This document shows, one piece after another, positions 1 through 64,000 of a DNA stretch of 64,000 bases. The stretch is from an uncultured Gammaproteobacteria bacterium (GTDB lineage Bacteria > Patescibacteriota > Patescibacteriia > Patescibacteriales > UBA12465). Location of the stretch: contig CAZXEE010000001.1 in the NCBI GenBank assembly GCA_964639785.1, positions 115,832 through 179,831 on the forward strand, in the 5' to 3' direction. The notes under the pieces are model-generated. The model saw nothing but the letters and a program-made list of their open reading frames with translations. It had not been told where the DNA came from and searched no databases. Position 1 is the stretch's first letter. Each line of letters begins with the position of its first letter. A program made the translations under genes and the position numbers.

Positions 1-806
1 ATTCCCAAGTCATGGCTTGGATGCTGGATGAATTTGAGAAGAAAGTCGGCCACCATGAACCAGGTATGATTACCGGCAAGCCGATTGAATTAGGTGGATC
101 AGTTTTGCGCGGCGATGCGACTGCTCGCGGCGGCTATATCGTTATCAAAGAGATGGCTAAGACCATCTTGGGGGCTGACCAAGGATTGAAAGTTTCAGTC
201 CAAGGTTTCGGCAATGCCGGATTGAATATCGCTTCGATGTTGGCGGCTGATGGTTTCAAGATCGTGGCGGTCAGTGACAGCAAGGGTGGTGTTTATGATG
301 AGAACGGATTAGATATCCCTCGCTTAGTCGGTATTAAAGAGAACGGCGGCACCGTCCAGGAATTAGAATCAGCCAAGAAGATTACCAATGAAGAATTATT
401 GGAAACTCCAGCTGATATTATGATCTTAGCAGCTTTGGAAAACCAGATTACAGCTGCTAATGCTGAGCGCGTTTCAGCTCGCTGCATCGTTGAATTGGCC
501 AATGGCCCGATAGATTATGCGGCCGACAAGATCCTGTTTAACAAAGGTATTATGGTCGTTCCAGATATCTTGGCAAATTCCGGCGGCGTAATCGTCAGCT
601 ATTTTGAATGGAGCCAGAATCGGACCGGCAATATCTTGGACAACGATTATCTGAGTGACTTATTGGTGAAGAAAATGAAGTCTTCTTGGGAAGCGGTCTA
701 TGCAAAGTTCCAGGAAAAAGAGTCTAAGATCGATTTGCGCTTAGCCGCTTATACCATTGCTATTAACCGAATCTTGGCTGCGGAAAAATATCGCGGCCGG
801 ATCTAA
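1..806 (+). CDS. gdhA: Glutamate (Glu/Leu/Phe/Val-family) dehydrogenase, C-terminal part; 5' end lies outside the window
   Basis: The reading frame is open to the window start. It carries GKPIELGGS..RGDATARG and the QGFGNAG dinucleotide-binding motif typical of the GDH NAD(P)-binding domain. Confidence 0.88.
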   Translation, partial: SQVMAWMLDEFEKKVGHHEPGMITGKPIELGGSVLRGDATARGGYIVIKEMAKTILGADQGLKVSVQGFGNAGLNIASMLAADGFKIVAVSDSKGGVYDENGLDIPRLVGIKENGGTVQELESAKKITNEELLETPADIMILAALENQITAANAERVSARCIVELANGPIDYAADKILFNKGIMVVPDILANSGGVIVSYFEWSQNRTGNILDNDYLSDLLVKKMKSSWEAVYAKFQEKESKIDLRLAAYTIAINRILAAEKYRGRI

Positions 807-815
807 ACATCATTT

Positions 816-1736
816 ATGAATTACGATTTACTTATCATCGGAGCCGGACCAGCCGGATTTTCCGCTTCGGTCTATGCCTCCCGGTACAAGATCAGTCATG
901 CTATCTTGGGAGAGCTTCCGGGCGGATTGATGGCCGAGGCTCATAAGATTTGCAATTTTCCTTCAGAAGTAGAGGTTAATGGTTTTGATCTGACCATGAA
1001 GATGAAAGCTCATGTCGACAGTTTCGGAACCGAAACTATTTTGGAAAAAGTAACGGCCATTGAAAAGGCTGGCGACCTATTTTCAGTCAAGACGGTAAAC
1101 GGCAAGGAATTAACAGCCAAGACTATCTTGTTGGCTACTGGTACGGTCCATAATCATTTGGGGCTGCCGGAAGAAAGCCGTTTTGTCGGCCATGGCGTTT
1201 CATATTGTGCTACTTGCGATGCCATGTTCTTCAAGGGGAAGACAGTAGCGGTCGTCGGCGGCGGCAACAGCGCTTTGACAGCCGCTTTGTATTTAGCTGA
1301 GGTGGCCGAGAAGGTTTATCTGATTGTTCGCAATGACCAGTTCAATGGTGAAATGGTCTGGGTGGAGTCAGTTAAGAATAATCCGAAGATCGAAATCATT
1401 TTTAATAGCAGCGTTGTCGGCCTGGAAGGAAGTGAAAGATTGGAATCAATAAAGTTAAGCCAGGAATATAATGGCAGCAATAATTTGGCTGTAACCGGCT
1501 TGTTCGTCGAGATCGGTTCTAGGCCGGATACCTCTTGGTTCAGTAATCTGGGAGTAGCAATCGACCAGTCTGGTTATATACAGGTTAATGCCGATCAGTC
1601 TACCAACCAGGAGAGAGTTTGGGCAGCAGGAGATATCACTAATGCTTCCAACGGTTTGCGCCAGATCATTACAGCCTGTTCTGAAGGAGCGATAGCGGCG
1701 GCCGGAGTGTTCCAGTATTTACAGCAGAATAAGTAA
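816..1736 (+). CDS. trxB: Thioredoxin-disulfide reductase
   Basis: 306 aa with an N-terminal GAGPAG FAD motif, the redox-active CATCD motif and a GGGNSA NADPH motif. Confidence 0.9.
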   Translation: MNYDLLIIGAGPAGFSASVYASRYKISHAILGELPGGLMAEAHKICNFPSEVEVNGFDLTMKMKAHVDSFGTETILEKVTAIEKAGDLFSVKTVNGKELTAKTILLATGTVHNHLGLPEESRFVGHGVSYCATCDAMFFKGKTVAVVGGGNSALTAALYLAEVAEKVYLIVRNDQFNGEMVWVESVKNNPKIEIIFNSSVVGLEGSERLESIKLSQEYNGSNNLAVTGLFVEIGSRPDTSWFSNLGVAIDQSGYIQVNADQSTNQERVWAAGDITNASNGLRQIITACSEGAIAAAGVFQYLQQNK

Positions 1737-1743
1737 TTTTATA

Positions 1744-1772
1744 AAAAATAAGGGAATTTTCCCTTATTTTTT
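1744..1772 (+). terminator. Rho-independent terminator after trxB
   Basis: The stem aataaggga / tcccttatt (1747-1755 / 1760-1768) has a 4-nt loop and is followed by a T-run. Confidence 0.7.
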
Positions 1773-1834
1773 GATTTATTCTTTTGGATTGTAGAATTTT
1801 TTGTTATAATTAAATTAATGATTAATTATTTTTT

Positions 1835-3316
1835 ATGATTAAAAAATCCGCTTTTACTCTTATTGAGCTCTTGGTGGTCATTGCCATTATTGGCATTTTA
1901 GCAACTATTTCTGTTGTTACTCTTTCAAATGCTCGGGCTAAGTCACGAGATGCTAAAAGAGTGGCCGACATGAAACAGGTTCAAACTGCTTTGGAGTTGT
2001 TTTTTAATGATAAGGGGCGGTATCCGACCGTTGATGAATTTAATTCTGGCTCTATATTTTCTACTTCTACTCTGGGAACGTCTACTTATATGCAGGTTGT
2101 TCCGAATGCTCCAGCGCCGGCTGATGGGTCTTGCACTAATGGTCAGAACGGGTTTTTTTATAGCCAGACCGATGATGGCAATTCTTATACTATTTCTTTC
2201 TGTCTGGGTAATGTTGTCGGGAACTTAGTTTCTGGGTCTAAATGTCTGACTCCTAATGGAGTGGCCGATGTTTATTGTGGTCCTTCTTGCTTGGTAGATC
2301 CAGAGGGTTGTTCTTGGCAGCTTGTTGGTTTAGCCGGTTTTTCTAGCGGAGGCGTTTCTGAAATTAATTTATTGGTTGACAATGGCATGCCATATGTCTC
2401 TTATTCTGATGCTTTTCGTTCTTCAAAGGCTACAGTCATGAAATATAATGGTTCGGATTGGGAATCGGTTGGAGCTCCGGGGTTTTCAGCTGGCATAGCT
2501 CAACATCCTTCTCTGGCTATTTATAATAATGTGCCCTATTTAGGTTATCGTGACCACGGCAATAATTCTAAGGCTACAGTCATGAAATATAATGGTTCGG
2601 ATTGGGAACCAGTCGGAACCACAGGGTTTTCGGCCGGTATAGCGGAATATCCAGTGTTAAGAATTTATAATGGTACGCCTTACCTAGCTTATTCTGACCA
2701 ACTTACATATTGGAAGGCTACAGTCATGAAATATAATGGTTCGACTTGGGAACCAGTCGGAACCACAGGGTTTTCGGCCGGCGGTACTGGCTATGAAGAT
2801 ATGGCGATTGATAGTGCTGGCACGCTTTATGTTTCTTTTTTTGATGATGTAAACTCTTGGAAGGCTACAGTCATGAAATATAATGGTTCGGCTTGGGAAT
2901 ATGTCGGATCTCCCGGAATTTCTGTTGGCGGCTCTTATCCTTCGTTAAGTATAAGCGAGAATGTCCCGTATCTTAGTTATGCCGATGAAGGTCTTTCTAA
3001 TGGTTTGGCAGTCAAGAGATATAACGGATCGGCTTGGGAATATGTCGGTGACACTAATTTTACACCAGGTACCGCCGCGTTTTATTCGTCTTTTTCTTAT
3101 GATGAAATACCCTATGTGGTTTTTATGGACTTTCAAAATTCCAATCGCCTTACGGTTATGAGATATAATGAATCAGGTTGGGAATTTGTAGGTGGTCCGG
3201 GGTTTTCATCGGTTCAGGCGTCTAAGGCCGTTTTATATATAGAGGATGGCAATTTGTACGTTGCTTATATTAGTAATGATGATTCAAAAATTTCAGTTAT
3301 GGAATTTACTCGTTAA
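1835..3316 (+). CDS. Type IV pilin-like protein: prepilin N-terminal methylation/cleavage helix fused to a repeat (beta-propeller-like) domain
   Basis: The N-terminus MIKKSAFTLIELLVVIAIIGILA is the class III signal/prepilin motif with Glu at +5. It is followed by at least 6 repeats of about 48 aa with the motif KATVMKYNGSxWExVG..GFS.G. Confidence 0.8.
   Translation: MIKKSAFTLIELLVVIAIIGILATISVVTLSNARAKSRDAKRVADMKQVQTALELFFNDKGRYPTVDEFNSGSIFSTSTLGTSTYMQVVPNAPAPADGSCTNGQNGFFYSQTDDGNSYTISFCLGNVVGNLVSGSKCLTPNGVADVYCGPSCLVDPEGCSWQLVGLAGFSSGGVSEINLLVDNGMPYVSYSDAFRSSKATVMKYNGSDWESVGAPGFSAGIAQHPSLAIYNNVPYLGYRDHGNNSKATVMKYNGSDWEPVGTTGFSAGIAEYPVLRIYNGTPYLAYSDQLTYWKATVMKYNGSTWEPVGTTGFSAGGTGYEDMAIDSAGTLYVSFFDDVNSWKATVMKYNGSAWEYVGSPGISVGGSYPSLSISENVPYLSYADEGLSNGLAVKRYNGSAWEYVGDTNFTPGTAAFYSSFSYDEIPYVVFMDFQNSNRLTVMRYNESGWEFVGGPGFSSVQASKAVLYIEDGNLYVAYISNDDSKISVMEFTR
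2426..3196 (+). repeat. Coding tandem repeat with 144/147-nt period inside the pilin-like gene
   Basis: The 30-nt string aaggctacagtcatgaaatataatggttcg recurs identically at 2426, 2570, 2714 and 2861. Two further degenerate copies lie near 3005 and 3150. Confidence 0.9.
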
Positions 3317-3335
3317 TTTTTTTTGGATAAGGAAA

Positions 3336-3366
3336 ACAAAAAAACAGGGTAATACCCTGTTTTTTG
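3336..3366. terminator. Bidirectional rho-independent terminator between convergent genes
   Basis: The stem acagggt / accctgt (3344-3350 / 3354-3360) is flanked by an A-run upstream and a T-run downstream. Confidence 0.7.
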
Positions 3367-3388
3367 TTATATCAGATTGTTGTGCTGA

Positions 3389-4360
3389 TTAATTGCAGCT
3401 AGCAGCTGATCCGGAATTATCAGTTCCACTACCGAAACCGGCAGAAGGAGAAGTGGTGTCCATAGCTTTCTTACATTCTTCTGGAGCATTCTCGAAGCCA
3501 GCGCAGATGGAATTCATCAAGCTCTGAGGATCGCGTCCGCTCTGTGATTCAGCGCCATTGATGATCAAGGTTGGGGAACCGCCGACATTATATTTGCTGT
3601 TATCTTCCTGGAAGACAGCGAAAGCCGGGTAGCTACCTTTGTAATCAACTTTATTCTTGAAATTCTCGGTAACTTTGTATTGCTTGTCAGTCTTGTCGAC
3701 ACAAGTCTTTAATTTAGCAGTGTCGATCTTGGCCTGCTTTAAGCAGCCTTCGCCATCGCCGGCGTTCAAGAAACATTTCAAGTAAGTATTGTACTTATCG
3801 CCCTGTTCCTTATTGATACAGTATTGGTTCAATTCTTCTTTCAATTCTTTCTCGCCATGCATAGCATAGTCGCAGAACTTGATTTTGAAATCAATCTTGC
3901 TGCCTAAAGCTTCGACTACCGGCAAGATACCTTTTTCGATCTGAGTGCCGTATGGGCAATGGCTCATGACGAATAATTCGACCACTGGCTTAGCAGTCTT
4001 AGGAACTTCGGTCGGAGCAGAGGCTTCAGCCTGAGGGGTGTCGGTAGCTGGTTCAGCGGTTTTCATTTCCAAAGCCTGGGGAAATAATTTGGAACCATCC
4101 TTGGTCATGTAGGAATCGATAATCTGGCCGGAACCGATGTTGACGGAAAGTTTGTATAATCCGTTTTCTTCAACAACCTTATCGATGGTAGCTTTGCTTC
4201 CGCTAGCCATCAAGTTTTCGTTGATGTATTTTTCGGCTACAGCTTTAGCTTCATCCGGGCTAAGTTTCTTAGCGAAGGTAGCATTAAGGTTGGAGCTGCA
4301 ACCCGACAGGGTGATGGCAACAGTCAGGACCAATGCCATCAAAAAAGCATTTTTTCTCAT
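3389..4360 (-). CDS. Secreted lipoprotein with thioredoxin/DsbA-like fold (monothiol CPYG motif)
   Basis: It has a signal peptide with lipobox LSGC. The segment VELFVMSHCPYGTQ resembles a thioredoxin-fold active site with the second Cys replaced by Gly. Several further Cys are present. Confidence 0.55.
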   Translation of the reverse strand: MRKNAFLMALVLTVAITLSGCSSNLNATFAKKLSPDEAKAVAEKYINENLMASGSKATIDKVVEENGLYKLSVNIGSGQIIDSYMTKDGSKLFPQALEMKTAEPATDTPQAEASAPTEVPKTAKPVVELFVMSHCPYGTQIEKGILPVVEALGSKIDFKIKFCDYAMHGEKELKEELNQYCINKEQGDKYNTYLKCFLNAGDGEGCLKQAKIDTAKLKTCVDKTDKQYKVTENFKNKVDYKGSYPAFAVFQEDNSKYNVGGSPTLIINGAESQSGRDPQSLMNSICAGFENAPEECKKAMDTTSPSAGFGSGTDNSGSAASCN

Positions 4361-4468
4361 AGTTTTTTAGTATTGCTGCCGCCAAGTAAGGTTGGTCTGG
4401 GCAGTAATTATTTATTATTATTTTTGAAACGCTATTAGATTATAGCAAAGATTTTAACCTAATTCAAC

Positions 4469-5188
4469 TTATTTGATTTTAGCCAAGAATTGGCTCAGGT
4501 CGTCTGGCAGGCCGACAGAGAAGCTCTGTCTGGCTCCGTTCAAGTCATCGAACTCCAGATGGGTGGAGGTCAGGAATACCCGGCCCAGGTCATATTTCTT
4601 GTTCTTGATCTTGGATTGCTTGTTGCAATACAGGTTGTCGCCGACAATCGGATAGCCGTAGGCATGGAGATGGACTCTGATCTGATGGGTGCGGCCGGTT
4701 TTGATAGTAACTTTTAGTAATGTGAAGTTGATAAGTTTCTTGATGACAGAAAAAGCGGTAGCCGCCCGGCGGACTTTTTCATCCTCATTCTCTTCGCTGA
4801 AATTTTTTGGCACAGCTGCCATCTTATAGCCTTTAGTAGACCGTTTGATCGGGAAGTCGATCTCATCCTCATCTTTCAATACTTTGCCATAGACGAGCGC
4901 GGTGTATTCCTTGGTGGTTTTTCGACTCTTGAATTGTTCCTTCAAGCTTTCATAGCTATTTTGATTTTTGGCGATAACCATCAAACCGCTGACATCCTTA
5001 TCAAGCCGATGCATGATGCCTGGACGTTCTAGGTCTTCTCCGATGCGGCCGATTTCCGGATATTTTTCCAGAAGCCAATCGACTAGCGTTTTTTCTTTAA
5101 TGTGCGGCGCTCCGTGCACCAAAAGGCCAGCCGGTTTGTTGATAACCAGATAATCTTTGGTGTCGGCGATGATTTCAATATTATTCAT
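4469..5188 (-). CDS. RluA-family pseudouridine synthase
   Basis: The catalytic motif HRLDKDVSGLMV is present, along with the C-terminal GRTHQIRVHL motif. There is no S4 domain. Confidence 0.85.
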   Translation of the reverse strand: MNNIEIIADTKDYLVINKPAGLLVHGAPHIKEKTLVDWLLEKYPEIGRIGEDLERPGIMHRLDKDVSGLMVIAKNQNSYESLKEQFKSRKTTKEYTALVYGKVLKDEDEIDFPIKRSTKGYKMAAVPKNFSEENEDEKVRRAATAFSVIKKLINFTLLKVTIKTGRTHQIRVHLHAYGYPIVGDNLYCNKQSKIKNKKYDLGRVFLTSTHLEFDDLNGARQSFSVGLPDDLSQFLAKIK

Positions 5189-5192
5189 ATTT

Positions 5193-6662
5193 TTATTTAT
5201 TTTCTAAAATAGTGGCGCTTGGTTTCCTAGATTTCGGTAGAAATAGTTTTAGGTCTTCCCGGCTGATTGCTTTCAAGGCCAGTAAGGCTAGGGCATAGAT
5301 GATAGTGGCAGCCGTAACGGTAATTAGGAGCCCTAATCTACTGGATGAAAAATCTCCTGGCAAGAAGCAGAGCGCTACGCCCATAAACATTGAAGCCATG
5401 AAGGCTTTGCGGCTGATCTTGGAGTTTAAGGAAACATTAGTATACTTCTTAGCGTAATACGCAGCAAAAAGCAATATGGCTAGCTCGCTGTAAATAGTGG
5501 TCCAGGCAGCGCCCAAATAGGAATATTTCGGGATAAATATCAGATAGCCGGCCAGGGCTGTGATACTGGTGAAGATATAGCCTCCGATAATCTTCTTTTG
5601 CTTGTCGACGGCGATGATGGCGTGGGAGAACATGCAGCCGATAAAGATGATGGCTGCGGCCAAGATCAATATCTTCAAGATTTCTCCGGCGGCTGCGAAC
5701 TCCGGTCCGGCGATCAGGACCATGATATCCTTGGCGATGAATTGGGTTCCGACAACCATCGGCAGGGCTAGGATGATCATGAAGTCTAAAGATCTCTGGA
5801 AGACTTTTTGGAAATGCTCCTTGTCTTTCTTGATCCAATCGGCTGTCAGGATCGGCAGGATGATACCGGCAAACATGAAAGGTACGGTTACTAGCACGTC
5901 GATTATTTTATAGACGGAACCGTAGATACCGACTTCGGTCGAACTTTTGACTAAGGATAAGATCAGGGTATCAGCTTTTAAGTAGATTAGGTTGAAGGCG
6001 ATGGTAATAGCCAAAGGCCAGGATTTCTTGGCGATTTCTCGCCAGATTTTTTTGTCGTATTCTAATTTTAAGTGGATGAATCGGCGGGAAAGACAGAATT
6101 GGATGCCGAAGCTGATAGCTGAAGAGAGGACGCTGACCCAGAGGATGGCCATTAAGCCGCCATTGAAATAAGCAATCAGGACGATACCAAGTAAGAGAGC
6201 TACTCGGCTGATGATTTCCGCCCAGACTGATTTGTTCATCGTCAGTCTTTTTTGGAAGATGCCGGTCATGATCTGGTTTAGGGCAACGAAGAGAAAGGAG
6301 AAAGCGGAAATCAAGACGCCGAGCTTGATACTGCTGTTATAAGGAAAGAAGAGGACGATGATCGGCCCTAGGCCCAAGAAGATAGCGGCGGATAAGAGTC
6401 TCAGGGCTAATAGGTTATTCAATATTTTATTCTCGTCTGCTTGCGGGTCGCTGATCATCTGGACCGTTACTAAAGTCAATCCCAGGTCGGCGATAATGGC
6501 GAAAAAGGAAATAAAGGTAAAGATAGTGGTATATTCACCGAATCCGGCGGCGCCGAGATAACGGGTCATAACCGCCAGGGCCAACAGTCCTAGGATGGTG
6601 GAAACTATCTTGCCAAAGATCTGGATTGAGGTGTTTTGGGCGATTTTTTTTGATAAGCTCAT
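5193..6662 (-). CDS. Polysaccharide/oligosaccharide flippase of the MOP (Wzx-like) superfamily
   Basis: 489 aa and highly hydrophobic, with multiple predicted TM helices. The N-terminal region is typical of polysaccharide biosynthesis proteins. It lies 4 nt upstream of the RluA-family gene. Confidence 0.65.
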   Translation of the reverse strand: MSLSKKIAQNTSIQIFGKIVSTILGLLALAVMTRYLGAAGFGEYTTIFTFISFFAIIADLGLTLVTVQMISDPQADENKILNNLLALRLLSAAIFLGLGPIIVLFFPYNSSIKLGVLISAFSFLFVALNQIMTGIFQKRLTMNKSVWAEIISRVALLLGIVLIAYFNGGLMAILWVSVLSSAISFGIQFCLSRRFIHLKLEYDKKIWREIAKKSWPLAITIAFNLIYLKADTLILSLVKSSTEVGIYGSVYKIIDVLVTVPFMFAGIILPILTADWIKKDKEHFQKVFQRSLDFMIILALPMVVGTQFIAKDIMVLIAGPEFAAAGEILKILILAAAIIFIGCMFSHAIIAVDKQKKIIGGYIFTSITALAGYLIFIPKYSYLGAAWTTIYSELAILLFAAYYAKKYTNVSLNSKISRKAFMASMFMGVALCFLPGDFSSSRLGLLITVTAATIIYALALLALKAISREDLKLFLPKSRKPSATILENK

Positions 6663-6739
6663 GTTATTGGTTGTTTTTCAATTTATTATCATGTATAATG
6701 GAAGTAATCAATTTGATTATAACATAATATAACCAAGAT

Positions 6740-7225
6740 ATGAAAATTAACAAAAAACAAATATTTTCTGCTTTGATCTTGAGCTTCGCCTTTTTAGTCA
6801 TGGCAGCTGTTACTCAAGTGCAGGCGGCCACCGCTCCACAAGCTGGATCAGCTTGGAATAACCAAATCGGAATGGAAGAAATCGGGGCTGAATATGGCGA
6901 GACCACTTCATCCGCTGATAATTTGATCACGATCATTATCAGGATCATTGACGTAGCTTTATGGTTTTTGGCTATAATCTTTGTGGTCTTATTCATTTTT
7001 AGCGGTTATCAGTGGATGATGGCCGGCGGCAATGAAGACACTATTGAAAAGTCTAAAGCCCGCATGAAGAATGCCATTATCGGCCTAGTAATCGTCTTGG
7101 TGTCTTGGGCCATTACTACCTTTGTCATTTACAGGGTATTGTATGTCGTATCAGGTAACCCATCCTACCTTACTGAATATAATAATTATTTTACTTCTAA
7201 TTCGGGTAATCCAAGCCATCAATAA
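6740..7225 (+). CDS. Stand-alone VirB2/TrbC-like (T4SS-pilin-like) small membrane protein
   Basis: A signal peptide (..VQA/AT) is followed by two hydrophobic helices separated by the short polar loop GGNEDTIEKSKARMKN. The architecture matches the N-terminal modules of the proteins at 29799-31049, 31981-33372 and 33408-34544. Confidence 0.6.
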   Translation: MKINKKQIFSALILSFAFLVMAAVTQVQAATAPQAGSAWNNQIGMEEIGAEYGETTSSADNLITIIIRIIDVALWFLAIIFVVLFIFSGYQWMMAGGNEDTIEKSKARMKNAIIGLVIVLVSWAITTFVIYRVLYVVSGNPSYLTEYNNYFTSNSGNPSHQ

Positions 7226-7247
7226 TTTTTAATCTTTGGTATTTTAT

Positions 7248-7285
7248 AAATGCCGCAATCTGAGATGATTGTGGCATTTATTTTT
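7248..7285 (+). terminator. Rho-independent terminator
   Basis: The stem aaatgccgcaatc / gattgtggcattt (one G-U pair) has a 6-nt loop and is followed by a T-run. Confidence 0.7.
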
Positions 7286-7292
7286 GGAATAG

Positions 7293-8657
7293 ATGAATAA
7301 TAAAAAAATGAAAATATTTTGGTTGAGCGCTGAAGTTGCCCCCATCGTTAAGGTGGGAGGCCTAGGGGATGTGGCAGGAGCCTTGCCTAAATCTTTGATC
7401 AAGAAAGGCGTTGATATCCGATTGTCCTTGCCCTATTATGGTTCAATCAAGACTCCAGCTAAGTTGGTCTTGCGGAATTTGAAGATGTCTTGGAATGATA
7501 AGGATATTTCTTTTAATGTCTATTTGGCATTTATTCCGGGAACAAAGATCCCAGTCTATTTAATTAAGCATCCGATATTTGCCGGTCCTAAAGTCTATCC
7601 GGAAAAGGAAGGAATTGAACGTTTTTCTTTTTGGACTAAAGCTTCTCTGACTTTAATTACCGCCCTGAATTTTATCCCGGATATTATCCATCTTCATGAT
7701 TGGCACGCCGCTTTGGCGGCTCAGTATTTGCCGGAATTCAAGGCTGAGTATCCGGCTGTTTTTTCTAAGGTTAAGGTCTTATACACTATCCATAACCTGG
7801 CTAATCAAGGCTATCGGCCGAAAGATAAAAAGAATCCGATGATAGAGGGAATCAAGTCGGCTGATTATTTGAATACGGTCAGTCCTTCTTATGCCAAAGA
7901 GATCCTAACTAAGGAATATGGCGCCGGGCTGGAAAAGTTCTTGTCAGCTAAGAAGAAAAGATTGTCCGGTATCTTAAATGGTATCGATGTTCAGTTATTC
8001 GATCCGAAGACTGATCCGAATCTGGAATTCCATTATTCTTCCAAAAAATTGACTGGAAAGGTTAAGGAAAAAGCTGCTTTGCAGAAATCTCTCGGTTTGG
8101 ATGTTGATAATAATCGGCCGCTTTTAGCCTTTATCGCTCGTTTGAGCTGGCAGAAAGGGGTTGAGTTATTTTCTTTTGATCTGATGGATAAGGCTATCAA
8201 GGATTATGGAGCCCAATTCGTTTTCTTGGGCGATGGCGATGAAAAATATCGGAAGCATCTGACTAGGTTGGCTCGGAAACATCCTCACTCTATTAAAACT
8301 TTTTTTAAACTGGACTTGTCTTTAGCCCAAAGATTATATGCAGCTTCTGATTTTTTCCTGGTGCCTTCTCGCTTCGAGCCTTGCGGTTTGACTCAGATGA
8401 TGGCAATGCGCTATGGTTCTTTACCGATAGTCAGGTCGGTGGGAGGATTGAAAGATACAGTTGATAGTTCGGTCGGTTATCGTTTTCAAGACTATTCGCC
8501 CGAAGCGTTAAAGATTATTATTCTGAAAGCTCTGACAGATTTTTCCCAGCGTCCGGAACTCATTGCCCAAAAGCAGCGGAAGGGGATGATGCAGGATTTT
8601 TCTTGGAAGGCGGCGGCGGAGCAATATTTTAAATTGTATCGAAAGATGGTAAAATAA
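7293..8657 (+). CDS. glgA: Glycogen/starch synthase (GT5)
   Basis: It has the N-terminal KVGGLGDV motif and the C-terminal SRFEPCGL motif. Confidence 0.88.
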   Translation: MNNKKMKIFWLSAEVAPIVKVGGLGDVAGALPKSLIKKGVDIRLSLPYYGSIKTPAKLVLRNLKMSWNDKDISFNVYLAFIPGTKIPVYLIKHPIFAGPKVYPEKEGIERFSFWTKASLTLITALNFIPDIIHLHDWHAALAAQYLPEFKAEYPAVFSKVKVLYTIHNLANQGYRPKDKKNPMIEGIKSADYLNTVSPSYAKEILTKEYGAGLEKFLSAKKKRLSGILNGIDVQLFDPKTDPNLEFHYSSKKLTGKVKEKAALQKSLGLDVDNNRPLLAFIARLSWQKGVELFSFDLMDKAIKDYGAQFVFLGDGDEKYRKHLTRLARKHPHSIKTFFKLDLSLAQRLYAASDFFLVPSRFEPCGLTQMMAMRYGSLPIVRSVGGLKDTVDSSVGYRFQDYSPEALKIIILKALTDFSQRPELIAQKQRKGMMQDFSWKAAAEQYFKLYRKMVK

Positions 8658-8685
8658 GAATAGTGGACTAAAATATTCAATTTAT

Positions 8686-11145
8686 ATGGCTAAAAACAAT
8701 AAGAAGAACGGCAATCCTCTGGATAAGATCGCTTTGCCGAAGGTTGATTTGGATAATCGAGCTAAGAACAGTATCGTTATTATTTTGATTGTGGCTTTGG
8801 GGCTAGTTAGCTTGCTGGGCCTTTTTAATCTGTCTGGCCGTTTCGGCTTGTTCCTATCTTCTAACCTGACCTTAGCTTTCGGTTGGGGCAAATGGGCTTG
8901 GCCTCTGCTTCTCTTAGCTTGGGGTTGGTTCTTGTATAAAGGAAAGCAATACCAAATTAATTTTTTTAATTATCTCGGTTTGTTCTGTCTCTTCGTTTCT
9001 TATCAAAGCCTTTTTCATTTTTTCTATTCGGCTGTTCGTTCCAAAGCGGTCATCGCTGAGGGATTAGGCGGCGGTTATGTCGGTTTTTATCTTTCTCTAT
9101 TCTTCAAGAACGTCTTGGGATTTTGGGGTGGCATGATCATCTTGATTGCTTTGTTTTTTGTTTCGCTAGTTTTGATGTTGAATACTCCTCTTTCCAGGAT
9201 CATCGGTGCGGAGAGCATCTTTGCGAAATTTTTTGCGAGTGCTAATTCGGTCATGAACCATCTCTTCTCTCGCCGTGATAGCTCTGAAGAGGAAATCGTT
9301 GAAGAAGAAGAGATTGAAGAAGAGGAAATCGAAGAACCGGAAGTGATTGAAGCTGCTCCAACCAAGGTTAGAAAGATAGAGGCAACAGAGGTTAAAGTGG
9401 AAAAACCGGCTAAAAAAGGTATCTTTTTCAAGCAAAAGGCTATCAAAGCTGAGCCGGAACCGAAAAATGTCTGGCACTCTAGAAACGTCAAGATTGATTT
9501 GCCTTTGGATCTTTTAAGTGCCAAAGTCGGGCAGGCCTTGGGCGGCGATATCGAGAAGAATGTCGTTGGCATCAAGCATACTTTAGAAAATTTCGGTATC
9601 CCGGTAGAGATGGCGGAAACTAGTGTGGGGCCGACTGTTACCCAATATACTTTCAAGCCGGCTGAAGGCATCAAGCTGTCTCGAGTTACCGCTTTGAATA
9701 ATGACTTGTCTTTAGCTCTAGCAGCTCATCCGATCAGAATTGAAGCCCCGATTCCGGGTAAGGCTTTGGTGGGTATCGAAGTTCCTAACAAGACTAAGGC
9801 AGTTGTCGGTTTGCGGGAGATATTGGAAGACAAAGCTTTCAAGACCAGGAAGAGCAATCTGATGGTGGCTTTAGGTAAAGATGTGGCTGGGGATAATTGG
9901 CTTTATGATGTGACTAAGATGCCTCATTTATTGGTGGCTGGTGCTACCAATTCCGGTAAGTCGGTCTGTTTGAATGCTATGATTGTCAGTCTGCTTTATC
10001 AGAACAGCCCTGACTCTTTGCGTTTTATCATGGTTGATCCGAAGAGGGTTGAGCTCCCGGCCTATAATGGCATACCTCATTTATTGACCCCGGTTATCAC
10101 TGAAGTCAGCAAGACTATCAATGCTTTGAAGTGGTGCATGAACGAGATGGATCGCCGCTATGACTTGTTGAATTTAAGCGGCAAGAAGAATATCCAGGCT
10201 CATAATGAAGTGGCTAAAGAGAAGATGCCATATATTATCTTTGTCATCGATGAATTGGCCGATTTGATGGTTACTGCTGCTAAAGATATCGAAGGCAGCA
10301 TCATCCGTCTGACTCAGATGTCTCGGGCTGTCGGTATCCATTTGGTTTTGGCTACCCAGCGTCCGAGCGTCGATGTCATCACCGGTTTGATTAAAGCCAA
10401 TATTCCGGCCCGAATCGCTTTTTCGGTGGCCTCAGCTATTGATTCCAAGACTATTTTGGATTGTTCCGGAGCGGAAAAGCTTTTAGGCAAAGGTGATATG
10501 TTGTTCAGCGCGGCTGAGATGTCTAAACCGAAACGTCTGCAAGGCGCTTTCTTGAGCGATGATGAGATCTCTCGGATTACTGATTATATTAAAGCCAATT
10601 ATGGCGAAGCTGAATATACCGAAGGGATTACTGACCGCCAGAAGGTTAATGGCCTGGCTGGTGTCGGATTGGACGGAAACCATGGCGATGAAGATGAGCT
10701 TTTGCAAGAGGCTAAGGAGATTATTATCAATATGGGAAGGGCTTCAACCTCTTTGTTGCAGCGCCGTTTGCGCGTCGGTTATGGCCGGGCTGCCAGCATC
10801 TTGGATGCCCTGGAAGAAGCCGGCATTATCGGACCATCGAATGGATCAAAGCCGCGAGAAGTGATGATTAGCAAAGAACAATTTGAGAGTATGAATAATC
10901 TTGGTCCGAGCGGTATGCCGCTTCATGATCGCCGTTCCGCCCAAGCTCCCGATAGTTATTTGGGTGAAGAAGAAGGTGACGACGGCACTTTAGCTTTTGA
11001 CAATGAAAGTGAAGAGGAAGAGGTGGGAGAAGAGGCAGAAATAGAAACAGAAACAGAAACAATTCAAGAAGAAAAAAAGGATAATCCAACATCGCTTCGG
11101 GCTTTTTCAGATGATGAAGACGAAGGCATGTTTTTTTCAAAATAA
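8686..11145 (+). CDS. ftsK: DNA translocase FtsK/SpoIIIE
   Basis: It has N-terminal TM helices, an acidic linker, Walker A GATNSGKS, Walker B FVIDELADL, and a C-terminal winged-helix (gamma) segment SLLQRRLRVGYGRAA. Confidence 0.92.
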   Translation: MAKNNKKNGNPLDKIALPKVDLDNRAKNSIVIILIVALGLVSLLGLFNLSGRFGLFLSSNLTLAFGWGKWAWPLLLLAWGWFLYKGKQYQINFFNYLGLFCLFVSYQSLFHFFYSAVRSKAVIAEGLGGGYVGFYLSLFFKNVLGFWGGMIILIALFFVSLVLMLNTPLSRIIGAESIFAKFFASANSVMNHLFSRRDSSEEEIVEEEEIEEEEIEEPEVIEAAPTKVRKIEATEVKVEKPAKKGIFFKQKAIKAEPEPKNVWHSRNVKIDLPLDLLSAKVGQALGGDIEKNVVGIKHTLENFGIPVEMAETSVGPTVTQYTFKPAEGIKLSRVTALNNDLSLALAAHPIRIEAPIPGKALVGIEVPNKTKAVVGLREILEDKAFKTRKSNLMVALGKDVAGDNWLYDVTKMPHLLVAGATNSGKSVCLNAMIVSLLYQNSPDSLRFIMVDPKRVELPAYNGIPHLLTPVITEVSKTINALKWCMNEMDRRYDLLNLSGKKNIQAHNEVAKEKMPYIIFVIDELADLMVTAAKDIEGSIIRLTQMSRAVGIHLVLATQRPSVDVITGLIKANIPARIAFSVASAIDSKTILDCSGAEKLLGKGDMLFSAAEMSKPKRLQGAFLSDDEISRITDYIKANYGEAEYTEGITDRQKVNGLAGVGLDGNHGDEDELLQEAKEIIINMGRASTSLLQRRLRVGYGRAASILDALEEAGIIGPSNGSKPREVMISKEQFESMNNLGPSGMPLHDRRSAQAPDSYLGEEEGDDGTLAFDNESEEEEVGEEAEIETETETIQEEKKDNPTSLRAFSDDEDEGMFFSK

Positions 11146-11156
11146 TAATCATTACC

Positions 11157-12617
11157 ATGGATAAAATATTCAATGTCGTTAAAAGATATTTGCCGAAAAA
11201 GGTTTTTGCTTCTTTGCAGCCGGCTTACCATTTTTTTCTTAGCTGGTTAGGGGCGATATTATATGGCCATCCGAGTGAAAACTTAATCGTGGTGGGAGTG
11301 ACCGGTACCACCGGCAAGACTTCCAGCGTTTTTTTGATCGCTAAGACATTGGAAGCGGCTGGGTACAAGGTCGGTTACACTTCGACCGCTATGTTTAATA
11401 ACGGCCAGAAAGAGTGGTTGAATGACAAAAAAATGACGATGATCGGCCGTTTCTTTACCCAGAAGATATTGCGCCAGATGGTGAGCAATAAGTGCCAATA
11501 TGCCATTATTGAAACCAGTTCGGAGGGAATCAGACAGTTCCGCCATCGTTTCATAAATTATGATATCCTCATCTTCACTGGCCTTTATCCGGAGCATATC
11601 GAATCTCATGGCAGCTTCGAGAACTACAAACAGGCCAAGGGAAAATTGTTTGCCCATTTGAAGAATTGCCAGACTAAGTATGTCGATGATTACAAGATCA
11701 TCCATCATCCGAAAACAGAATTGAAAAAGTTGAATTACAATCGGGTTAAGAAGACTATCATTGCTAATTATGACGATGCTGAGGCTAATTATTTTCTCAG
11801 TTTCTGGGCGGAACAGAAAATCGGTTATACTTGCGGCGTCCATAGCGACAAATCGGAGGAACTGAGCTACAACGAAGAGATCAAGCAGAGTATTGAATTG
11901 GTAAAATGCGATAATATTTCAGTTTCCGGCCAGGGAACTGCTTTTGATGTTTTCTTGATGTCTGATTTTTTTGCAGCTCACAATAAGGACCGCAAGAATA
12001 TTAATATCAAATTGAATCTTCTAAGCGATTTCAGTGCTGTTAATGCTATGACAGCCGTGGCTACCGGCCTCAGCCAGGATTTGAGCTTGGCTCAGGTCAA
12101 GAAAGGGTTGGAAAACGTCAAAGGTATTACCGGCCGTTTAGAAATGATTAATGAAGGCCAGAATTTTACGGTCGTAGTCGATTACGCTTTTGAGCCTAAG
12201 GCGGTTTCCAAGCTGTATGAGGCTATCAAACTTATCCCTCACAACAAGATTATCCATGTTCTCGGTTCAGCCGGGGGTGGAAGGGACAAGGCTAGAAGGC
12301 CGATATTAGGCGGATTAGCAGGAAAAAATGCCGACTATGCTATTATTGCCAATGAAGACCCGTATGATGAAGATCCTCTAGTTATCATGGAGGAGGTTTC
12401 TTTGGGGGCGGAAAAAGAAGGAAAGATAGAAAATAAGGACTTATTCAAGATTTTTGACCGAAGAGAGGCTATCAAGAAGGCTTTGAGTCTGGCTGAAGCC
12501 GGAGATATTGTCTTGATTACCGGAAAAGGCAGCGAACAAGCCATCTGTATGGCCAAGGGAGAAAAGTTGCCTTGGGATGATCGCCGGGTGGTTCGGGAAG
12601 AACTTCTAAAACTCTAG
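11157..12617 (+). CDS. murE: Mur ligase family, MurE-like UDP-MurNAc-tripeptide synthetase
   Basis: It has the P-loop GVTGTTGKTS and the Mur ligase middle and C-terminal domains (GSAGGGRD, ITGKGSEQ). Confidence 0.7.
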   Translation: MDKIFNVVKRYLPKKVFASLQPAYHFFLSWLGAILYGHPSENLIVVGVTGTTGKTSSVFLIAKTLEAAGYKVGYTSTAMFNNGQKEWLNDKKMTMIGRFFTQKILRQMVSNKCQYAIIETSSEGIRQFRHRFINYDILIFTGLYPEHIESHGSFENYKQAKGKLFAHLKNCQTKYVDDYKIIHHPKTELKKLNYNRVKKTIIANYDDAEANYFLSFWAEQKIGYTCGVHSDKSEELSYNEEIKQSIELVKCDNISVSGQGTAFDVFLMSDFFAAHNKDRKNINIKLNLLSDFSAVNAMTAVATGLSQDLSLAQVKKGLENVKGITGRLEMINEGQNFTVVVDYAFEPKAVSKLYEAIKLIPHNKIIHVLGSAGGGRDKARRPILGGLAGKNADYAIIANEDPYDEDPLVIMEEVSLGAEKEGKIENKDLFKIFDRREAIKKALSLAEAGDIVLITGKGSEQAICMAKGEKLPWDDRRVVREELLKL

Positions 12618-12639
12618 GATATTGTGGATAAACTGTGGA

Positions 12640-12668
12640 TTGACAAAAGTCAAATAATATAATATTAT
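12640..12668 (+). promoter_or_regulatory. Candidate sigma70-type promoter for rpoBC
   Basis: TTGACA (12640-12645), a 17-nt spacer, then TATTAT (12663-12668). This would give a leader of about 190 nt. Confidence 0.3.
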
Positions 12669-12862
12669 TAATATTACTTTTAAACAGTTAATTTTTTAAA
12701 AGTGATTAATTATTCCAAATAACTCAAAGCTGTCTAAACTCAAGCCCAGGTTGGTATTGGGATTTTTTTGTTGCTAGCTATTTTTTAGCTTACTTTACCT
12801 CATTTTTCACTACTTTAAATAATAAATAACAGCTGTCCCTGCACCTCCACTGGAAGGGAGGG

Positions 12863-15800
12863 GTGGCTCTATCAAATATGGCCAATACTACGATCACACC
12901 GCATTCACTCAAGTTAGGTGAACGCCGTTTCTTTACCGACTCTAAAGAGTCAATTCCCATGCCGGATTTGATTGAGATTCAAAAGGACTCTTATAAATGG
13001 TTTTTAGATGAGGGCCTGGCTGAACTTTTTGATGAGATTTCCCCGATCACTGATTTTAATAATCGTGATCTAGAGTTGTATTTTGAAGATTATTATTTAG
13101 ACAAACCAAAATTTAGCGAAGTGGAGAGCCGTGCCAAGAATATCACCTATGAATCTCCTCTACGCGTCAAAACTACTTTATTAAACAAGAGAACTGGCCA
13201 GAAGATCAAACAGGAAGTCTTCTTAGGTGATTTCCCGCTCATGACCGACAAAGGTACTTTCATTATCAATGGTATTGAAAGAGTTGTTGTTTCCCAGTTA
13301 ATCAGATCAGCTGGTGTGATGTTTACTTCCGACTTCATCAAAGGCAAGAAATATTATGGTGCTAAGATTATTCCGAACCGTGGTGCTTGGTTAGAAATTG
13401 AAACCGATCCTAACAAGGTTATCTGGGTTAGAATCGACCGCAAGAGAAAGGTGGCTGTAACTTCTTTGATGAGAGCTTTCGGTATCGTGACTGATGAAGA
13501 AATCAAGAAGCTTTTTGTCGACGTCGATGTCGTTAAGGGTGAGGATGACATTAGTTATATCGATGCTACTTTGGCTAAGGATGCTTCTCATGATGAAGCT
13601 GAAGGTTTGCAGGAAGTATATCGCCGTATCCGTCCGGGTGATTTAGCTACGGCTGAAAATGCCCGCTCTTTGATCCACTCCATGTTCTTCCGTTTTGACC
13701 GTTATGATTTTGGCCGCGTCGGTCGTTACAAATTGAACCGCCGCTTTAGCGAGAATCTGCCGATCAATAAAGAAAACAGAATTTTGCGCCATGAAGATTT
13801 GGTAAATATCGTCCGCGAAGTTATTAAATTGAATATTACTAAAGGTGAAGAAGATGATATTGATCACTTAGGCAATCGCCGTGTGAGAGCTATCGGCGGC
13901 TTGATCCAGAATCGTTTCCGCGTCGGTTTAGCTCGTATGGAAAGAATCATCAAAGATAAGATGAGTACTTCTGATATCAGCACTCTGACTCCGAATAAAT
14001 TGATCAATGCCCGTCCGGTTATCGGCGTCGTCAAGGAATTCTTCATGTCTTCCCAGCTTTCCCAGTTCATGGACCAGACTAATCCTCTGGCTGAATTGGA
14101 ACACAAGCGCCGTCTATCCGCTATGGGTCCGGGCGGTTTGACCAGGGAAAGAGCTGGTTTTGATGTCCGTGATGTACACACCACTCACTATGGCCGTATC
14201 TGTCCGATTGCTACTCCGGAAGGTCCGAATATCGGTTTGGTCGGTCACTTATCCAGCTATTCCAGATTGAATAGCTATGGTTTCTTGGAAACTCCATATC
14301 GGAAAGTAAAGCATGAGAAAGGCAAGCACTCCGTTACCAATGAAATCATCTACTTAGACGCTTTTGAAGAAGAAAAATATATTACAGCTGATGCTACCAT
14401 CCCGCTTGATGGCAATGGTAACTTTTTGGTTAGCCGTTTCGATGTCCGTAAGTTCGGCAAGCCGGCAACCGAAGATGTCGAGAATATCGATTTAATCGGC
14501 GTTGCCGCTAATCAGATCATCTCTATCGCTACTTCCTTAATTCCTTTCATGGAACACAATGATGGTCAACGGTCTTTGATGGGCACTAACATGCAACGTC
14601 AAGCCGTGCCTTTGATTAAGGCTGAAGCTCCGATTGTCGGAACCGGTGTCGAAGCTCGGGCAGCCCGCGATAGCGGCCATGTCATCATCGCTGAAGAAGA
14701 TGGCGTGATCACTAAAGTCGACGCTTCTGTCATCGAAGTCGAGAATAAGAAAGGCAAAGTTACTCATTATAACTTAAACAAGTTCTTGCGCTCTAACTCT
14801 TTAACCTGCATCAACCAGCATCCGTTGGTCAATGTCGGTGATAAAGTAAAGAAGGGCGATGTTATGTCTGACGGTCCGTCTATTGATAATGGCGAACTGG
14901 CTTTAGGTCGGAACGCTTTGGTCGCTTTCATGACTTGGGAGGGTTATAACTATGAAGATGCTATCATCATTTCAGAAAGATTAGTGAAGGAAGATGTCTA
15001 TTCTTCCGTTCATATTGAAAATTATACTATTGATGTCCGCGATACCAAGCTGGGTCCGGAGATCATTACTAACGATATCCCTAATATCTCGGAAGAGAAA
15101 TTGAAGAACTTGGATGAAGACGGCATTATCCGGATCGGCGCTGAGGTTTCTTCCGGTGATATCTTGGTCGGAAAGATCACTCCTAAAGGTGAAACCAAGT
15201 TAAGCGCAGAAGAGAAATTATTACGGGCTATTTTCGGTGAAAAGGCTAAGGATGTCCGCGATTCATCTTTGTATTTGGAACATGGCGAACACGGCAAGGT
15301 GGTCGATGTGAAGATTTTCTCTCGGGAAGAAGGCGATAAGCTTTCTACCGGAGTCTTGAAATCTATCCAGGTTTCAGTGGCTAACTTGAGAAAGATCCAG
15401 GTTGGCGACAAGATGTCCGGCCGTCATGGTAACAAAGGTGTTATTTCCAAGATCGTTCCGGTAGAGGATATGCCTTACATGGAAGATGGTACTCCAATCG
15501 ATATCATCTTATCCCCTTTGGGTATTATCTCTCGTATGAACTTGGGCCAATTGCTCGAAACCCATATGGGATTTGCTGCTAAGAAATTAGGCTATCGCGT
15601 TGCTACCCCGGCTTTGAACGGCTTACAAGAAGAAGATATTAGAAGCGAATTGAAACGGGCTGGTTTGCCGGAAGATGGAAAGGTTAAATTGCATGATGGC
15701 AAGACCGGTGATGCTTATGACCATACGATTACTGTCGGTATCAAATATGTCTTGAAACTTAACCATATGGTTGAGGATAAGATCCATCAGAGATCTATCG

Positions 15801-16261
15801 GTCCATACTCTTTGATCACCCAGCAGCCTTTGGGAGGTAAAGCCCAATTCGGTGGACAGAGATTCGGTGAGATGGAAGTCTGGGCTCTTGAAGGTTATGG
15901 TGCAGCCCATACTTTGCAGGAAATCTTGACTATCAAGTCAGATGACGTTACCGGTCGTTCCAAGGCTTATGAAGCTATCATCAAGGGTGAAGAGATCCAG
16001 AAGCAGAACGTTCCGGAATCATTCAACGTTTTAGTCTCAGAACTTAAAGGCTTATGCTTGAACGTCGAGTTGTTAGGAGGCACTCCTAGATTGACCGAGG
16101 AAGAAGAATTAGAAGCCCAAGCAAGAGGCGAAAAGATATTAGAAGCTGAAAACGTCGAGTCAGCTAATGACATCTCTGATGAATACAAGGCTATGACTGA
16201 AAAGAATAATCTGGCTCCGGAAGAAATCTCAGGCCTATCGGTTATCAGTGATGAGGAATAA
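12863..16261 (+). CDS. rpoB: DNA-directed RNA polymerase subunit beta
   Basis: Rpo beta similarity runs the full length (e.g. [43 protein letters not shown]). The start is ambiguous between GTG 12863 and ATG 12878. Confidence 0.97.
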
Positions 16262-16298
16262 GTCGATCCTAATTATTTATTAAACCATAATTAAACAT

Positions 16299-19200
16299 AT
16301 GCTTAATCCTATAAAAACCAGCGATTTCGACGCCATCCGCCTCAAACTGGCTTCTCCGGAAGAGATCCTTTCCTGGAGCCATGGCGAAGTCATCCGTCCG
16401 GAAACCATTAACTACCGTACTCAGAAACCGGAAAAGGACGGTTTGTTCTGCGAACGCATCTTCGGTCCGACCAAGGACTGGGAGTGTGCTTGCGGCAAAT
16501 ACAAAAAGATCCGTTACAAAGGCGTAGTTTGCGATAAGTGTGGAGTTGAAGTTACCCGTAGCGTTATTCGTCGCGAACGGATGGGCCACATCACTTTGCA
16601 GGTTCCGACTACTCATGTTTGGTTCTTGCGCGGCCTTTCTTCCAAGATCGGTTTGATCTTGAATTTGAGCATCCAGTCTTTGGAAAAGGTGGTTTACTTT
16701 GCTAACTTCATCGTCACTGATGTTGACGAAGACTTGAAAGAGGCTACTTTGGATCAGATCAAGCGGGAATATAAGAGCAAGAAGAAGAATATCGAAGATG
16801 CTTATGACCGTGAATACAAAGAAGCGGCTGATAAGGCGGCTAAGGACCAGGCTTTGAAGATGAAGGAGGAAAAGATGACCAGCTTGGATACTGATTTTGA
16901 AGAAACCAAGACTGAATTGAAAGAATTAAAACCGTTATTGATAATCACCGAACAAGAATATCAGACTTTGAGTATGAAATTCGGCCATCTGTTTGAGGCC
17001 GGTATCGGTGCTGATGCTGTCAGAAAATTATTATCCAAGATTAATCTGGATAAGAGCGTTAAGAAATTAGAAGAGAAGTTAGAAGGCGCTCAGGATGCCA
17101 AGAAGGAAAAATTAGTTAAGCGCTTGAAGCTTCTGAAGAATTTTAGAAATAATAATATCCGTCCGGAATGGATGGTATTGAATACTATCCCGGTTATCCC
17201 TCCAGATTTGAGACCGATGGTCGCTTTGGATGGCGGTCGTTTTGCCGCTTCCGACTTGAATGATCTCTATCGTCGCGTTATCAACCGTAACAATCGCTTG
17301 AAGCAATTGATCGATTTGAACGCTCCGGAAGTTATCTGCCGTAATGAAAAGAGAATGTTGCAGGAAGCGGTTGATTCTTTATTGGATAACTCCTCCCGCA
17401 ATACTAAGACCGTTACCGCTTCTACCGGCCAGAAGAGACAATTGAAATCTTTGGCTGACACCTTGAAAGGTAAACAGGGTCGTTTCCGTCAGAACTTATT
17501 AGGTAAGCGCGTTGATTATTCCGGCCGTAGCGTTATCGTCGTTAACCCTAAATTGAATTTAGACCAATGTGGTTTGCCAAAAATCATGGCTTTGGAATTG
17601 TTTAAGCCGTTCATCATTTCTAAATTGATTAAGGCGGAAATCGTCCACAATGTTCGAAGCGCTTCCCGTTATATCGATGCCGGTCATGATGAGGTTTGGG
17701 ATATCTTGGAAGAAATCATCAAGGGCGCTTATGTCTTGTTGAATCGTGCTCCTACCCTTCATCGCTTAGGTATTCAGGCTTTCCGCCCGGTCTTGATCGA
17801 AGGTAAGGCTATCCAGATCCATCCTTTGGTTTGTACCGCTTTCAACGCCGACTTCGATGGTGACCAGATGGCTGTTCATGTTCCATTGACTAAGGAGGCT
17901 GTAGCTGAAGCTCGTGATATCATGTTGTCTTCCCATAACTTGCTTAAACCGGCTACCGGCGATCCGATCGTTACTCCTTCTCAGGATATCGTTTGGGGTG
18001 CTTATTACATCACTTTCAGCGATGAAAGTTTCAATACTAAGGATGACAAGGAATTGCATGCTTTCTATAGTGAAGATGATGCCATCTTAGCTTATGAACA
18101 CCGTTTCATCGGTTTGCATGAACCGATCCGGGTCAAGTTCGAAGATAAAGGCTTGGTCAGGACTACTGTCGGCCGTGTTATCTTAAACACTATCATTCCG
18201 GAGAAATTGAAGTTTATCAATGAGGTGGTTGGCAAGGGAAAATTGAAGACTTTGATCCGTGAATGTTTAGCAATTTATGGCGAGAATGAAACTGTAAAAT
18301 TCGTTGATGACTTGAAGAATAAGGCTTTTGACTTCATTACTAAATCAGGCTTGTCTTGGGGCTTCGGCGATCTGCCGGATCTGCCAGAGAAAGATGCCTT
18401 GATTGAGAAAGCAGCTGTAGAAGTTGACAAGATTAGAGAGCAATATGAAGAAGGTTTACTGACCGAGAGCGAACGTTATGGCAAGGTGATCGAAACTTGG
18501 ACTAATGCTAAGGAATCCATCGCTGATATTTGTAAGAAGAGCTTGGTCGGCGTCTTGCCTTTGTATTCTATGATTGAATCCGGTGCTCGTGGATCTTGGT
18601 CTCAACCGGTTCAGATTCTAGGTATGAAAGGTTTGGTGACCTCTCCTTCCGGTGCTATTATCGAATTGCCGGTTAAGGGAAATTTCAAAGAAGGTTTCGG
18701 CGTTTTGGAATACTTTATCTCCACTCACGCTACCAGAAAAGGTTTGTCCGATACCGCTTTGCGTACCGCTAATGCCGGTTATCTGACCCGTCGTTTAGTC
18801 GATGTGGCCCAGGATGTGATCGTTACTGAAGAAGATTGCGGCGATACCGAAGGTTTGGTCTTCAATAAGAAAGAATGTGAGGATAATGGCGAAGATTTCT
18901 TCAAGAAGATCTCTGGCCGTTATTTAGCTAAGGATCTGTTGGATGCTAAAGGCAAGGTATTGCTGGAAGCCGGAGCTATCTTGGATGAAGACGCTATCAA
19001 GTCCATCAAATCAGCCGATATCAATGAAGCTTGTGTCCGTTCCGTTCTGAGCTGCCATTTGCATAAAGGCATCTGTGCTCATTGCTATGGCCATGACTTA
19101 GCTTACAACAAAGAAGTTAAGCTAGGAACTACTGTTGGTATCATTGCCGCTCAATCGATCGGTGAACCTGGTACTCAGTTGACTATGAGAACCTTCCATA

Positions 19201-20003
19201 CCGGTGGTGTGGCTGGAGCTGACGATATTACCCAAGGTTTGCCTCGTGTGGAAGAAATTTTCGAAGCTCGTCCACCGAAGAAGAAAGCTTTGATTTCCGA
19301 TGTTGATGCTACTATCAAGATTGAATTCGGTCAGAAAGTTATTAAAGACAAGGATGGTAAGGAGATTATGGTTAATAGTTCCCAGGATAAGGTCTTGAAG
19401 CTTTGCTACACTGTTAAGGATGAAAAAGGCAAGGAAGAAGAGGCTGTCCAGGAATTCATCATCCCTCGCGGTACTATGATCTGGGTCAAGGATGGCGACA
19501 AGGTCAAGAAAGGTGATCGTCTGACTGAAGGTAGCTTCAACTTGAAAGAATTGTATGAACTTTGCGGCCGTTTGGAAACTCAGAAATACATCATCAAGGA
19601 AATTCAATATGTTTACTCTTCTCAGGGCCAACCTTTGAACGACAAGCACGTTGAAGTTATCGCTCGCCAGATGTTCTCCCGCCATTTGATCAAAGATACC
19701 GGAGATACTACTTTGCTTCCGGGTGAAGTAGTGGAAGAAGAAGTCTTGTTCGAGGCTAATAAGTCAGTCAAGAAACCAGCTGAAGCTTCCCGTTTGCTCT
19801 TGGGTATTACCAAGACCTCCCTTTCTACCGACAGCTTCTTGTCAGCCGCTTCGTTCCAAGAGACCCCTCGAGTCTTGATCGAAGCTGCCGTTTCCGGCAA
19901 GATCGATTACTTGGAAGGCTTGAAAGAGAATGTCATTATCGGTTGCTTGATTCCTTCAGGAACCGGTTACAAGGGCAAGAAAAAGAGAGAGATTTATCAA
20001 TAG
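16299..20003 (+). CDS. rpoC: DNA-directed RNA polymerase subunit beta'
   Basis: It has the zinc-finger CxCGKY..CxxCGVE, the catalytic NADFDGDQMAVH motif and bridge-helix/trigger-loop regions. Confidence 0.97.
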   Translation: MLNPIKTSDFDAIRLKLASPEEILSWSHGEVIRPETINYRTQKPEKDGLFCERIFGPTKDWECACGKYKKIRYKGVVCDKCGVEVTRSVIRRERMGHITLQVPTTHVWFLRGLSSKIGLILNLSIQSLEKVVYFANFIVTDVDEDLKEATLDQIKREYKSKKKNIEDAYDREYKEAADKAAKDQALKMKEEKMTSLDTDFEETKTELKELKPLLIITEQEYQTLSMKFGHLFEAGIGADAVRKLLSKINLDKSVKKLEEKLEGAQDAKKEKLVKRLKLLKNFRNNNIRPEWMVLNTIPVIPPDLRPMVALDGGRFAASDLNDLYRRVINRNNRLKQLIDLNAPEVICRNEKRMLQEAVDSLLDNSSRNTKTVTASTGQKRQLKSLADTLKGKQGRFRQNLLGKRVDYSGRSVIVVNPKLNLDQCGLPKIMALELFKPFIISKLIKAEIVHNVRSASRYIDAGHDEVWDILEEIIKGAYVLLNRAPTLHRLGIQAFRPVLIEGKAIQIHPLVCTAFNADFDGDQMAVHVPLTKEAVAEARDIMLSSHNLLKPATGDPIVTPSQDIVWGAYYITFSDESFNTKDDKELHAFYSEDDAILAYEHRFIGLHEPIRVKFEDKGLVRTTVGRVILNTIIPEKLKFINEVVGKGKLKTLIRECLAIYGENETVKFVDDLKNKAFDFITKSGLSWGFGDLPDLPEKDALIEKAAVEVDKIREQYEEGLLTESERYGKVIETWTNAKESIADICKKSLVGVLPLYSMIESGARGSWSQPVQILGMKGLVTSPSGAIIELPVKGNFKEGFGVLEYFISTHATRKGLSDTALRTANAGYLTRRLVDVAQDVIVTEEDCGDTEGLVFNKKECEDNGEDFFKKISGRYLAKDLLDAKGKVLLEAGAILDEDAIKSIKSADINEACVRSVLSCHLHKGICAHCYGHDLAYNKEVKLGTTVGIIAAQSIGEPGTQLTMRTFHTGGVAGADDITQGLPRVEEIFEARPPKKKALISDVDATIKIEFGQKVIKDKDGKEIMVNSSQDKVLKLCYTVKDEKGKEEEAVQEFIIPRGTMIWVKDGDKVKKGDRLTEGSFNLKELYELCGRLETQKYIIKEIQYVYSSQGQPLNDKHVEVIARQMFSRHLIKDTGDTTLLPGEVVEEEVLFEANKSVKKPAEASRLLLGITKTSLSTDSFLSAASFQETPRVLIEAAVSGKIDYLEGLKENVIIGCLIPSGTGYKGKKKREIYQ

Positions 20004-20024
20004 GGTTTGATATAAATAGCAAAA

Positions 20025-20048
20025 AGGCGCCTTGATCGGCGCTTTTTT
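20025..20048 (+). terminator. Rho-independent terminator after rpoC
   Basis: The stem GCGCC / GGCGC (20027-20031 / 20038-20042) is followed by a T6 run. Confidence 0.55.
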
Positions 20049-20087
20049 GTTATGGTAATTTCTGGTATAATAATATTATCTCAATCT

Positions 20088-21542
20088 ATGAAAAAGTTGT
20101 CTTTCCGTCTCAAAACCAGGCTTATTTTGTGGTCAATTATCATTTTGGCCATTTTTGCTTTCGTTTGTTTAGCTATCGTTCCTTTCGGCCGGATTACTTA
20201 TGATTACAGCTTGAATGGCCGCAGCTTGTTGGGAGGCAAGGGATTCTTCGGTAACTTTACGCCGACTGACCGAGTGGATATTACTGGAGACAATCTGAAG
20301 GTTATCGGCGATTCGGTTTATTTTTCATTATTTACTCCTCGACGTTTTGAGAAGGCCAAGATGACCATCGTCTATCGCGGTTTTGATTATGAGACTTACC
20401 CGATTATCGAGGCCGGAGTGATGGTTGATCCTATCCTGCGCAATTATCGGACCTACCCGGTGTCTAATTATATCTTGGATCGCCTGTCGACAGAATGGAA
20501 GAAGACAAGCCAGGACGGCTTGATGCTGCTGCAGAAAGAGAAGAAATATGACAGCGTGGATGATTTGTTGGCTAGTCCGCCCCAGAAGGAAGAGTTAGCC
20601 TTCTATAATTATCAGCATCTCTTTCCATATCGGATCGATGGTTACCAGGCTAATCGGAACATCATTAATTTGCCAGATTTGCGCGGTGCCTATCAATTCT
20701 ATACCTATATCGACAACGAGGACTTGAATTTCTCCGCTGACTTCTTGGATTTGAATCAGAATCTAGATAAGAATGGCGATGCTATCCAGATCTATGTTTA
20801 TGACTCCAGCCAGAAGGCAGTAGCGGAATATTCTCTGCCGGATGATGGCAACAAGAATGATGATGGAAAGATGGGTGCTGCTCGGAATATCAAGATCAAC
20901 GTTCCCGGGTTAGCTCGTGACGTCTACAAAGTGGAGGTCAAAGTCAATGATGATATAGTCAGCCAGAATATTCAGACTACCCAGAGCAAGATAGCTTTCG
21001 TGTCCCGAATCTGGCTTTATAATCATGCTTCGCGTAGTATCAGTTTATGGACCGACGGTCCTTGGATAAAGGCTAAAGCAGCTGATCCTTCTGGAGTCGG
21101 TGAGATTGGATTAAATGATGAATTATTGGAAATTCCAGAGACATATCAGCAATATTCCGCTGTTTTTGGTAATTCCCAAGAGCTTAACCAGGTCTCAGTC
21201 TATCGGCCGGAAACGGTCCTGGAAACTAGCGGCGTCTTTGCTTTTTCTTCAGAAGCCTTGTTTAATCCGGAAGTGCAGAAGATCGAACGGAGTTCCGATT
21301 TGAGCCGGATTAAGTATATAGTTGCCGGATATGAAATTCCAGTTAGTTTAGGAATCTGGAAACAGGCTCAAGTCGATATGGATATCAGTGATGTCTATCG
21401 AGAGAAGGGGAATACTAATTTTATGATTTCCGTCCCGGGATTATTGGCGGAAAACCAGGAAACCGGCATGGAAATCAAGTCGATAAAGATCGAATTGACC
21501 GGAAAGAGCTTAATCCAAAAAATCAAAGAATATGTTAAATAG
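20088..21542 (+). CDS. Hypothetical membrane-anchored protein
   Basis: A long ORF. ATG 20088 gives MKKLSFRLKTRLILWSIIILAIFAFV, a signal-anchor sequence. I recognise no family. The track start at 20052 abuts the rpoC terminator. Confidence 0.6.
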   Translation: MKKLSFRLKTRLILWSIIILAIFAFVCLAIVPFGRITYDYSLNGRSLLGGKGFFGNFTPTDRVDITGDNLKVIGDSVYFSLFTPRRFEKAKMTIVYRGFDYETYPIIEAGVMVDPILRNYRTYPVSNYILDRLSTEWKKTSQDGLMLLQKEKKYDSVDDLLASPPQKEELAFYNYQHLFPYRIDGYQANRNIINLPDLRGAYQFYTYIDNEDLNFSADFLDLNQNLDKNGDAIQIYVYDSSQKAVAEYSLPDDGNKNDDGKMGAARNIKINVPGLARDVYKVEVKVNDDIVSQNIQTTQSKIAFVSRIWLYNHASRSISLWTDGPWIKAKAADPSGVGEIGLNDELLEIPETYQQYSAVFGNSQELNQVSVYRPETVLETSGVFAFSSEALFNPEVQKIERSSDLSRIKYIVAGYEIPVSLGIWKQAQVDMDISDVYREKGNTNFMISVPGLLAENQETGMEIKSIKIELTGKSLIQKIKEYVK

Positions 21543-21747
21543 GAGAAAGATAAAATTCATCTTCGGTTCTCATGAGCATCAATTCTGCCAAGAGTTATTC
21601 TATGCTTTGTCTGGCGGCTTGGCGCTGTTTGTGGCTATGGAAATGATTAAACCCCAGATTGTTATTGCTTATTTAAGTCTCAGTTTCTGGTTGCTCCTTT
21701 GGTTCCTTAATGCTATGATTTTATTATTATTTAAGCGGCCTAAATAA
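21532..21747 (+). CDS. Small hypothetical membrane protein
   Basis: 71 aa with two hydrophobic segments. The start overlaps the upstream stop by 11 nt, which suggests coupling. Confidence 0.4.
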   Translation: MLNRRKIKFIFGSHEHQFCQELFYALSGGLALFVAMEMIKPQIVIAYLSLSFWLLLWFLNAMILLLFKRPK

Positions 21748-21753
21748 ATCAAT

Positions 21754-23790
21754 ATGAATAAATTAGAGTCATTTTTGAGTCCTAAATCAGTGGCGATTAT
21801 CGGCGCTTCTTCTAGTCCGGCTAAGCTGGGCTGGCAGATTTTAGCTAACCTCAAGTCAGCTGGTTTTTCCGGAAATATCTATCCGATCAATCCCCACGAA
21901 ACGGAAATTATGGGCCTCAAAACCCACCAGTCTATCAGTGATTTAGCTGGCTTAGTTGACCTAGCTGTTGTAGTAATCCCAGCCGCTTTGGTGTTAGAGG
22001 AGGTCAAGAAGGCAGCCGATGCCGGAGTTAATAATCTGGTAATCATTTCAGCCGGTTTCGGCGAGTCAGGCGAAAAAGGGAAAATAATTGAAGCAGAGAT
22101 CAAGCGCATTGCCCAAGAAAATAATATGAATATCCTGGGGCCTAATTGTTTAGGCTTCATCAACTATCGTTTCCGTTTGAATACTACCTTTGCTAATACT
22201 TTTGGGTCAGAAGAAGGCCAGAAAAACCATAATATCGCCTTTCTATCCCAGTCTGGGGCTATCGGCAGCGCTGTGCTGGATTGGACCAAGAACAAGAATA
22301 TCGGATTTTCTTTGTTTGTCAGCTTGGGTAACAAGGCGGTGTTGGATGAGAATGATTTTTTTGAATATCTTTTAACCGACAAGAACAGCGATTTGGTAGT
22401 GGCCTATCTGGAAGAAATATCTGATGGAAAGAGATTTATGAATCTGGTTTCCCGCTTGTCCAAGGTTAAGCCGGTCGCCATTTTGAAAGCTGGCCGGACA
22501 GCAGCCGGAGGAGCTGCCGCTATGTCGCATACCGGCAGTTTGGCAGGCAGCAGCGAGGCTGTCTTAGCTGCTTTGGCTCGCAGCGGAGCTATTATCTTGA
22601 ATGACATGAATGAGCTATTCAATCTGATGCGCTTGATCAAGAAACCTTTGGAGCTGAGCAATTCGGATCTTTATTTGATCTCCAATGCTGGCGGTCCGCT
22701 GGTTATCAGCACAGATGAGGCTTTTGATAGCAATCTGTCACTGCCTAAGTTATCCGCTGTCCAGAAGAGCCAGATCGCCAAGGTCTTACCGGGGTTCAGT
22801 CGGATAGAAAATCCTTTAGATATATTAGGCGATGCCACGAGCGAGCGATATGAAGCTGTCTTAGCTGCGCTTTTATCTGATCCGAAGATTCAAACCTCGT
22901 TGATACTTCTGACTCCCCAGAGTTCGACCGATACCAAGAATATTGCTGAAGTTATCGGCCGTTTTAGCTTGAAATACCCGGAAAAGTTGATAGTTACCAG
23001 CTTTATCGGCGGTGTGGCTATCGGTGACGGCAAGAAGGTTCTGGCCGAATATCTGGTTCCTAATTTTGATTATCCGGAAGAAGCTATCCGTGTCTTGAAA
23101 TATTATCTGGGCTATCAGAAGAACAAGAAGAGCTTGGCGGTCTTCAAGCCGCAGAAAATGGTTCCAGTCCAAGCTAATGCTAGCGGCCTTTGGGATTATC
23201 TGGAGACCAAAAAACTGTTGGATAAATATGGCATCAAGACTGTGAAGACCGTTAAGGTTGAAAAGACTGTTCCGAAGATGAAATACCCAGTGGTGGCTAA
23301 GGTGGTCGGTCCGAAAGTGGTTCACAAGAGCGAGGCTCGAGCGATATTTTTAAATATTCAAAATGAGAAAGAATTGAAAAAGGTACTGAAGAATCCGTTG
23401 TTGAAGTCTAAAGATAATTATTTAGTAGCCCAGGAGATGGTGATTGGCGGTTTGGAAATAATCTTAGGCTTCAAGCGGGATGATAATTTCGGCTCTTTAA
23501 TGGTTGTCGGTTGGGGCGGTATCTACACCGAAGTCATCAAGGATGTCAGCTTGTTCATAGCGGAAGACAATATCCGCTTGATCAGAGAAAAGGTCAGACA
23601 GCTCAAGGTCTGCCGTTTGATTGAGGGTGCTCGCGGCCAGGAAGCTTTGGATTTGGAAGCTTTGGTGGAAAATATTAGGAAGTTGGTTGTCTTGTCGTTG
23701 GAGCATCCGGAAATCAAGGAACTGGATATCAATCCAGCCTTTGTCTTGCGGCGTGGTTTTGTCGCTGCCGATTGGAGAATAATTTCATAA
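21754..23790 (+). CDS. Acetyl-CoA synthetase (ADP-forming) / NDP-forming acyl-CoA synthetase, fused alpha-beta
   Basis: It has the N-terminal CoA-binding motif SVAIIGAS, a succinyl-CoA-synthetase-like ligase domain with a phosphohistidine loop (MSHTGSLAG) and a C-terminal ATP-grasp domain. Confidence 0.82.
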   Translation: MNKLESFLSPKSVAIIGASSSPAKLGWQILANLKSAGFSGNIYPINPHETEIMGLKTHQSISDLAGLVDLAVVVIPAALVLEEVKKAADAGVNNLVIISAGFGESGEKGKIIEAEIKRIAQENNMNILGPNCLGFINYRFRLNTTFANTFGSEEGQKNHNIAFLSQSGAIGSAVLDWTKNKNIGFSLFVSLGNKAVLDENDFFEYLLTDKNSDLVVAYLEEISDGKRFMNLVSRLSKVKPVAILKAGRTAAGGAAAMSHTGSLAGSSEAVLAALARSGAIILNDMNELFNLMRLIKKPLELSNSDLYLISNAGGPLVISTDEAFDSNLSLPKLSAVQKSQIAKVLPGFSRIENPLDILGDATSERYEAVLAALLSDPKIQTSLILLTPQSSTDTKNIAEVIGRFSLKYPEKLIVTSFIGGVAIGDGKKVLAEYLVPNFDYPEEAIRVLKYYLGYQKNKKSLAVFKPQKMVPVQANASGLWDYLETKKLLDKYGIKTVKTVKVEKTVPKMKYPVVAKVVGPKVVHKSEARAIFLNIQNEKELKKVLKNPLLKSKDNYLVAQEMVIGGLEIILGFKRDDNFGSLMVVGWGGIYTEVIKDVSLFIAEDNIRLIREKVRQLKVCRLIEGARGQEALDLEALVENIRKLVVLSLEHPEIKELDINPAFVLRRGFVAADWRIIS

Positions 23791-23795
23791 GAGTT

Positions 23796-25439
23796 ATGTT
23801 TAAGAATTTGTGGAATCGACAGACGAATAGTATTACGATGGCTGCCGCTTTAGTTGGCGTGTCCTCTTTGCTGTCTCGCTTTTTGGGAGTATTCCGGGAC
23901 AGGATTCTAGCTGGACAATTCGGTGCTGGAGAATATTTGGATATCTATTATAGTGCTTTCAGGATTCCGGATCTGGTTTATAACCTTTTGATCTTGGGCG
24001 CTCTTTCAGCGGGCTTCATCCCGGTATTTACTGGATTGATCAAAGATTTCAAGAGTTATAAGGGAACCGGGTTATTCAAGTCTTTGAATTCTGAGGCTTG
24101 GGATTTGGCCAATAATCTGTTGAATGTCTTGATGCTTTCATTGATAGTTTTGGGCGCTTTGGGGGTCATCTTTGCTCCTGGTTTGGTAACTTTGATCTCT
24201 CCTGGTTTTTCTCCGGAAGCGCAAAAAATCACCGCCAGTCTGACCCGGATAATGTTCTTATCGCCTTTATTTTTGGGAATTTCCGGTATTTTAGGCGGTG
24301 TCTTGCAGTCTTTTAAGAATTTCATGGTCTATTCTTTTGCTCCTATAATGTATAATGTCGGTATTATTATCGGCGCTTTGTGGTTTTCGCCTTTTATCGG
24401 TATTGCTGGCTTGGCTTGGGGTGTAGTCCTGGGCGCTTTCTTGCATATGGCCATCCAAATTCCCGTGGTCCATAATCTTGGTTGGCATTATCGTCTCTTT
24501 ATCGATTTCAAGGATCGCAATCTGATCCGGATTGGTCGGATGATGATTCCTCGAACTTTGAGTCTGGCTATTTCACAGATCAATCTGGTGGTCATTACTA
24601 TTATCGCTTCCAACTTGGCTAGCGGTTCTTTGACGGTTTTTAATTTTGCCAATAACCTCCAATCTTTTCCGGTGGGAATATTCGGAATCTCTTTTGCGGT
24701 GGCCGCTTTTCCAGCCCTCTCGGCTGCGGCTCGGGACAACAAGAAGATTGTTGGCCATTTTTCTTTGGCTACCCGCCAGATATTATTTTTCATTATTCCA
24801 GCTACGGTCATCTTGATTACTTTACGGGCTCAGATCATCAGGATTATCTTGGGCACCGGTTCTTTTGATTGGGAAGATACCGTTTTGACTATGGATGCTT
24901 TGGGGTTTTTCGCTTTGAGCCTTTTTGCTCAGGCCATCATTCCGCTTCAGACCAGAGTCTTTTATGCTCGCCAAGATTCCAGGACGCCGTTTGTGATCGG
25001 CATTATCGTGGTGATTATAAATATATTCTTGTCGCTCTGGCTATCGCAGCGTCTGGGGGTATCTGGCTTGGCCTTGGCTTTTTCCTTGTCTACTATCTTG
25101 AATTTTGTCTTGCTCTGGGCTTGGCTCTATGTCAAGATCGGCGGCATGGATCAGGCCAAGATATTAGTTTCTACCCTCAAGTTTTCAGTTGCCGGAATCG
25201 TCGCCGGGTTTGTTATCCAATTATTGAAAAATTTGATCTGGCCTTTCATTGATATGAATACCTTTTCTGGAGTTTTGACTCAAGGGTTCATAGCTGCTTC
25301 CGGTGGCGCCTTGGTCTATCTGCTGGTTTGTGCCTTGCTTAGAAGCGAAGAATTCTTCGATTTCTCTAATCTGATCAAGCGTAAATTGTCTTGGCGCAAG
25401 GTTAAAGTGGACGATCAGGGCGAAGTTCGTGGTTTGTAG
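23796..25439 (+). CDS. murJ: Lipid II flippase MurJ (MviN)
   Basis: The N-terminus SSLLSRFLGVFRDRILAGQFGAG is typical of MurJ, with about 14 TM segments. I prefer ATG 23796 over the track's TTG 23772. Confidence 0.85.
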   Translation: MFKNLWNRQTNSITMAAALVGVSSLLSRFLGVFRDRILAGQFGAGEYLDIYYSAFRIPDLVYNLLILGALSAGFIPVFTGLIKDFKSYKGTGLFKSLNSEAWDLANNLLNVLMLSLIVLGALGVIFAPGLVTLISPGFSPEAQKITASLTRIMFLSPLFLGISGILGGVLQSFKNFMVYSFAPIMYNVGIIIGALWFSPFIGIAGLAWGVVLGAFLHMAIQIPVVHNLGWHYRLFIDFKDRNLIRIGRMMIPRTLSLAISQINLVVITIIASNLASGSLTVFNFANNLQSFPVGIFGISFAVAAFPALSAAARDNKKIVGHFSLATRQILFFIIPATVILITLRAQIIRIILGTGSFDWEDTVLTMDALGFFALSLFAQAIIPLQTRVFYARQDSRTPFVIGIIVVIINIFLSLWLSQRLGVSGLALAFSLSTILNFVLLWAWLYVKIGGMDQAKILVSTLKFSVAGIVAGFVIQLLKNLIWPFIDMNTFSGVLTQGFIAASGGALVYLLVCALLRSEEFFDFSNLIKRKLSWRKVKVDDQGEVRGL

Positions 25440-25530
25440 GGGATAATTGACCGGAATCCCAAAATACATTAATATAGGAAATATTGAAGGGGCGATATAT
25501 CTTTTATGTCGCTCTGTTTATATCAAAAAA

Positions 25531-27348
25531 ATGAACGAAAATACTAAAAAAATCAGGAATTTTGCTATTTTAGCCCATATTGACCATGGCAAGTCAACTC
25601 TGGCTGACCGGATGCTGGAAATTACCCAGACAGTCGATAAGCGGAAAATGAAGAACCAGATCTTAGATGGCATGGATATCGAGCGGGAAAGAGGCATTAC
25701 TATCAAGCTGCAGCCGGTTACGATGGATTATAAAGGATATCAGTTGAATCTGATAGATACCCCTGGCCACGTAGATTTTTCTTATGAAGTCTCTCGCTCT
25801 TTAGCGGCGGTTGAGGCCGCTGTTTTATTGGTTGATTCAACCCAGGGCATCCAAGCCCAAACTCTGGCTAATCTTTATTTAGCTTTGGAACAAGATTTGG
25901 ATATCATTCCGGTAGTCAACAAGATCGATTTGCCGGCGGCTAATGTTCCGAAAACTAAGAATGAAATTATCAAGTTGATAGGTTGCCGGGAGGATGAGAT
26001 CCTGTGCGCTTCTGGCAAGACCGGGGAAGGCGTGGCGGAAATATTGGATGCGGTAATTGCTCGAGGCAATCCGCCTAAAGGAGGCGAGGAAACCGAATAT
26101 CCTCGGGCCCTGATTTTTGATTCAAAATATGATGAGTATAAAGGCGTCGTAGCTTATGTCAGGATTTTTGACGGTTCTCTCAAGAAAGGCGATAAGATCA
26201 AGCTGATGGCTACTAAAGCTGAGAGTGAGATATTGGATATCGGTATTTTCCGTCCGGATTATTTTTCTACTGGCAAGTTAGAGAGTGGCAGTATCGGTTA
26301 TATCGTTACCGGTTTCAAGACGGTGGGTGAGTGTCGAGTGGGTGATACCGTGACTCGTCCTTATATTGATAGCAATAGCAATAAGCCGGAACCTTTGCCG
26401 GGATATAAGGAGGTCAAACCGATGGTTTTCGCCGGTATCTTCCCGAGTGAGGGCGATAGCTTGGAAGATTTGAGAGAAGCGATGGAGAAGCTGAAATTGA
26501 ACGACAGCGCTTTGGTTTATGAACCGGAAAGGTCTGAAGCCTTGGGTTTTGGTTTCCGTTGCGGTTTCTTGGGTTTGCTCCATTTGGAAATTTTCCAGGA
26601 AAGATTGCGGCGGGAATATAATCTAGATATCATTGTTACCATTCCAAGCGTAGCCTATAAGATTACTAAGAAGAATGGCGAAGAAGAAATTGTCCGGACA
26701 CCGCAAAAATTATCTGATCCGACTGAATTATTATCAATCGAAGAGCCTTGGGTCTTGTTAGATATCGTCGTGCCTAAGGAATATATGGGTAATGTCATCA
26801 AGCTGGCTCAGGATAAGAGGGGAGTCTATAAAAACACCGAATATATGTCTCTGGACACCGATCAACCCCGAGTCATCCTGCATTATGAGATCCCAATGGC
26901 AGCAATCCTGACTGATTTCTATGACAAGATCAAGAGCGTCAGTGCCGGTTATGCCTCCATCAATTATGATTATTTGGACTATCGTCCGGCTGATGTGGTC
27001 AAGATGGATATCATGGTGGCCGATGAGGTTGTTGAATCGTTAGCAACCATCGTCTATCGCGATGAGGCTTTCCGCCAAGGAAAAGAGATTGTTAACATCC
27101 TGAAGGACACTATTCCGCGAGAGATGTTCGTTATCAAGCTCCAGGCGGCTATCGGCGGCAAGGTAATCGCGGCTGAAAGATTATCGGCTATGCGTAAGGA
27201 TGTGACCGCGAAGCTATATGGCGGCGATGTCAGTCGAAAGAGAAAATTATTAGAGAAACAGAAGAAGGGCAAGAAGAAGATGATGAGCATGGGCAAGGGC
27301 AGCGTTGATATCCCGCCGGATACTTTCGTGAAGATATTAAAAAGGTAA
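25531..27348 (+). CDS. lepA: Elongation factor 4 (LepA)
   Basis: It has the G-domain motifs AHIDHGKST, DTPGHVDF and NKID plus the LepA C-terminal domain. ATG 25531 gives a canonical length of about 605 aa. Confidence 0.95.
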   Translation: MNENTKKIRNFAILAHIDHGKSTLADRMLEITQTVDKRKMKNQILDGMDIERERGITIKLQPVTMDYKGYQLNLIDTPGHVDFSYEVSRSLAAVEAAVLLVDSTQGIQAQTLANLYLALEQDLDIIPVVNKIDLPAANVPKTKNEIIKLIGCREDEILCASGKTGEGVAEILDAVIARGNPPKGGEETEYPRALIFDSKYDEYKGVVAYVRIFDGSLKKGDKIKLMATKAESEILDIGIFRPDYFSTGKLESGSIGYIVTGFKTVGECRVGDTVTRPYIDSNSNKPEPLPGYKEVKPMVFAGIFPSEGDSLEDLREAMEKLKLNDSALVYEPERSEALGFGFRCGFLGLLHLEIFQERLRREYNLDIIVTIPSVAYKITKKNGEEEIVRTPQKLSDPTELLSIEEPWVLLDIVVPKEYMGNVIKLAQDKRGVYKNTEYMSLDTDQPRVILHYEIPMAAILTDFYDKIKSVSAGYASINYDYLDYRPADVVKMDIMVADEVVESLATIVYRDEAFRQGKEIVNILKDTIPREMFVIKLQAAIGGKVIAAERLSAMRKDVTAKLYGGDVSRKRKLLEKQKKGKKKMMSMGKGSVDIPPDTFVKILKR

Positions 27349-27358
27349 TTTAAATATT

Positions 27359-27457
27359 ATGAAACGTAAAAAAGTTATCAAGGTAGTTTGGATTATCATC
27401 TCTCTGATGGTTACCATTTCTATGGTGGCTTGGACAGTTGCCGTTCCCTTTATGTAA
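27359..27457 (+). CDS. Possible 32-aa single-TM micro-protein (below the ORF-track cutoff)
   Basis: I translated it by hand as MKRKKVIKVVWIIISLMVTISMVAWTVAVPFM. It sits between lepA and a strong terminator. Confidence 0.3.
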   Translation: MKRKKVIKVVWIIISLMVTISMVAWTVAVPFM

Positions 27458-27480
27458 TTCTGTTAAAAAATGAATATTAA

Positions 27481-27512
27481 TAAAAAATAGCTATTTTTAG
27501 CTATTTTTTATT
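27481..27512 (+). terminator. Rho-independent terminator
   Basis: A perfect hairpin, aaaaatagcta-tttt-tagctattttt, followed by a T-run. Confidence 0.75.
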
Positions 27513-27576
27513 TAGAATTGGGCAGTATTTCAAAATAATGGTAAACTGATAATAATTGATTAATTAAATTTATTAT

Positions 27577-29316
27577 ATGTCTAAAATCTGGCAGCTGATG
27601 GAGAAGATACCGCCAGCAATCGTCGCAGCTAATCCTAAATATTCCAGCCTGCTTTTACAGCTGCTCTATAATCGCGGTCTTAGGAAGGAGGAGGAAATTG
27701 AAGCTTTTTTTATTGCTGAATTGTTTTCTGAGGAATACCTGAAAAGGTTTGATCCTTTCCTATTTAAGGATATGGAGCGGTCAGTTGATCTGATTGTCAG
27801 CCATATTAAGGCCGGGGACAAAATCATGGTCTATGGCGATTATGATGCTGATGGCGTGACAGCTACAGCCGTGCTTTGGGATACTTTTCGTATTTTGGGA
27901 GCCAAGGTTGATTATTATCTGCCCGATCGGGTAACTGAGGGCTATGGAATCAACAAGGAGGCGATTAACAAGATTGCTGCCGATGGTTATAAGTTGGTCA
28001 TTACCGTCGATACTGGAACCAGGAATTGGGAAGAGATAAAATATGCTGAAAGTTTGGGATTGGCTGTTATATTAACCGACCATCATGCTTTGCCGGAAGA
28101 GGCTAATGAGATACCCCGTTGCCCTTTTATCAATTGTGCCAACCAAGATGATGCCTATCCTTTTAAAACTTTGGCTGGAGTCGGAGTGGCCTTCAAGGTT
28201 GTCCAGGCTTTAGTTTCTAAATCGAAGCTCAATGAAGAACAGAAGCAATACTTGATTGAAAGGAGTCTGGACTTAGTCGCCTTGGGGACCGTTTCTGATA
28301 TGGTGCCTCTTTTGAGTGAAAATCGGTTATTGGTCAAAAAGGGCCTGGAAGTCTTGAATCGGACCAAGAGGTTGGGAGTCAAGGAATTGATTAATGTGGC
28401 TAAGATAGGTGGCAACGGATCAAAGCTGGATTCTTGGAATATCGGATTCCAGCTGGGTCCCCGTCTTAATGCTGCTAGCCGTTTAGGCCATGCCAATAAC
28501 GCCTTGGAATTGATCTTGTCTAACGATCAGGATGAGGTTAGCCGTTTGGCTAACGAGCTTAATCAGAAGAATATCGAGCGCCAGGAGATTACCGCTAATA
28601 TCATGGCTCTGGTGGAGAAGGATATCGACCAGCAGAATATTCCGGCCATCATCATTAGTGTCTGTGATTTGGAATATGATACTAAGACAGAGGGGGTTAT
28701 CGGATTAGTGGCCGGTAAGATTTGTGAGAAGTACTATCGTCCCACTTTGATAATTACCAAGTCCCAGGATGGCTATAAGGCTTCCGGCCGGAGCATCGAA
28801 GAATTCAATCTGATCGAAGCGATTGAAGATTCTCGGGAATTCTTGGATAAGTACGGCGGACATCCGATGGCTTGCGGTTTTTCAGTTTTTGAAAGGGAAA
28901 AGTTGGACAAGTTTATCGCCAAGATATCTTCTTTGGCAGTTGAGAGATTAGCTGGGCTGGAATTAGCTCCGAAATTGAAATTGGATGCCATCTTGAGTCC
29001 GTCGGAAATCGATTTCAGCCTGATGGATGAAGTTTCTTCCTTGGCCCCTTATGGCCAGAACAATCCCCAGCCGAAATTCGTTTCTTACGACCTGACAGTT
29101 ATGGACATCGTGACGATGGGTGGCAACGGCGAACATGTCAAATTACGCTTAGCTGACAGTTCTCGCAGCTTGTGGGCTATAGCTTTTTTCAAGAACAAGG
29201 AATTTAGCGATATCACTATCGGCCAGAAAGTCGATGTTGCCTATTATCTGGATTTGAATAATTACAATGGCAAGAGCGAGATCCAGATGAAGATTATTGA
29301 TCTGATTAAAAAATAA
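27577..29316 (+). CDS. recJ: Single-stranded-DNA-specific exonuclease RecJ
   Basis: It has the DHH family motifs (GDYDADGV, DTG, DHH) and a DHHA1 domain (GGHPMACG). Confidence 0.88.
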   Translation: MSKIWQLMEKIPPAIVAANPKYSSLLLQLLYNRGLRKEEEIEAFFIAELFSEEYLKRFDPFLFKDMERSVDLIVSHIKAGDKIMVYGDYDADGVTATAVLWDTFRILGAKVDYYLPDRVTEGYGINKEAINKIAADGYKLVITVDTGTRNWEEIKYAESLGLAVILTDHHALPEEANEIPRCPFINCANQDDAYPFKTLAGVGVAFKVVQALVSKSKLNEEQKQYLIERSLDLVALGTVSDMVPLLSENRLLVKKGLEVLNRTKRLGVKELINVAKIGGNGSKLDSWNIGFQLGPRLNAASRLGHANNALELILSNDQDEVSRLANELNQKNIERQEITANIMALVEKDIDQQNIPAIIISVCDLEYDTKTEGVIGLVAGKICEKYYRPTLIITKSQDGYKASGRSIEEFNLIEAIEDSREFLDKYGGHPMACGFSVFEREKLDKFIAKISSLAVERLAGLELAPKLKLDAILSPSEIDFSLMDEVSSLAPYGQNNPQPKFVSYDLTVMDIVTMGGNGEHVKLRLADSSRSLWAIAFFKNKEFSDITIGQKVDVAYYLDLNNYNGKSEIQMKIIDLIKK

Positions 29317-29325
29317 TTTAACCAT

Positions 29326-29742
29326 ATGAGCGACAAGAAACTGATTATCCATACTGATGGCGGGGCCAGGGGAAATCCCGGACCGGCCGGAATCGGCGTA
29401 GTTATCTACAATGAGCATAAGGAATTATTGCGGGAATATTCTGATTTTTTAGGAGTAGCGACTAATAATCAAGCAGAGTACAAGGCTGTTATCTTGGCTT
29501 TGAGAAGAGCTAAGGATTTAGAAGCGGAAGAAATCAGTTTCTTTTTGGACAGTGAATTAGTGGTTAAGCAATTGAAGGGAGAATATAAAGTGAAAAATCA
29601 GGATTTGGCTTCTCTATATCTTGAGATCCATAATCTCTCAGTTGATTTTAAAAAGATAACTTATACCCATGTCCGAAGGGAGTTTAACAAGGAGGCAGAT
29701 AGACTGGCCAATGAAGCGATGGATAAGGGTGGAGAACTTTAG
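29326..29742 (+). CDS. rnhA: Ribonuclease HI
   Basis: 138 aa with TDGGARGNPGPAGIG, NNQAEY and a C-terminal N(K)EAD motif, giving the RNase H type 1 catalytic DEDD pattern. Confidence 0.8.
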   Translation: MSDKKLIIHTDGGARGNPGPAGIGVVIYNEHKELLREYSDFLGVATNNQAEYKAVILALRRAKDLEAEEISFFLDSELVVKQLKGEYKVKNQDLASLYLEIHNLSVDFKKITYTHVRREFNKEADRLANEAMDKGGEL

Positions 29743-29753
29743 TATTTAATCAA

Positions 29754-29787
29754 TAAAAAAAGACCGGAATTGATCCGGTCTTTTTTG
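29754..29787. terminator. Bidirectional rho-independent terminator
   Basis: The stem agaccgga / tccggtct has a 5-nt loop, with an A-run before and a T-run after. It lies between convergent genes. Confidence 0.8.
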
Positions 29788-29798
29788 TTTGCTTGTTT

Positions 29799-31049
29799 TT
29801 AGAAGAAAGGGTTTTTCCAGCTAGCACTGTCGTAATCATAATCTTTCCGATCGTAAAGTACTTTGTATTTTCGATACTCGGCATTGCCGGCGTCGTATTG
29901 CTTCTTGAAATCTTTTCTTCTTTCTGCGCATGAACGGCAACTTCCTAACAAATGATTTCGGATTTTTTTAGTGCTAAGATTATACTTTGTACCTGACGAG
30001 CACACCGGATTTTCAAAATGCCATAATTCGTTATAACTTTTAGTGGCCGCGATTAGAATAACAAAGCCGTTTTCACCCATACAATCTTGTAGTCTCAGTT
30101 GGGATAAGGCAGATCCGGTCCAATCTTTTTCAAAAGCTTGGATATCAACAGCGGCTCCAGAAAAATGGGATCCAGTAGCCTTGGAATTAGGGCAGCTAGC
30201 ATTACAGCCGGTAGCAGTATAGTTAGGAGCGCATTTGCCATCGGAAATGAAATAAGGCTTGCAGTTAGCTTTGCCGTTGAATATGCTTAATTGTTGAGCA
30301 TAAGTCCTGAGGCCGTCGTTAACTACAATAAGATATTTATTAGGCCATTTTCTATCCATGCAATTGAAAACTGCTTCTAATTTGTCAGCCGTTTCACCGC
30401 AGAGCTGTTTGCCATTGGTAGTGACATTCTTGTGGGCGGCAATTTTTTTTATTCCGTTAGTACAGCTGCCGGAGGCAGTTAGAGTAACGCCATTGATTGT
30501 TAATTCTTCAATCGGTACCATCGGTACTGGTTCTTCGTTGACTATGCTTAACTCAATCGGTTTTAATCCGACCAGATTCGGATTTATTTCGTTTAATAGG
30601 ATGTAGGAGGTGAACATTATCAGCATGCCGGTTAGGGCTCCTGTAATCCAAGATTTTGCTTCTGATATTCTGGTAGCATTGCCCAGTGATGTCAGATAGA
30701 TAACGCCGCCGATCATAAGGGCTAGAGCTGCCAGGATGCCAACAATACCGATAGCATAATTATAGATAGCCTTGATATAGATTGCTATCCAAGGCAGGCT
30801 ACAGGAAGTCTTGTCTCCTTCGGTGGTGCAGGTGGCTGGGGTATCTGAGGCCAGCTTGTTTAGTCCTGGAAATTTTATTTGCAGGTTCAATATCGGATCT
30901 AATACTATGAATGGTTTTCTGGGGGTAGTGGTAGCCGTAGTTGAGGCGGTGGTTGATTGGGCTTTAGTGATGGTTGGAATAAATAGTAGCATCATCAAGA
31001 ATAAAGACACCAATAAAAGCCGGCTTATTTTTATTCGGATATTATCCAT
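29799..31049 (-). CDS. VirB2/T4SS-pilin-like membrane anchor fused to an M15 (VanY/LAS-type) peptidoglycan peptidase domain
   Basis: After a signal peptide comes the anchor module WIAIYIKAIYNYAIGIVGILAALALMIGGVIYL..EAKSWITGALTGMLIMF. The C-terminal part has HFSGAAVD (HxxGxAxD) and ELWH (ExxH) zinc-peptidase motifs and many Cys. Confidence 0.65.
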   Translation of the reverse strand: MDNIRIKISRLLLVSLFLMMLLFIPTITKAQSTTASTTATTTPRKPFIVLDPILNLQIKFPGLNKLASDTPATCTTEGDKTSCSLPWIAIYIKAIYNYAIGIVGILAALALMIGGVIYLTSLGNATRISEAKSWITGALTGMLIMFTSYILLNEINPNLVGLKPIELSIVNEEPVPMVPIEELTINGVTLTASGSCTNGIKKIAAHKNVTTNGKQLCGETADKLEAVFNCMDRKWPNKYLIVVNDGLRTYAQQLSIFNGKANCKPYFISDGKCAPNYTATGCNASCPNSKATGSHFSGAAVDIQAFEKDWTGSALSQLRLQDCMGENGFVILIAATKSYNELWHFENPVCSSGTKYNLSTKKIRNHLLGSCRSCAERRKDFKKQYDAGNAEYRKYKVLYDRKDYDYDSASWKNPFF

Positions 31050-31054
31050 ATAAA

Positions 31055-31990
31055 TTATAATTGATACTTCTTGATATTCTCATTTGCTAACTTCTGGATA
31101 TGTTCCAAGTCGTATTGGTATTTTCCATTAGTGAAGAGATGCTTGAATCGGCCTTGGGCTTGCAGATATTCCTCAACTTTCGGTGTTGGCTTTGAAACGT
31201 TCGATCTATTAGTCAAAACTCCGTTCTCGTATTCCAGTAGAGGGTAGAGCCCGGTGTTGACTGCTAATTTGCCCATTTTGACGGCTTGATTCAGACCTAT
31301 CTTCCAGCCGGGAACGCAAGGGGAAAGGATTTGGATATAGGCTGGGCCGTCGAATGACAAAGCCTTTTTAACTTTGTTGGTAATATCATCCGGGAAGCCG
31401 GCTGTGCTTTGCGCAACGTATTTTACTCCATGGGCTAGGGCGATAGCGATCATGTCCTTTTTCATCTGTTTGGAGCCGGGAAGTAGCGGACAACTAACGT
31501 TAGCCTCAGCGCAATCGCTATTAGGAGAGGTAGTCGTACTAGCGCCATATGGCGTAGCTCCGGAAGCTTGGATGCCGGTGTTAGAATAGGCTTCGGTATC
31601 GTAGCAGATATAGAGGATATTATCACCTCGTTCCCACATGCCGCTCACTAGTCCGATGCCGATATCAAAAGTGCCGCCATCGCCTCCTTGGGCAATGACT
31701 TTAATATTCTTTTTACCTTGTTTGTTTAAGGCGGCTCGGATACCTGAAGCGACTGCGCTGGAATTCTCAAATAGAGAATGGATCCAAGGTAAGCCCCAAG
31801 AGCTGGTCGGATAGGCGGTAGTGGTAACTTCCAGGCAGCCGGTAGCATTAGTTAGGATAGTGTCTTTATCTAAGGCTCGCATGACCGCCCGAACAGCTAT
31901 TAATTGGCCGCAACCGGCACAGGCATTGTGTCCCGGGCAGATATTTTCTATTTTTTTATTTTCCATGTTGTTTTGTTTATTTACATACAT
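31055..31990 (-). CDS. porB: 2-oxoacid (pyruvate):ferredoxin oxidoreductase, beta subunit (TPP-binding)
   Basis: It has the CPGHxACAGCG motif and the GDGG TPP-binding motif. The start is either 31990 (10-nt overlap with the upstream gene) or 31966. Confidence 0.88.
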   Translation of the reverse strand: MYVNKQNNMENKKIENICPGHNACAGCGQLIAVRAVMRALDKDTILTNATGCLEVTTTAYPTSSWGLPWIHSLFENSSAVASGIRAALNKQGKKNIKVIAQGGDGGTFDIGIGLVSGMWERGDNILYICYDTEAYSNTGIQASGATPYGASTTTSPNSDCAEANVSCPLLPGSKQMKKDMIAIALAHGVKYVAQSTAGFPDDITNKVKKALSFDGPAYIQILSPCVPGWKIGLNQAVKMGKLAVNTGLYPLLEYENGVLTNRSNVSKPTPKVEEYLQAQGRFKHLFTNGKYQYDLEHIQKLANENIKKYQL

Positions 31991-33372
31991 TCTAGATCGT
32001 AACTTGCAGGATTGAATTTATCGGTTGGGAAGCACCATTCATCACCATCAAGGCAGCATCCAGAGGCACATTCGCTATTGTAATCACAAGCTTCTCCAGT
32101 GTTTAGTTTCCCATTGATTGTTGCTGGTTTTCCCCAACACATAGTTATGTCTGGGTCTGGGTCGTTAAAATTATTACAATCACCATTACTTACGTTTCCA
32201 CATAGTCCATCGCTTCCAGCGCATTCAAAGTCCTTTCTATTGTTATAACAAACCTCTCCAGAGCTTAAGCATTTTTTACAAAGGCCGCTGACACAATATC
32301 CGCTTCCCAGTGGCTTACCTGAATCGAACTTGCAAGGAGTTCCCTCGCTCTCCCCTTTGCACTGGTCTTTTAAAGGGTCGTTATCACTGAAAGTAGCAGT
32401 ACACTTTCCTGGAGAAAGCGTGGCGGTGGCATCATCTTGATAATAGTATAATACGCCCCCTAAAGTTTTGGTAACGGTTTTTTTGAATTCTTGGCATTTA
32501 GCCTCTGCTTTTGGTCTGTCATTTGATTGGATGTTTCCAAAACTCTTACTGTCCTTACCGTGGTCACCAGTTTTTTTGTCAATTAATTCTCCGATAACGT
32601 TACAGCACCAGTAGACGCCGGAATCATCAATATTAATGACATCTGAACCGCTAACTTGGGCATCTAATCCATAAGCCGTTGCTGAACAGCAGCATTGAGG
32701 TTGTTTGTTGACTTTTTTATTATCAGCTGTCCCCTCGTCCTTTAATTGGTCACTAGTCGGGCTAGGGGTGCTGGTGCAATATGTTCCTCCGTTAACAGCA
32801 ACTTCTTTGTTTGCGCAACCGCTTACCGGAGTGTTTAATGTAGTGCCGCCTGAGTTGATAATGCTAGTATAGGATATTTTCCAAGTGCAATTTTCATAAA
32901 TTAGAGGCAGGGCTATTTCTTTGATGTTCTCTACTGGCGCAACCTTTAGGTCTACTAAGGCTGGATTAATGGTCCGTAGCAAGATAACGGCAGTTACAAC
33001 TAACACCATACCGGTCAAGCTGCTAGTGATGAATGATTTAGCTTGTTCTATCTTAGAACTTGATCCAGCGGCAGTTAACCATATTATTCCGCCTATCATC
33101 AGCATCATGGCGGCCACGATTCCGACTATTCCGACCCCGTAGTTATAGATAGCGCTGATATAGCGAGCGATCGGTCCGGTGCTGTATTCCAAAGTAGAAG
33201 AAACCTTCGCAGTAAATGATGATCCCGGAATCGAAACTTGAGGGGTAAATATTACCGGATCTTCGTTTAAAGCCTTGGCGCTATTGGAAAAAGACAGCAG
33301 ACCGATGACGGTTAATAGCATCATTAGTAATACTGAACCAGTCTTTTTGCTTTTTAATTTAAAATTGTTCAT
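31981..33372 (-). CDS. VirB2/T4SS-pilin-like membrane anchor fused to a cysteine-rich ectodomain (paralog B)
   Basis: It has a signal peptide and the anchor module ARYISAIYNYGVGIVGIVAAMMLMIGGIIWLTAAGSSSKIEQAKS..LTGMVLVVTAVILL. The tail is about 310 aa with 26 Cys by my count, including CCC and CC doublets. Confidence 0.65.
   Translation of the reverse strand: MNNFKLKSKKTGSVLLMMLLTVIGLLSFSNSAKALNEDPVIFTPQVSIPGSSFTAKVSSTLEYSTGPIARYISAIYNYGVGIVGIVAAMMLMIGGIIWLTAAGSSSKIEQAKSFITSSLTGMVLVVTAVILLRTINPALVDLKVAPVENIKEIALPLIYENCTWKISYTSIINSGGTTLNTPVSGCANKEVAVNGGTYCTSTPSPTSDQLKDEGTADNKKVNKQPQCCCSATAYGLDAQVSGSDVINIDDSGVYWCCNVIGELIDKKTGDHGKDSKSFGNIQSNDRPKAEAKCQEFKKTVTKTLGGVLYYYQDDATATLSPGKCTATFSDNDPLKDQCKGESEGTPCKFDSGKPLGSGYCVSGLCKKCLSSGEVCYNNRKDFECAGSDGLCGNVSNGDCNNFNDPDPDITMCWGKPATINGKLNTGEACDYNSECASGCCLDGDEWCFPTDKFNPASYDLECM
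33035..33250 (-). repeat. Copy 1 of a 216-nt near-identical segment shared by the two Cys-rich paralogs
   Basis: It aligns base-for-base with 34210-34425 with only scattered substitutions. It encodes the anchor module. Confidence 0.9.
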
Positions 33373-33407
33373 AGTTTTTAAATATCCTATTAGTATTTGT
33401 TTGAATA

Positions 33408-34544
33408 TTATTGTATGCAGCTATCTGGACTGCCGCCTTGTCCACTACCGCTACCGCCTTTTTGTTGTCCTGGCATACAATATCTACTGCCGGAACTAGC
33501 GCAACAAAGACCTGTACAGCAACTGTCATAAGTACAGCCCCTTCCTACTCTGTTTTCGCAGCCATCTACATTTTCTTTGACTTCTCCATAGCAATAGCCT
33601 TTGCCATTTATTTGGACACATTCAGCATCATCGGCGATTAAGTCTCCGTCTTCTTTTGATAATCCACAGAATGGAGCATTCATGCCAAGACATTGATAAT
33701 CATAGGTGCAATTAACCCCCCATTGAGCCGCCCGTATACAAGGTAGGCATTTTCCATTGTAACAATAACCTGTACCGCTAGTTGATGTTATGGAGGTCCG
33801 GCATTCTAAGCCGTTAGTTTTTCCGGCGCACGAAGCGTTCATATTGTTGCTATCCGTAGCGCTTTGTCCGCAGCAAGAAATATCTTTATTTTGGTTTAAG
33901 CATTCAACTTTTCTACTTAGATATTCTTGCTTGCCAAGTTTTTCTTCACAGAGAGCGGTATCGACTAGAATTGGTGCTTCTGTTACGGAACAAGAAGCGA
34001 CATCGCCCCACCCGGAACAGATTGTTCCGATTTTTGCATCTTTTGGCAATTGCGACATGTCAGTGATCATATAAGTCCTTCCTACCGGTCTTTCGGCTAT
34101 ATTTTCAACTTGAGTGGTCTTCAGATCCACCAAGGCCGGATTGACGGTCCGTAGCAAGATAACGGCGGTCATAACTAATACCATGCCGACTAAGCTGCTG
34201 CCGATAATAGATTTAGCTTGTTCTATCTTAGAACTTGATCCAGCGGCAGTTAACCATATTATTCCGCCTATCATCAGCATCATGGCGGCTACGATTCCGA
34301 CTATCCCGACGCCGTAGTTATAAAAAGCGCTGATATAGCGAGCGATCGGTCCGGTGCTGTATTCCAGAGTAGAAGAAACCTTAGCAGTGAATGACGATCC
34401 TGGAATCGAGACTTGAGGGGTAAATTTGATAGGTTCTTCATTCAAGGCTTCAGCTCCGTTTATACATGAAAATACGCCAGTAATAGTTAAAGCTAATACT
34501 GCCAATATCAAAATATTTTTATTTTTTTGATAAAGGTTTTTCAT
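33408..34544 (-). CDS. VirB2/T4SS-pilin-like membrane anchor fused to a cysteine-rich ectodomain (paralog A)
   Basis: It has the same anchor module as paralog B. The tail is about 230 aa with 24 Cys by my count (GYCYNGKCLPC, CTYDSCCTGLCC). Confidence 0.65.
   Translation of the reverse strand: MKNLYQKNKNILILAVLALTITGVFSCINGAEALNEEPIKFTPQVSIPGSSFTAKVSSTLEYSTGPIARYISAFYNYGVGIVGIVAAMMLMIGGIIWLTAAGSSSKIEQAKSIIGSSLVGMVLVMTAVILLRTVNPALVDLKTTQVENIAERPVGRTYMITDMSQLPKDAKIGTICSGWGDVASCSVTEAPILVDTALCEEKLGKQEYLSRKVECLNQNKDISCCGQSATDSNNMNASCAGKTNGLECRTSITSTSGTGYCYNGKCLPCIRAAQWGVNCTYDYQCLGMNAPFCGLSKEDGDLIADDAECVQINGKGYCYGEVKENVDGCENRVGRGCTYDSCCTGLCCASSGSRYCMPGQQKGGSGSGQGGSPDSCIQ
34210..34425 (-). repeat. 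Copy 2 of the 216-nt near-identical segment
   Basis: See 33035-33250. Confidence 0.9.
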
Positions 34545-34550
34545 TTCATT

Positions 34551-34709
34551 TTAAATATTCCAATTAAGGATGATCAGTAAGAGTATCTGGATGGCGAAGA
34601 TGACGATGAATAGGATAACAAAAAATTCCGGCCATCCTTTCAGGATAATCGGCTTGTTTTGGTTCTTTAATTCTTTTCTTTTTTTAAGCTTGAAATGAAT
34701 CTTATTCAT
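34551..34709 (-). CDS. Possible 52-aa single-TM micro-protein between porA and the Cys-rich genes (below the ORF-track cutoff)
   Basis: I translated it by hand as MNKIHFKLKKRKELKNQNKPIILKGWPEFFVILFIVIFAIQILLLIILNWNI. It lies 4 nt after the porA stop and 6 nt before the next start. Confidence 0.4.
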   Translation of the reverse strand: MNKIHFKLKKRKELKNQNKPIILKGWPEFFVILFIVIFAIQILLLIILNWNI

Positions 34710-34713
34710 ATTT

Positions 34714-35901
34714 TTAATTATTTATGAATTTAGCTTTTGAGTTCTTAGATGCTTTTATTATATCATTTATAATCTTTTTTATCACCTGCTTGGTGATATC
34801 CCGTCCGCCTAATCCGACGATATAATCCTGGACAATGGCTTTAGATTTTTGGTCGGCTACCAACGATTTAATCTCTAAGCTCAAGGGTCCTTCTTGACCC
34901 AGGCTTAAAGCCTTCTCAATGACAGCGATCTTCTGGCTGCGGGAGATGATTTTGGCAATCGCTTCTTTTGGGAAAGGGCGATAAGTCTTGATTTTCAGGA
35001 TACCGATCTTTTTCTCCAGCTTATTTTCTCGCACGACGGTGCGGATAGTTCCTAAAACCGAACCCATAGCTATCAGCATAGCCTGGGGTTTGGCTGGCCC
35101 TTCGTATCCTATCAATCCATTATTTTCAGTTTGGTTGCGGCGTTCGCCGGTTTCGAACATTTTTTGGTAATTGGAATATTCCTGGTTGATGATCTTTTGG
35201 CTGGATACCAGGTCCTCATGCAGTTCTTGGCGGATTTCCATATAATCACTAGGGGAAGCGAAGGCCCCGATAGTGACCGGATTATTCGGGTCTAGATAGG
35301 TGCCGCTGGCTGGTTGGTATTTTCCGAGATATTTCTGGATAGCTTTTTTATCCGGAATCCAGACGGGTTCATAGGAATGGGTAATGACGTAGCCGTCGAC
35401 ATTGACCATGACCGGTAATTTGGTGGCTTCAGCTATCTTGTAAGCCATGATGTGTTGGTTAATAGCTTCTTGGTGGTCTTCGGCAAAAAGTAAGATCCAA
35501 CCGCTGTCCCGGATAGTCATGACGTCTTGCTGGTCGTTCCAGATATTGATTGGAGCTGATACAGCCCGGTTGGCGCAGGTCATGACTAATGGCAACCTTA
35601 ATCCGGCAATATTGAAAATAACTTCAGTCATCAGCAATAATCCTTGGGAGCTGGTAGCGCTATAGACTCGAGAACCGGTGGCACTGGCGCCTAAAATTAT
35701 CGAGGCGGCAGCGAATTCGCTTTCAGCTCGGACATATTCATAATCCGCTTCGCCGTCAGCTTTGAATTTGGCCAAGTCTTCGACGATATGGGTTTGAGGA
35801 GTGATGGGGTAGGCGGAGATGACATCCGGAGCGATGTTCTTGATCGTCAGGGCAATGGCATGGGAGCCTTCGATTATTTGGAGCGATTTTGGCTTAGTCA
35901 T
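34714..35901 (-). CDS. porA: 2-oxoacid (pyruvate):ferredoxin oxidoreductase, alpha subunit
   Basis: 395 aa. The N-terminus EGSHAIA..AYPITPQT is typical of POR/KOR alpha subunits. Confidence 0.88.
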   Translation of the reverse strand: MTKPKSLQIIEGSHAIALTIKNIAPDVISAYPITPQTHIVEDLAKFKADGEADYEYVRAESEFAAASIILGASATGSRVYSATSSQGLLLMTEVIFNIAGLRLPLVMTCANRAVSAPINIWNDQQDVMTIRDSGWILLFAEDHQEAINQHIMAYKIAEATKLPVMVNVDGYVITHSYEPVWIPDKKAIQKYLGKYQPASGTYLDPNNPVTIGAFASPSDYMEIRQELHEDLVSSQKIINQEYSNYQKMFETGERRNQTENNGLIGYEGPAKPQAMLIAMGSVLGTIRTVVRENKLEKKIGILKIKTYRPFPKEAIAKIISRSQKIAVIEKALSLGQEGPLSLEIKSLVADQKSKAIVQDYIVGLGGRDITKQVIKKIINDIIKASKNSKAKFINN

Positions 35902-35912
35902 ATATTATATTT

Positions 35913-36176
35913 TTATTTTTCTTCAGGCTTCATGATTATGGCTTTGACTGGACATTCCGAAGCGCAGAGGCCGCAGCCTTTGCAATAGTCATAATCAATC
36001 TTGGCTTTTGCCTGGCCGTTTGCTTTAATCATTTCAATAGTTCCTTCTGGACAAACTTTGGTGCAAATAGCGCAGCCGATACAAACCTTGGTATCGATTT
36101 CCGGTCGGAAAGTCCGCCAAGATCCGGTCTTGTTGCGGCGGGAAGTATTCGGTTGGACGATTAGATTCTTTTTCAT
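35913..36176 (-). CDS. porD: 2-oxoacid:ferredoxin oxidoreductase, delta subunit (2x[4Fe-4S] ferredoxin)
   Basis: It has two CxxCxxCxxxCP motifs (CIGCAICTKVCP, CKGCGLCASECP). Confidence 0.88.
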   Translation of the reverse strand: MKKNLIVQPNTSRRNKTGSWRTFRPEIDTKVCIGCAICTKVCPEGTIEMIKANGQAKAKIDYDYCKGCGLCASECPVKAIIMKPEEK

Positions 36177-36181
36177 AGTTG

Positions 36182-36760
36182 TTAGTTGATAGTGTTGTAA
36201 GCTTCATCGGCCGCAGCTTGGTTTTTGGTAATGATGTCTTGGCCCTTACTGGCAAATTTGTCAGCGATAGCCAGGTTGAGAGATTTTAAGCTGATATGGC
36301 CGCTTAATTTGGAAAAAGCTCCCAATATGACGGTGTTCATTAGGTTTTTGCCGAATATCCGGAGCGCTATCTTGGTGGCATCGACAGTCTTGATGCGGGA
36401 AAGGCTTGGGATAAATTTTTGGATTTTCTGCTGTTTGATATGCTCCAGTATCTCAGCCGGACTTTTGCCGGTATTGATCATGATTGTAGTATTCTTGTTA
36501 GCTCCGAACAGGACGTCTACTGAAGCGAGCAAACTGGCATCCTGGATGATGATAAAATCCGGTTGGTAGATATGTTCACGGATAATTATCGGTTCTTGGT
36601 CTAAGCGGGCAAAAGCTTGGATTGGAGCGCCGCTTCTTTCAACACCAAAAGAAGGGAAAGCTTGGGAATAGAGGCCGCCCTGGAAGCCGGCGATAGCTAT
36701 TAGTTCGGCGGCAGTGACTACGCCTTGGCCGCCACGGCCATGGATGCGGATCTGGATCAT
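36182..36760 (-). CDS. porG: 2-oxoacid:ferredoxin oxidoreductase, gamma subunit
   Basis: The N-terminus IRIHGRGGQGVVTAAELIA is typical of POR gamma subunits. Confidence 0.88.
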   Translation of the reverse strand: MIQIRIHGRGGQGVVTAAELIAIAGFQGGLYSQAFPSFGVERSGAPIQAFARLDQEPIIIREHIYQPDFIIIQDASLLASVDVLFGANKNTTIMINTGKSPAEILEHIKQQKIQKFIPSLSRIKTVDATKIALRIFGKNLMNTVILGAFSKLSGHISLKSLNLAIADKFASKGQDIITKNQAAADEAYNTIN

Positions 36761-36761
36761 A

Positions 36762-37487
36762 TTATTTTTGTAAGATAGTTTCGATTATATTTATAAAATC
36801 AGTGCGATTGATGGCGCCCTCTAATTTATAGCCGTTAATCATGAAGCTCGGAGTCTTGGTGATGCCGATTGTATCGGCATCTTCCACGTCTTTTCTGATT
36901 TGGGATATATATTTTTTTGAGCTCAGGCAAGTATTGAAAGATTTGACGTCCAGTCCCAGCTGTTGGGCGATGACTGGTAAATCGGTTAAGGCTATCTGGT
37001 CTTGATTGGTGAATAATTTGTCATGCATGTTCCAGAATTTGCCTTGTTCTCCGGCACAACGAGCAGCCAGAGATAGGTCGAGGGAATTATCATGTCCCAG
37101 ATAATCCCGGTAGATGATTTTGACCTGATCTTTGTATTTTATGCCTAATTCTCTGATGATCGGGAATTCGTCCTTGCAATAAGGGCAGGCAAAATCGGAA
37201 AATTCGACAATAGTAATTTGAGGCGAGCTGGTTCCTAACCAGTAATTATCTTGGCCTTCAATCAGTAGCTTGTCAGCCTTAACCTTTTCGGCAGTATTGA
37301 TTGAGGTTTTTTGAGCGTTGATATCTTTGACGGTTTGGAAGATATAGATGCCGCTGGCTCCGATGAAGCTGACGAATAGGAAGAGGCAGAGCAGGAATAA
37401 TATCCCCCACCATTTTTTATACCATTTAGTCGGTTCAGGATTTTCTAATTGGCGCCGTAATTCGGCAATTCGATCTTGGAGTCCCAT
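36762..37487 (-). CDS. Membrane-anchored DsbA-like thiol:disulfide oxidoreductase
   Basis: It has an N-terminal TM anchor and a thioredoxin-fold active site, FSDFACPYCKDEF (CPYC). Its stop lies 1 nt from the porG start. Confidence 0.78.
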   Translation of the reverse strand: MGLQDRIAELRRQLENPEPTKWYKKWWGILFLLCLFLFVSFIGASGIYIFQTVKDINAQKTSINTAEKVKADKLLIEGQDNYWLGTSSPQITIVEFSDFACPYCKDEFPIIRELGIKYKDQVKIIYRDYLGHDNSLDLSLAARCAGEQGKFWNMHDKLFTNQDQIALTDLPVIAQQLGLDVKSFNTCLSSKKYISQIRKDVEDADTIGITKTPSFMINGYKLEGAINRTDFINIIETILQK

Positions 37488-37549
37488 TGCTAAAATAAGC
37501 TTATTAAATTATAATTTTATTGTATCATTTTCTGTTAAAAAATACTATT

Positions 37550-38137
37550 ATGAGGCGCTTCGCCTTGATTCTAACCTTATCTCTTTTTCTTCTCTTTCCG
37601 CGGCTTAGCCAAGCGGCTGATTTGGATGCTGATTCCGACGGTTTGAGCGATGCCTTGGAGGCTAAATTCAAGACAGACCAAACTAATCCTGATTCAGATG
37701 GCGATGGCTATCCTGATGGTTTAGAAATCAAGAACGGTTATGATCCTTTGTCTGGAGAAGGTCAGAAATTGAAGAAGCGGATTGAAGTCAATATCAAGAC
37801 CCAGAAGCTGCAGTATTTTTTGGGAGGGGTTAATATGGGGGAATACGTCGTTTCCACCGGCAAGAAAAGCACCCCGACTCCAAAGGGATCATTTGCGATC
37901 TTGAATAAAGCCCTCCGGCCTAAATCTAAAACTTATGGCTTGTACATGCCGTATTGGATGGGGTTGTCAGCGGCCGGAGTGGGAATCCACGAGTTACCGG
38001 AATGGGGTAAAGGGATTAAGGAAGGAGCCAGTCATTTAGGCCAGCCGGTTTCCCATGGCTGCATCCGTCTGGGCGTCGGTCCGGCCAAGAAGATTTATGA
38101 ATGGGCTGAGGTGGGAACGGAAGTAAAAGTTTATTAA
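37550..38137 (+). CDS. L,D-transpeptidase (YkuD domain) with N-terminal Ca-binding thrombospondin type 3-like repeats
   Basis: It has a signal peptide (..LSQA/AD), DADSDGLSD and DSDGDGYPD repeats, and the catalytic motif SHGCIRL. Confidence 0.85.
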   Translation: MRRFALILTLSLFLLFPRLSQAADLDADSDGLSDALEAKFKTDQTNPDSDGDGYPDGLEIKNGYDPLSGEGQKLKKRIEVNIKTQKLQYFLGGVNMGEYVVSTGKKSTPTPKGSFAILNKALRPKSKTYGLYMPYWMGLSAAGVGIHELPEWGKGIKEGASHLGQPVSHGCIRLGVGPAKKIYEWAEVGTEVKVY

Positions 38138-38151
38138 TTTTTGGTTGATAG

Positions 38152-38205
38152 AGAAACTTTATAAAGTTTCTACATTTTGACAAACTTTATAAAGTTTTGT
38201 AGAAT
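38152..38205 (+). promoter_or_regulatory. Promoter with twin palindromic operators upstream of the HTH-Fic gene
   Basis: A perfect 20-bp palindrome AGAAACTTTATAAAGTTTCT lies at 38152-38171, and a near-copy ACAAACTTTATAAAGTTTTGT at 38180-38200. TTGACA (38177-38182), a 17-nt spacer and TAGAAT (38200-38205) overlap the second operator. Confidence 0.6.
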
Positions 38206-38224
38206 AGGATTATTAATCAATCTT

Positions 38225-39148
38225 ATGAATTTAAGGGAAAAATTAAGAATAATCCAAAAAGTATCTGGACTTACCCAGACTGAATTAGCAGCTAAGATCG
38301 GGGTGTCTTTTGTGGCATTTAATAATTGGTGGACCGGAAAATCCCAGCCGCGTCAAAGTAAGCTGACGGTTATTGATGAGCTATATAAGGAATTGACCGG
38401 AGAAAAGATAATTCCGGACAATGTTTTGTTAGCTAAGAAATCATTGATTTCCAACCAGTCAAAGAAGCACCCTAATATCTTAAAACTGATCGTTTCCAAT
38501 CCGGATATCTATGACCAGTTTCTGTTGTCATTAACTTATAATTCGAACAAGATAGAGGGCTCGACTTTATCAGAAAATGAAACGGCTGACATCTTGTTCA
38601 ATGATCGGGCCTTATCAAATAAGAGCCTGATAGAGCAATTGGAGGTTAAAAATCATCAGGCCGCATTGCAGTATTTGTTCAATTATTTGAAGTTAAGTAA
38701 AAAGATCAATAAAGAACTGATCTTGAAGCTCCACTCTATTTTATTAAACGGGATTAGGGATGATGCCGGTTTTCTTAGGAATCATGGCGTGCGAATCGTC
38801 GGTTCTAATGTACCGACGGCTAATTATTTGAAGTTACCGGAATTAGTAAATAATTTAGTGGAAGATATTAATAGAAAAAATAAAGATGTTATTGCTTTGG
38901 TAGCTAATATTCATGCTCGATTTGAACAGATCCATCCTTTTGGTGACGGTAATGGTCGGATTGGTCGGTTGATTATGGCTGCCATGCTAATAAAGGCCAA
39001 TTTTCCTCCGGCTGTTGTTCGGCAGGAAATTAAAAGGCAGTATTATGAGTGCTTAAATGCGGCTCAACTCAAAGGAGAGTTCAGCTGTCTGGAAGATTTT
39101 ATCTGCGAAGCTGTGTCTGAAGGTTTCGATATAATTAATAGGGGTTAA
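38225..39148 (+). CDS. Fic/DOC family protein with N-terminal XRE-type HTH
   Basis: It has the HTH segment LTQTELAAKIGVSFVAFNNW, the inhibitory-helix-like SNKIEG and the Fic motif HPFGDGNGRIGR. The track's TTG 38177 is actually the -35 box. Confidence 0.88.
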   Translation: MNLREKLRIIQKVSGLTQTELAAKIGVSFVAFNNWWTGKSQPRQSKLTVIDELYKELTGEKIIPDNVLLAKKSLISNQSKKHPNILKLIVSNPDIYDQFLLSLTYNSNKIEGSTLSENETADILFNDRALSNKSLIEQLEVKNHQAALQYLFNYLKLSKKINKELILKLHSILLNGIRDDAGFLRNHGVRIVGSNVPTANYLKLPELVNNLVEDINRKNKDVIALVANIHARFEQIHPFGDGNGRIGRLIMAAMLIKANFPPAVVRQEIKRQYYECLNAAQLKGEFSCLEDFICEAVSEGFDIINRG

Positions 39149-39153
39149 AAGAT

Positions 39154-39933
39154 ATGAAAATCATCTCTTGGAACGTCAATGGCTTGCGAGCGGTTATCAA
39201 GAAAGGGGCGCTTAATGATTTTTTGGTTGAATATAAGCCGGATATCGCTTGTTTGCAAGAAATTAAGATCTCTGAAAAGAAATTGGAGCAGGAGAATATC
39301 TTGCTGCCGGGATATTCGCTTTTTGGCAATGGAGCGCGCCGGGAAGGTTATAGCGGTACAGCTTTGGTTATCAAGGATGCGTTGATCAAGAAGATTAAAA
39401 ATATAGATATCAAGACCGGGATCGGTATCGATGAATTTGACCATGAAGGCCGGATCCAGATTCTGGAGTTAGATGCGTTCTATCTTTTGAATATCTATTT
39501 TCCGAATTCCAATCACGAGCTTAGCCGTCTGGAATATAAGGAGAGATTCAATGGAGCGATCCTAAAATACTATCAGAAGCTGGATAAGAAGAAGCCGGTT
39601 GTCATCACCGGAGATTTCAATGTCGCTCATGAGCCGATTGATCTGGCTCGTCCCAAAGATAATGAGGGTAATGCCGGTTATACTCCGGAAGAGAGATTCT
39701 GGATGGGCAAGTTCTTGGCTGCCGGATTGGTAGATACTTTCCGTTCTTTGTATCCGGACAAGGTCCAATATTCCTGGTGGAGTTTCCGGGCTAATGCTCG
39801 GGCTCGGAATATAGGTTGGCGGATTGACTATTTCCTGGTTTCCAGTAGAATGAAGAAATACCTCAAAAAGGCTTATATTTTAGATAAAGTTCAGGGTTCA
39901 GACCATTGTCCGGTCGGAATCGAAATGGCTTAG
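39154..39933 (+). CDS. xth: Exodeoxyribonuclease III (AP endonuclease)
   Basis: It has the N-terminal MKIISWNVNGLRA, QEIK, and the C-terminal SDHCPV motif. Confidence 0.9.
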   Translation: MKIISWNVNGLRAVIKKGALNDFLVEYKPDIACLQEIKISEKKLEQENILLPGYSLFGNGARREGYSGTALVIKDALIKKIKNIDIKTGIGIDEFDHEGRIQILELDAFYLLNIYFPNSNHELSRLEYKERFNGAILKYYQKLDKKKPVVITGDFNVAHEPIDLARPKDNEGNAGYTPEERFWMGKFLAAGLVDTFRSLYPDKVQYSWWSFRANARARNIGWRIDYFLVSSRMKKYLKKAYILDKVQGSDHCPVGIEMA

Positions 39934-39959
39934 TTAAGAATTTTTTTAATATAAATATT

Positions 39960-42362
39960 ATGTACGACCATCAGAGTATCGAAAAAAAATGGCAGCAACG
40001 CTGGCAGGAAAGCCATCTATATCGTGTCGGAGATGACCAGGCTAAACCGAAATATTATATCTTGGATATGTTCCCTTATCCTTCCGGGGCTGGCCTTCAT
40101 GTTGGTCATCCAAAGGGCTATATCGCTACTGATATCTTTGCCCGCTTGAAGATCATGCAGGGATTCAATGTCCTGCATCCGATGGGTTTCGATGCTTTTG
40201 GCTTGCCGGCTGAAAACTATGCTTTGAAGAACAAGATGCATCCGAAGGTGGCGACTGATGCCAATGTGACCACCTATAAGCGCCAATTGGAAATCTTGGG
40301 ATTTACCTATGACTGGGAGCGGGAGATCAATACTACTGATCCGGAATACTATAAATGGACCCAGTGGGCTTTTTTGAAAATGTTTGAGAAAGGCTTGGCT
40401 TTTGAGTCATATGAGCCGATCAATTGGTGTCCTTCTTGCAAGACTGGTTTGGCTAATGAAGATTTGGAAGACGGCAAATGCGAACGTTGCGGCAGCGAGA
40501 TCGAACAGAAACCGATGCGCCAATGGGTGATTCGGATCACCGATTATGCTGAAAGATTATTAGCCGACCTGGAAAAATTACCGGAATGGGAAGAGCCGAT
40601 CAAGGAGATGCAGCGTAATTGGATCGGCAAGAGCGAAGGAGCAGAAGTAAATTTCGTGATTAATAACAACGATTTAAATATCAAGGTCTTCACTACCCGT
40701 GTCGACACTATTTTCGGTTGCACCTATGTCGTCTTGGCTCCGGAAAATGAATTAGTGGGAAAGCTGCGCGAGCAGATTGCCAATTGGCCCCAGGTAGAAG
40801 AATATATTGAAGCGGTCAAGAATAAGTCTAACCTGGAGAGGACTGATTTGAATAAGGATAAGTCGGGCGTCAAATTGGAAGGAGTCCAGGCCGTTAATCC
40901 TTTTAACGGAATCTCCGTCGATGTCTTCATCGCTGACTATGTTTTGAATTCCTATGGTACCGGAGCTGTCATGGCCGTTCCGGCCCATGATGAAAGGGAT
41001 TGGGAATTTGCCCAGAAATATGGAATTTCTATCAAGAAATCTATTATTCCAGCTATCTCAGAGGATATCGATGGCTGTTATACAGAAGACGGCAATCTAG
41101 TCGATTCCGGTGAGTTTACCGGTTTGGATTCGGCTACAGCTCGGACTCGAATGATCGATTGGTTGGAAAGAAATAATCATGGCAACCGGAAGATAAATTA
41201 CAAATTACAGGATTGGGTTTTCTCTCGTCAACGATACTGGGGCGAACCGATTCCGATTATCCATTGTGAAAAATGCGGTGCTGTTCCTGTCCCATATGAC
41301 CAGTTACCTTTGACCTTGCCTGAGGTTGAGAGCTATGAACCGAGCGGAACCGGAGAGTCGCCTTTAGCTACTATCTCTGATTGGGTTAACACTACTTGCC
41401 CGAAATGCGGCGGAGCGGCTAAGAGGGAAACTAATACTATGCCGCAATGGGCCGGATCATCTTGGTACTATTTGCGCTATATCGATCCGAAAAACAATTC
41501 GTCTTTAGTGGATAAAGAAAAAGAGAAATACTGGTCTCCGATTGATTTCTATGTCGGTGGCGCTGAACATGCCACTCGGCATCTGATCTATGCCCGTTTC
41601 TGGCACAAGTTCTTATTTGATATCGGCGTCGTCAATTATGAAGAGCCTTTCCGGAAATTGAAGACAGTCGGTTTGATCATGGGAGAGGATGGACGCAAGA
41701 TGTCGAAACGTTGGGGCAATGTCATTAATCCGGATGAGGTGGTTGAAAAATATGGCGCTGATTCGATGCGCCTATATGAGATGTTTATGAGTCCGTTCAG
41801 CGATTCGAGCGCTTGGAATACTAATGGCTTGATCGGCGTTCGCAAATTCTTGGATCGGGTAAACAATATTTCCGTTACTGACGAGGCTGACTCCAAGGCG
41901 GTCATTAATCTTTTGCATAAGACTATCAAAAAGATAGCAGAAGATATCTTAGATTTCAAATTCAATACGGCTGTTTCCGCTATGATGATTTTGGTTAATG
42001 CTATCTATGACCAGGGCGGCCATATGAACAAATCTAATTATGCTTTATTATTACAGATTTTGGCGCCTTTTGCTCCCCACTTGTCAGAAGAATTATGGTC
42101 TAATATCGGCCACGAAGATAGCATTTTCCGCAGTGCTTATCCGGCCTATGATCCGGAGTTGATAAAAGATGAATCGGTTACCATAGTAATCTCTGTTAAC
42201 GGCAAGGTTCGAGCTAGCTTGGAGGTTCCGGCCGGAATCGCTGAGGCGGAGGCTATGGACTTAGCTTTGAAGAATGAAGTCATCCAGAAATGGCTGGAAG
42301 GAAGGGAAATCGTCAAGAAGATTTTTGTGCCGGACAAATTGATCAATATCGTCATTAAATAA
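39960..42362 (+). CDS. leuS: Leucyl-tRNA synthetase
   Basis: It has the HIGH-type motif PYPSGAGLHVGH, the KMSKS motif and a CP1 editing insertion. ATG 39960 avoids overlap with xth. Confidence 0.95.
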   Translation: MYDHQSIEKKWQQRWQESHLYRVGDDQAKPKYYILDMFPYPSGAGLHVGHPKGYIATDIFARLKIMQGFNVLHPMGFDAFGLPAENYALKNKMHPKVATDANVTTYKRQLEILGFTYDWEREINTTDPEYYKWTQWAFLKMFEKGLAFESYEPINWCPSCKTGLANEDLEDGKCERCGSEIEQKPMRQWVIRITDYAERLLADLEKLPEWEEPIKEMQRNWIGKSEGAEVNFVINNNDLNIKVFTTRVDTIFGCTYVVLAPENELVGKLREQIANWPQVEEYIEAVKNKSNLERTDLNKDKSGVKLEGVQAVNPFNGISVDVFIADYVLNSYGTGAVMAVPAHDERDWEFAQKYGISIKKSIIPAISEDIDGCYTEDGNLVDSGEFTGLDSATARTRMIDWLERNNHGNRKINYKLQDWVFSRQRYWGEPIPIIHCEKCGAVPVPYDQLPLTLPEVESYEPSGTGESPLATISDWVNTTCPKCGGAAKRETNTMPQWAGSSWYYLRYIDPKNNSSLVDKEKEKYWSPIDFYVGGAEHATRHLIYARFWHKFLFDIGVVNYEEPFRKLKTVGLIMGEDGRKMSKRWGNVINPDEVVEKYGADSMRLYEMFMSPFSDSSAWNTNGLIGVRKFLDRVNNISVTDEADSKAVINLLHKTIKKIAEDILDFKFNTAVSAMMILVNAIYDQGGHMNKSNYALLLQILAPFAPHLSEELWSNIGHEDSIFRSAYPAYDPELIKDESVTIVISVNGKVRASLEVPAGIAEAEAMDLALKNEVIQKWLEGREIVKKIFVPDKLINIVIK

Positions 42363-42365
42363 GCA

Positions 42366-42392
42366 GAAAATCGCTCGAAAGGGCGATTTTTT
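42366..42392 (+). terminator. Rho-independent terminator after leuS
   Basis: The stem aaaatcgc / gcgatttt flanks a GC-containing loop and is followed by a T-run. Confidence 0.65.
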
Positions 42393-42413
42393 GTTAGTCG
42401 GTTTTCAAGTCTG

Positions 42414-42505
42414 TTCACGGTTATTAGGTTATAATCGTGAATATAGTCTAATTTTAGCATAGTTTTCACGGTTATGTTGACATAATCGTGAAAAAAGAAT
42501 ATAAT
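42414..42505 (+). promoter_or_regulatory. Consensus promoter with twin 28-nt palindromic operators upstream of the second Fic gene
   Basis: TTCACGGTTAT-N6-ATAATCGTGAA occurs at 42414-42441 and 42465-42492. TTGACA (42477-42482), a 17-nt spacer and TATAAT (42500-42505) lie inside or next to the second operator. The ATG is only 8 nt after the -10 box. Confidence 0.65.
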
Positions 42506-42513
42506 ATTGATAT

Positions 42514-43401
42514 ATGGCTAGAACACTAAATGTTTTAAATAAGGTTAATTCCTTGCGTGAAAGATATTATCAGGCTTCTATCAACAAAGAGGCGCTTATT
42601 AAGCTGATATCTGAAACTGAGGTGGCGGAACAAGTCTATAATTCCAATGCTATTGAAAATAGCACCTTAACCTTAAAAGAAACTGAAAAGATCTTACTGC
42701 AGATTGACCTGGATCGGTTTATTACCGAACGGGAGATTTTTGAAACTAAAAATTTAGCCCGAGTCGTGTCTTATATAGATAAGAAAGCCAAAGACCAAGA
42801 ACTTACCTTGGATATGATCTTATCGCTTCATAAAATGCTTTTGGCTAATATCAGAGATGATGTAGCTGGACGGTTTAGACAAGACGGTGAATATGTCCGT
42901 GTTGGTAACCATATCGCAGCTAATCCGTCAGAGGTGACAGGGCTCTTACAAAAGATGTTGGCCGAATATAATGCTACTAGTCATGAAAATATTATCAAGC
43001 GGATAGCTAAGTTACATCTGACATTGGAAAATATTCATCCCTTTATCGACGGCAATGGACGCATTGGTCGGGTAATTAATAATTATTTGTTGGTTAGAGA
43101 AGGGTTTGTTCCTATTAATATAAAATTTATTGATCGGGAAAGATATTATGAAGCTTTTAGGGAATTTGATGTTGATGGCAAAACGGCCATCATGGAAGAA
43201 ATAGTCGGGAAAGCTATTACTAATAGTTATTATAAAAGATTAGCTTATTTAGAGGGTAGGCGGATTATCAGTTTGGCGGATTATGCTAAAGAGAATCAGC
43301 TTTCTCATTCTAATTTATTAAATAAAGCTAATCGTCAGACAATTGAAGCTTTTCTGGAAAATAATACTTGGAAGATCGGAGTGCTTTCTGATAATAAATA
43401 A
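42514..43401 (+). CDS. Fic/DOC family protein
   Basis: It has the Fic motif HPFIDGNGRIGR and the inhibitory-helix-like SNAIEN. The C-terminal approximately 50 aa could be a small DNA-binding domain. Confidence 0.88.
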   Translation: MARTLNVLNKVNSLRERYYQASINKEALIKLISETEVAEQVYNSNAIENSTLTLKETEKILLQIDLDRFITEREIFETKNLARVVSYIDKKAKDQELTLDMILSLHKMLLANIRDDVAGRFRQDGEYVRVGNHIAANPSEVTGLLQKMLAEYNATSHENIIKRIAKLHLTLENIHPFIDGNGRIGRVINNYLLVREGFVPINIKFIDRERYYEAFREFDVDGKTAIMEEIVGKAITNSYYKRLAYLEGRRIISLADYAKENQLSHSNLLNKANRQTIEAFLENNTWKIGVLSDNK

Positions 43402-43406
43402 TTAAT

Positions 43407-44246
43407 ATGAATCTACACGAAAAGACATTAGAGTTGTCCAAGATCTATAACATCAAGCCGGACCATTCTAAAGGCCAGAATTTTTTAATAGAGGAAAAAT
43501 ATTTTAATATCGCTGTTGAGGCCGCTAAAATTAGTCCTAGCGATGTTGTTTTGGAAGTCGGTCCTGGATTAGGCTTTTTAACAGAAAAATTGGCTAAAGT
43601 CAGCAAAAAAGTTGTGGCTGTAGAATTAGATAAGAGGTTGGCGGAATTGTTACAAACCAGGTTCATCACCGAAAAGATATCTAATGTCGAAGTGTTGAAT
43701 GAGGATGTGCTGAGCCTCAGGGATGATTTCTTGGCCGGATCGGATTACAAGATCGTCGCTAATCTGCCATATAATATTTCTTCCATCTTTTTGCGGAAGT
43801 TCTTGTCAGCTCAGCATCGGCCGCAGAGTTTGGTCTTGATGCTCCAGAAAGAAGTAGTGGAAAGAATCGTGGCTGTGCCGCCGCAGATGAGTTTACTGGC
43901 TTTGTCGGTCCAGTTTTATGCCCACGCTGAGATTGTCAGCCAGGTTCCGGCCGATGCTTTCTGGCCGCAGCCGGAGGTAGATAGCGCTTTGATCAAGATC
44001 GTCTTGAAAAAACCCCAGGAATTGCCGGCTGTCGATGTTAATCTATTTTTCCGCCTATTGAAAATCGGCTTCAGTGCCAAGCGGAAAATGCTGAAGAACA
44101 ACTTGGGAAATGGCTTACATATGGGTCCGATGGAAGTAGAAAAGATCCTGGTTGAAGCTGGTTATAATCCTAAGGCTCGAGCTCAAGAATTAAGTTTGGA
44201 AGATTGGCTGAATTTGTTTGCCAAATTTTCCAGTTTTATGTTATAA
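43407..44246 (+). CDS. rsmA: 16S rRNA (adenine1518/1519-N6)-dimethyltransferase
   Basis: It has GQNFL, the SAM motif VLEVGPGLG and NLPYNIS. Confidence 0.9.
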   Translation: MNLHEKTLELSKIYNIKPDHSKGQNFLIEEKYFNIAVEAAKISPSDVVLEVGPGLGFLTEKLAKVSKKVVAVELDKRLAELLQTRFITEKISNVEVLNEDVLSLRDDFLAGSDYKIVANLPYNISSIFLRKFLSAQHRPQSLVLMLQKEVVERIVAVPPQMSLLALSVQFYAHAEIVSQVPADAFWPQPEVDSALIKIVLKKPQELPAVDVNLFFRLLKIGFSAKRKMLKNNLGNGLHMGPMEVEKILVEAGYNPKARAQELSLEDWLNLFAKFSSFML

Positions 44247-44255
44247 TAACGGCAT

Positions 44256-44933
44256 ATGAATCAAGAAAAAAATCAATTTTCGCTAGATGATAGCGAGACT
44301 TCCGGCTTTGAACAAAGACCGGAAATGAATCCGTTGACTAAGCAACAAAAAGTCTCTCTAATTTCTTTGGGAGTCTTTACGGTTTTAATAATAACTTTTG
44401 GAATCTTGCAGTTCCGTTATAATCTCTATTCACCTTTTGATTATAATAATAAGATTGCTTCCGGCCAGAAAACTAATACCGGCGGATCTAGCGAGGTCAC
44501 TACCGACCTGACTAAAATGGACAGTGATAATGACGGCTTGAATGATTATGATGAGATCAATGTCTACAAGACTTCAGCTTATCTGGAAGATAGCGATAGT
44601 GATGGATTCAGTGATAAGGATGAAATTTTGAATAACACTGACCCTAATTGCCCAGCTGGCCAAATCTGTACCCAAGTCAGTTCCGATACTGATAATAATA
44701 CCACCATCGCTTCGCCTGACGCCTTGGATTCGGCTAGCGAAAACTTGAGCAGTGAAGAAAAGACTGCTCAGGATATGCTAGAAGGCAAGAGCGATCCGGC
44801 TATTTTACGCAAATTGCTTTTAGATAATGGCATGAGCCAGGCTGATCTGGACAAGATCAGCGATGAAGAATTGATCTCTAGTTATCAGGAATCACTGAAT
44901 AAACAAAATTCTGCCTCTGCGACTCAGGAATAA
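44256..44933 (+). CDS. Membrane-anchored protein with Ca-binding thrombospondin type 3-like repeats
   Basis: It has one TM segment (VSLISLGVFTVLIITFGIL) and DSDNDGLNDYDE and DSDSDGFSDKDE repeats. It lies 33 nt upstream of the giant gene. Confidence 0.65.
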   Translation: MNQEKNQFSLDDSETSGFEQRPEMNPLTKQQKVSLISLGVFTVLIITFGILQFRYNLYSPFDYNNKIASGQKTNTGGSSEVTTDLTKMDSDNDGLNDYDEINVYKTSAYLEDSDSDGFSDKDEILNNTDPNCPAGQICTQVSSDTDNNTTIASPDALDSASENLSSEEKTAQDMLEGKSDPAILRKLLLDNGMSQADLDKISDEELISSYQESLNKQNSASATQE

Positions 44934-44966
44934 AATTAATTTTAAATAAAAATAATTTTCAAATAC

Positions 44967-47900
44967 ATGAAAAAGCCAACCAAGAGGCTCTTTTTGAAGA
45001 GCATGCTCCTGATCCCAGTATTAGTTTTAGTTTTTGTGGCGACGCCAATCAAGCCGGCAGCGGCTCAAATCCCCGCTGATACCATCGGCGGTCCGGTTCA
45101 GGTCGTGATGAAGGTTGTTAGTCAGGTTACCAAGAAGTTGGATGCGGCTTTAAAGAAGGTTGGCTCCAATATGGTTCAGACAGCCATCACTAATTCTTTG
45201 AAGCGGGTAGCTTATGATACGGCTACTTGGATTGGTTCTGGCGCTGCTGGTCAGAAGGCTCAGTTTGCGACTGAAGGAACTGGCGCTTATCTTTTGAGTG
45301 TGGCTGATAGTGCGGCTGGCGATTATATCGATGAGTTTGCCAAGAATCTGAATGTCAATTTCTGTGAGCCTGACTTGAATGTTAAGGTTAAGATCGGTTT
45401 GGGCTTAGTGGATAGTGTCGAAGGCGGCAGCAAGATTAAAGATTCTAAGTGTAAAGCTAGCACCATGTTCAAGGCTTGGAAATCTGATATCAATGAAAAA
45501 TATAAGGCAATGACCAGTCCGACCTTTTTAAAGGATATGTCTAGCATGTTCGAGGTTGGAGGTAGTGATTTGACAGCCAGTTTGGAGGTTATGGATGGCA
45601 TCCAGAAGACGGTTTATGACAAGAAGGAGAAGGAAAAATTAGATCTGAGTATCGAAGGTTGGCTGCCTAACAAAAATATTGGTGGTAAGACTTCAGAGGC
45701 CCCAGGAAATGCCAAAATGCAATTGGAACAAGCAACTAAGAATACTTCTGAGGCTCAGAAGGTTAATATTTCCCAGAGTCCGGTAACTGATGCTGCTAAG
45801 GTTTTCTTGAATACTTTAGCTACTACGGCTTTTAATAAAGCTTTGAAGAGTTTGGCTGGGGGTGATATCAAAGGCACTCTTTCCGCTTTGACCTTAGGTA
45901 TTTATAAAGATAAGACTGACGCGGAAGTGGCAGAGTTGATAGCTAATGGCGGTTCATCCTCGTTGGCAGCAAATACCAATGGAACTTCTTGCTTGAATGA
46001 TCCGAATTGCGATCCGAATGTCTTCCAGGGTATCTCGGCTGTCAAATCTAATTTAGCTGAAATACTCAAGCCGAGTTTTGATTCCCGTGGCGATTATGAT
46101 ATTTTGAGCGAATTATCAGTTTGCTCCGATTCGACTAAGCCGGGACCAACCGAATGTATCTTGGATGAGCAATTCAGTTCGGCTATCAGCGATCACAAGA
46201 CCGTCATTGAAGCTATAAAGGATGGATCGTTGAATAAGACCTGGAGATTGAAGCGGGATGTCGATTTTAACCAAGGCTATTCTTTACGGTCTTTGTTAGT
46301 TTTGCGTAAATTCCGGATTATCCCTGTCGGTTGGGAAACTGCTTTGATTAAAGCGGAAGAGAATAATGCTAACGTGACCCTGATGGATATGGTTTCCTGT
46401 TTTGATCCTAATGATAATTATAATGAGTTCAGCCAAGGGTTTACTCCTTCTACCTGGTGCCAGGGATTGATCGATCCGAATTGGGTGTTGAAAGCCCCTT
46501 TAAATTATTGCAAACGCCAAGGTTATGGCAATCAGATCTTGGATAAGACTTTGATTGCAAAACAGACTGCTGGCAGCGAAGTTATCCCGGAAGAGATCAT
46601 TATGACCAGGGCTGATGAATATTGCGCTGATGAACAGAGCTGTATCAAAGAAAAGTCTGATGGCACTTGCGAAGCTTATGGCTATTGTACTGAAGAGAAG
46701 CGGACTTGGGACTTCGATTCTGATTCTTGCGATGCGATTTATAATACTTGCCAGAGATTTATAAAGACTAATGGAGCTAGCGTTTCTTATTTGGAAAATA
46801 CTATCGATTACAGCACTTGTAATGTTGATAATGCCGGTTGCCGGCCTTATGCCGTTTCCGGCTCTTATGATGGTTCTTCCGATAAGATTACTTGGAATTC
46901 TTCTAACCATATTTATTTTTCTAAGAAGGCTGAAGCTTGTGATAGCAGTCAGGAAGGTTGCAATGAATTAATCCGAATTATTCCAGAGGCCGGTCATAAT
47001 TTCCTGGTTAATTCTGATTTTGAACAAGACCTTAATATCGGTTCTTGGAATACTAATATTGATATTAATAATTCTTCTTCTACCAATAGTGTTTCTACTG
47101 TGGTTGATGGTTATTTTAGTGATACTTCTATTTCTGTCGGTGGTATATTGAAAAAAAATGTTGTCGTTGGACCGAATGATTATAATATCTCCGGTCGGAA
47201 TTACACTTTCTCTTTTTATGCTAAAAACTGCACTCTTGGCGACAAAGCAATTTTAGGCGGTGCTAATGTTGATGATCAAACCATTAATATGGGGGATGGA
47301 AATGAGTGGGCTTATTACAGTGTTAATTATAATTTCCCGCTTGGGTTATCCGATAATCATGTCTTTTTTTCTATCATTTCTAATAGTTGCCAAGTTGATC
47401 GTTTGAAATTAGAGATGTCAGGTGTTGGCACCCAGTATAGCAATTATCGGGATAACAGCTTAATTTATCAGAAATTGATTCCTGACTATTTAGCTTCGGA
47501 GTGTTATGTAAATTCTAATCCAGCTAGTCCTGATTATCGTTTGAAGCCTAATGCTTCAAACAAGTGTTCCGGTTATGCTCGGCGTTGTAATGCTTCGGAG
47601 GTTGATTGTGATCTGTATAAATCGGTTCGTGACGACTTCGTTCTGCCAGCTCGGGTAACTCCGAATGATTCTTGTTTTGCGGAGTGTGATGGTTATGATT
47701 CTTATATCAAGAAGGCGACCGCCTTTGCTAATCCGGAGTTGTCTAATTTTATCCCTAATAGCGCGACTAAGTGTGGCGCCAATGCTGTCGGCTGCACCGA
47801 ATTTACTAATTTGGATTCAGTGGCTAAGGGCGGAGAAGGCAAGGAGTATTATAGCTTCTTGCGTCAATGTATCAAGCCGGATAATAATGTCTGCGGGGTT

Positions 47901-50900
47901 TTCTACAGTTGGGGCAGTTCTAGTTCCGGTTATCAATTACAGCCTTCTAAGCTGAAAGCTTCGGCCGATAAGCCAGAACTTACTGCCGGAACTTTTGATG
48001 CTAATCGTAATCATGTGCTTGATGGCGCTGTTGTCTGCAGCGAAGCGATTTTCAATTCAGCTCCTTCCAGTTCAGCTTACAATTCTGATTGCCGCCAGTT
48101 CTATAATAAGGATGGTGTCATCTTCTATGCTTTGTATTCTAAAACTATCACTTGTTCCAATGATTGCCATCCATACCGTTTGAGCGAAACTCCGATTGAT
48201 GAGAGTATTACTTCAGCCGCTGCTTGTACTGGCGCTGACAAGAATTGGGATGCCAGTAGCACTGCTTGTATGGTTTGTAAGAATGGCGGTGTTTGGGATA
48301 ACACCCAATCAGCTTGTATCTATCAGGCTATTCCAGGTGAAGGTCGTTCTTGCGCCTCGACTGAAAATGGTTGTCGCGAATATAATGGCAATCATGGTAA
48401 TACTTCGAGGATTATTAATTCATATGATTTTGAGAGCAGCCAAGTTTGGGGCAGCTATTGTAACGATGCTTCATCTCTGAGTTCTGATTCTATCAATAAG
48501 AATGGTCACTCTTTGAACTATAATTATAATGGCGGTTCTTGCGGTACTAATAATTTTAATCTGGCGCCGGTAGTAGTCTCTAGCCGGCATAGCGACCCAA
48601 GCCTATTGGCTGTTATCAAGAACTTCTGGAGCCGAGTAATCAAGGGAGCTGAAGCGCAGTCTAATAATGCCTTGCCAAGCCATGGTATCGGTATAACTGT
48701 CGGCAAGACTGTCAACCAGAATTCTGCTTATGTCTTAAGATTCCTGGCTAAGGCCACCTCTAATGTTTCTATTAATGCTTATCTAGCTAATGGTACAGTG
48801 GCTTCTCAATTTAACGTTAATGCTCAGAATAATGGTTCTGTTTCTATTTCCGGTAATAATGAGTGGAAGATGTATACCGTCAATCTAGCCGCCTTAGACC
48901 ATGAGGTTACCGACCAGGAGGCTCTGATTATTTCCGCTTCCGGCGGTTTGCTGCTTGATGATATCACCCTGACCGAGGTGACTGATCGTTTTTATCTGAT
49001 CAAGGATTCATGGGTGACTCCGGATTCTTGCTACTACGATACTGCCAACCAGTATCAAGGCGTTAACTATAACTTAGGTTGCGGCGCTTATACTAATCGC
49101 GCTAATGCTACTTCATATCTCCGTAATTTCAGCCATCTCTGTTCTGATTCTTCCGCCGGTTGTGAATTGATGGCTTTGACTAATAATTCTTCCGATCCTG
49201 GCGTTCAGACTTTCAATGAATCCGGCACAGCCAATAACCAATGTGACGGCTCCGACGGCCCTTCTTGTGTCCAAGTTCCGGCTGACAAGATGGCCTATGT
49301 CATCTATGACACTACCAAGCAATGCGGTTCGGAAAATAAAGGCTGTTCCCGTTTAGGCCAGCAGACCGTTACCAACCAGGATGTTACCGTCCAGAACCTG
49401 TATGCCGATACTTACATCAAGAATAATCCGGATAAATATGACACCATCCTTTGCAGCGATAATGAAGTCGGTTGCGACGAATGGAAATATCTTGACGGCC
49501 AATCTAGCTACTTCAAGGACCCAGGCGATAATGTCTGTGAATGGCGCCGTCCGGTCAATGCTACCGGTATGAACTTGCCACAGAAATGGTACAAGAGGGC
49601 TATTAAGCGTTGCGATTTTGACAACAATGGCAAGATCAATATTGATGTTAATGGCAATATTACTGAATCTCAGAATAAGCTTTGTAATTCTGACACCGAT
49701 TGTAATTATAAGCCTTGTATCTTAGACAAGAATGATTATCTGTGCGAAGTCGATTCTTTGAAAACTATCGGCTTGGGCGGCGGCAATTTAGTCTACCAAC
49801 CGAAAACCATGGTCGGTGTCTGTGAAGCCAAGGCTTCCGGTTGTACTGAGTATGTCGACCCGGTCAGCGAATTCTCACCGAATAATATCGTCAATCCAGG
49901 CTGGGGAGATATCAACAAGGATGGCATCAAGGGTGATGGCTGGTCCACTTCTACTTTCCAAACTGTTCCGATGCAAAAGCAGACCGTCTATCTCTTGAAG
50001 AATAAGCTATATAGCTTGTCGGCTGTAGCTTCCGGCGCTACACAGGATACTATTTTGTCCTGTCCGGCTTCTGTCAGGGTTTTGCAGGCTGACAACAGCT
50101 TTGCCGCTCCGACTAACACTATCACTATCGACAATGTGGTGGCTAACAAGAATGTCCTCTTCAATTCTTTGAACAATGTCGCTTGCACCATCTATGGCGG
50201 TGAGAATAACAAGACGATCAGCCTGCGCGGCACTATCGTCGACTACAAGCTGTTGACGGGAGTTGATAAGACGACTTGTAACGGAGCAGCTAGCTTCGAT
50301 TCTGGTTGCATCTTGTTTAATGAAAGAAAACAGAACGGATCTTCCGGATTGAGCGCTATGACTTGGAATGCTTATGGCGGTTCATATAATTCTGCCTCTC
50401 CAATTACTCCGACCAATTTGGCTGATGCCGATTCCAATGTTTTGATTAAGGTCAAACCGAACCGGGTCTGTTCCAAATGGCTGTCTTGTATGAGCATGGG
50501 CATCGATTCCACTACCGGCGAGGAAGTCTGCTATGCCTTGGGAGAGTGCGACAAGCTGAACGATTTTGGCCGTTGCCAGAGTTTCGTTACCAAACCTGAA
50601 ATCCAGCATACTTTCGATTCCGGCTCCGACAGGAATATCACTGGCTACTCTAAGATGAATAACTATTACCTGTCTAATATGAGTGAGGTAGGTGAGGATT
50701 TGTCAGGCAATCCTAACGGTGGTAGCTGGGGGTTTGAGAGTACCAGTACTCCAGGATTTACAATTAATAATTATAACAAAGCCATTACAGATTTTTCCGT
50801 CATCGTTGGGGCTATAGATTATCCGGCTGTCGGCAAGGGCGTAGCCTTGATTGGCGGCAATGCTTCTACTACTCCTTCGAACCAAATAGCATCGCTAAGC

Positions 50901-52796
50901 TTTGCTGTTACTAATAAAGACAGGGAACACTTTGTTAACTTCTTGGTTAATATCGATGCTTCTGAGGGTGGTAAGTTAGAGGTTTCAGGAACTGGTTGGT
51001 CAGCTTCAACAATTATTGATTCTGGCACCGGTTGGCAAAGAAGGGTTTTACGTTTCGTTCCGACATCTAATGGAAATGCTGTAATTAAGTTATACAGTTC
51101 AAGTAATAGCGCTCCGACTTATTTTGATGATATCAATATTGAACCAGTCCTCAAGGTGGCTGATAATTCCTATGTCGCTAAGGAATGCCGTTTGTATCCT
51201 AAACAGGACAGCTTGTCTTGTAAGAGTGATAATCAGTCCGTGACGGCTAACGGCATCTACGGCTATTGCTTGGAACATGATCCGAAGAATCAGAATGTCT
51301 GTATCATGTGGTATCCGATTGATAACGTAAAGAGTAGCCAGGCCTCAGCTGGAACATTCAGCGGCTTTAATGGTTATAATGGGGTTACTAATCCATATTA
51401 TTGCGCTCAGATAACTCCTAATTACCAGTTCTTAGAGAAGAGATCGGCTTATCTGTTGACTAGCCAAAATTCTGATAATGGATGTACTTATTGGGCGGGG
51501 TTTCCTGTATTAAATCAATGTCCAGCTGGTTATAAGACATTTTTTATGAGATGGCAACACCATGAAGGCAATAATGCAAAATGTACGACAGATTATTTCT
51601 GTATTCCAGAGGGTGCTGGTTCTGATGTTGTTAGGGTTTGTGATCCTAATTCTGAATCAGCCAATCCAGGCGATCCAGCCGGCTGTTCCTCGGTTAATGG
51701 ACCTTATCCGCAAACATATGGGCCATTCTCTTATTTAGACGGATCGACTGCTTTTGTCTCTGGTTCATCTTTTGGTGGCGGTAATGGAGGTTATGATGCT
51801 TGGATAGAGGTTTCTGGCAATGGTTATTATATCTATAATGGAACCCAATCCCATGATAGTTTAATTGGTACTAAATTACTGGATTATGATGACAACACCG
51901 TTAAAGATACTAATGGTTTTGTGCCGAAATGTACTAAGTTTGTTAAGGGAAGTACCCCATGGGTCAAGAGATTGAGCGATGATGTAGTACCTCAATTCTT
52001 CAATGTTAATCCATATTCTAGTCTTCGACTTGGTTTTAATATTCAACCTTTTGGATCGACAGATCTCAGCACTACTAATCCAGGATTCCCTTATTCTTGT
52101 TATCCGGCTGGTGGTTTGACTAACAACGGCGCTGAATTATGCAAGACGGTTAACGTTGCTGCTAATGGAACTATATCCGTAAGCTATCAAGGTACTGGTC
52201 CGTATATTAATGGTACGACAGCAACATCAGCTAATTATTTAAGGCAGATATTCTTGAAAGGTGAGTCTGCGTCATCAGGATTTAGCTATAATTGTTTACT
52301 TGGAACTAATTGTCCTACAATAACTCCATGTAGCGGTAACACCCGTCCAAACAATAGTCCAACTACCGGTTATTGTTCTGTTTATCCGGACGTCATTGAC
52401 TCATCGATTAAGTTAAGAGATTCTGAGGGTCATTTAATCCCATACAATAATGGTTATGCTATCTCTACTCCTGGATACTATACTTTGAGTTTTGGTGTTT
52501 CAGTTGATCCTGAACAATTGCCGGTTAGCCAATTGTTGATTGATTTTGATGATGGAACCAATGCTGAGGCTACCCAGATTGATCCAAGTAATAACTATAA
52601 CTTCATCCATTATTTTAATCCTCAAACTGGACAGACGTCATATCATATCAGGATTAAGGTAAAGGATAATTGGGAGACTTTTGGATGGAGTGGGTTGCCA
52701 ACCAGTGGAGGTTGTAATGCTATTTTGTGTACTAAGAATAATTTTAGCTCAAATCTCGTTGGTCCGGGTCAGGCATGCCAAAATTGTCTCCAATAA
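44967..52796 (+). CDS. Giant (2609 aa) secreted/surface cysteine-rich protein with CBM-like beta-sandwich modules and a PKD-like C-terminal domain
   Basis: It is an uninterrupted 7.8 kb ORF with an N-terminal signal/anchor (LLIPVLVLVFVATPIKPAAAQ). Three segments begin with xxDFE and end with (L/F)DDIx(L/I)xE-like strands. The C-terminus DFDDGT..H.F..G.Y.I.I.V.D is PKD-like. Confidence 0.75.
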   Translation: MKKPTKRLFLKSMLLIPVLVLVFVATPIKPAAAQIPADTIGGPVQVVMKVVSQVTKKLDAALKKVGSNMVQTAITNSLKRVAYDTATWIGSGAAGQKAQFATEGTGAYLLSVADSAAGDYIDEFAKNLNVNFCEPDLNVKVKIGLGLVDSVEGGSKIKDSKCKASTMFKAWKSDINEKYKAMTSPTFLKDMSSMFEVGGSDLTASLEVMDGIQKTVYDKKEKEKLDLSIEGWLPNKNIGGKTSEAPGNAKMQLEQATKNTSEAQKVNISQSPVTDAAKVFLNTLATTAFNKALKSLAGGDIKGTLSALTLGIYKDKTDAEVAELIANGGSSSLAANTNGTSCLNDPNCDPNVFQGISAVKSNLAEILKPSFDSRGDYDILSELSVCSDSTKPGPTECILDEQFSSAISDHKTVIEAIKDGSLNKTWRLKRDVDFNQGYSLRSLLVLRKFRIIPVGWETALIKAEENNANVTLMDMVSCFDPNDNYNEFSQGFTPSTWCQGLIDPNWVLKAPLNYCKRQGYGNQILDKTLIAKQTAGSEVIPEEIIMTRADEYCADEQSCIKEKSDGTCEAYGYCTEEKRTWDFDSDSCDAIYNTCQRFIKTNGASVSYLENTIDYSTCNVDNAGCRPYAVSGSYDGSSDKITWNSSNHIYFSKKAEACDSSQEGCNELIRIIPEAGHNFLVNSDFEQDLNIGSWNTNIDINNSSSTNSVSTVVDGYFSDTSISVGGILKKNVVVGPNDYNISGRNYTFSFYAKNCTLGDKAILGGANVDDQTINMGDGNEWAYYSVNYNFPLGLSDNHVFFSIISNSCQVDRLKLEMSGVGTQYSNYRDNSLIYQKLIPDYLASECYVNSNPASPDYRLKPNASNKCSGYARRCNASEVDCDLYKSVRDDFVLPARVTPNDSCFAECDGYDSYIKKATAFANPELSNFIPNSATKCGANAVGCTEFTNLDSVAKGGEGKEYYSFLRQCIKPDNNVCGVFYSWGSSSSGYQLQPSKLKASADKPELTAGTFDANRNHVLDGAVVCSEAIFNSAPSSSAYNSDCRQFYNKDGVIFYALYSKTITCSNDCHPYRLSETPIDESITSAAACTGADKNWDASSTACMVCKNGGVWDNTQSACIYQAIPGEGRSCASTENGCREYNGNHGNTSRIINSYDFESSQVWGSYCNDASSLSSDSINKNGHSLNYNYNGGSCGTNNFNLAPVVVSSRHSDPSLLAVIKNFWSRVIKGAEAQSNNALPSHGIGITVGKTVNQNSAYVLRFLAKATSNVSINAYLANGTVASQFNVNAQNNGSVSISGNNEWKMYTVNLAALDHEVTDQEALIISASGGLLLDDITLTEVTDRFYLIKDSWVTPDSCYYDTANQYQGVNYNLGCGAYTNRANATSYLRNFSHLCSDSSAGCELMALTNNSSDPGVQTFNESGTANNQCDGSDGPSCVQVPADKMAYVIYDTTKQCGSENKGCSRLGQQTVTNQDVTVQNLYADTYIKNNPDKYDTILCSDNEVGCDEWKYLDGQSSYFKDPGDNVCEWRRPVNATGMNLPQKWYKRAIKRCDFDNNGKINIDVNGNITESQNKLCNSDTDCNYKPCILDKNDYLCEVDSLKTIGLGGGNLVYQPKTMVGVCEAKASGCTEYVDPVSEFSPNNIVNPGWGDINKDGIKGDGWSTSTFQTVPMQKQTVYLLKNKLYSLSAVASGATQDTILSCPASVRVLQADNSFAAPTNTITIDNVVANKNVLFNSLNNVACTIYGGENNKTISLRGTIVDYKLLTGVDKTTCNGAASFDSGCILFNERKQNGSSGLSAMTWNAYGGSYNSASPITPTNLADADSNVLIKVKPNRVCSKWLSCMSMGIDSTTGEEVCYALGECDKLNDFGRCQSFVTKPEIQHTFDSGSDRNITGYSKMNNYYLSNMSEVGEDLSGNPNGGSWGFESTSTPGFTINNYNKAITDFSVIVGAIDYPAVGKGVALIGGNASTTPSNQIASLSFAVTNKDREHFVNFLVNIDASEGGKLEVSGTGWSASTIIDSGTGWQRRVLRFVPTSNGNAVIKLYSSSNSAPTYFDDINIEPVLKVADNSYVAKECRLYPKQDSLSCKSDNQSVTANGIYGYCLEHDPKNQNVCIMWYPIDNVKSSQASAGTFSGFNGYNGVTNPYYCAQITPNYQFLEKRSAYLLTSQNSDNGCTYWAGFPVLNQCPAGYKTFFMRWQHHEGNNAKCTTDYFCIPEGAGSDVVRVCDPNSESANPGDPAGCSSVNGPYPQTYGPFSYLDGSTAFVSGSSFGGGNGGYDAWIEVSGNGYYIYNGTQSHDSLIGTKLLDYDDNTVKDTNGFVPKCTKFVKGSTPWVKRLSDDVVPQFFNVNPYSSLRLGFNIQPFGSTDLSTTNPGFPYSCYPAGGLTNNGAELCKTVNVAANGTISVSYQGTGPYINGTTATSANYLRQIFLKGESASSGFSYNCLLGTNCPTITPCSGNTRPNNSPTTGYCSVYPDVIDSSIKLRDSEGHLIPYNNGYAISTPGYYTLSFGVSVDPEQLPVSQLLIDFDDGTNAEATQIDPSNNYNFIHYFNPQTGQTSYHIRIKVKDNWETFGWSGLPTSGGCNAILCTKNNFSSNLVGPGQACQNCLQ

Positions 52797-52870
52797 GTTA
52801 ATTTGACAGAATTAATATAATATGCCATAATATTAGGCATATAATCCATGGCTCATTGAAAAATAAGGTT

Positions 52871-52931
52871 TATTAGGTTAATTATTGAGATTATCCAGTG
52901 TTTTTGGGTATTTTCAATAATTAACCTAATA
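52871..52931. repeat. Perfect 16-bp inverted repeat (stem) with 29-nt spacer
   Basis: tattaggttaattatt (52871-52886) is the exact reverse complement of aataattaacctaata (52916-52931). Confidence 0.85.
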
Positions 52932-52958
52932 TTGTTTAACCTTAAAAATCGATAAATC

Positions 52959-54158
52959 ATGAAAACATTAAGAGTTTTCTTCATCACATTGCTCGTTGCT
53001 TTGATTTGCCCATTTTTTGTCTCTGCCCAGACATACACTTTTGAAGAGATGACTAACCCCGACCCCAATTCTAATAATTTAGTTTGTATAACTAACGTCG
53101 GTAATGTCTTGTTCGCTGGGGGAGATAATGGAACTCTCCTCAAATATAATGGATCTGCCTGGCTGCAGATTGCTAATTCCCAATCCGGACAGATTAAATC
53201 AATTTATGCGGCTAGCGAAAATGATGTCTGGATGACTTTTGATAATGCCATATTCCATTATAATGGATCAACTATTTCGGCTGTTAATATCGGGACCTCA
53301 AACCACATTATGGAAATTATTGGATTTGCTGCCAACGATATTTATGCCTGCGGTTCATTTGGTACTTTTTACCATTATAATGGATCAAATTGGTCTGCGA
53401 TTAATGGCATTCCTGGTGGTGTTAGCTTGGGCGACATGTGTGGGTTGTCCAATGATATTTATCTTACCGGTGAAGATGAAGCATCGCCTTATACCAGAAG
53501 GATGTTTCATTATGATGGTGTTAATTTAACCGAAGTGGTCTCTGGGGTTTATGGTTATGGATGGTATGATATATGGTCTCCGGATAACAATTTGTTTTAT
53601 TTGGGTGGTCGTGAGCTTTATAAATTCGATAAAACTGCCGGAACCGTAGATCAGATCTTTGATGGTTATAATAACCCATTTGGCTTTAGCGCTAATTGTA
53701 TCATTGATTTTTGGAATAGTGGCATGTCAAATGTTGATAGTATCCGAATCTATAACGGTACTACCTGGAAAACGCTTCAGGATCCGATTTATTCCGTTAG
53801 GGATCTATGTTCGCCAACCAATAATCCTAACAATATCTTTATAGTTAGTGATAATGGAGTAATCCGTCATATGGTTATAACTACCGGCATTGAGGAAACA
53901 GCCTTGAATCCAACAAGATTCGACGTTTATCCCAACCCGGCCACTGATCTGGTGACCATTGATCTGAATTTCGACCAGAAGACCGATACCAAGATTGAAC
54001 TTTTCGATGTCGTTGGGCAACGACTTGAACTGATTTCTGACTTCGGGGGTAACGAAGATCAGATCACTTTCAATGTTGGTGAACTGCCTCATGGACTTTA
54101 CCTGATAAAGGTAACTGACCGTGAAGGTAGAGTGGTTAGTAAAAAACTGACCAAATAA
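52959..54158 (+). CDS. Secreted beta-propeller-like repeat protein with T9SS-type (Por_Secre_tail-like) C-terminal sorting domain
   Basis: It has a signal peptide (..FFVSA/QT) and repeats (Y/F)(N/D)G(S/T)xWxx(I/V). The C-terminal approximately 80 aa, VYPNPATDLVTIDL..ELFDVVGQ..LPHGLYLIKV..GRVVSKKLTK, matches the T9SS CTD pattern. Confidence 0.75.
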   Translation: MKTLRVFFITLLVALICPFFVSAQTYTFEEMTNPDPNSNNLVCITNVGNVLFAGGDNGTLLKYNGSAWLQIANSQSGQIKSIYAASENDVWMTFDNAIFHYNGSTISAVNIGTSNHIMEIIGFAANDIYACGSFGTFYHYNGSNWSAINGIPGGVSLGDMCGLSNDIYLTGEDEASPYTRRMFHYDGVNLTEVVSGVYGYGWYDIWSPDNNLFYLGGRELYKFDKTAGTVDQIFDGYNNPFGFSANCIIDFWNSGMSNVDSIRIYNGTTWKTLQDPIYSVRDLCSPTNNPNNIFIVSDNGVIRHMVITTGIEETALNPTRFDVYPNPATDLVTIDLNFDQKTDTKIELFDVVGQRLELISDFGGNEDQITFNVGELPHGLYLIKVTDREGRVVSKKLTK

Positions 54159-54215
54159 AAAAGCAAAAGAAGCAAAAAGTCTCTTACGATTCTAAGAATT
54201 GTTGAAGGGATTAAG

Positions 54216-54246
54216 ATAAAACCCAGTACTAGATACTGGGTTTTTT
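54216..54246. terminator. Rho-independent terminator; copy 1 of an identical 30-nt hairpin repeat
   Basis: ataaaacccagtactagatactgggttttt has the stem aaacccagta / tactgggttt. The identical string recurs at 57948-57977. Confidence 0.85.
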
Positions 54247-54427
54247 ATTTGTTAAATTTTTCATAAAAATATGTTTATTAAATGGCCAAATTTAATAATT
54301 ATTATATATTTTCATCGAGTTTTTAATATGTTGACTTTTTTGTTTAAATATGAGAATATTATTTGTTAGTAATTTTTTGCTAATAAATAAACAAGTTTTG
54401 AACATTAACAATTTAAAATTGAGAGTC

Positions 54428-55843
54428 ATGAAGAAGGACAAAAGAGAATCTGTGTCAAAAAATTCAAAATTTATTATTCTTTTCCCGTCTGGAGAAGAAA
54501 AAATAATCAATCAGGATTTTTTGGGAAAAATGTCTTTTTCTGATGATAAGCCGTTAAATTCTTTAATTAATAATGAATTTAAGGGTTTGCCAGGGAAAGA
54601 GGTGCCATCAATACAGGCTATGCAAAGATTGGAGCTTGTAGATTATGAATCTGCTAGCGATAGCGGCCATTTCCGTTTTTATCCAAAGGGATTTTTGGTT
54701 TATGAATTAATTAAATCGTGGGCAGATGGAATTGCTGACGAGCTTAATTGTTTTAAAATCAAAACACCTCTACTCTATGATTGGAATCATCCGGCTATTC
54801 GTTCGCAGGGTGAGTCATTCCATGAAAGACATTATTCGGTTTCTGGATCTGACAAAGAAAAAGAGTTTGTGATGCGTTTTGCTGGCGATTTTGGGCTTTT
54901 CAGTATGATATCTAATGCCCAGCTGACATACAAACATCTGCCACTGAGAATCTATGAATTTTCTGATAGCTTTCGCTACGAACTTCATGGTGAATTATCT
55001 GGATTGCGGAGATTGCGCGCTTTTTCCATGCCGGACATCCACAGTTTCTGTGAAGATGTTTCACAGGGAATGGAGGAGTACAAAGTTCTTTTTAAAAAGT
55101 ATGCTGATTTGATCGTGAAGAGTGGTGTTGAATATGGGGTTGTATTTCGTGTAGTAGCAGACTTTTATAAAGAGAATAAAGCTGAAATCTGTGAGTTGTT
55201 GAATTACTGCCAAAAATCAGCAATGATTGAAATTCTCCCAGAAATGAAGCATTATTGGGCAATGAAGCATGAATTCTGCAGTATTGATGCCGTAGACGGG
55301 GTTTGTCAGCTTTCTACCGTCCAATTAGACGTGGAGGATGCTGAGCGTTATGGCATTAAATATCGCTCCAAAGAAGACGGAGAGAAAGGATGTATTATTT
55401 GTCATAGCTCTGTCGGTTCAGTTGAAAGATGGATGTTTTCTATTTTAGAGGATGCTTTAAAAAGGGAAAAACCATCACTGCCTTTCTGGTTGTCACCGGT
55501 CCAGATCAGATTAATCCCGGTTTCTAGCCAATATTTGGATAAAACTGAGATGTTTTATTCAATGTTAAGCAAAAACAATGTCAGGATTGACATTGATAAT
55601 TCAAATAACAGTGTTGGCTGGAAGATAAGGCAAGCAGAAAAAAATTGGGTGCCGTTGGTGATTGTTGTTGGTGAAAAGGATGATTTGAATTTAAATTTTT
55701 CCGTACGTCTGAGAAGTGGAAAAATTGAAAATTATGATCTGCCGGAATTTGAGAAAATGTTGAAATCTCTTTCTGATGATTTCCCAACCGTTGGTCTGTT
55801 TTACAAGTACGTATCTAACTATCCGATATTTCGGGGGAGGTAA
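54428..55843 (+). CDS. thrS: Threonyl-tRNA synthetase-like class IIa enzyme (archaeal-type catalytic core plus anticodon-binding domain, no editing or TGS domain)
   Basis: It has motif 2-like FRYELHGELSGLRRLRAFSMPDIHSFC, motif 3-like CHSSVGSVERW, and WLSPVQIRLIPV plus an HGTP-anticodon-like C-terminus. I prefer ATG 54428 over the track start at 54350. Confidence 0.7.
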   Translation: MKKDKRESVSKNSKFIILFPSGEEKIINQDFLGKMSFSDDKPLNSLINNEFKGLPGKEVPSIQAMQRLELVDYESASDSGHFRFYPKGFLVYELIKSWADGIADELNCFKIKTPLLYDWNHPAIRSQGESFHERHYSVSGSDKEKEFVMRFAGDFGLFSMISNAQLTYKHLPLRIYEFSDSFRYELHGELSGLRRLRAFSMPDIHSFCEDVSQGMEEYKVLFKKYADLIVKSGVEYGVVFRVVADFYKENKAEICELLNYCQKSAMIEILPEMKHYWAMKHEFCSIDAVDGVCQLSTVQLDVEDAERYGIKYRSKEDGEKGCIICHSSVGSVERWMFSILEDALKREKPSLPFWLSPVQIRLIPVSSQYLDKTEMFYSMLSKNNVRIDIDNSNNSVGWKIRQAEKNWVPLVIVVGEKDDLNLNFSVRLRSGKIENYDLPEFEKMLKSLSDDFPTVGLFYKYVSNYPIFRGR

Positions 55844-55845
55844 TT

Positions 55846-56904
55846 ATGATTATTGAATTAGATGATTATTGTTTGGAAATATTTTTCCAACATGCCCAAT
55901 TAGAGGTTACGGGAAGATGTAATATGCATTGTCATCATTGTCGTGCCTGGGATGAAGCTAAAATTGATCTTAGTTTCGCAAAAATTCAAAAGGTTATTGA
56001 CTTTTTGATTAGTGAGCGCGATCCAAAAGATTTACGTTTAACTATTTCTGGAGGGGAACCATTCTTAAGAAAGGACCTGGCTGAAATTATTTTTTTAGCA
56101 AAGGAGAAAGGAGTGGATAATATTATTATTACCACTAACGGATCCCTCGTTACTGAAAAAAAAATAAAAGAATTGACAGATATTGGTATCCAAAATTTGT
56201 CAATTCAGGTCAGTCTTGACGGTATATCCTCTGACATTCATGACTCTTTCAGGGAGTATAAAGGAGCTTTTAACAAGGCTATAAACGCCTTGAAGTTAGT
56301 GGCTGATTCACCTGCAATTGCTTCTTTGCGTACTACGGTTTTGCCAGGGACAATTAATGATTTAGAAAAGTTAGTTGACCTTGGTTTAAAATTAGGAGTC
56401 GAAAGAATTGGAATTGGTTCTGTAATACCTGCTGGCCGGGGCAAGATGGACGAATCTATTTTGATGAATCCAAATGAAAAAAAGGCTTTATTAACAAAAA
56501 TTACTAATCTTAAGAAGCTTTATCCAGGGCTAGATATTACCACTGAAGATCCTTTGAAATTTTGTACCAATGATCCAGTTTGGGAATATGGCGACTTTGA
56601 TATTAGCGATGATACCTTTTTTGGGGGTTGTACTGCTGGAATAACAGGATTTAATGTGGATAGTAGCGGGTTGGTTACTCCATGCGCTGTCTTCTTAGAG
56701 CCAATTTTGGTGGTTGAAAATCAAAGTATAGATTCTATGATTGAAGCCTATCAAAATTCAGGTGTTATCAAGGCCCTAGCTTCCAGAAAATTTTCTGGTA
56801 AATGCGGGTCTTGTTCGTTAAAACGTTTGTGCGGTGGTTGCAGGGCTGTTGCCCAGGGGTATTCCGGTGACTATTTAGGATCCGATCATACTTGTTGGAG
56901 ATAA
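55846..56904 (+). CDS. Radical SAM enzyme with C-terminal SPASM domain
   Basis: It has CNMHCHHC (CX3CX2C), the GGEPF SAM-binding motif, and the SPASM pattern GGC-x12-G-x4-C ... CGSCSLKRLCGGC ... C. A GGAGG SD lies 5 nt upstream, inside the end of the ThrRS-like gene. Confidence 0.85.
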   Translation: MIIELDDYCLEIFFQHAQLEVTGRCNMHCHHCRAWDEAKIDLSFAKIQKVIDFLISERDPKDLRLTISGGEPFLRKDLAEIIFLAKEKGVDNIIITTNGSLVTEKKIKELTDIGIQNLSIQVSLDGISSDIHDSFREYKGAFNKAINALKLVADSPAIASLRTTVLPGTINDLEKLVDLGLKLGVERIGIGSVIPAGRGKMDESILMNPNEKKALLTKITNLKKLYPGLDITTEDPLKFCTNDPVWEYGDFDISDDTFFGGCTAGITGFNVDSSGLVTPCAVFLEPILVVENQSIDSMIEAYQNSGVIKALASRKFSGKCGSCSLKRLCGGCRAVAQGYSGDYLGSDHTCWR

Positions 56905-56917
56905 TAAGTTTAATCCT

Positions 56918-56951
56918 GGGGTGAGGCTTGCCTCACCCCTTTAATTTTATT
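56918..56951 (+). terminator. Strong GC hairpin plus T-rich tail after the radical SAM gene
   Basis: ggggtgagg-cttg-cctcacccc (9-bp perfect stem) is followed by tttaattttatt. Confidence 0.65.
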
Positions 56952-56954
56952 GCC

Positions 56955-57749
56955 ATGGAAAGTCTGTTTGAATTATTTAATCAAAAATTTTTTGGAAAAG
57001 CTAAGATTGTAGTTATTGGCAGTAGTATCAGGAATAAATTAGCTGTTAATAATAATTGGCATTTTCCTGATTTGATAATAAAGCACCATCTTGATGTCTT
57101 GATTGAAATTCCGAGTATGAATGAGATAAAATTAGTTAACGAAATATTAAATTATTTCAAGGCTGATCCTATAACCGACTTGTGTTATTCTGCTGTAATT
57201 AATGGATTAGACTTAGAATTCATCGGCGTTATAATTAATAAAGAATTGTTTTCTGTCAAATTGGTAAAGCTGCCAGCTAGACCAGATTTAACAATAGAAA
57301 GATTCGGTTATTATAACACCATGGAGTGTTATGACGAGTCAGGAAATGGTTTTAGCGATTTTAATTCCAGAGAGTTAGTGTTGATGAATAATAATCTGTT
57401 CTTGCAAAAGTATTTAAAGGTCATGTCTCTGAAGTTCCAAACGGGATTTAATTTAGAAGATAACACCGCTAAACAAATTTATTTGTTTGAAAATAATTTG
57501 AATATTCCAGAAAAAAGACAGAAAATTAAGTTTGATTATAATAATAAATTGTTTAAATCTTACAAAAGATATGATCCTGGAGATATTTATCGGGTTGGTA
57601 TCCACGTTGCTTTGATGTATTTAAGGGCTAGGAGCTATGAAGAGGTCACTGATTATATTCATTCCCGCTATAAATTAAAGAAATATTTAGATTTTGTGGG
57701 TGTTGATTATCATAATTTTGAAATTCAGCTTAAAAATAAGTTATTTTGA
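56955..57749 (+). CDS. Hypothetical protein; possible divergent tRNA nucleotidyltransferase/poly(A) polymerase-head-like fold with degenerate catalytic motif
   Basis: ATG 56955 avoids the hairpin. VIGSSIRNKL..PDLII resembles GGxVRDxLL..DxD, RPDLTIERF resembles RRDFTINA, and YDESGNGFSDF resembles DpxgGxxDL. These are eye alignments only. Confidence 0.35.
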   Translation: MESLFELFNQKFFGKAKIVVIGSSIRNKLAVNNNWHFPDLIIKHHLDVLIEIPSMNEIKLVNEILNYFKADPITDLCYSAVINGLDLEFIGVIINKELFSVKLVKLPARPDLTIERFGYYNTMECYDESGNGFSDFNSRELVLMNNNLFLQKYLKVMSLKFQTGFNLEDNTAKQIYLFENNLNIPEKRQKIKFDYNNKLFKSYKRYDPGDIYRVGIHVALMYLRARSYEEVTDYIHSRYKLKKYLDFVGVDYHNFEIQLKNKLF

Positions 57750-57774
57750 CAAAAAGTTGTTAGGATAGTATAAT
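57746..57774 (+). promoter_or_regulatory. Perfect consensus sigma70 promoter
   Basis: TTGACA (57746-57751), exactly 17 nt, then TATAAT (57769-57774). It overlaps the stop codon of the upstream gene. Confidence 0.7.
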
Positions 57775-57826
57775 AAAACTAATAAATTTTTTGTGATCTA
57801 GTGTTTAATTTAAAAGTTCCTTTAAT

Positions 57827-57895
57827 ATGAAAAAGACTGTTAAAAAAGCGCGGATTGGTAAAAACACGTGCTCTACGAGCGGATCATATAAATAG
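57827..57895 (+). CDS. Candidate 22-aa peptide gene (possible RiPP-type precursor or small regulatory ORF)
   Basis: I translated it by hand as MKKTVKKARIGKNTCSTSGSYK. It sits between the consensus promoter and the repeated terminator. No convincing SD is present. Confidence 0.3.
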   Translation: MKKTVKKARIGKNTCSTSGSYK

Positions 57896-57947
57896 TCATA
57901 AATGACTGCCCGTGAAACGTTTAATCATCAAGAATTGATGGCCAAAA

Positions 57948-57977
57948 ATAAAACCCAGTACTAGATACTGGGTTTTT
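57948..57977. terminator. Bidirectional rho-independent terminator; copy 2 of the identical 30-nt hairpin repeat
   Basis: It is identical to 54216-54245 and lies between convergent units. Confidence 0.85.
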
Positions 57978-57994
57978 AATATTTTGAAAAAAAT

Positions 57995-59014
57995 TCATAT
58001 AAATTTTTTTTCAAAACAAGAGAAAACATTAATAGCATTTTCAAAAAATATATTCTGTTTAATAATATTAACTTTGTCGGATTTACTGAAATTTTTAAGC
58101 GCCTCTTTAAGTGCCAGGATAATTTGATAATGAAAGAACTTTTGTGGCCAGACATTTTCATTTTCTTTATATCTTTCTTTGGCCCAATGAAAATTTTCGC
58201 TAGTCTTTATTCTTAGCTTCCCCTGGTTGTCTAAACAGAAATTTCCATTAATAAAGCTGAATGGCGCATCGCTTCCGAAAATAATCTTTTTATACCCTAA
58301 AAACTCTAAAGCATTATAAAAGACCTCCGGGTCAGACACCATAGATGTATCCATGTAAATATTTTTTTGTTTAGCTATTTCTTTTAAGGCGAGCGGATAA
58401 TCCTTGGTATTTAAATAGACTACGCCCATGTGTGCTAAAACAAAATTAATATTAAGGTATTTTTTTGATAGATGCATTAACTCATCTAAATTATAGAATA
58501 AATTTTTTGGCAAATGAATGACTATGCTTTTTTTAAGAAAATTAATAATTTCTAATATTTCTTCGGGGAAGCAGTCGATAATTTTAACCTTATCTTTTGG
58601 TTGATCAAACGGCCTATACATTTTTAATCCATAAAATTTATCCAAATACTTTTCATTACTGATTGTTTGGTTTCCGCAGATGGCAACTGGTATTAAGTTG
58701 TTACATTTTAAGGATTTATTCAAGAGGTATTGGTTAATTTCCTTTTCAAAATTAGCCATATGAGGTAAACCAAATATAATTTGATGATAGTTAATGTTTG
58801 GAAATATTTTCTTAAAAATTTTTGCATAAAGCTCAATCGGAAAAAAATTAAAAGAGTTTCCTGGCATGGAAGCTTGTGGATCAATTAAGTCAAATGTTTC
58901 AATTTTTGGCGCTCCGTGGGTGTGGGCATCAATAACAGTTTTTGGCAAAAAATTATTTATTTCTTTAAAATAAATAAAATCCTGCCATTCATAGTTCAGA
59001 ATTTTTTCTATCAT
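57995..59014 (-). CDS. Metal-dependent amidohydrolase-fold (TIM-barrel) hydrolase
   Basis: The pattern VIDAHTHG near the N-terminus, VLAHMG, and IIFGSDAPF near the C-terminus is amidohydrolase_2-like. Confidence 0.65.
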   Translation of the reverse strand: MIEKILNYEWQDFIYFKEINNFLPKTVIDAHTHGAPKIETFDLIDPQASMPGNSFNFFPIELYAKIFKKIFPNINYHQIIFGLPHMANFEKEINQYLLNKSLKCNNLIPVAICGNQTISNEKYLDKFYGLKMYRPFDQPKDKVKIIDCFPEEILEIINFLKKSIVIHLPKNLFYNLDELMHLSKKYLNINFVLAHMGVVYLNTKDYPLALKEIAKQKNIYMDTSMVSDPEVFYNALEFLGYKKIIFGSDAPFSFINGNFCLDNQGKLRIKTSENFHWAKERYKENENVWPQKFFHYQIILALKEALKNFSKSDKVNIIKQNIFFENAINVFSCFEKKFI

Positions 59015-59183
59015 AGTTAATAATTTTTAAGGTTCAACAATTTGGAAAAATTAAAATAATTTCTTGATATGCAAGCTTATGGTTAATAAAATCAAATAAT
59101 TTAGTTAATGATACTGCCGTTTATAATTTAGAATGATTATCTGGCAAATATTTATTTTTTAAGGTTCGATAATATTAAAATAA

Positions 59184-59681
59184 TTATAGTTCTTTTTTCA
59201 TCGGTTGTACTTTTAATCCTCTGAATGATCTGATTCCGGTGGTTTTTTTATAATCTAATTTAGAATAGAAATTAGTGGCATACATAGAAGCCCTAATTTT
59301 TATAAATTTTGATCCTTCTTTTGTTGCTTGTTTTTCAAATAAAGATACTAGTTTTTTGCCAATACCATGATTATGAAATTTTCCATCAACAAAAAGATTT
59401 ATAATTCTATTATTTTTTCCTCTAATAATTCCGATTAATTTTTCTTCAGAAAAAGCTCCAATATTAATATTTAATTTTTTAAATTTTTCGGATAAATCTT
59501 CGGGTGTGTTTTTTGTGTTGTCATATTGCAATAGGAAGTTGGATACTGATTTTCTATCACCTTCTTTTAGGTTAAATGTCTGATAGGTTGTAAATATTAA
59601 TGCAGACATTATTGGTGACATTTTTTTGTCAATCTTAATAATTTTATATTTTATCATAGTTTTAATATAATTTGATTTCAT
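59184..59681 (-). CDS. GNAT family N-acetyltransferase
   Basis: It has the acetyl-CoA binding motif FVDGKFHNHGIGKKLV (Q/RxxGxG/A-like). The start is uncertain because of internal Met codons. Confidence 0.7.
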   Translation of the reverse strand: MKSNYIKTMIKYKIIKIDKKMSPIMSALIFTTYQTFNLKEGDRKSVSNFLLQYDNTKNTPEDLSEKFKKLNINIGAFSEEKLIGIIRGKNNRIINLFVDGKFHNHGIGKKLVSLFEKQATKEGSKFIKIRASMYATNFYSKLDYKKTTGIRSFRGLKVQPMKKEL

Positions 59682-59828
59682 ATTAAAAATAACATAAAAT
59701 TGACTAAAAAGTCAATAAAGTATTAAAAATGATTATGATTTATATGATTCAAAAAAGATGGGGCAAAAAGATGATTACTAGTTAATGTTTATTGATTTTT
59801 GATTTAGCTTTTTAGTGGTATTTCAGTT

Positions 59829-59857
59829 TTGACATTAGTTATCTCGCGTGATAATAT
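59829..59857 (+). promoter_or_regulatory. Candidate promoter for plsC
   Basis: TTGACA (59829-59834), a 17-nt spacer, then TAATAT (59852-59857) preceded by TG (extended -10). Confidence 0.5.
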
Positions 59858-59896
59858 AGGCAGTTATCCGTCCTTTAAACAAAAAATCAAATTATC

Positions 59897-60589
59897 ATGA
59901 AAAGAGTATTAAACACTTATCTTCGCGGCCTCTTTATGTTCCTGGCCATATTGATCATGAGCTTCTTCCTTCTGCCTTTTGTCTGCCTGTTTCCGAAAAA
60001 GTTGTACTGGGCTTGGGGTATATTAGCCAAAACAGTATTATTCATTCTGGGTGCCCGAGTAAAGATCCATGGCCAGATTCCGTCTGACGGCCGGCCATAT
60101 ATCATTGTGGGCAACCATACTTCATTCATCGATATCTTCTTGATCGCTGTCTATTTCCGGTCTAAGCCGGGAACAGTCTTTTTGCATCAGAAGCTATTGA
60201 AGATTCCGGTCTTGGGAATCTGGATGAAGCGCTTGAAAGTCATTCCGATCAATCCCCAGACTAATACCGGAGTCCTGGCTGGTATCAAGCGAGCTGTCCA
60301 TTGCTTGAAGGAAGAAAAGGTCAGCTTGGTCATCTTTCCAGAAGGAACGAGAACTAGCACGGGGCAGATGATTGATTTCAAGCCGGGAGCTTTGAGCATT
60401 GCAGTCCTTTCGCAGGCTGATATCATACCTTTGGCTTTTGTCGGTTCGTTTCAGTTTAAGCCGAAGAACCGCTGGTGGATAGAGCCGGGAGAAATCCATA
60501 TCCGGACTGGAGATATCATCCGCTCGGTTGGGAAGAGCAAAGAGGAGCTCTCTGTGACGACGCAGGAAGCGATTAGGAAGATGCTTTGA
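59897..60589 (+). CDS. plsC: 1-acyl-sn-glycerol-3-phosphate acyltransferase
   Basis: It has an N-terminal TM segment and the NHTSFID (HX4D) and FPEGTRT motifs. Confidence 0.85.
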   Translation: MKRVLNTYLRGLFMFLAILIMSFFLLPFVCLFPKKLYWAWGILAKTVLFILGARVKIHGQIPSDGRPYIIVGNHTSFIDIFLIAVYFRSKPGTVFLHQKLLKIPVLGIWMKRLKVIPINPQTNTGVLAGIKRAVHCLKEEKVSLVIFPEGTRTSTGQMIDFKPGALSIAVLSQADIIPLAFVGSFQFKPKNRWWIEPGEIHIRTGDIIRSVGKSKEELSVTTQEAIRKML

Positions 60590-60613
60590 AAAAAGAGATT
60601 GTTTAAGTGTAAT

Positions 60614-60649
60614 AAAAAACCCATGATTTTTTCATGGGTTTTATTTTTT
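60614..60649. terminator. Bidirectional rho-independent terminator
   Basis: aaaacccatga-ttttt-tcatgggtttt is flanked by A and T runs and lies between convergent plsC and the MFS gene. Confidence 0.8.
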
Positions 60650-61828
60650 TTAATTCTTAGTCCGAGCGAAGACTATCACGGTTATCAATAATATGATGCC
60701 GGACACCAGCCAGGAAGTATTGATGCTGTAACTGGTGGCTAGATAGCCGCTGATTATCAATCCGGCTGCATTGCCGCCGTTGTTAACCATGGCTTCGAAG
60801 GAGGGAATAGTAGTCCGGTGCTCGCTAGTGATATTGTCTTGCAACCAGATCTTCTTGAGCGGGACGATTGTCCCTCGGCTTACTTCATGGAGCATAAACC
60901 AAACAATTATCGGTATTATTCCCAGGCATTGGGTTGTTATGATAATGGCTATAGCCGTTATTCCTTGTAATAGGAATATTGTCCTGAGATTTACCGTTTT
61001 TCGGCTGATATACCATCCGACCAGCTTGGTACCCAAGAAAATCGAGATCGATATGCCGAAGAAAATCCAACCGGAATCGCTGGTTGTAAAGCCTTTACCT
61101 TGGAAAAATCCTTGCCATTGCATATTGAGGCCCATAAAACAAGCTGAAGCTATGGAGCTGAAAATAATCAGTTGCAAGATACTCCTGTTCTTTAGGCTGT
61201 GCTGGATGCCACTCTTCGATTTTTTGACAATCATTTTCCAAGAAGACCTGAGAGAAAATCTTTCTGGCCGGAAATTGGTTTCTTTCATAATAAGATAGAA
61301 AAGAGGAATGAGTAGGATTTGTCCTAGTGAAGCTGCTAGCCAGGGAAGGCCGAGATAGATTTGCCCTAGGTATCCGCCTAAGCAGCTGCCGACTCCGATT
61401 ACGATGAGGTCCAAGCTTTTACCTCGGGCGATCAGCTTTCTGATTGTTCCGGGAGGACTATCTTTCATTTCATCTACCATCCAAGAATCCAGAGCGCCAT
61501 AGACAAAGCTATTGCCTAGGGCGCCTAATATTTCCCAGCCGATGAACATCCAGATAGAAGAGCTGAGATAGTATCCGAAAAAGCACAGTGCTTTTAGGGC
61601 AGAGCCGAGGATAATGGAATTCTTTCGGCCGCAGCAATCCGCAAAAGCTCCGGTGGGGACCTGGAAGATGAAGTTACCGAGCATGAAGAAGGCATTAATC
61701 AGATTCATACCCATATAGCTTATCCCTTTGTCAGAGAGAAATAGCTGGTAGGTGGCGAAGATGAATGATTGGGCTAGCGCTAGGCCGGCCACAAACAACA
61801 GGTAGGATTGTTTGATTTTCTGTTCCAT
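60650..61828 (-). CDS. MFS transporter
   Basis: 392 aa with about 12 hydrophobic segments. The GAFADCCGRK loop resembles the MFS motif A between TM2 and TM3. Confidence 0.72.
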   Translation of the reverse strand: MEQKIKQSYLLFVAGLALAQSFIFATYQLFLSDKGISYMGMNLINAFFMLGNFIFQVPTGAFADCCGRKNSIILGSALKALCFFGYYLSSSIWMFIGWEILGALGNSFVYGALDSWMVDEMKDSPPGTIRKLIARGKSLDLIVIGVGSCLGGYLGQIYLGLPWLAASLGQILLIPLFYLIMKETNFRPERFSLRSSWKMIVKKSKSGIQHSLKNRSILQLIIFSSIASACFMGLNMQWQGFFQGKGFTTSDSGWIFFGISISIFLGTKLVGWYISRKTVNLRTIFLLQGITAIAIIITTQCLGIIPIIVWFMLHEVSRGTIVPLKKIWLQDNITSEHRTTIPSFEAMVNNGGNAAGLIISGYLATSYSINTSWLVSGIILLITVIVFARTKN

Positions 61829-61861
61829 GACTTTTGGTTTTTAGGTTGTTAATGGACTGAT

Positions 61862-61889
61862 AAAAAAACCGACCTGCTAAGCGGGTCGG
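61862..61889 (-). terminator. Minus-strand rho-independent terminator upstream of the MFS gene
   Basis: The stem ccgacc(tgc) / (gcg)ggtcgg has the A-run on the plus strand, which is a T-run on the minus strand. Confidence 0.6.
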
Positions 61890-61926
61890 AATATTTAGTC
61901 ATGGATATTATATTTTTTGAGTTTGG

Positions 61927-62061
61927 TTATTCTCTATAATTATCTCTTTTTTTGACAAAATGTTCCCATCCGCCTAGGATTCCTTTATCCAAAGCAAAGA
62001 CGCAGTCAATCTTGTGGTTGACTGGCTGTTGGGACCAATTTGTTCTGATAATAATAGACAT
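61927..62061 (-). CDS. Possible 44-aa small protein (below the ORF-track cutoff)
   Basis: I translated it by hand as MSIIIRTNWSQQPVNHKIDCVFALDKGILGGWEHFVKKRDNYRE. It is followed on its strand by the 61862-61889 terminator. Confidence 0.3.
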   Translation of the reverse strand: MSIIIRTNWSQQPVNHKIDCVFALDKGILGGWEHFVKKRDNYRE

Positions 62062-62167
62062 ATTTTTATAGTTACTATAATATACGGCCTTCAGGGCTTT
62101 TTGTTACAGCCTATTTGATAAAAAAAAAGAAATGGGTTAGAATAGAAACACATTTATTACTAAACAT

Positions 62168-63469
62168 ATGAACAGAATCTTAATCAAAGAAGCTAAGAAA
62201 CAGGGTCAGGGAGAGGTCTGCTTGTCCGGTTTCGTTTATAACCAGAGAGCCTTTAAAGGCTTGATTTTCGTGGATTTAAGGGATGTTTCCGGTCGGATAC
62301 AGCTGGTAATCGAAGAACAGAGCGCTGCGGCTTATAATGAGGCCACAAAACTTAGTTTGGAGAGCGTTATCAGTGTCAAAGGATCTCTCAAGGAAAAGCC
62401 GGTCAGGGGTGATGCTGCCGCTAAAGACTATGAATTATTGGTCAGTGACTTGGAAATCTTGAGCTTGGCTGCCGAGCAATTGCCAATCCCGGTCTTGCAG
62501 AAGATTGATAATGAAGCGGATATCGATTTACGCTTGAATTGGCGTTTTTTGGATATCAGGAGACCGGAAAACAAGCTGATCTTCCAGGTTTGGACTGAAT
62601 TAGAGAAAGGTTTCAGGGAATATTATGACCAAGCCGGTTATATCCAGATCTATACCCCGACTTTTATGAGTACTGCCAGTGAGACCGGAGCTGACGTCTT
62701 TGCCGTCAAATATTTCGACCGCCAAGCCTATCTAGCCCAGTCCCCTCAGTTCTACAAGCAGATGGCGATGTCTGCCGGTTTGGAGAAAGTCTTTATGGTC
62801 GGTACTGTCTATCGGGCCGAGAAGTCTTTTACCAACCGCCATGTGACCGAATTTACCGGTTGGGATTTTGAATTATCATACGTCAAGGATGTGGAAGAAG
62901 TGATGGCTGAAGAAGAACAGATGCTGATCCACGGTTTAGCTAACATCAAGAATAATCTCGGTTTGGAAATCGATGTCCCGCAAGCCCCATTCCCGCGTCT
63001 GACTCTAGCCCAGGCTAAAGAGAAATTGGCGACAGCCGGAATCAAAGGTGAAGCTCCGGATGATTTGAATCCGGAAGAAGAGAGAGGCATCTGCGAACTG
63101 ATTAAAGAGGAGACCGGTTGTGATTTTGTTTTTGTTACTGATTATCCGATCAGTGTCCGTCCTTTCTACCATATGCGCTATGAAAATGATCCGACATTGA
63201 CCAAGAGCTATGATTTGCTATACAAAGGCGTAGAGATCACTACCGGAGCGGTTCGGGAACATCGGATTGAGATCTTGGAGAAGCAAGCCTTGGAAAAAGG
63301 CATGAGTTTGGATGAATTGGCTGATTATCTCAATTTCTTCCGCTATGGCTGTCCGCCTCATGGCGGTGCCGGTATCGGTGCAGCTCGAATCGTGATGAGA
63401 ATGTTGGATTTGAAGAATATCAAGGAGGCTATTTACTTGCCACGTGATGTCAAACGCTTGAATCCTTAG
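62168..63469 (+). CDS. aspS: Aspartyl-tRNA synthetase, archaeal/eukaryotic type (possibly non-discriminating)
   Basis: 433 aa with an N-terminal OB fold, class IIb motifs YRAEKSFTNRHVTEF and PPHGGAGIGAARIVM, and the C-terminal PRDVKRLNP. Confidence 0.85.
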   Translation: MNRILIKEAKKQGQGEVCLSGFVYNQRAFKGLIFVDLRDVSGRIQLVIEEQSAAAYNEATKLSLESVISVKGSLKEKPVRGDAAAKDYELLVSDLEILSLAAEQLPIPVLQKIDNEADIDLRLNWRFLDIRRPENKLIFQVWTELEKGFREYYDQAGYIQIYTPTFMSTASETGADVFAVKYFDRQAYLAQSPQFYKQMAMSAGLEKVFMVGTVYRAEKSFTNRHVTEFTGWDFELSYVKDVEEVMAEEEQMLIHGLANIKNNLGLEIDVPQAPFPRLTLAQAKEKLATAGIKGEAPDDLNPEEERGICELIKEETGCDFVFVTDYPISVRPFYHMRYENDPTLTKSYDLLYKGVEITTGAVREHRIEILEKQALEKGMSLDELADYLNFFRYGCPPHGGAGIGAARIVMRMLDLKNIKEAIYLPRDVKRLNP

Positions 63470-63482
63470 TCTATTTTATGAG

Positions 63483-63510
63483 AAACCCGGCTTTTATGCC
63501 GGGTTTTTTG
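63483..63510 (+). terminator. Rho-independent terminator after aspS
   Basis: The stem aacccggc / gccgggtt has a 6-nt loop and is followed by a T6 run. Confidence 0.8.
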
Positions 63511-63585
63511 TTATGTGAGTCCTGGAATTTTCCTGCCGCTTGTGATATATTAATTATATAAATATATTAAATTAACTACATAATT

Positions 63586-64000
63586 ATGAATAAGCCGAAT
63601 ACTAAGAAAAAGCCGGTAGTGGTGGCTGTTTCCGGATATTTCAATCCACTTCATGTCGGCCATCTGGAAATGATCCAGAAGTCCAAGAAATTGGGAGACA
63701 AGCTGGTGGCTATTGTCAATAATGACCATCAGGTGAAATTGAAAGGATCCGTTCCTTTCATGAGCCAGGCTGACCGGATGAAGATTGTCGGCGCCTTGCG
63801 GGATGTCGATGAGGTTTTCTTGTCTGTTGACCGCGATCCGACTGTCTGCAAGTCTTTGGCCAAGGTCAAACCGGATATTTTTGCCAATGGAGGCGATCGC
63901 AAGAGCTTGAATGATGTGCCGGAATTTCCAATCTGTGCCAAGTTGGGAATCAAGATGGTTGATGGCTTAGGCAAGAAGATCAGAGCCAGTTCTAAATTAA
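63586..64000 (+). CDS. Cytidylyltransferase-like nucleotidyltransferase (HIGH-motif family), 3' end outside the window
   Basis: I translated it by hand as MNKPNTKKKPVVVAVSGYFNPLHVGHLEMIQKSKKLGDKLVAIVNNDHQ... with the (G)xFxxxHxGH motif. The frame is open to the window end. Confidence 0.6.
   Translation, partial: MNKPNTKKKPVVVAVSGYFNPLHVGHLEMIQKSKKLGDKLVAIVNNDHQVKLKGSVPFMSQADRMKIVGALRDVDEVFLSVDRDPTVCKSLAKVKPDIFANGGDRKSLNDVPEFPICAKLGIKMVDGLGKKIRASSKL

Follow-up and report, generated by a model that had tools for sequence, protein, structure and literature searches.

A predicted LAS/M15-type zinc peptidase fused to a T4SS_pilin-type hairpin in Candidatus Falkowbacteria

The DNA analysed here, a single stretch of 64 kb hereafter called the window, comes from an ultrasmall CPR bacterium (Candidatus Falkowbacteria). 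The gene under study closes an operon, in which the following elements were delineated:

29756..29786, no strand assigned: intrinsic terminator acting in both directions, a hairpin with a 13-bp stem between A and T runs, at the end of the operon as well as of the convergent gene for RNase H
29799..31049, minus strand: pilin-hairpin and M15 peptidase fusion gene, 416 aa, stop codon at 29799-29801
31055..31990, minus strand: porB, TPP-binding beta subunit of 2-oxoacid:ferredoxin oxidoreductase, directly upstream of the fusion gene with a 5-nt gap
31981..33372, minus strand: paralogue of 463 aa, made of a signal peptide, a T4SS_pilin hairpin and a Cys-rich C-terminal domain
33408..34544, minus strand: tandem paralogue of 378 aa, with a signal peptide, a T4SS_pilin hairpin and a diverged Cys-rich C-terminal domain
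36762..37487, minus strand: DsbA-like thioredoxin, heading the minus-strand run

The open reading frame occupies exactly 29799..31049 with an ATG start, and it is the last gene of the operon, as the initial annotation had it: it starts 5 nt past the porB stop, and the terminator and the convergent RNase H gene follow. A YkuD L,D-transpeptidase gene (37520-38137) adjoins the operon in divergent orientation, and genes for MurJ and a Mur ligase lie within the window. Of the window's ORFs of at least 120 aa, none was recognised as a T4SS gene. The identical 416-aa protein, with the same neighbours, is present on two further metagenomic contigs. A mis-called fusion or assembly artefact could be ruled out by this identical ORF on independent contigs, together with a layout kept in 11 family members.

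The protein is composed of a Sec-type signal peptide, a short segment with two Cys and a hairpin of the T4SS_pilin type, which an acidic linker joins to a catalytic domain rich in Cys; a tail that is basic and rich in Tyr follows. The four elements of its N-terminal half are as follows:

30960..31049, minus strand: Sec signal peptide (predicted), aa 1-30; its n-region is basic, its hydrophobic core spans aa 4-31 and a cleavage-like site reads TKA/QS
30792..30959, minus strand: extracytoplasmic N-terminal segment, aa 31-86, Thr/Ser-rich, with a conserved KPF..L.P...LQVKIPGL and the pair C74-x8-C83
30585..30791, minus strand: T4SS_pilin (VirB2-like) type two-helix hydrophobic hairpin, aa 87-155, whose short polar loop reads LTSLGNATRISEAKS
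30465..30584, minus strand: acidic, Pro-rich linker, aa 156-195, predicted to be disordered (pLDDT below 50 for aa 159-195)

Hydropathy delimits three segments (aa 4-31, 88-124 and 134-152), corresponding to the signal peptide and two hydrophobic helices, and helices 87-120 and 125-155 were modelled with a pLDDT of 76-85. The signal peptide is predicted from hydropathy and a modelled helix at aa 2-22, and its cleavage site is putative. The Pfam profile T4SS_pilin (PF18895) matches the protein and its two paralogues: at 20.6 bits (E 4.7e-4) the protein is under the 26.6-bit gathering cut-off, and the paralogues score 33.1 and 32.0 bits. PF18895 is matched by 9 of 11 family members. The 'VirB2-like anchor' initially proposed is supported at the Pfam level; that the operon's proteins share the same two-helix anchor also holds, with 61% identity between aa 87-155 and the corresponding hairpin of the 31981-33372 paralogue (BLASTP E 8e-28). 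The tandem paralogue shows 77% identity over its first 150 aa and 27% in the C-terminal domain, and no solved-structure relative was found for the Cys-rich C-terminal domains of either paralogue. A T4SS_pilin of canonical size (161 aa) is encoded elsewhere in the window, at 6740-7225.

Among orthologues, the hairpin is 57-81% identical, compared to 31-34% for the catalytic core, a difference for which hydrophobic composition may account in part; the segment of aa 31-86 is 44-53% identical across Falkowbacteria orthologues. A fold search with the full-length model retrieved no VirB2, TraA or TrbC structure for the hairpin and only generic helical hairpins, such as AcrA or ATP synthase subunit c. 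Structure therefore speaks neither for nor against pilin homology.

The C-terminal half contains the following elements:

30000..30464, minus strand: predicted LAS/M15B (VanY/LdcB-like) zinc peptidase domain, aa 196-350; it contains 9 Cys, and a Cys-rich stretch (aa ~257-293) is inserted after the Arg helix, ahead of the first His
30291..30311, minus strand: LRTYAQQ, aa 247-253; R248 aligns with the substrate-carboxylate-binding Arg120 of SpLdcB, and R248 and Q253 are family-invariant
30144..30167, minus strand: HFSGAAVD, aa 295-302; predicted zinc ligands H295 and D302, an H-x6-D arrangement like H153/D160 of SpLdcB
30018..30029, minus strand: ELWH, aa 341-344; E341 is predicted to be catalytic and H344 to be the third zinc ligand, like E204/H207 of SpLdcB, with W343 aligned to W206
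29802..29999, minus strand: basic Tyr/Asp-rich C-terminal tail, aa 351-416, with 2 Cys, found only in the closest relatives P0001 and P0002

The initial annotation had recognised a peptidase from HFSGAAVD and ELWH and had noted many Cys and a basic, Tyr/Asp-rich tail, and each of these features was found in place: the two motifs at aa 295-302 and 341-344, 13 Cys in total (2 before the hairpin and 11 after it), and a tail of 16 K+R, 8 D+E and 7 Y. The third motif, LRTYAQQ, was absent from it. LAS/M15 enzymes bind zinc through H-x(3-6)-D ... H (PMC4087270). Here, H295-x6-D302 and H344 are in register with the LdcB ligands; the Glu of E-x-x-H and the Arg of the S/G-x-R-x4-Q helix are present as E341-L-W-H344 and R248...Q253. 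In the alignment with SpLdcB, R248, H295, D302, E341, W343 and H344 correspond to R120, H153, D160, E204, W206 and H207. Translated in all six frames, the 64-kb window contains a single instance of H..G.A.D with E.[WY]H 20-80 residues further on. Nine residues are invariant in 11 family members: R248, Q253, H295, G298, A300, D302, E341, W343 and H344.

Assignment to the M15/LAS enzymes by profile, the check that the initial annotation had called for, failed for this protein alone and succeeded transitively. Neither the whole protein nor its C-terminal domain gave any M15 match in Pfam (even at E<=10), NCBIfam or PDB sequence searches, and in PHROGs the only match was a marginal one, to phrog_2649 'endolysin' (E 0.011). 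A phmmer search of 1.84 billion representatives led from the C-terminal domain to P0005 and P0006 (whole-library E 2e-4 and 1e-3), the pairwise comparison with P0006 giving E 2e-13. P0006 is a syntenic orthologue, and it scores 28.6 bits with Pfam VanY (PF02557), above the 25-bit threshold; 5 of 11 family members match this model. With a profile built on nine family sequences, all 12 PDB matches at E<=1 were M15/LAS enzymes: BsLdcB came out best (4ox3, E 1.8e-6), then SpLdcB (about 1e-4), VanY_B (about 1e-3) and Ply500 (4e-3), with LysB4 and VanX also matched. In these alignments the R-x4-Q, H-x2-G-x-A-x-D and E-x-W-H motifs are in register, and hhalign gave a probability of 94.6% against a BsLdcB fragment. 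At the level of sequence, and transitively through a family of only about 12 members, we regard homology of the C-terminal domain to M15/LAS enzymes as established.

Structural comparison with VanY and phage endolysins, also proposed at the outset, points the same way. The two AlphaFold models are of moderate quality (pLDDT about 60, loop of aa 257-293 unmodelled), and in Foldseek they match VanY_B, VanXY, Ply500, LdcB and Hedgehog, with E-values of 2e-3 to 1e-2. The best 30 PDB matches of the domain model are all LAS enzymes, and the full-length model matches VanY_B with probability 1.00 (TM-target 0.5). A BFVD fold search is led by phage M15 endolysins. In the tail, helices were modelled over aa 360-399 with low to moderate confidence. 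Because the alignment to H153, D160, H207, E204 and R120 of LdcB is in register, we infer that H295, D302 and H344 would converge on one metal site. Neither of the two results that the initial annotation had named as refuting it was encountered.

The family of pilin-M15 fusions is rare, with about 12 sequences. Homologue searches limited by k-mers yielded very few relatives, and exhaustive phmmer was needed to reach P0005 and P0006; of its five matches, P0004 was set aside as an unrelated protein of repetitive sequence. When GTDB genomes and JGI metagenomes were scanned for the family pattern, only the Falkowbacteria loci already known came up. In Falkowbacteria, the gene is always the last of a DsbA–POR operon, and divergent members of the group keep it at a syntenic chromosomal site among housekeeping genes; the adjoining YkuD gene is kept at loci L005 and L007 and absent at L009. 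A DsbA-like gene lies upstream of the fusion in all six independent contexts (the window, L005, L007, L009, L010/L016 and L011). Distant family members (P0012 and P0008) are adjacent to T4SS genes. At L010 and L016, from another lineage, the gene order is PrgI(VirB3)-TraC-like-VirB4-three unknowns-DsbA-pilin-M15, the fusion being the sole pilin-like gene of the VirB3-VirB4 cluster. At L011, a DsbA gene is followed by five consecutive pilin-hairpin fusion genes, four of which carry wall-hydrolase domains: M15, Amidase_2 (E 1.6e-10), 3D (E 5.5e-4, below the gathering threshold) and Peptidase_M23 (E 2e-9). No published description of pilin–hydrolase fusions was found in the literature.

Among known systems, the LdcB (DacB/YodJ)/VanY enzymes (MEROPS M15B, PF02557) are the best matches by sequence profile and by fold. 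They share with the protein the R...Q / H-x6-D / E-x2-H layout and, as we propose for it, an extracytoplasmic, membrane-tethered location and action on stem peptides. They differ in their tether, a single N-terminal transmembrane helix or a lipid anchor instead of a signal peptide and a pilin-type hairpin; the protein also has an Arg-to-first-His segment that is 14 residues longer and Cys-rich, 11 Cys after the hairpin and the basic Tyr-rich tail and, taken alone, fails to reach the Pfam VanY threshold. VanY is membrane-bound. Gram-positive LD-carboxypeptidases such as LdcB are likewise anchored on the outer side of the membrane (PMC4087270), and the premise of the initial annotation that M15 enzymes are normally soluble is thus inaccurate. 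Phage M15 endolysins (the L-Ala-D-Glu peptidases Ply500 and Ply118, LysB4, the T5 endolysin) and ChiX have the LAS fold and zinc site predicted here. However, endolysins are soluble, usually with a wall-binding domain, and profile scores place LdcB/VanY ahead of the M15C enzymes. The gene has no phage context, and a phage or prophage origin was ruled out by housekeeping-gene synteny in several genomes, the signal peptide and the membrane hairpin.

On the side of the hairpin, VirB2/TrbC pilins (PF18895) and the arrays of Patescibacteria (PMC12102498; Southlakia epibionticum, PMC10633639) also combine a signal peptide, two hydrophobic helices and a short polar loop, and form tandem or near-tandem paralogues of divergent sequence; relatives of the fusion gene adjoin VirB3/VirB4. 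Canonical pilins are small, with little beyond the hairpin, whereas this protein has 416 aa, about 260 residues of which, including the enzyme, lie past the hairpin, and no T4SS gene was detected among the ORFs of at least 120 aa in its window. The VirB1-like wall hydrolases of Gram-positive conjugation systems (such as PrgK, TraG of pIP501, CwlT and TcpG) are membrane-anchored enzymes whose genes accompany those of the T4SS and which open the peptidoglycan wall locally (PMC12102498). The L010/L016 relatives hold a position of this kind. The Gram-positive hydrolases have SLT/lysozyme and CHAP or NlpC/P60 domains on a single transmembrane anchor, and no pilin homology, in contrast to the M15/LAS domain described here, so that a VirB1-like role would be a functional analogy only, not homology.

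A plausible mechanism can be drawn from these elements. The signal peptide (aa 1-30) would direct export through Sec. The helices of aa 87-155, for which homology to T4SS_pilin was detected, would span the membrane in an N-out/C-out orientation, their short basic loop facing the cytoplasm, and the C-terminal domain would therefore lie outside the membrane, on an acidic linker of roughly 40 residues. The DsbA-like protein, whose gene heads the operon, would oxidise the 11 Cys of this domain. An extracytoplasmic location is supported by the signal peptide, the two hydrophobic helices, the 13 Cys and the DsbA-like gene in six contexts. By analogy with the aligned LdcB residues, Zn2+ would be bound by H295, D302 and H344, with E341 as catalytic acid/base and R248 holding the substrate carboxylate. 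Most likely, the enzyme would remove the terminal D-Ala of penta- or tetrapeptide stems or make a related cut in the stem peptide.

The cut would be made within reach of the cell's own membrane, that is, in the bacterium's own wall. This is supported by housekeeping synteny, by the divergent YkuD gene and MurJ close by, and by the usual anchoring of LdcB-type enzymes outside the membrane. The hairpin is more conserved than the enzyme and, in another lineage, the fusion is the sole pilin-like gene of a VirB3-VirB4 cluster. The hairpin may therefore also dock the enzyme where type IV secretion takes place or a pilus is assembled, for local opening or remodelling of the wall in a VirB1-analogous manner. 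Docking is also in keeping with Table S1 of PMC12102498, in which the Falkowbacteria genomes among the rows covered are listed as VirB4-positive. That no T4SS gene was detected in the 64-kb window runs counter to it. We favour, with moderate confidence, this exported, membrane-tethered LAS/M15B zinc metallopeptidase that acts on stem peptides of its own wall and is also docked by its hairpin.

Two other functional readings retain the enzyme. If the VirB2-like module polymerised after extraction by a T4SS, the M15 domain, on a filament or a stub, could cut host peptidoglycan together with other pilin-borne hydrolases and give an epibiont access to its host. Such display and attack on a host wall are speculative, and we consider this reading possible but rather improbable. 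The pilins of F-type pili tolerate C-terminal additions and have both termini on the outside, and the four wall-hydrolase classes on hairpins at L011 look like a full degradative toolkit; the L010/L016 arrangement and the higher conservation of the hairpin also fit. VirB2-like pilin arrays are widespread in Patescibacteria, where most VirB1 homologues lack an association with virB4 (PMC12102498), and both the T4SS and the arrays are essential in Southlakia, the one species tested (PMC10633639). However, a filament made by the Patescibacterial T4SS is given in reviews only as a possibility (PMC12857230), a 260-residue domain on each subunit would probably obstruct helical packing, the Falkowbacteria gene sits in a metabolic operon with no T4SS gene near it in the window, and VanY and LdcB, the nearest relatives of solved structure, act as carboxypeptidases, which trim stems rather than lyse walls. 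It is this last point that would suit a plain housekeeping carboxypeptidase with the hairpin as a passive anchor, converting pentapeptides to tetrapeptides that feed YkuD (VanY-like), or tetrapeptides to tripeptides (LdcB-like). In Enterococcus faecium, a VanY-type DD-carboxypeptidase supplies tetrapeptide donors to an L,D-transpeptidase; the YkuD gene, its retention at L005 and L007, the MurJ and Mur ligase genes of the window and the stable position among housekeeping genes are in keeping with such a role. We nevertheless find it unlikely: where one transmembrane helix suffices, combining a signal peptide with a conserved hairpin of the pilin type is elaborate, the hairpin is more strongly constrained than the enzyme, the same module is found on unrelated cargo domains and within VirB4 clusters, and the L009 operon has no adjoining YkuD.

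Catalysis itself might have been lost, so that a surface protein would carry either a decayed enzyme or a LAS-fold domain that serves for binding, like the N-terminal domains of Hedgehog. Hedgehog domains are indeed among the fold matches, and the domain is too diverged for Pfam VanY; its insertion is large and Cys-rich, and its tail is unique. However, R248, H295, D302, E341 and H344 are invariant in a family with only about 30% identity in its core; this argues for retained catalysis and makes the non-catalytic reading highly improbable. A broader proposal, which we hold to be doubtful, is that the VirB2-like hairpin is a general carrier in Patescibacteria, a T4SS filament or stub whose interchangeable cargo (M15, amidase, M23, 3D or Cys-rich binding domains) drills the wall of the host or of the cell itself.

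Patescibacteria (CPR) represent a large share of bacterial diversity, and the cultivated ones live attached to other microbes. The function of their T4SS and pilin arrays is described as completely unknown (PMC11665869; PMC12857230). An armed pilus, if true, would account for the essentiality of pilin arrays in these epibionts and for the frequent lack of VirB1 homologues near virB4. The family described here would be a divergent, predicted disulfide-rich branch of VanY/LdcB enzymes that current Pfam models miss. A match to PF18895 may not always mean simply 'pilin', and caution is called for; P0007, for example, is annotated at NCBI merely as 'pilin'. Our sequence comparisons suggest that some 'pilins' of Patescibacteria are carriers of predicted peptidoglycan-cutting enzymes. 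This offers a concrete idea for part of the pilin repertoire, which may serve to open the wall locally for the machine, or to breach the wall of a host.

The gene (29799-31049, minus strand) encodes a 416-aa protein with 13 cysteines in total, organised as follows.

aa 1-30: signal-peptide-like, with a basic n-region, a hydrophobic core and TKA/QS
aa 31-86: stretch rich in Thr and Ser, followed by the conserved motif KPF..L.P...LQVKIPGL and a C-x8-C pair
aa 87-155: two long hydrophobic helices (87-120 and 125-155; pLDDT 76-85) joined by LTSLGNATRISEAKS
aa 156-195: acidic Pro-rich linker, predicted to be disordered
aa 196-350: alpha/beta domain with 9 Cys
aa 351-416: basic Tyr-rich tail (16 K+R, 7 Y)

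With a signal peptide ahead of a pair of membrane helices, the protein would expose its N-terminal segment as well as its C-terminal domain outside the cytoplasm. The cysteines and the DsbA-like gene heading the operon fit this location.

Taken alone, the protein gave no M15 match in Pfam, NCBIfam or PDB sequences, and its sole hint among PHROGs was phrog_2649 'endolysin' (E 0.011). Homology to M15 was built stepwise via relatives. Running phmmer exhaustively against 1.84 billion representatives led to P0005 (E 2e-4) and P0006 (E 1e-3, both whole-library values), whose N-termini carry the same pilin hairpin. P0006, whose gene lies at the corresponding syntenic place in a different Falkowbacterium, aligns pairwise with our protein at E 2e-13; it scores 28.6 bits against Pfam VanY, above the 25-bit threshold, besides a marginal match to Peptidase_M15 (the VanX model). 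When a family profile of nine sequences was run against all PDB sequences, the 12 matches at E<=1 were all LAS/M15 enzymes: BsLdcB (4ox3, 1.8e-6), SpLdcB (about 1e-4), VanY_B (about 1e-3) and Ply500 (4e-3), with LysB4, BaLdcB and VanX among the others. With hhalign, the BsLdcB fragment was matched at 94.6% probability. The alignment places R248/Q253, H295/D302 and E341/W343/H344 in register with R120, H153/D160 and E204/W206/H207 of SpLdcB, for which crystallography defines the substrate-carboxylate-binding Arg, three zinc ligands and the catalytic Glu (PMC4087270). None of the seven residues varies across the family, although its members share only about 30% identity in the core.

Foldseek was run with two AlphaFold models, one covering the domain (pLDDT 60, pTM 0.67) and one the full protein (pLDDT 60). 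For the domain model, each of the 30 best PDB matches was a LAS protein, among them VanY_B, VanXY, Ply500, LysB4, LdcB, T5 endolysin, ChiX, VanX and Hedgehog; the full-length model matched VanY_B (probability 1.00, TM-target 0.50-0.52), and a BFVD search led to phage M15 endolysins. The quality of the models kept the Foldseek E-values weak (2e-3 to 1e-2). Overall, the M15/VanY-type assignment of the initial annotation is well supported by transitive homology and predicted structure.

The operon containing the gene is composed of the following features.

36762-37487, minus: DsbA-like thioredoxin, head of the operon
36182-36760, minus: 2-oxoacid:ferredoxin oxidoreductase (POR) gamma
35913-36176, minus: POR delta, a ferredoxin
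34714-35901, minus: POR alpha (porA)
34551-34709, minus: 52-aa hydrophobic ORF, after porA and ahead of the pilin-fusion genes
33408-34544, minus: T4SS_pilin hairpin with Cys-rich C-domain
31981-33372, minus: T4SS_pilin hairpin with Cys-rich C-domain
31055-31990, minus: POR beta (porB)
29799-31049, minus: pilin hairpin with M15 domain

Only 5 nt separate the porB stop from the start of the pilin-M15 gene, and a bidirectional terminator with a 13-bp stem (29756-29786), which also serves a convergent RNase H gene, lies 12 nt beyond its end; the gene is therefore the last of the minus-strand run, as proposed. Four POR subunits (31055-36760) are split between porA and porB by genes for exported proteins that join a pilin hairpin to a Cys-rich domain, so that a cytoplasmic redox enzyme is interleaved with surface proteins and the pilin-M15 gene follows; this interleaving is kept across divergent Falkowbacteria (the window and loci L003, L005, L007 and L009). 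The 52-aa ORF gave no family match; gene calling picks it up in L003 too.

A YkuD L,D-transpeptidase gene with a TSP3 repeat (37520-38137, plus) diverges from the operon, an adjacency kept in L005 and L007, not in L009. Beyond it lie two Fic/DOC-domain genes (38177-39148 and 42514-43401, plus), one with an HTH_3 domain, with AP-endonuclease-like and LeuRS genes between them. A 2609-aa ORF (44967-52796, plus) has no significant Pfam domain and only a sub-threshold CBM_4_9 match; it is followed by a protein (52959-54158, plus) with Por_Secre_tail, a T9SS-type C-terminal sorting domain unexpected in a Patescibacterium. GC content drops from about 43% to 27-35% at 54000-60000 (minimum at 58-60 kb), a stretch that may be foreign or rich in intergenic DNA. 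The remainder is housekeeping (rpoB/C, LepA, RecJ, MurJ, LeuRS, FtsK, a Mur ligase).

Pfam T4SS_pilin (PF18895) matched aa 92-152 at E 4.7e-4 and 20.6 bits, below its 26.6-bit gathering score. The threshold was passed by the paralogues 31981-33372 (33.1 bits) and 33408-34544 (32.0 bits), and nine of the 11 family members matched the model. As the hairpin is 61% identical (E 8e-28) to that of paralogue 31981-33372, the claim of a shared two-helix anchor is correct, and 'VirB2-like' is justified at the profile level. The hairpin part of the full-length model retrieved only generic helical hairpins with Foldseek and was uninformative. Falkowbacteria orthologues share 57-81% identity in the hairpin and 31-34% in the catalytic core, a difference that suggests a role for the hairpin beyond membrane retention, although composition bias may contribute.

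The two tandem paralogues are 77% identical over their first 150 aa (signal peptide and hairpin) and 27% in their Cys-rich C-domains, which gave no Pfam or PDB sequence match; relatives have one copy, and the pair looks like a recent duplication with fast cargo divergence. At 6740-7225 (plus) the window also encodes a T4SS_pilin of canonical size (161 aa), which exceeds the threshold at 38.1 bits; its gene is flanked by those for a polysaccharide flippase and a glycogen-synthase-like protein, and T4SS genes are absent from its surroundings.

Searches of more than 5 billion proteins yielded only about 12 relatives, and genome and metagenome scans added two loci. The nearest database relative comes from a MAG annotated as Candidatus Falkowbacteria, which marks the window as part of a CPR/Patescibacteria chromosome. 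In every full-length member the M15 domain comes after the hairpin, and three contexts occur. Falkowbacteria (L003-L009, L013, L017) always show the arrangement DsbA-porG-porD-porA-[pilin+Cys-rich]-porB-[pilin+M15], after which come convergent RNase H, RecJ, LepA and MurJ; most of these loci have a divergent YkuD gene upstream. In another lineage (L010, 2596-11320; L016, 2453-11233) a compact T4SS-like cluster encodes, in this order, a 355-365-aa protein, PrgI (VirB3), a TraC-like protein, a VirB4-like ATPase, three unknowns, a DsbA-like thioredoxin and the pilin-M15 fusion, with RadA next after it; scanning L010 with the family HMM revealed no other pilin-hairpin ORF in that locus. In the third (L011, 1299-8417, logan SRR12367304_45052), a DsbA gene precedes five consecutive hairpin fusions (family HMM E 1e-25 to 1e-32), whose C-domains are, in order, unknown, M15 (P0013), Amidase_2 (E 1.6e-10), 3D (E 5.5e-4, below threshold) and Peptidase_M23 (E 2e-9). 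A DsbA gene is always near such hydrolase fusions. Together, these contexts indicate that peptidoglycan hydrolases of several classes are repeatedly carried on the pilin-type hairpin. In public databases the relative P0007 is labelled only 'pilin', and P0002 a 'hypothetical protein'.

Our proposal builds on demonstrated domain architecture, T4SS_pilin and M15B/LAS homology, catalytic-residue conservation, operon structure and synteny. The protein would be exported by Sec and inserted N-out/C-out, its disulfides would be formed by the co-encoded DsbA, and it would cut a stem-peptide bond near the membrane in a Zn-dependent manner. We somewhat favour a membrane-tethered stem-peptide peptidase acting on the cell's own wall, its hairpin probably steering it to where a T4SS or pilus is assembled, so that its role would resemble that of VirB1. 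The same hairpin could belong to an enzyme-bearing pilin displayed on a filament and attacking a host wall, a reading we consider rather unlikely. No T4SS gene was found among the ORFs of at least 120 aa in the 64-kb window; a T4SS is probably encoded elsewhere in the source genome, as Falkowbacteria genomes are VirB4-positive in the entries available from Table S1 of PMC12102498.

A purely housekeeping carboxypeptidase on a passive anchor, feeding the adjoining L,D-transpeptidase, appears less probable still. That the LAS domain is non-catalytic is very improbable given its invariant residues. The nearest functional analogues would be the VirB1-like hydrolases of Gram-positive conjugation systems, membrane-anchored with different catalytic domains.

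The initial annotation, whose two structural claims are supported, was wrong to regard M15 enzymes as normally soluble: LdcB and VanY, the closest enzymes, are themselves anchored on the outer side of the membrane, so a tether as such is nothing unusual. Their anchor, however, is a single helix or lipid, as opposed to a pilin-type hairpin. The closest match to that anchor is found in the VirB2-like pilins of Patescibacteria, which occur in arrays of 2-11 genes, are essential in Southlakia, have no known function and have been treated as small pilins (PMC12102498, PMC10633639, PMC12857230). No description of pilin-hydrolase fusions was found in a full-text literature search. The family is rare, and its main significance is the hint that 'pilins' of Patescibacteria can carry enzymes as cargo.

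Follow-up and report, generated by a model that had tools for sequence, protein, structure and literature searches.

How does a sorting domain of the type IX secretion system (T9SS) come to sit at the end of a protein encoded in a genome of the CPR/Patescibacteria type? The C-terminal domains (CTDs) of T9SS cargo are taken as a hallmark of Bacteroidota and related bacteria with an outer membrane, and a full-text literature search found no paper that discusses them in Patescibacteria. The question is raised by P0001, a protein encoded in the 64,000-nucleotide stretch of DNA analysed here (the window) and recorded in identical form in NCBI and Logan assemblies. The gene and the parts of its product are:

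52959..54158, + strand: propeller-CTD gene (P0001), 399 aa, from the open-reading-frame list
52959..53027, + strand: Sec-type signal peptide, aa 1-23 (cleavage between MKTLRVFFITLLVALICPFFVSA and Q), assigned by inspection
53034..53906, + strand: seven-bladed beta-propeller, aa ~26-316, from the AlphaFold model and Foldseek; hypervariable across strains and species
53925..54155, + strand: type A T9SS C-terminal domain, aa 323-399, from PF18962, TIGR04183, the PDB profile and the CTD-only model

The signal peptide, as assigned by inspection, consists of a hydrophobic stretch (aa 3-21) followed by V-S-A/Q, the slash marking cleavage; A23 and Q24 are invariant or nearly so in the family, where the cleavage motif is kept as FAQ. 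A lipoprotein signal peptide, an idea suggested by a conserved Cys-Pro, was rejected because position -1 is often I or L and the canonical A-x-A/Q lies downstream. The body of the protein carries the blade motif YNGSxW at residues 63, 101, 140, 185 and 265, is modelled at a pLDDT of about 90-97 over most blades, and is nearest in fold to Ycf48, to the periplasmic sensor propellers BT4663/BT4673 and to PorZ. With Ycf48/HCF136 it has the 7-bladed propeller fold in common (TM-score about 0.7 for Ycf48), but the likeness to these proteins and to the BT4663-type sensors is one of fold only, without sequence membership, and P0001, unlike them, has no link to photosystem II or two-component signalling. 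P0001 has no match to PF14870 (PSII_BNR) at E≤1; matches to that model occur only in distant relatives, at 22-25% identity. The Bacteroidota-like proteins P0030 and P0034 (~400 aa), which combine PSII_BNR with Por_Secre_tail, equal P0001 in length and architecture, but their identity to it is only 22-25%. PorZ (5m11), one of the top structural matches for both the full model and the CTD, likewise runs from propeller to type A CTD; it differs from P0001 in that its propellers number two and its role within the attachment complex is defined.

The extreme C-terminus of P0001 (aa 323-399 of 399) is a genuine type A T9SS CTD. Residues 323-397 match Pfam PF18962 (Por_Secre_tail) with E=2.4e-14 and 53.8 bits over model positions 1-73 of 75, and NCBIfam TIGR04183 scores 42 bits; the cut-offs are 27 bits (gathering) and 23 bits, respectively. 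A profile of the family CTD, compared with the PDB, retrieves the solved CTDs of T9SS substrates (8glk_D, E=6.5e-11; 8glj_D, 9.6e-7), the mirolase CTD (1.6e-8) and, weakly, that of RgpB. The domain modelled by itself is a beta-sandwich of 7 strands (pLDDT 86), and its best Foldseek matches include the mirolase CTD (8qb1), PorZ, and the CTDs of RemZ (8gl8_D) and RemA (8gl6_D), bound in the SprA-PorV translocon. The original prediction, which had read the last ~80 residues as such a domain and proposed searching with CTD models, is thus borne out by both models, well above their curated cut-offs, and by fold and PDB profile. Within the family alignment Y-P-N-P, G42, L65, G68, Y70 and the C-terminal K85 are invariant. 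P0001 therefore resembles the type A cargo proteins RgpB, mirolase, RemA and RemZ in having a Sec signal peptide and a C-terminal beta-sandwich of ~75 aa, and in its PNP, G, GxY and K motifs; unlike them, it is encoded by a presumably monoderm CPR bacterium without detectable T9SS in the DNA checked, and genes of its type are fixed beside a CPR-specific giant protein.

The identity of the carrier is supported by sequence comparison of a housekeeping gene: the carrier is assigned to CPR/Patescibacteria, Candidatus Falkowbacteria, because RpoC from the window clusters at ≥90% identity with a named Falkowbacteria protein (PIT94337.1), and syntenic orthologues carry the NCBI label Patescibacteria. 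This agrees with the earlier impression of a CPR-type genome. Patescibacteria are described as monoderm (PMC11665869). Among the ~50 genes of the window are four T4SS_pilin-family proteins, a type IV pilin, DsbA, an L,D-transpeptidase, MurJ and a Mur ligase; tRNA and Rfam scans of the window were empty. A search for T9SS machinery had been suggested, and neither T9SS nor outer-membrane genes were found in the 64-kb window or in ~120 kb of related CPR loci (genome of at least 547 kb), in keeping with the view that nothing else in the window is FCB-like. A CTD HMM found no other CTD protein in ~183 kb of CPR DNA (partial genomes), apart from a tandem duplicate in locus L005. The same HMM detects unrelated Bacteroidota cargo (a hydrolase in locus L011, 42 bits) and finds two additional CTD proteins in about 70 kb of Bacteroidota-like loci. 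Because the HMM finds this gene alone, the CTD, as judged from ~183 kb, apparently does not serve the CPR as a sorting signal shared by many proteins.

These observations bear directly on the most conventional explanation, that P0001 is ordinary cargo sorted in cis by a T9SS that an atypical Falkowbacteria lineage encodes, along with an outer membrane, elsewhere in its genome. The CTD is conserved with every hallmark residue, and the inspected part amounts to about 12% of the longest known contig, both of which are compatible with this explanation. We nevertheless consider it very unlikely, given the ~50 window genes and the annotated flanks of the CPR loci with neither T9SS nor outer-membrane genes, the contrast in CTD gene number between the CPR and the Bacteroidota-like DNA, and the monoderm envelope described for the phylum. 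A T9SS requires about a dozen or more genes, and a system of that size would be unlikely in a genome this small.

Where, then, are the relatives of this gene? The closest relatives of the window copy lie in Bacteroidota genomes (53-57% identity), and across the family the CPR and Bacteroidota proteins are 53-64% identical. The family is rare: among 185,579 GTDB species representatives we found one orthologue, on a 4.3-kb contig. Closest homologues in Bacteroidota, together with a gene G+C (0.396) slightly under the window average (0.42), are what one would expect if a Bacteroidota gene had been misjoined to CPR contigs during assembly or binning. This possibility is effectively refuted, since both junctions recur in independent samples and pipelines (contigs of 43 kb, 54 kb, 115 kb and 547 kb) and since a protein identity of just 53-64% means that the CPR and Bacteroidota genes are not the same DNA. 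The G+C of the CTD is 0.43, like that of the genome, and that of the propeller 0.386, while the Bacteroidota loci lie at 0.30-0.32; the window copy is therefore largely ameliorated, and composition was discarded as a signal of recent transfer.

The Bacteroidota relatives (53-64% identity) are real genes that lie beside other CTD cargo. The YebC protein of locus L011 has named relatives at 70-74% identity that are all from Bacteroidota, except one MAG labelled Chlorobi, and the same locus carries a second CTD cargo protein. Proteins of L013 match NCBI '[Bacteroidota bacterium]' MAG proteins exactly, and L018 and L015 are linked to L011 and L013 through neighbouring genes that are 80-84% identical. 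No counterparts of the Bacteroidota neighbours (a 279-aa protein, 225/228-aa proteins and PDDEXK_2 proteins) were found in the CPR loci. On viral contigs, relatives of the family reach at most 32% identity, leaving a viral vector unsupported.

Separate phylogenies of propeller and CTD, as had been suggested, show that both parts cross the phylum boundary. In the propeller tree the window copy and the Bacteroidota sequences P0003 and P0004 form a group (100% bootstrap) apart from the other CPR copies. A second, type II clade (100%) unites the CPR loci L021 and L022 with Bacteroidota P0010 and P0011, L022 pairing with P0011 (94% bootstrap, 64% identity). There are thus two deeply diverged propeller types, each present in both phyla. 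In the CTD tree the window copy falls in the Bacteroidota clade (97%), and the CTD of L022 is 70% identical to that of Bacteroidota P0003, while most CPR copies form a diverged, CPR-only CTD clade with 100% bootstrap.

The likeness between the phyla extends to the non-coding DNA on both sides of the gene, which has the following elements:

52803..52831, + strand: candidate sigma-70-like promoter, TTGACA-17-CATAAT with an upstream TG, from a consensus scan (11/12; consensus match only)
52864..52944, + strand: long 5'-leader hairpin with a covarying core at 52873-52929, from folding and covariation
54218..54244, + strand: intrinsic terminator hairpin, AAAACCCAGTACTAGATACTGGGTTTT followed by a T-run, from a terminator scan and folding

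The candidate promoter starts just past the stop codon of the preceding gene, which encodes the giant protein described below. The leader hairpin has a minimum free energy of -36.9 kcal/mol (z=-8.4), and across 8 CPR loci 11 of its 21 pairs show compensatory changes, with 98.6% of cells paired; 0 of 500 shuffles reach the observed pairing, and controls in which the structure was slid along the sequence give 25-53%. An invertible promoter was considered as an explanation of the inverted repeat and rejected, the arms being only ~13-20 nt apart and the G-U pairs pointing to a hairpin in sense-strand RNA. A cross-phylum alignment of leaders shows that the 3' arm of the hairpin, followed by TAACCTTnAAAATC...ATG, is common to the Bacteroidota leaders. 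The terminator has blastn matches 3' of the gene in L003, L005 (both paralogues) and L016, and in the Bacteroidota loci L011 and L018.

Both propeller types occur in both phyla, with a leader part and a terminator in common, and this distribution would therefore seem to require at least three inter-phylum transfers. Their number and direction are read from neighbour-joining trees that span 81 and ~289 columns and sample Bacteroidota sparsely. Because CPR sequences surround the Bacteroidota pair within the type I clade, some of the transfers may have run from CPR to Bacteroidota. Horizontal acquisition from Bacteroidota, one of the explanations first offered for this locus, is strongly supported by the nearest relatives, by trees that mix the phyla and by the common flanking elements; its two companions, re-use of the CTD as a binding module and mimicry of host cargo, stay hypothetical. 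Bacteroidota are reported to be among the more frequent donors of horizontally transferred genes to Patescibacteria (PMC12455944); the transfers described there between the two groups concern single genes with housekeeping or metabolic roles, gyrB for example. A surface protein with a secretion tag and allelic types exchanged more than once, the features of the present case, do not figure in that study. Repeated swapping of one gene between two phyla hints at a close physical partnership.

Taken with the features above, the pattern leads us to a reading that we hold to be reasonably probable: P0001 belongs to an exchanged cassette of the T9SS-cargo type, which the CPR has put to new use as a variable module exported by Sec to the cell surface. 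The putative cassette would comprise its own promoter, leader, Sec signal peptide, variable 7-bladed propeller, type A CTD and terminator, and would have moved repeatedly between Bacteroidales-like Bacteroidota and one narrow Candidatus Falkowbacteria lineage. In Bacteroidota the CTD would act as a working sorting signal for type IX secretion; in the presumably monoderm Falkowbacteria, which as far as checked have no T9SS, export would most likely proceed via Sec alone.

This leaves a further question: What would such a module do at the surface of a CPR cell? A clue is provided by the genes upstream, to which the CPR propeller-CTD gene is invariably tied:

44256..44933, + strand: 225-aa single-pass membrane protein with TSP3 (calcium-binding) repeats (PF18884), first gene of the module
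44967..52796, + strand: giant secreted Cys-rich protein, 2,609 aa, upstream of the propeller-CTD gene, from synteny
51384..52796, + strand: variable C-terminal ~470 aa of the giant protein, co-varying with the propeller

A new finding is that the propeller-CTD gene of the CPR is always paired with a secreted giant protein of ~2,600 aa. The giant gene lies directly 5' of the propeller-CTD gene in every CPR locus recovered (the window, L002, L003/4, L005, L016, L017, L019, L021 and L022), and the order KsgA / TSP3 / giant / propeller-CTD recurs in independent JGI, ENA, Logan and NCBI assemblies; no CPR locus recovered has an empty slot lacking the propeller-CTD gene. The giant protein has only an N-terminal signal peptide, contains 3.5% Cys and matches nothing in Pfam beyond a weak hit to CBM_4_9. 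No recognisable anchor was found in it or in the propeller-CTD protein; the TSP3 protein has a TM-like segment at aa 33-51, and its position is kept in all CPR loci.

Comparison of the window with L002, a strain of the same species, shows where this module varies. The flanking DNA is 98-99% identical and the CTD 100%, while the propeller is only 51% identical. The divergence is confined to a tract that runs from residue ~2140 of the giant protein through the whole propeller and, in a codon-level comparison, ends near 53907, where the propeller gives way to the CTD; the giant protein is 99.8% identical over the first 2,100 alignment columns, against 38% over its variable C-terminus. Over 7 CPR loci the identities of the giant C-terminus and the propeller correlate (Mantel r=0.82, p=0.0056), and in the same kind of test on CPR loci the identity of the CTD correlates with neither. 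Physical linkage in shared recombination tracts could give rise to this co-variation without interaction between the proteins, and the complete identity of the two CTDs may be due simply to their position beyond the edge of the tract that recombined.

One might suppose from the independent evolution of the CTD, and from the failure to find its cognate machinery in the DNA checked, that it arrived with a useful propeller and is now a decaying, functionless passenger in the CPR. This seems unlikely to us, as no CPR copy has a truncated or broken CTD and the motif residues are invariant, though propeller identity falls to 28-45%; within the CPR-only clade the CTDs are 54-69% identical and the corresponding propellers 43-58%, so that CTD conservation at least equals that of the propeller. 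The recombination tract, moreover, stops exactly at the CTD boundary, and streamlined CPR genomes would be expected to erode 80 useless codons. A T9SS CTD thus appears to be kept where it is probably unable to act as a secretion signal, and the annotation 'T9SS type A sorting domain-containing protein' may therefore mislead in CPR genomes.

We return to the reuse of the cassette as a surface module. In this reading the propeller-CTD protein would work on the outside of the cell in company with the giant Cys-rich protein, whose gene precedes its own, and the membrane TSP3 protein is a candidate anchor. The propeller would be the variable, ligand-facing part, evolving as a polymorphic adhesin or receptor, and the CTD, no longer a T9SS signal in cis, would persist as a folded beta-sandwich with another binding or docking role. 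TSP3 anchor, giant protein and propeller-CTD protein would then form a compact hypervariable surface module, a candidate device for host recognition. The exchange of the cassette also offers a concrete clue to the partner organisms of Falkowbacteria, the hosts of uncultured CPR being a long-standing open problem.

A bolder version places the function of the CTD outside its own cell: a Falkowbacteria epibiont would show a host-type CTD, from the outside, to PorV, PorU and PorZ, parts of the T9SS shuttle and attachment machinery exposed on the surface of a host from the Bacteroidota lineage with the same gene, in a tether that might be made covalent by the PorU sortase, with the giant protein holding the propeller on the CPR side. 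Several observations fit, namely the closeness of several CPR CTDs to the Bacteroidota type (L022 and the window copy), a CTD that stays constant while the propeller is swapped between strains, the co-variation of giant C-terminus and propeller, and the match of the family CTD profile to substrate CTDs solved with the translocon. Repeated gene flow between just two lineages would also suggest physical intimacy, as has been argued in general for transfer pairs (PMC12455944). Most CPR copies, however, hold the diverged CPR-only CTD, which is unlike continuous matching to a host. The T9SS recognises CTDs that arrive from the periplasmic side and is not known to recognise them from the cell exterior; on balance we regard this version as improbable. 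If true, it would mean that a secretion signal has been turned into a ligand for attachment between species, the co-varying tip of the giant protein gripping the variable propeller, and it would give a CPR lineage its first known host, a Bacteroidales-like bacterium.

The window encodes one further protein with blades of this kind:

1835..3316, + strand: modular type IV pilin, with a prepilin N-terminus and a YNGSxW propeller-like module, from PF07963 and TIGR02532

The pilin assignment rests on PF07963 (28.9 bits, cut-off 21.2) and TIGR02532 (29.4 bits, cut-off 16.3), and the protein has six YNGSxW repeats at aa 204-449. The original prediction held that its blades and those of P0001 are of the same type. 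The YNGSxW motif is indeed present in both, and a remote homology is detected: BLASTP gives E=0.005, the family HMM finds the pilin fusion as its sole match in the window besides P0001 (E=1.4e-4), and hhalign aligns it to the P0001 family with a probability of 88% (E=2.9e-6, 139 columns). A recent common domain is not supported, and the two sets of blades are, on these alignments, best described as remote homologues rather than close relatives. Modular type IV pilins are known from PilB of Streptococcus sanguinis and from >1,200 others, many of them in CPR including Falkowbacteria (10.1101/2021.01.27.428410). The YNGSxW-blade module of the window pilin lies outside the architectures named in the main text of that study, and the protein, in which a repeat module is grafted onto a prepilin N-terminus, conforms to the 'carrier plus effector module' design published there.

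The following gene carries a C-terminal domain (CTD) that had been predicted to be a type A sorting domain of the type IX secretion system (T9SS):

52959-54158, + strand: propeller-CTD gene (the target), an ORF of 399 aa

The last ~77 residues of the target match PF18962 (Por_Secre_tail; E=2.4e-14; 53.8 bits, gathering cut-off 27 bits; model positions 1-73 of 75), and its C-terminus matches the NCBIfam model TIGR04183 at 42 bits (cut-off 23 bits). When a profile made from the CTDs of the target family was searched against experimentally solved structures, it found the T9SS substrate CTD 8glk_D (E=6.5e-11), the mirolase CTD (E=1.6e-8), 8glj_D (E=9.6e-7) and, weakly, the CTD of gingipain RgpB. 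AlphaFold models the CTD alone as a 7-stranded beta-sandwich (pLDDT 86); among the top structures that Foldseek aligns with it are the CTD of mirolase and, as captured in the SprA-PorV translocon, those of RemZ and RemA. Because curated models, profile matches to solved CTDs and model fold agree, far beyond chance, we are highly confident that the domain is a genuine type A T9SS CTD, as predicted. In the full-length model (pLDDT 84.9), a cleavable N-terminal helix is followed by a 7-bladed beta-propeller and then the sandwich; the predicted propeller resembles Ycf48, the Bacteroides BT4663/BT4673 sensor propellers, and PorZ. Orthologues are annotated by the NCBI pipeline as "T9SS type A sorting domain-containing protein" of a Patescibacteria group bacterium, and thus the bare domain match is already in databases; a full-text literature search found no papers discussing T9SS CTDs in Patescibacteria.

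That the carrier is a CPR bacterium was borne out: the window RpoC shares a cluster of at least 90% identity with PIT94337.1 of Candidatus Falkowbacteria, which NCBI places in the Parcubacteria group of the Patescibacteria group, and syntenic target orthologues carry the NCBI label Patescibacteria. A Pfam scan of ~50 genes in the window (64 kb of a 546,729-bp NCBI contig bearing the exact target protein) detected RpoB, RpoC, FtsK, a Mur ligase, MurJ, an L,D-transpeptidase, DsbA, PFOR subunits, a type IV pilin and four T4SS_pilin-family proteins, and no T9SS, LPS or outer-membrane genes in these 64 kb. Patescibacteria are described as monoderm (PMC11665869), and we consider it very improbable that a T9SS is hidden elsewhere in the genome.

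In CPR loci the target belongs to a fixed three-gene module, in the order KsgA, a 220-225-aa TSP3-repeat protein, a giant of ~2,600 aa, the propeller-CTD protein and tRNA synthetases. The order from KsgA to propeller-CTD is present in L002 (a second strain of the window species) and in the CPR loci L003/L004 and L005; at L016 and L017 the upstream fragment is the C-terminus of the giant, and three more loci with the module (L019, L021, L022) were found via a conserved giant segment. Among the loci recovered, none has the giant gene without the propeller-CTD gene. Because the same order is repeated across independent Logan, JGI, ENA and NCBI assemblies, the idea that the target is an assembly artefact can practically be dismissed. 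The family has about 16 close members among 5.8 billion clustered proteins, and a single target orthologue occurs among 185,579 GTDB species representatives. The TSP3 protein crosses the membrane in a single pass; in the giant (3.5% Cys), as in the target, the only such element is an N-terminal signal peptide. At L005 the propeller-CTD gene is a tandem duplicate (10001-11224 and 11476-12693) with leader and terminator on both copies, the second being nearly identical to the gene of L007, a landfill MAG. TSP3 (calcium-binding) repeats occur both in the L,D-transpeptidase (37520-38137) and in the membrane protein whose gene opens the module (44256-44933), which may point to a common mode of anchoring that depends on the wall or on calcium.

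The window and L002 represent one species, with DNA identity of 99.05% over 43043-51371 and 98.3% downstream, and differ by a replaced tract of ~2.5 kb (51384-53906) that runs from the giant's C-terminal ~470 aa across the intergenic region and through the whole propeller. In a codon-level comparison, the giant is 99.8% identical in the first 2,100 alignment columns; identity is ~38% from about residue 2140 to the end. The propeller as a whole (aa ~38-316) is ~51% identical and the CTD (aa 316-399) shows no amino-acid change and seven synonymous ones; therefore the replaced tract stops at the domain boundary. Propeller and giant tip have been replaced jointly, as alleles, next to a constant CTD. 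Across seven CPR loci (Mantel test, exhaustive permutations), the more alike the propellers, the more alike the giants in their C-terminal 450 aa (r=0.82, p=0.0056); CTD identity follows neither (r=-0.13 and 0.08), and giant core identity is steady at 64-72% across the CPR loci compared. The covariation is consistent with giant tip and propeller working as a pair, and linkage in shared recombination tracts would produce the same signal. A giant with a co-varying tip in fixed linkage to a propeller-CTD gene appears to be new.

The closest relatives of the target are located in Bacteroidota genomes. P0003, whose full-length identity to the target is 53%, is encoded on a contig of 53 kb (L011) that also carries genes for GH2 and GH92 glycosidases, LacI, ROK, a TPR-histidine kinase and one further cargo protein with a CTD; named relatives of the YebC on this contig at 70-74% identity are all Bacteroidota except one Chlorobi-labelled MAG. 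The neighbours of P0011 are DUF4369-AhpC, Fib_succ_major, DUF2851 and Peptidase_M14; two neighbouring proteins are on record at NCBI, with identical sequence, from a MAG labelled "Bacteroidota bacterium", and the P0010 and P0004 loci are linked to those of P0003 and P0011 via neighbour genes 80-84% identical. G+C is 0.30-0.34 in the Bacteroidota loci, 0.42 in the CPR window and 0.396 in the target gene. No family members were found on viral contigs. Neighbour-joining trees with bootstrap, made for propeller and CTD apart and rooted on distant PSII_BNR+CTD proteins from Bacteroidota-like contexts, resolve two deep propeller types, with both phyla represented in each.

Propeller types, their support and their carriers
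Type I, support 95%: CPR window, L002, L003, L005a/b, L007, L016, L017; Bacteroidota P0003, P0004
Type II, support 100%: CPR L021, L022; Bacteroidota P0010, P0011

P0008 and P0012, assigned to neither phylum, also fall inside the type I clade. Window, L002, P0003 and P0004 form a 100%-supported group inside type I, and L022 pairs with P0011 inside type II (support 94%, identity 64%). In the CTD tree a CPR-only clade (100%) holds the majority of CPR copies, and Bacteroidota-flavour CTDs are found in the window species, L021 and L022: the first tree placed the CTDs of window and L002 with those of Bacteroidota (97%), and the L022 CTD is 70% identical to that of P0003. Judged from these sequences, at least three inter-phylum events would be needed under any rooting. 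Horizontal acquisition, one of the origins originally proposed, thus agrees with the Bacteroidota affinity of the nearest relatives, the mixture of phyla in each propeller type and the shared flanks, and we regard exchange of the gene between CPR and Bacteroidota as very probable. According to one study (PMC12455944), Patescibacteria have received other genes from Bacteroidota relatively often; repeated exchange of two allelic types appears to be new.

Orthologous Bacteroidota loci (L011/L018 and L013/L015) bear unlike propeller types (35-37% identity) and similar CTDs (60-85%): P0003 and P0010 share 85% in the CTD and 37% in the propeller, P0004 and P0011 60% and 35%. Because these loci swap the propeller and keep the CTD, the constant-tag/variable-propeller design is not CPR-specific; its presence in both phyla appears to be new.

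The non-coding flanks travel along with the gene: a ~40-nt 5' leader (CTAAT..TAACCTT.AAA....TAATC-ATG) is common to CPR type I loci and Bacteroidota L011 and L018, and a palindromic terminator is likewise recognisable in them. The window has these hairpins:

52864-52944 (core 52873-52929): 5'-leader hairpin of the target gene, MFE -36.9 kcal/mol, z=-8.4
54218-54244 and ~57950-57976: terminator hairpin pair (AAAACCCAGTACTAGATACTGGGTTTT), 66-nt repeat, 82% identical

The leader hairpin, which has no Rfam match, is kept in eight CPR loci with compensatory change in 11 of 21 pairs, and its G-U pairs indicate that it forms in RNA of the sense strand; type II CPR loci (L021, L022) have a strong Shine-Dalgarno sequence in its place. 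A Shine-Dalgarno motif precedes 1 of 42 window genes, leaders being A/T-rich, and is equally scarce in Bacteroidota loci (L011 0/14, L013 0/11); such compatibility of translation signals might help genes to pass between the two lineages. The two terminator copies flank the ThrRS-like, rSAM and 273-aa genes. These lie in a low-G+C block (54350-59681, 0.27-0.37 vs 0.42-0.44) that adjoins the target gene and encodes a truncated ThrRS, a radical SAM/SPASM protein, the 273-aa orphan, an amidohydrolase and a GNAT protein. The ThrRS is archaeal-type (best model NF003068) and lacks the N-terminal editing domain; L003 and L005 have a normal bacterial ThrRS (589-593 aa) instead, and the block may be an acquired island displacing native thrS.

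What does the CTD do in CPR? The family CTD HMM also detects unrelated Bacteroidota cargo (an L011 hydrolase at 42 bits, two L010 proteins), and its hits in ~183 kb of CPR DNA are confined to this one slot. The domain is intact in every CPR copy, with invariant hallmark residues, and within the CPR-only clade CTDs are 54-69% identical and propellers 43-58%. Intact, with its hallmark residues kept, and limited to one slot, the CTD is therefore retained, and not as a general sorting signal; that it is a hitch-hiker without function seems unlikely. We propose that the target would be exported by Sec via its signal peptide (VSA|Q) and, together with the giant, function at the surface of the CPR cell, where the TSP3 membrane protein may anchor it. 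The propeller would form a polymorphic ligand-binding face, and the CTD, presumably unable to work in cis, would serve as a docking beta-sandwich. The target could alternatively attach in trans to the PorV/PorU complex of a Bacteroidota host, which we consider just as unlikely as the hitch-hiker. We hold the surface module with a docking CTD to be about evenly balanced between right and wrong, and the whole account, observed and proposed parts together, to be somewhat more probable.

The original prediction also saw one ectodomain type behind two export devices, the second being a 493-aa pilin fusion (1835-3316, + strand) with a prepilin N-terminus (PF07963, TIGR02532) and six YNGSxW repeats. 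It is the only other window protein matched by the propeller HMM (E=1.4e-4), and hhalign aligns three blades with the target family (88% probability, E=2.9e-6). By sequence comparison its blades are remote homologues of the target propeller; the claim is fair as to homology, and the two are not close relatives. Modular pilins are common in CPR, including Falkowbacteria, and the fusion fits this published class (10.1101/2021.01.27.428410).

Elsewhere in the window, the T4SS_pilin domain (PF18895) occurs in four proteins (6740-7225, 29799-31049, 31981-33372, 33408-34544; one below cut-off), three of whose genes are consecutive on the minus strand between pyruvate:ferredoxin oxidoreductase subunit genes. 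A 496-aa ORF directly 3' of rpoC (20052-21542) has no match in Pfam or NCBIfam. Two Fic/DOC-domain proteins, one with an N-terminal HTH, are encoded less than 5 kb apart (38177-39148, 42514-43401), and L003, L005 and L021 lack the second gene at this place.

Follow-up and report, generated by a model that had tools for sequence, protein, structure and literature searches.

Genes for aminoacyl-tRNA synthetases (aaRSs) are known from pathway cassettes, for example pylS-pylBCD, which joins an aaRS to the radical SAM enzyme PylB, and VlmL, a SerRS of valanimycin biosynthesis. For threonyl-tRNA synthetase (ThrRS), a crenarchaeal split system made up of ThrRS-cat and ThrRS-ed goes back to Korencic et al. 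2004, as cited in PMC4787780. In the cyanobacterial pair T1/T2, a second copy with impaired editing coexists with an editing-proficient one; T2 is of bacterial type, combines a degenerate editing domain with a retained Cys/His/His site and takes part in the response to zinc limitation (PMC4787780). Furthermore, CPR bacteria took archaeal-type TyrRS and TrpRS from DPANN archaea, with TrpRS-A always linked to the unknown ORF1 (PMC5370408).

Here, we analyzed a ThrRS-like gene and its surroundings within a 64-kb window, i.e. the whole stretch of 64,000 nucleotides that was available for analysis. Judged from its sequence and context, the gene most likely encodes an active, accessory and horizontally acquired ThrRS that serves a hitherto undescribed module with the tRNA 3' end at its centre. 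The features of the locus are as follows.

54213..54256, no strand: hairpin or terminator-like element, 44 nt, direct-repeat copy 1; with copy 2 it brackets the plus-strand operon
54428..55843, plus strand: archaeal-type ThrRS core and anticodon-binding domain, 471 aa, without editing domain (Pfam, NCBIfam, phmmer, alignments)
54875..54895, plus strand: RFAGDFG motif, residues 150-156 of the ThrRS-like protein; the bacterial counterpart is PMNCPGH
55846..56904, plus strand: radical SAM/SPASM enzyme (rSAM), 352 aa (Cys motifs, SPASM family matches below cutoff)
56918..56939, plus strand: GC-rich hairpin with a stem of 9 bp, then a T-rich tract, between rSAM and the third gene
56955..57749, plus strand: 264-aa protein with predicted class II tRNA nucleotidyltransferase fold, head and neck (AF2, Foldseek, alignment)
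57945..57988, no strand: hairpin direct-repeat copy 2, 44 nt, 89% identical to copy 1
57995..59014, minus strand: Amidohydro_2 metal-dependent hydrolase, 339 aa, in the same low-GC island
59184..59681, minus strand: GNAT acetyltransferase of 141-165 aa, according to which start codon is used; its GC is the lowest in the island (GC3 0.18)

Identity and domains of the ThrRS-like protein

The enclosing open reading frame spans 54350-55843 (+), and alignment with five close relatives places the true start at the ATG at 54428 (MKKDKRES), in agreement with the start chosen in an earlier, sequence-only reading of this DNA. Pfam assigned residues 137-341 to tRNA-synt_2b (PF00587, E 1.4e-19) and residues 359-447 to HGTP_anticodon (PF03129, E 3.7e-14), and found no editing or TGS domain and no match to PF08915. 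The NCBIfam model of archaeal thrS, NF003068, aligned to residues 3-463 with its positions 144-607 of 613; the editing domain, which makes up the first ~143 positions of this model, is missing from the protein. The score of 437.5 bits is below the equivalog cutoff of 484 bits, a shortfall that is consistent with the loss of 143 model positions, while the bacterial/eukaryotic model TIGR00418 gave 311.3 bits where 383.65 are required. The identity to full-length archaeal ThrRS is ~53% and covers 100% of the ThrRS-like protein. Both the archaeal-type identity and the absence of editing and TGS domains, as proposed from the letters alone, are therefore supported. Likewise, the core correspondences to bacterial ThrRS that had been drawn by eye (FRYE..GLRRLRAFSMPDIHSFC, CHSSVGSVERW and WLSPVQIRLIP) were all recovered in a phmmer comparison with E. 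coli ThrRS structures and by MAFFT L-INS-i. Only the string HPAIR had been misread as a mark of the archaeal lineage: it is confined to the small family described here, and the archaeal consensus is QPDIR.

Conservation extends over the whole core. Of the 199 core columns in which 106 archaeal ThrRS show at least 97% conservation, all five family members keep 152, among them those of motifs 2 and 3 as well as the anticodon-domain invariants. The corresponding strings of class II motifs 2 and 3, FRYE...GLRRLRAF and GSVERW, are conserved in the ThrRS-like protein. Family-specific substitutions are D123A, R159S, K180D and H200S, and a few such substitutions sit near the active site. By homology, we infer that the gene encodes a genuine, catalytically competent ThrRS core of archaeal lineage, which is predicted to charge tRNA(Thr) with threonine.

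Among 185,579 species genomes, a collection of representatives without the host genome itself, no close relative was found, the best match being a protein of 45% identity in Korarchaeia, and viral contigs (two scans) as well as phage and plasmid collections returned only bacterial thrS of ~26% identity. The 64-kb window itself holds no known ThrRS editing domain, no ThrRS-ed homologue and no other thrS.

An Asp in place of the zinc-ligand Cys

In the MAFFT L-INS-i alignment, Asp154 (54887-54889), His205 (55040-55042) and His326 (55403-55405) occupy the columns of E. coli Cys334, His385 and His511, respectively; Asp203 (E. coli Asp383) is conserved, and the Cys of a sister lineage (RFAACFG) likewise lies opposite Asp154. 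A profile-profile alignment moved the Cys column by one register, but no alignment put a Cys there. The loss of the Cys and the retention of both His positions, noted in the sequence-only reading, were thus reproduced, and the protein does not carry the Cys/His/His zinc site of the bacterial type (E. coli C334, H385, H511).

The further step of that reading, from an altered metal site to altered specificity, did not hold. RFA[GD]DFG occurs in 121/121 archaeal-type ThrRS retrieved, a set which includes 106 full-length proteins (~612 aa) that carry tRNA-Thr_ED and lie on archaeal contigs as long as about 2 Mb. The putative triad of Asp (RFAGDFG), His (MPDxH) and His (CHSS) is common to all of these relatives and is retained even in a strongly diverged paralogue. 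Since it is shared by the whole archaeal-type lineage, the putative metal site looks ordinary and gives no sign of altered specificity; on these alignments, the predicted Asp/His/His site is a lineage trait of archaeal-type ThrRS. A change of metal site and amino-acid specificity in this one protein, brought about by the loss of the Cys, is highly improbable and, in terms of comparative sequence data, already contradicted. The missing Cys would fit such a change, and so would the few substitutions around the active site that are specific to the family, but the Asp is invariant also in genuine full-length enzymes, and both His, Asp203 and motifs 2 and 3 are all conserved.

The PDB yielded no archaeal-type ThrRS catalytic core, so that the archaeal ThrRS metal site is without structural precedent there, and a literature search on archaeal ThrRS zinc ligands returned nothing specific. 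The replacement of the textbook zinc-ligand Cys by Asp across archaeal-type ThrRS calls for caution in using Cys334 as a ThrRS signature.

A horizontally acquired island in a Falkowbacteria chromosome

The host RpoB is 92-95% identical to that of Candidatus Falkowbacteria (CPR). In this chromosome, the ThrRS gene is no old resident, but opens a horizontally acquired island of ~5.5 kb with low GC, which comprises the genes for ThrRS, rSAM, a CCA-adding-enzyme-like (NT-like) protein, Amidohydro_2 and GNAT. GC3 ranges from 0.18 to 0.36 in these five genes versus 0.46-0.59 in the flanking genes, and the cassette is also present in the loci L006 and L007, with unrelated flanks. Low GC3 and the conserved cassette thus place the ThrRS gene in an acquired cluster together with non-translation enzymes, and the compositional island implies a recent arrival. 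Although 14 further RpoB clusters were found at an identity of at least 91%, no relative of the ThrRS-like protein exceeded 80%; relatives within Falkowbacteria with RpoB identities of 91-95% are evidently without this gene.

The two direct-repeat copies share the identical core AAAACCCAGTACTAGATACTGGGTTTT. As a conserved att site the 44-nt repeat was rejected, being absent from L006 and L007. The hairpin at 56918-56939 appears terminator- or attenuator-like. An MFS efflux gene with host-like GC lies 1 kb away. Rfam and ARAGORN detected no T-box, riboswitch or tRNA in the window, and no cassette-associated tRNA was found in 29 loci, which argues against a code-expansion cassette of the pyl type. 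PADLOC, run on the window, reported merely a generic similarity of the rSAM to pVip.

The radical SAM/SPASM partner

The rSAM gene starts 3 bp past the ThrRS stop codon, with a GGAGG within the final ThrRS codons, and the two genes are translationally coupled; the same spacing of 3 bp occurs in L005, L006 and L007. The protein carries the CX3CX2C motif as CNMHCHHC (residues 25-32) and a C-terminal seven-Cys SPASM signature (C262-x12-G-x4-C280; C320-x2-C-x5-C-x2-C332; C350), all of which are invariant in the alignment. NCBIfam gave full-length matches to SPASM families, all far under cutoff. An N-terminal peptide-recognition (RRE) domain is absent, with the core beginning at residue ~18, and SkfB, CteB and SuiB align to the rSAM only from their residues 101-137 onwards. 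No small ORF for a precursor peptide was found between or upstream of the cassette genes. The combination of RRE and adjacent precursor peptide that marks a RiPP maturase is therefore not seen here.

The linkage of this rSAM family to ThrRS is strong. A ThrRS gene lies within 7 kb in 25/29 metagenomic loci that encode a relative of the rSAM with an identity of 42% or more, and in three of the other four loci the contig comes to an end. The ThrRS partners in these 25 loci are of archaeal, RFAACFG or bacterial type, with varying order and strand. Relatives of the rSAM with an identity of 41% or less have no ThrRS, but a small methyltransferase as partner instead, and two control loci with full-length archaeal ThrRS contained none of the cassette neighbours. 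One radical SAM/SPASM family adjoins ThrRS genes of four evolutionary types. No description of this linkage was found in Pfam, NCBIfam, PADLOC or the literature searched, where a search on the rSAM-ThrRS link gave nothing specific. PDB profile and sequence searches with the rSAM, the hydrolase and the GNAT returned generic or uncharacterised matches only. The Tyr-rich C-terminal tail of the ThrRS (YKYxSxYP), considered as a general rSAM substrate, was discarded, as it is absent from the bacterial- and RFAACFG-type partners.

The third gene, the hydrolase and the acetyltransferase

The third gene probably starts at the ATG at 56955 rather than at the TTG at 56928. In Pfam, its product had no match, and the best family member reached E 0.021 with 15.6 bits versus a cutoff of 23. 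The AF2 model, in turn, had a pLDDT of 91.4 with 10 sequences (48 with 3), and the top 27 Foldseek matches in the PDB were all tRNA nucleotidyltransferases or poly(A) polymerase (E 6e-8 to 5e-5), so that the predicted structure has the head-and-neck fold (TMq 0.54-0.57). Invariant residues are G22, R26, H45-x-D47, E88, R109-P-D and E115-R116. The protein has HxD in place of the catalytic DxD and no EDxxR nucleotide template and, therefore, may not be a polymerase. Only 8 clusters of this family exist among 1.8 billion representative proteins, and in 5/5 fetched loci encoding it, the gene is part of this cassette.

The HxH / H / H / D metal site of the Amidohydro_2 protein is complete. Genes of this family adjoin editing-less ThrRS in at least 9 loci (window, L006, L007, L024, L025, L043, L100, L102 and L103) and at least three ThrRS clades, and the proteins of the window and L102 share 34% identity over 336 aa. 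They were found neither beside ThrRS with HxxxH and DxCRGPH nor at the two full-length archaeal controls. The family thus tracks ThrRS without editing. One possible explanation could be quality control, in which Amidohydro_2 would be a trans-editing factor of a new fold that deacylates Ser-tRNA(Thr), and the NT-like protein may bind the tRNA 3' end. This would account for the distribution just described, and the intact metal site and the similarity to the L102 protein also speak for it. Nevertheless, we consider it quite unlikely: no aminoacyl-tRNA deacylase with an amidohydrolase fold is known, rSAM and GNAT would be left unexplained, and editing-less ThrRS of the RFAACFG type carry rSAM but no Amidohydro_2. 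Moreover, almost all sampled ThrRS are editing-less, so that the correlation is weakly controlled.

Together with NUDIX, GNAT and Amidohydro_2 are the commonest recurring neighbours, and genes for MccF-like Peptidase_S66 lie beside related ThrRS in L003 and L100. These neighbours bear on another explanation, namely that the ThrRS is a self-resistance or immunity copy of a drug target and that the island makes or counters a ThrRS-directed aminoacyl-nucleotide antimetabolite. Here, biosynthesis would fall to rSAM and the NT-like protein and detoxification to GNAT and hydrolase, in analogy to MccE-CTD and MccF of the microcin C system. Producer clusters are known to carry resistant aaRS copies (BorO, ObaO, MupM), the MFS efflux gene is close by, and the presence of several unrelated ThrRS types beside one rSAM fits a link to the target and not to an enzyme lineage. 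Still, this explanation is unlikely in our view. An editing-less ThrRS would be a poor replacement in translation, no inhibitor is known, and no likeness of the GNAT to RimL or MccE is detectable. In addition, the GC of the MFS gene is that of the host, the PADLOC matches of the rSAM are only generic, and the four family-specific substitutions D123A, R159S, K180D and H200S could not be mapped to a resistance mechanism.

Accessory copy or sole ThrRS

In L003, a family member adjoins a bacterial-type ThrRS of 605 aa whose editing motifs are intact, and in L025, archaeal ThrRS of 482 aa and 625 aa are encoded on one 8-kb contig. The paralogue role considered in the sequence-only reading is therefore supported by these second ThrRS genes, the compositional island and the conserved cassette, but not by the metal site from which it had been derived. 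In some loci the rSAM stands beside an apparent housekeeping thrS, as in thrS-...-infC (L043) or next to L19 and a tRNA array (L030, L034), so that a dedicated accessory copy is not the general case.

As CPR bacteria replace aaRS genes by archaeal-type ones (PMC5370408), the window gene could also be the only ThrRS of the organism: an archaeal xenologue would have ousted the native thrS, and the neighbours would be passengers or at most serve trans-editing. The fully conserved active site and anticodon-binding domain, the lack of another thrS in the 64-kb window and the precedent of CPR TyrRS and TrpRS (PMC5370408) speak for this scenario, as do editing-less archaeal-type proteins of ~478 aa that the annotations of CPR and DPANN MAGs give as the ThrRS (P0008 Nealsonbacteria, P0042 Micrarchaeaceae) and the housekeeping-looking context of the ThrRS-rSAM pair in L005, L030 and L034. 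However, the recent arrival implied by the island and the evident absence of the gene from close Falkowbacteria speak against a sole enzyme, and a family member as well as a member of a sister clade each have a second, editing-proficient ThrRS at their side. Furthermore, the 25/29 linkage to rSAM is far above chance, and editing-defective ThrRS is reportedly counter-selected as sole enzyme (PMC4787780). Altogether, we regard a sole housekeeping function as rather doubtful.

A proposed threonyl-adenylate/threonyl-tRNA module

We lean towards an accessory ThrRS core in an acquired island that acts as the dedicated aminoacylating part of an undescribed threonyl-adenylate/threonyl-tRNA module. By homology, threonine would be bound via a metal held by Asp154, His205 and His326, and class II motifs 2 and 3 would serve to form Thr-AMP. 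From there, the threonyl group would be moved to tRNA(Thr) gripped by the HGTP anticodon-binding domain, with no editing in cis. With ThrRS as dedicated aminoacylating component, the module would act on threonyl-adenylate or on the 3' end of threonyl-tRNA, where the rSAM may perform radical chemistry, and hydrolase and GNAT may serve in release, masking or proofreading of the product. The tRNA theme of the cassette is carried by the third gene with its predicted class II tRNA nucleotidyltransferase fold. Several points count against this explanation: the chemistry of rSAM, NT-like protein, hydrolase and GNAT cannot be read from sequence, none of the cassettes has a dedicated tRNA gene, the NT-like protein departs from the catalytic motifs of its fold, the rSAM adjoins an apparent housekeeping thrS in some loci, and the window gene could be the only ThrRS.

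More tentatively, and with some doubt on our side, all five genes might form one undescribed tRNA-3'-end module that is exchanged among CPR bacteria and DPANN-like archaea and directs radical chemistry at threonyl, or mischarged seryl, groups attached to tRNA or AMP. If true, this module would make a modified amino acid or an aminoacyl-nucleoside antimetabolite by a new tRNA-dependent pathway, or would be a proofreading system of a new fold for ThrRS without editing. Should the genes cooperate, they would represent new aminoacyl-tRNA or aminoacyl-adenylate chemistry, or a new way of living without a ThrRS editing domain; either outcome is relevant to the accuracy of translation in CPR and DPANN organisms with their reduced genomes.

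Comparison with known systems

The archaeal threonine--tRNA ligase (NF003068 / PRK03991) is ~53% identical in core and anticodon domain; the motifs RFAGDFG, MPDxH and GCIICHSS are common to both, as is the ...P(I/V)FRG tail at the C-terminus. In contrast to the euryarchaeal enzyme with its N-terminal tRNA-Thr_ED (PF08915), the window protein is devoid of the ~143-residue editing domain and stays below the family cutoff. Its family forms a small clade of its own on a long stem, with HPAIR, FSDSFR and the YKYxSxYP tail as specific strings, and the gene resides in a CPR bacterium within a mobile cassette.

Like crenarchaeal ThrRS-cat, as summarised in PMC4787780, the protein is an editing-less catalytic ThrRS that would need clearance of Ser-tRNA(Thr) from elsewhere, but the 64-kb window has no ThrRS-ed homologue. 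A. pernix ThrRS-1 (PDB 3a31) matches the window ThrRS only at residues 170-208 (E 1.5e-6) and therefore belongs to a different ThrRS lineage. The cyanobacterial T1/T2 pairing resembles the situation in L003 and L025, whereas T2, unlike the window cassette, has no rSAM partner.

Class II tRNA nucleotidyltransferases (PF01743) and the NT-like protein are alike in the head-and-neck fold, and RPDLTIER of the latter corresponds to RRDLTINA. However, the NT-like protein has just 264 aa, is without body and tail domains and remains below the Pfam threshold.

In comparison with pyl, the cassette has no dedicated tRNA gene, its rSAM is of the SPASM type and not PylB-like, and its amino-acid site looks like that of an ordinary ThrRS; similar to pylS-pylBCD and VlmL, a class II aaRS is coupled to radical SAM or tailoring enzymes in a mobile setting. 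Finally, CPR TyrRS and TrpRS differ from the window ThrRS in aaRS class and in partner and are thought to be housekeeping enzymes (PMC5370408), but, as with TrpRS-A/ORF1, an aaRS of archaeal lineage in a CPR genome is tied obligatorily to an uncharacterised partner gene.

Host and foreign island

The window is chromosomal, with rpoB, rpoC, ftsK, murJ, lepA and recJ present, and its RpoB shares 92–95% identity with proteins labelled Candidatus Falkowbacteria bacterium (Patescibacteria/CPR). The gene of the ThrRS-like protein and its four neighbours show a GC3 of 0.18–0.36 versus 0.46–0.59 in the genes on either side, which marks them as a foreign island of ~5.5 kb. While there are 14 further RpoB clusters with an identity of 91% or more to the window RpoB, the database search returned no relative of the ThrRS-like protein above 80% identity; the gene is evidently missing from close relatives.

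Features of the island (window positions)
54428–55843, + strand: gene 1, ThrRS-like protein; Pfam domains tRNA-synt_2b (class II core, residues 137–341) and HGTP anticodon-binding domain (residues 359–447)
55846–56904, + strand: gene 2, radical SAM enzyme (rSAM) with a seven-Cys SPASM signature
56955–57749, + strand: gene 3, NT-like protein, predicted tRNA-nucleotidyltransferase fold
Opposite (−) strand: Amidohydro_2 hydrolase, HxH/H/H/D site intact
Opposite (−) strand: GNAT
54213–54256 and 57945–57988: 44-nt hairpin repeat; weaker copy at 60611–60654

The nearly identical, terminator-like copies of the 44-nt repeat flank exactly the three + strand genes. All five cassette genes recur in the metagenomic locus L006 between unrelated, defence-island-like flanks, and part of the set recurs in L007, L019 and L005. 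The repeat was not found in L006 or L007; it may have arisen by duplication of a terminator or be left over from an insertion.

Several further genes of the window deserve mention. Downstream of the island, at a distance of 2.5 kb, lies an archaeal-type non-discriminating AspRS (62168–63469, + strand; NF003483, 463.7 bits against a cutoff of 353) whose GC is host-like; the rSAM-ThrRS pair of L021 also has a 455-aa AspRS homologue a few genes away. The protein at 52959–54158 (+ strand) carries a T9SS-type C-terminal sorting domain (Por_Secre_tail, E 2.4e-14), unexpected in a CPR genome as assigned via RpoB, and adjoins a 2609-aa protein (44967–52796, + strand). The latter has no Pfam domain, nor has a 496-aa ORF immediately following rpoC (20052–21542, + strand).

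An archaeal-type ThrRS lacking the editing domain

The gene lies in a + strand ORF spanning 54350–55843. As the ATG at 54428 (MKKDKRES) is the start position in five of five close relatives, the product is really 471 aa long, as the sequence-only reading had placed it. Pfam recognized no domain beyond the class II core and HGTP. Residues 3–463 match positions 144–607 of the 613 in the archaeal thrS equivalog model NF003068, so the protein begins exactly at the end of the editing domain, whose proposed absence is thereby borne out. It scored 437.5 bits against this model (cutoff 484) and 311 against the bacterial model TIGR00418 (cutoff 384). Among the matches listed, at least 120 relatives share 50–57% identity; most are 612-aa proteins with a tRNA-Thr_ED editing domain, named threonine--tRNA ligase at source and encoded on archaeal contigs that reach ~2 Mb.

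Judged by its sequence, the ThrRS core is intact: of the 199 core columns with a conservation of 97% or more across 106 full-length archaeal ThrRS, 152 are unaltered in all five members of the window family. Each correspondence to E. coli ThrRS previously drawn by eye was recovered by phmmer against PDB sequences, among which no archaeal-type catalytic core was found. HPAIR, however, is no archaeal-lineage string but peculiar to the small window family, the archaeal consensus being QPDIR.

The missing zinc-ligand Cys had been read as a peculiarity of this protein. We aligned it with archaeal ThrRS, the bacterial-type ThrRS of the fetched loci and an E. coli ThrRS fragment using L-INS-i. Cys is indeed absent and both His are retained: Asp154 shares the column of E. 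coli Cys334, and His205 and His326 align with His385 and His511. One hhalign run moved the register by one residue, and none of the alignments, this one included, supplied a Cys at the zinc-ligand position. The motif RFA[GD]DFG occurs in 121/121 sequences examined (RFAGDFG in 120, RFADDFG in one), a related ~500-aa ThrRS lineage carries Cys exactly in the Asp column of an otherwise archaeal-style motif (LRFAACFGQY), and even a strongly diverged paralogue in L101 (motif 2 FRYE to FRYH) retains Asp/His/His. On these alignments, Asp for Cys is therefore a trait conserved throughout the archaeal-type lineage and not a lesion of the window protein. An altered substrate specificity, as suggested earlier, is the least likely reading, since the Asp is conserved lineage-wide. 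Zinc has been described as 'universally present' in ThrRS (PMC4787780), and archaeal ThrRS would bind it through Asp.

Cassette partners and their conservation

The ThrRS is translationally coupled to the SPASM rSAM, whose start lies 3 bp past the ThrRS stop, with GGAGG within the final ThrRS codons. The rSAM has no N-terminal peptide-recognition domain. The stop of the rSAM gene and the start of the NT-like gene are separated by a strong, GC-rich hairpin that has a T-tract (56918–56939, + strand), which suggests a bicistronic ThrRS-rSAM core from which read-through into gene 3 is attenuated.

Searches of Pfam, NCBIfam, PADLOC and PDB sequences gave no match for gene 3, and when 1.8 billion representative proteins were searched exhaustively with HMMER, only 8 relatives emerged at E ≤ 0.001. 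Its AlphaFold model (pLDDT 91.4, 10-sequence alignment) predicts a tRNA-nucleotidyltransferase fold: class II tRNA nucleotidyltransferases and bacterial poly(A) polymerase account for all of the best 27 Foldseek PDB matches (E 6e-8 to 5e-5, TMq 0.45–0.57). In hhalign against E. coli Cca (its sequence confirmed as PF01743), RPDLTIER aligned with RRDLTINA, as did the motifs after it (E 3e-4). The metal motif is HxD...E, not DxD...E.

Of the 80 loci from a metagenome scan for the rSAM family, 29 have an rSAM with 42% identity or more to that of the window; in 25 of these 29, a ThrRS lies within 7 kb. Three of the other four are contig ends, which leaves L041 as the only possible true exception. 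The partner is an archaeal-type editing-less ThrRS in the window family and L024, an RFAACFG-type ThrRS of ~500 aa in 11 loci and a bacterial-type ThrRS of 559–670 aa in L023, L038–40, L042 and L043; in L025, an archaeal-type full-length ThrRS accompanies a 482-aa copy beside the rSAM. The linkage spans ThrRS lineages; gene order and strand differ between loci. In L043, thrS and infC are separated by an insertion of Amidohydro_2, a P-loop protein, rSAM and GNAT; the L029 contig begins at the P-loop gene, leaving only the P-loop-to-infC part visible. More distant rSAM relatives (≤41% identity) never neighbour a ThrRS and have a 155-aa methyltransferase partner in 43/55 loci. This next-closest rSAM/SPASM clade (L044–L098, 35–41% identical; e.g. 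L054:7968–9583) pairs with a SAM-dependent methyltransferase of ~155 aa, sometimes with an ~80-aa ORF upstream.

Amidohydro_2 adjoins editing-deficient ThrRS in at least nine loci from at least three clades, and the most recurrent neighbour families are GNAT, Amidohydro_2 and NUDIX, none of which occurs at two control loci with full-length archaeal ThrRS. Another editing-less archaeal-type ThrRS (P0008; L100:107–7996, Ca. Nealsonbacteria, GCA_026396095.1) is surrounded by GNAT, four NUDIX, an MccF-like Peptidase_S66, CYTH, Amidohydro_2 and a histidine phosphatase, a nucleotide/aminoacyl-nucleotide hydrolysis theme without rSAM.

Accessory or housekeeping enzyme

The window ThrRS is, on balance, rather probably accessory. 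In L003, a family member of 75% identity has next to it a bacterial-type ThrRS of 605 aa whose editing motifs HxxxH and DxCRGPH are intact, and the 8.4-kb contig of L025 (1–7800) combines 482-aa and 625-aa archaeal ThrRS with two divergently oriented SPASM rSAM genes and Amidohydro_2. Tandem or adjacent pairs of editing-less archaeal-type paralogues occur in three further loci:

L101:835–3759
L102:112–3024
L103:1473–4484

We counted these second copies and pairs, together with the recent arrival indicated by the island's composition, in favour of accessory status. Alternatively, the enzyme may be a plain housekeeping xenologue: CPR bacteria are known to have adopted archaeal aaRS (PMC5370408), the ThrRS-rSAM pair stands in a housekeeping-looking setting in L005, L030 and L034, and neither a further thrS nor any known editing domain is encoded in the 64-kb window.

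In the L101 pair, the one aligned for motif changes (59% identical), the second copy reads RFNDDLG, with FRYE to FRYH and ERHY to KSVY, but Asp/His/His is retained; this copy may be a pseudo-enzyme or the partner in a heterodimer. The surroundings of the pairs include Amidohydro_2 and an ABC transporter of the NMT1 type. The L003 family member (L003:274–19332) has no SPASM rSAM; its contig also encodes a 372-aa AspRS/AsnA-like (tRNA-synt_2) protein, an MccF-like Peptidase_S66, a D-Ala-D-Ala ligase, two Asp/Glu racemases, three other radical SAM genes, methyltransferases and integrase fragments, and resembles a biosynthetic or resistance cluster in its own right.

Possible function and relation to known systems

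In the scheme that appears most likely, the ThrRS would activate Thr on an Asp/His/His-bound metal and then charge tRNA(Thr). Its product (Thr-AMP, Thr-tRNA or mischarged Ser-tRNA) would serve as substrate of the module, and the hydrolase and GNAT might release, mask or proofread it. By analogy with MccE/MccF, the enzyme may instead be a self-resistance copy in an aminoacyl-nucleotide antimetabolite cluster, or the cassette may be a trans-editing module built on the amidohydrolase.

Searches of databases and papers found no description of the ThrRS-rSAM/SPASM linkage, the ThrRS-Amidohydro_2 linkage or the tiny CCA-enzyme-like family. The significance of the finding rests on this gene context and not on the metal site; a CPR-encoded archaeal-type ThrRS without editing domain in itself belongs to known kinds.
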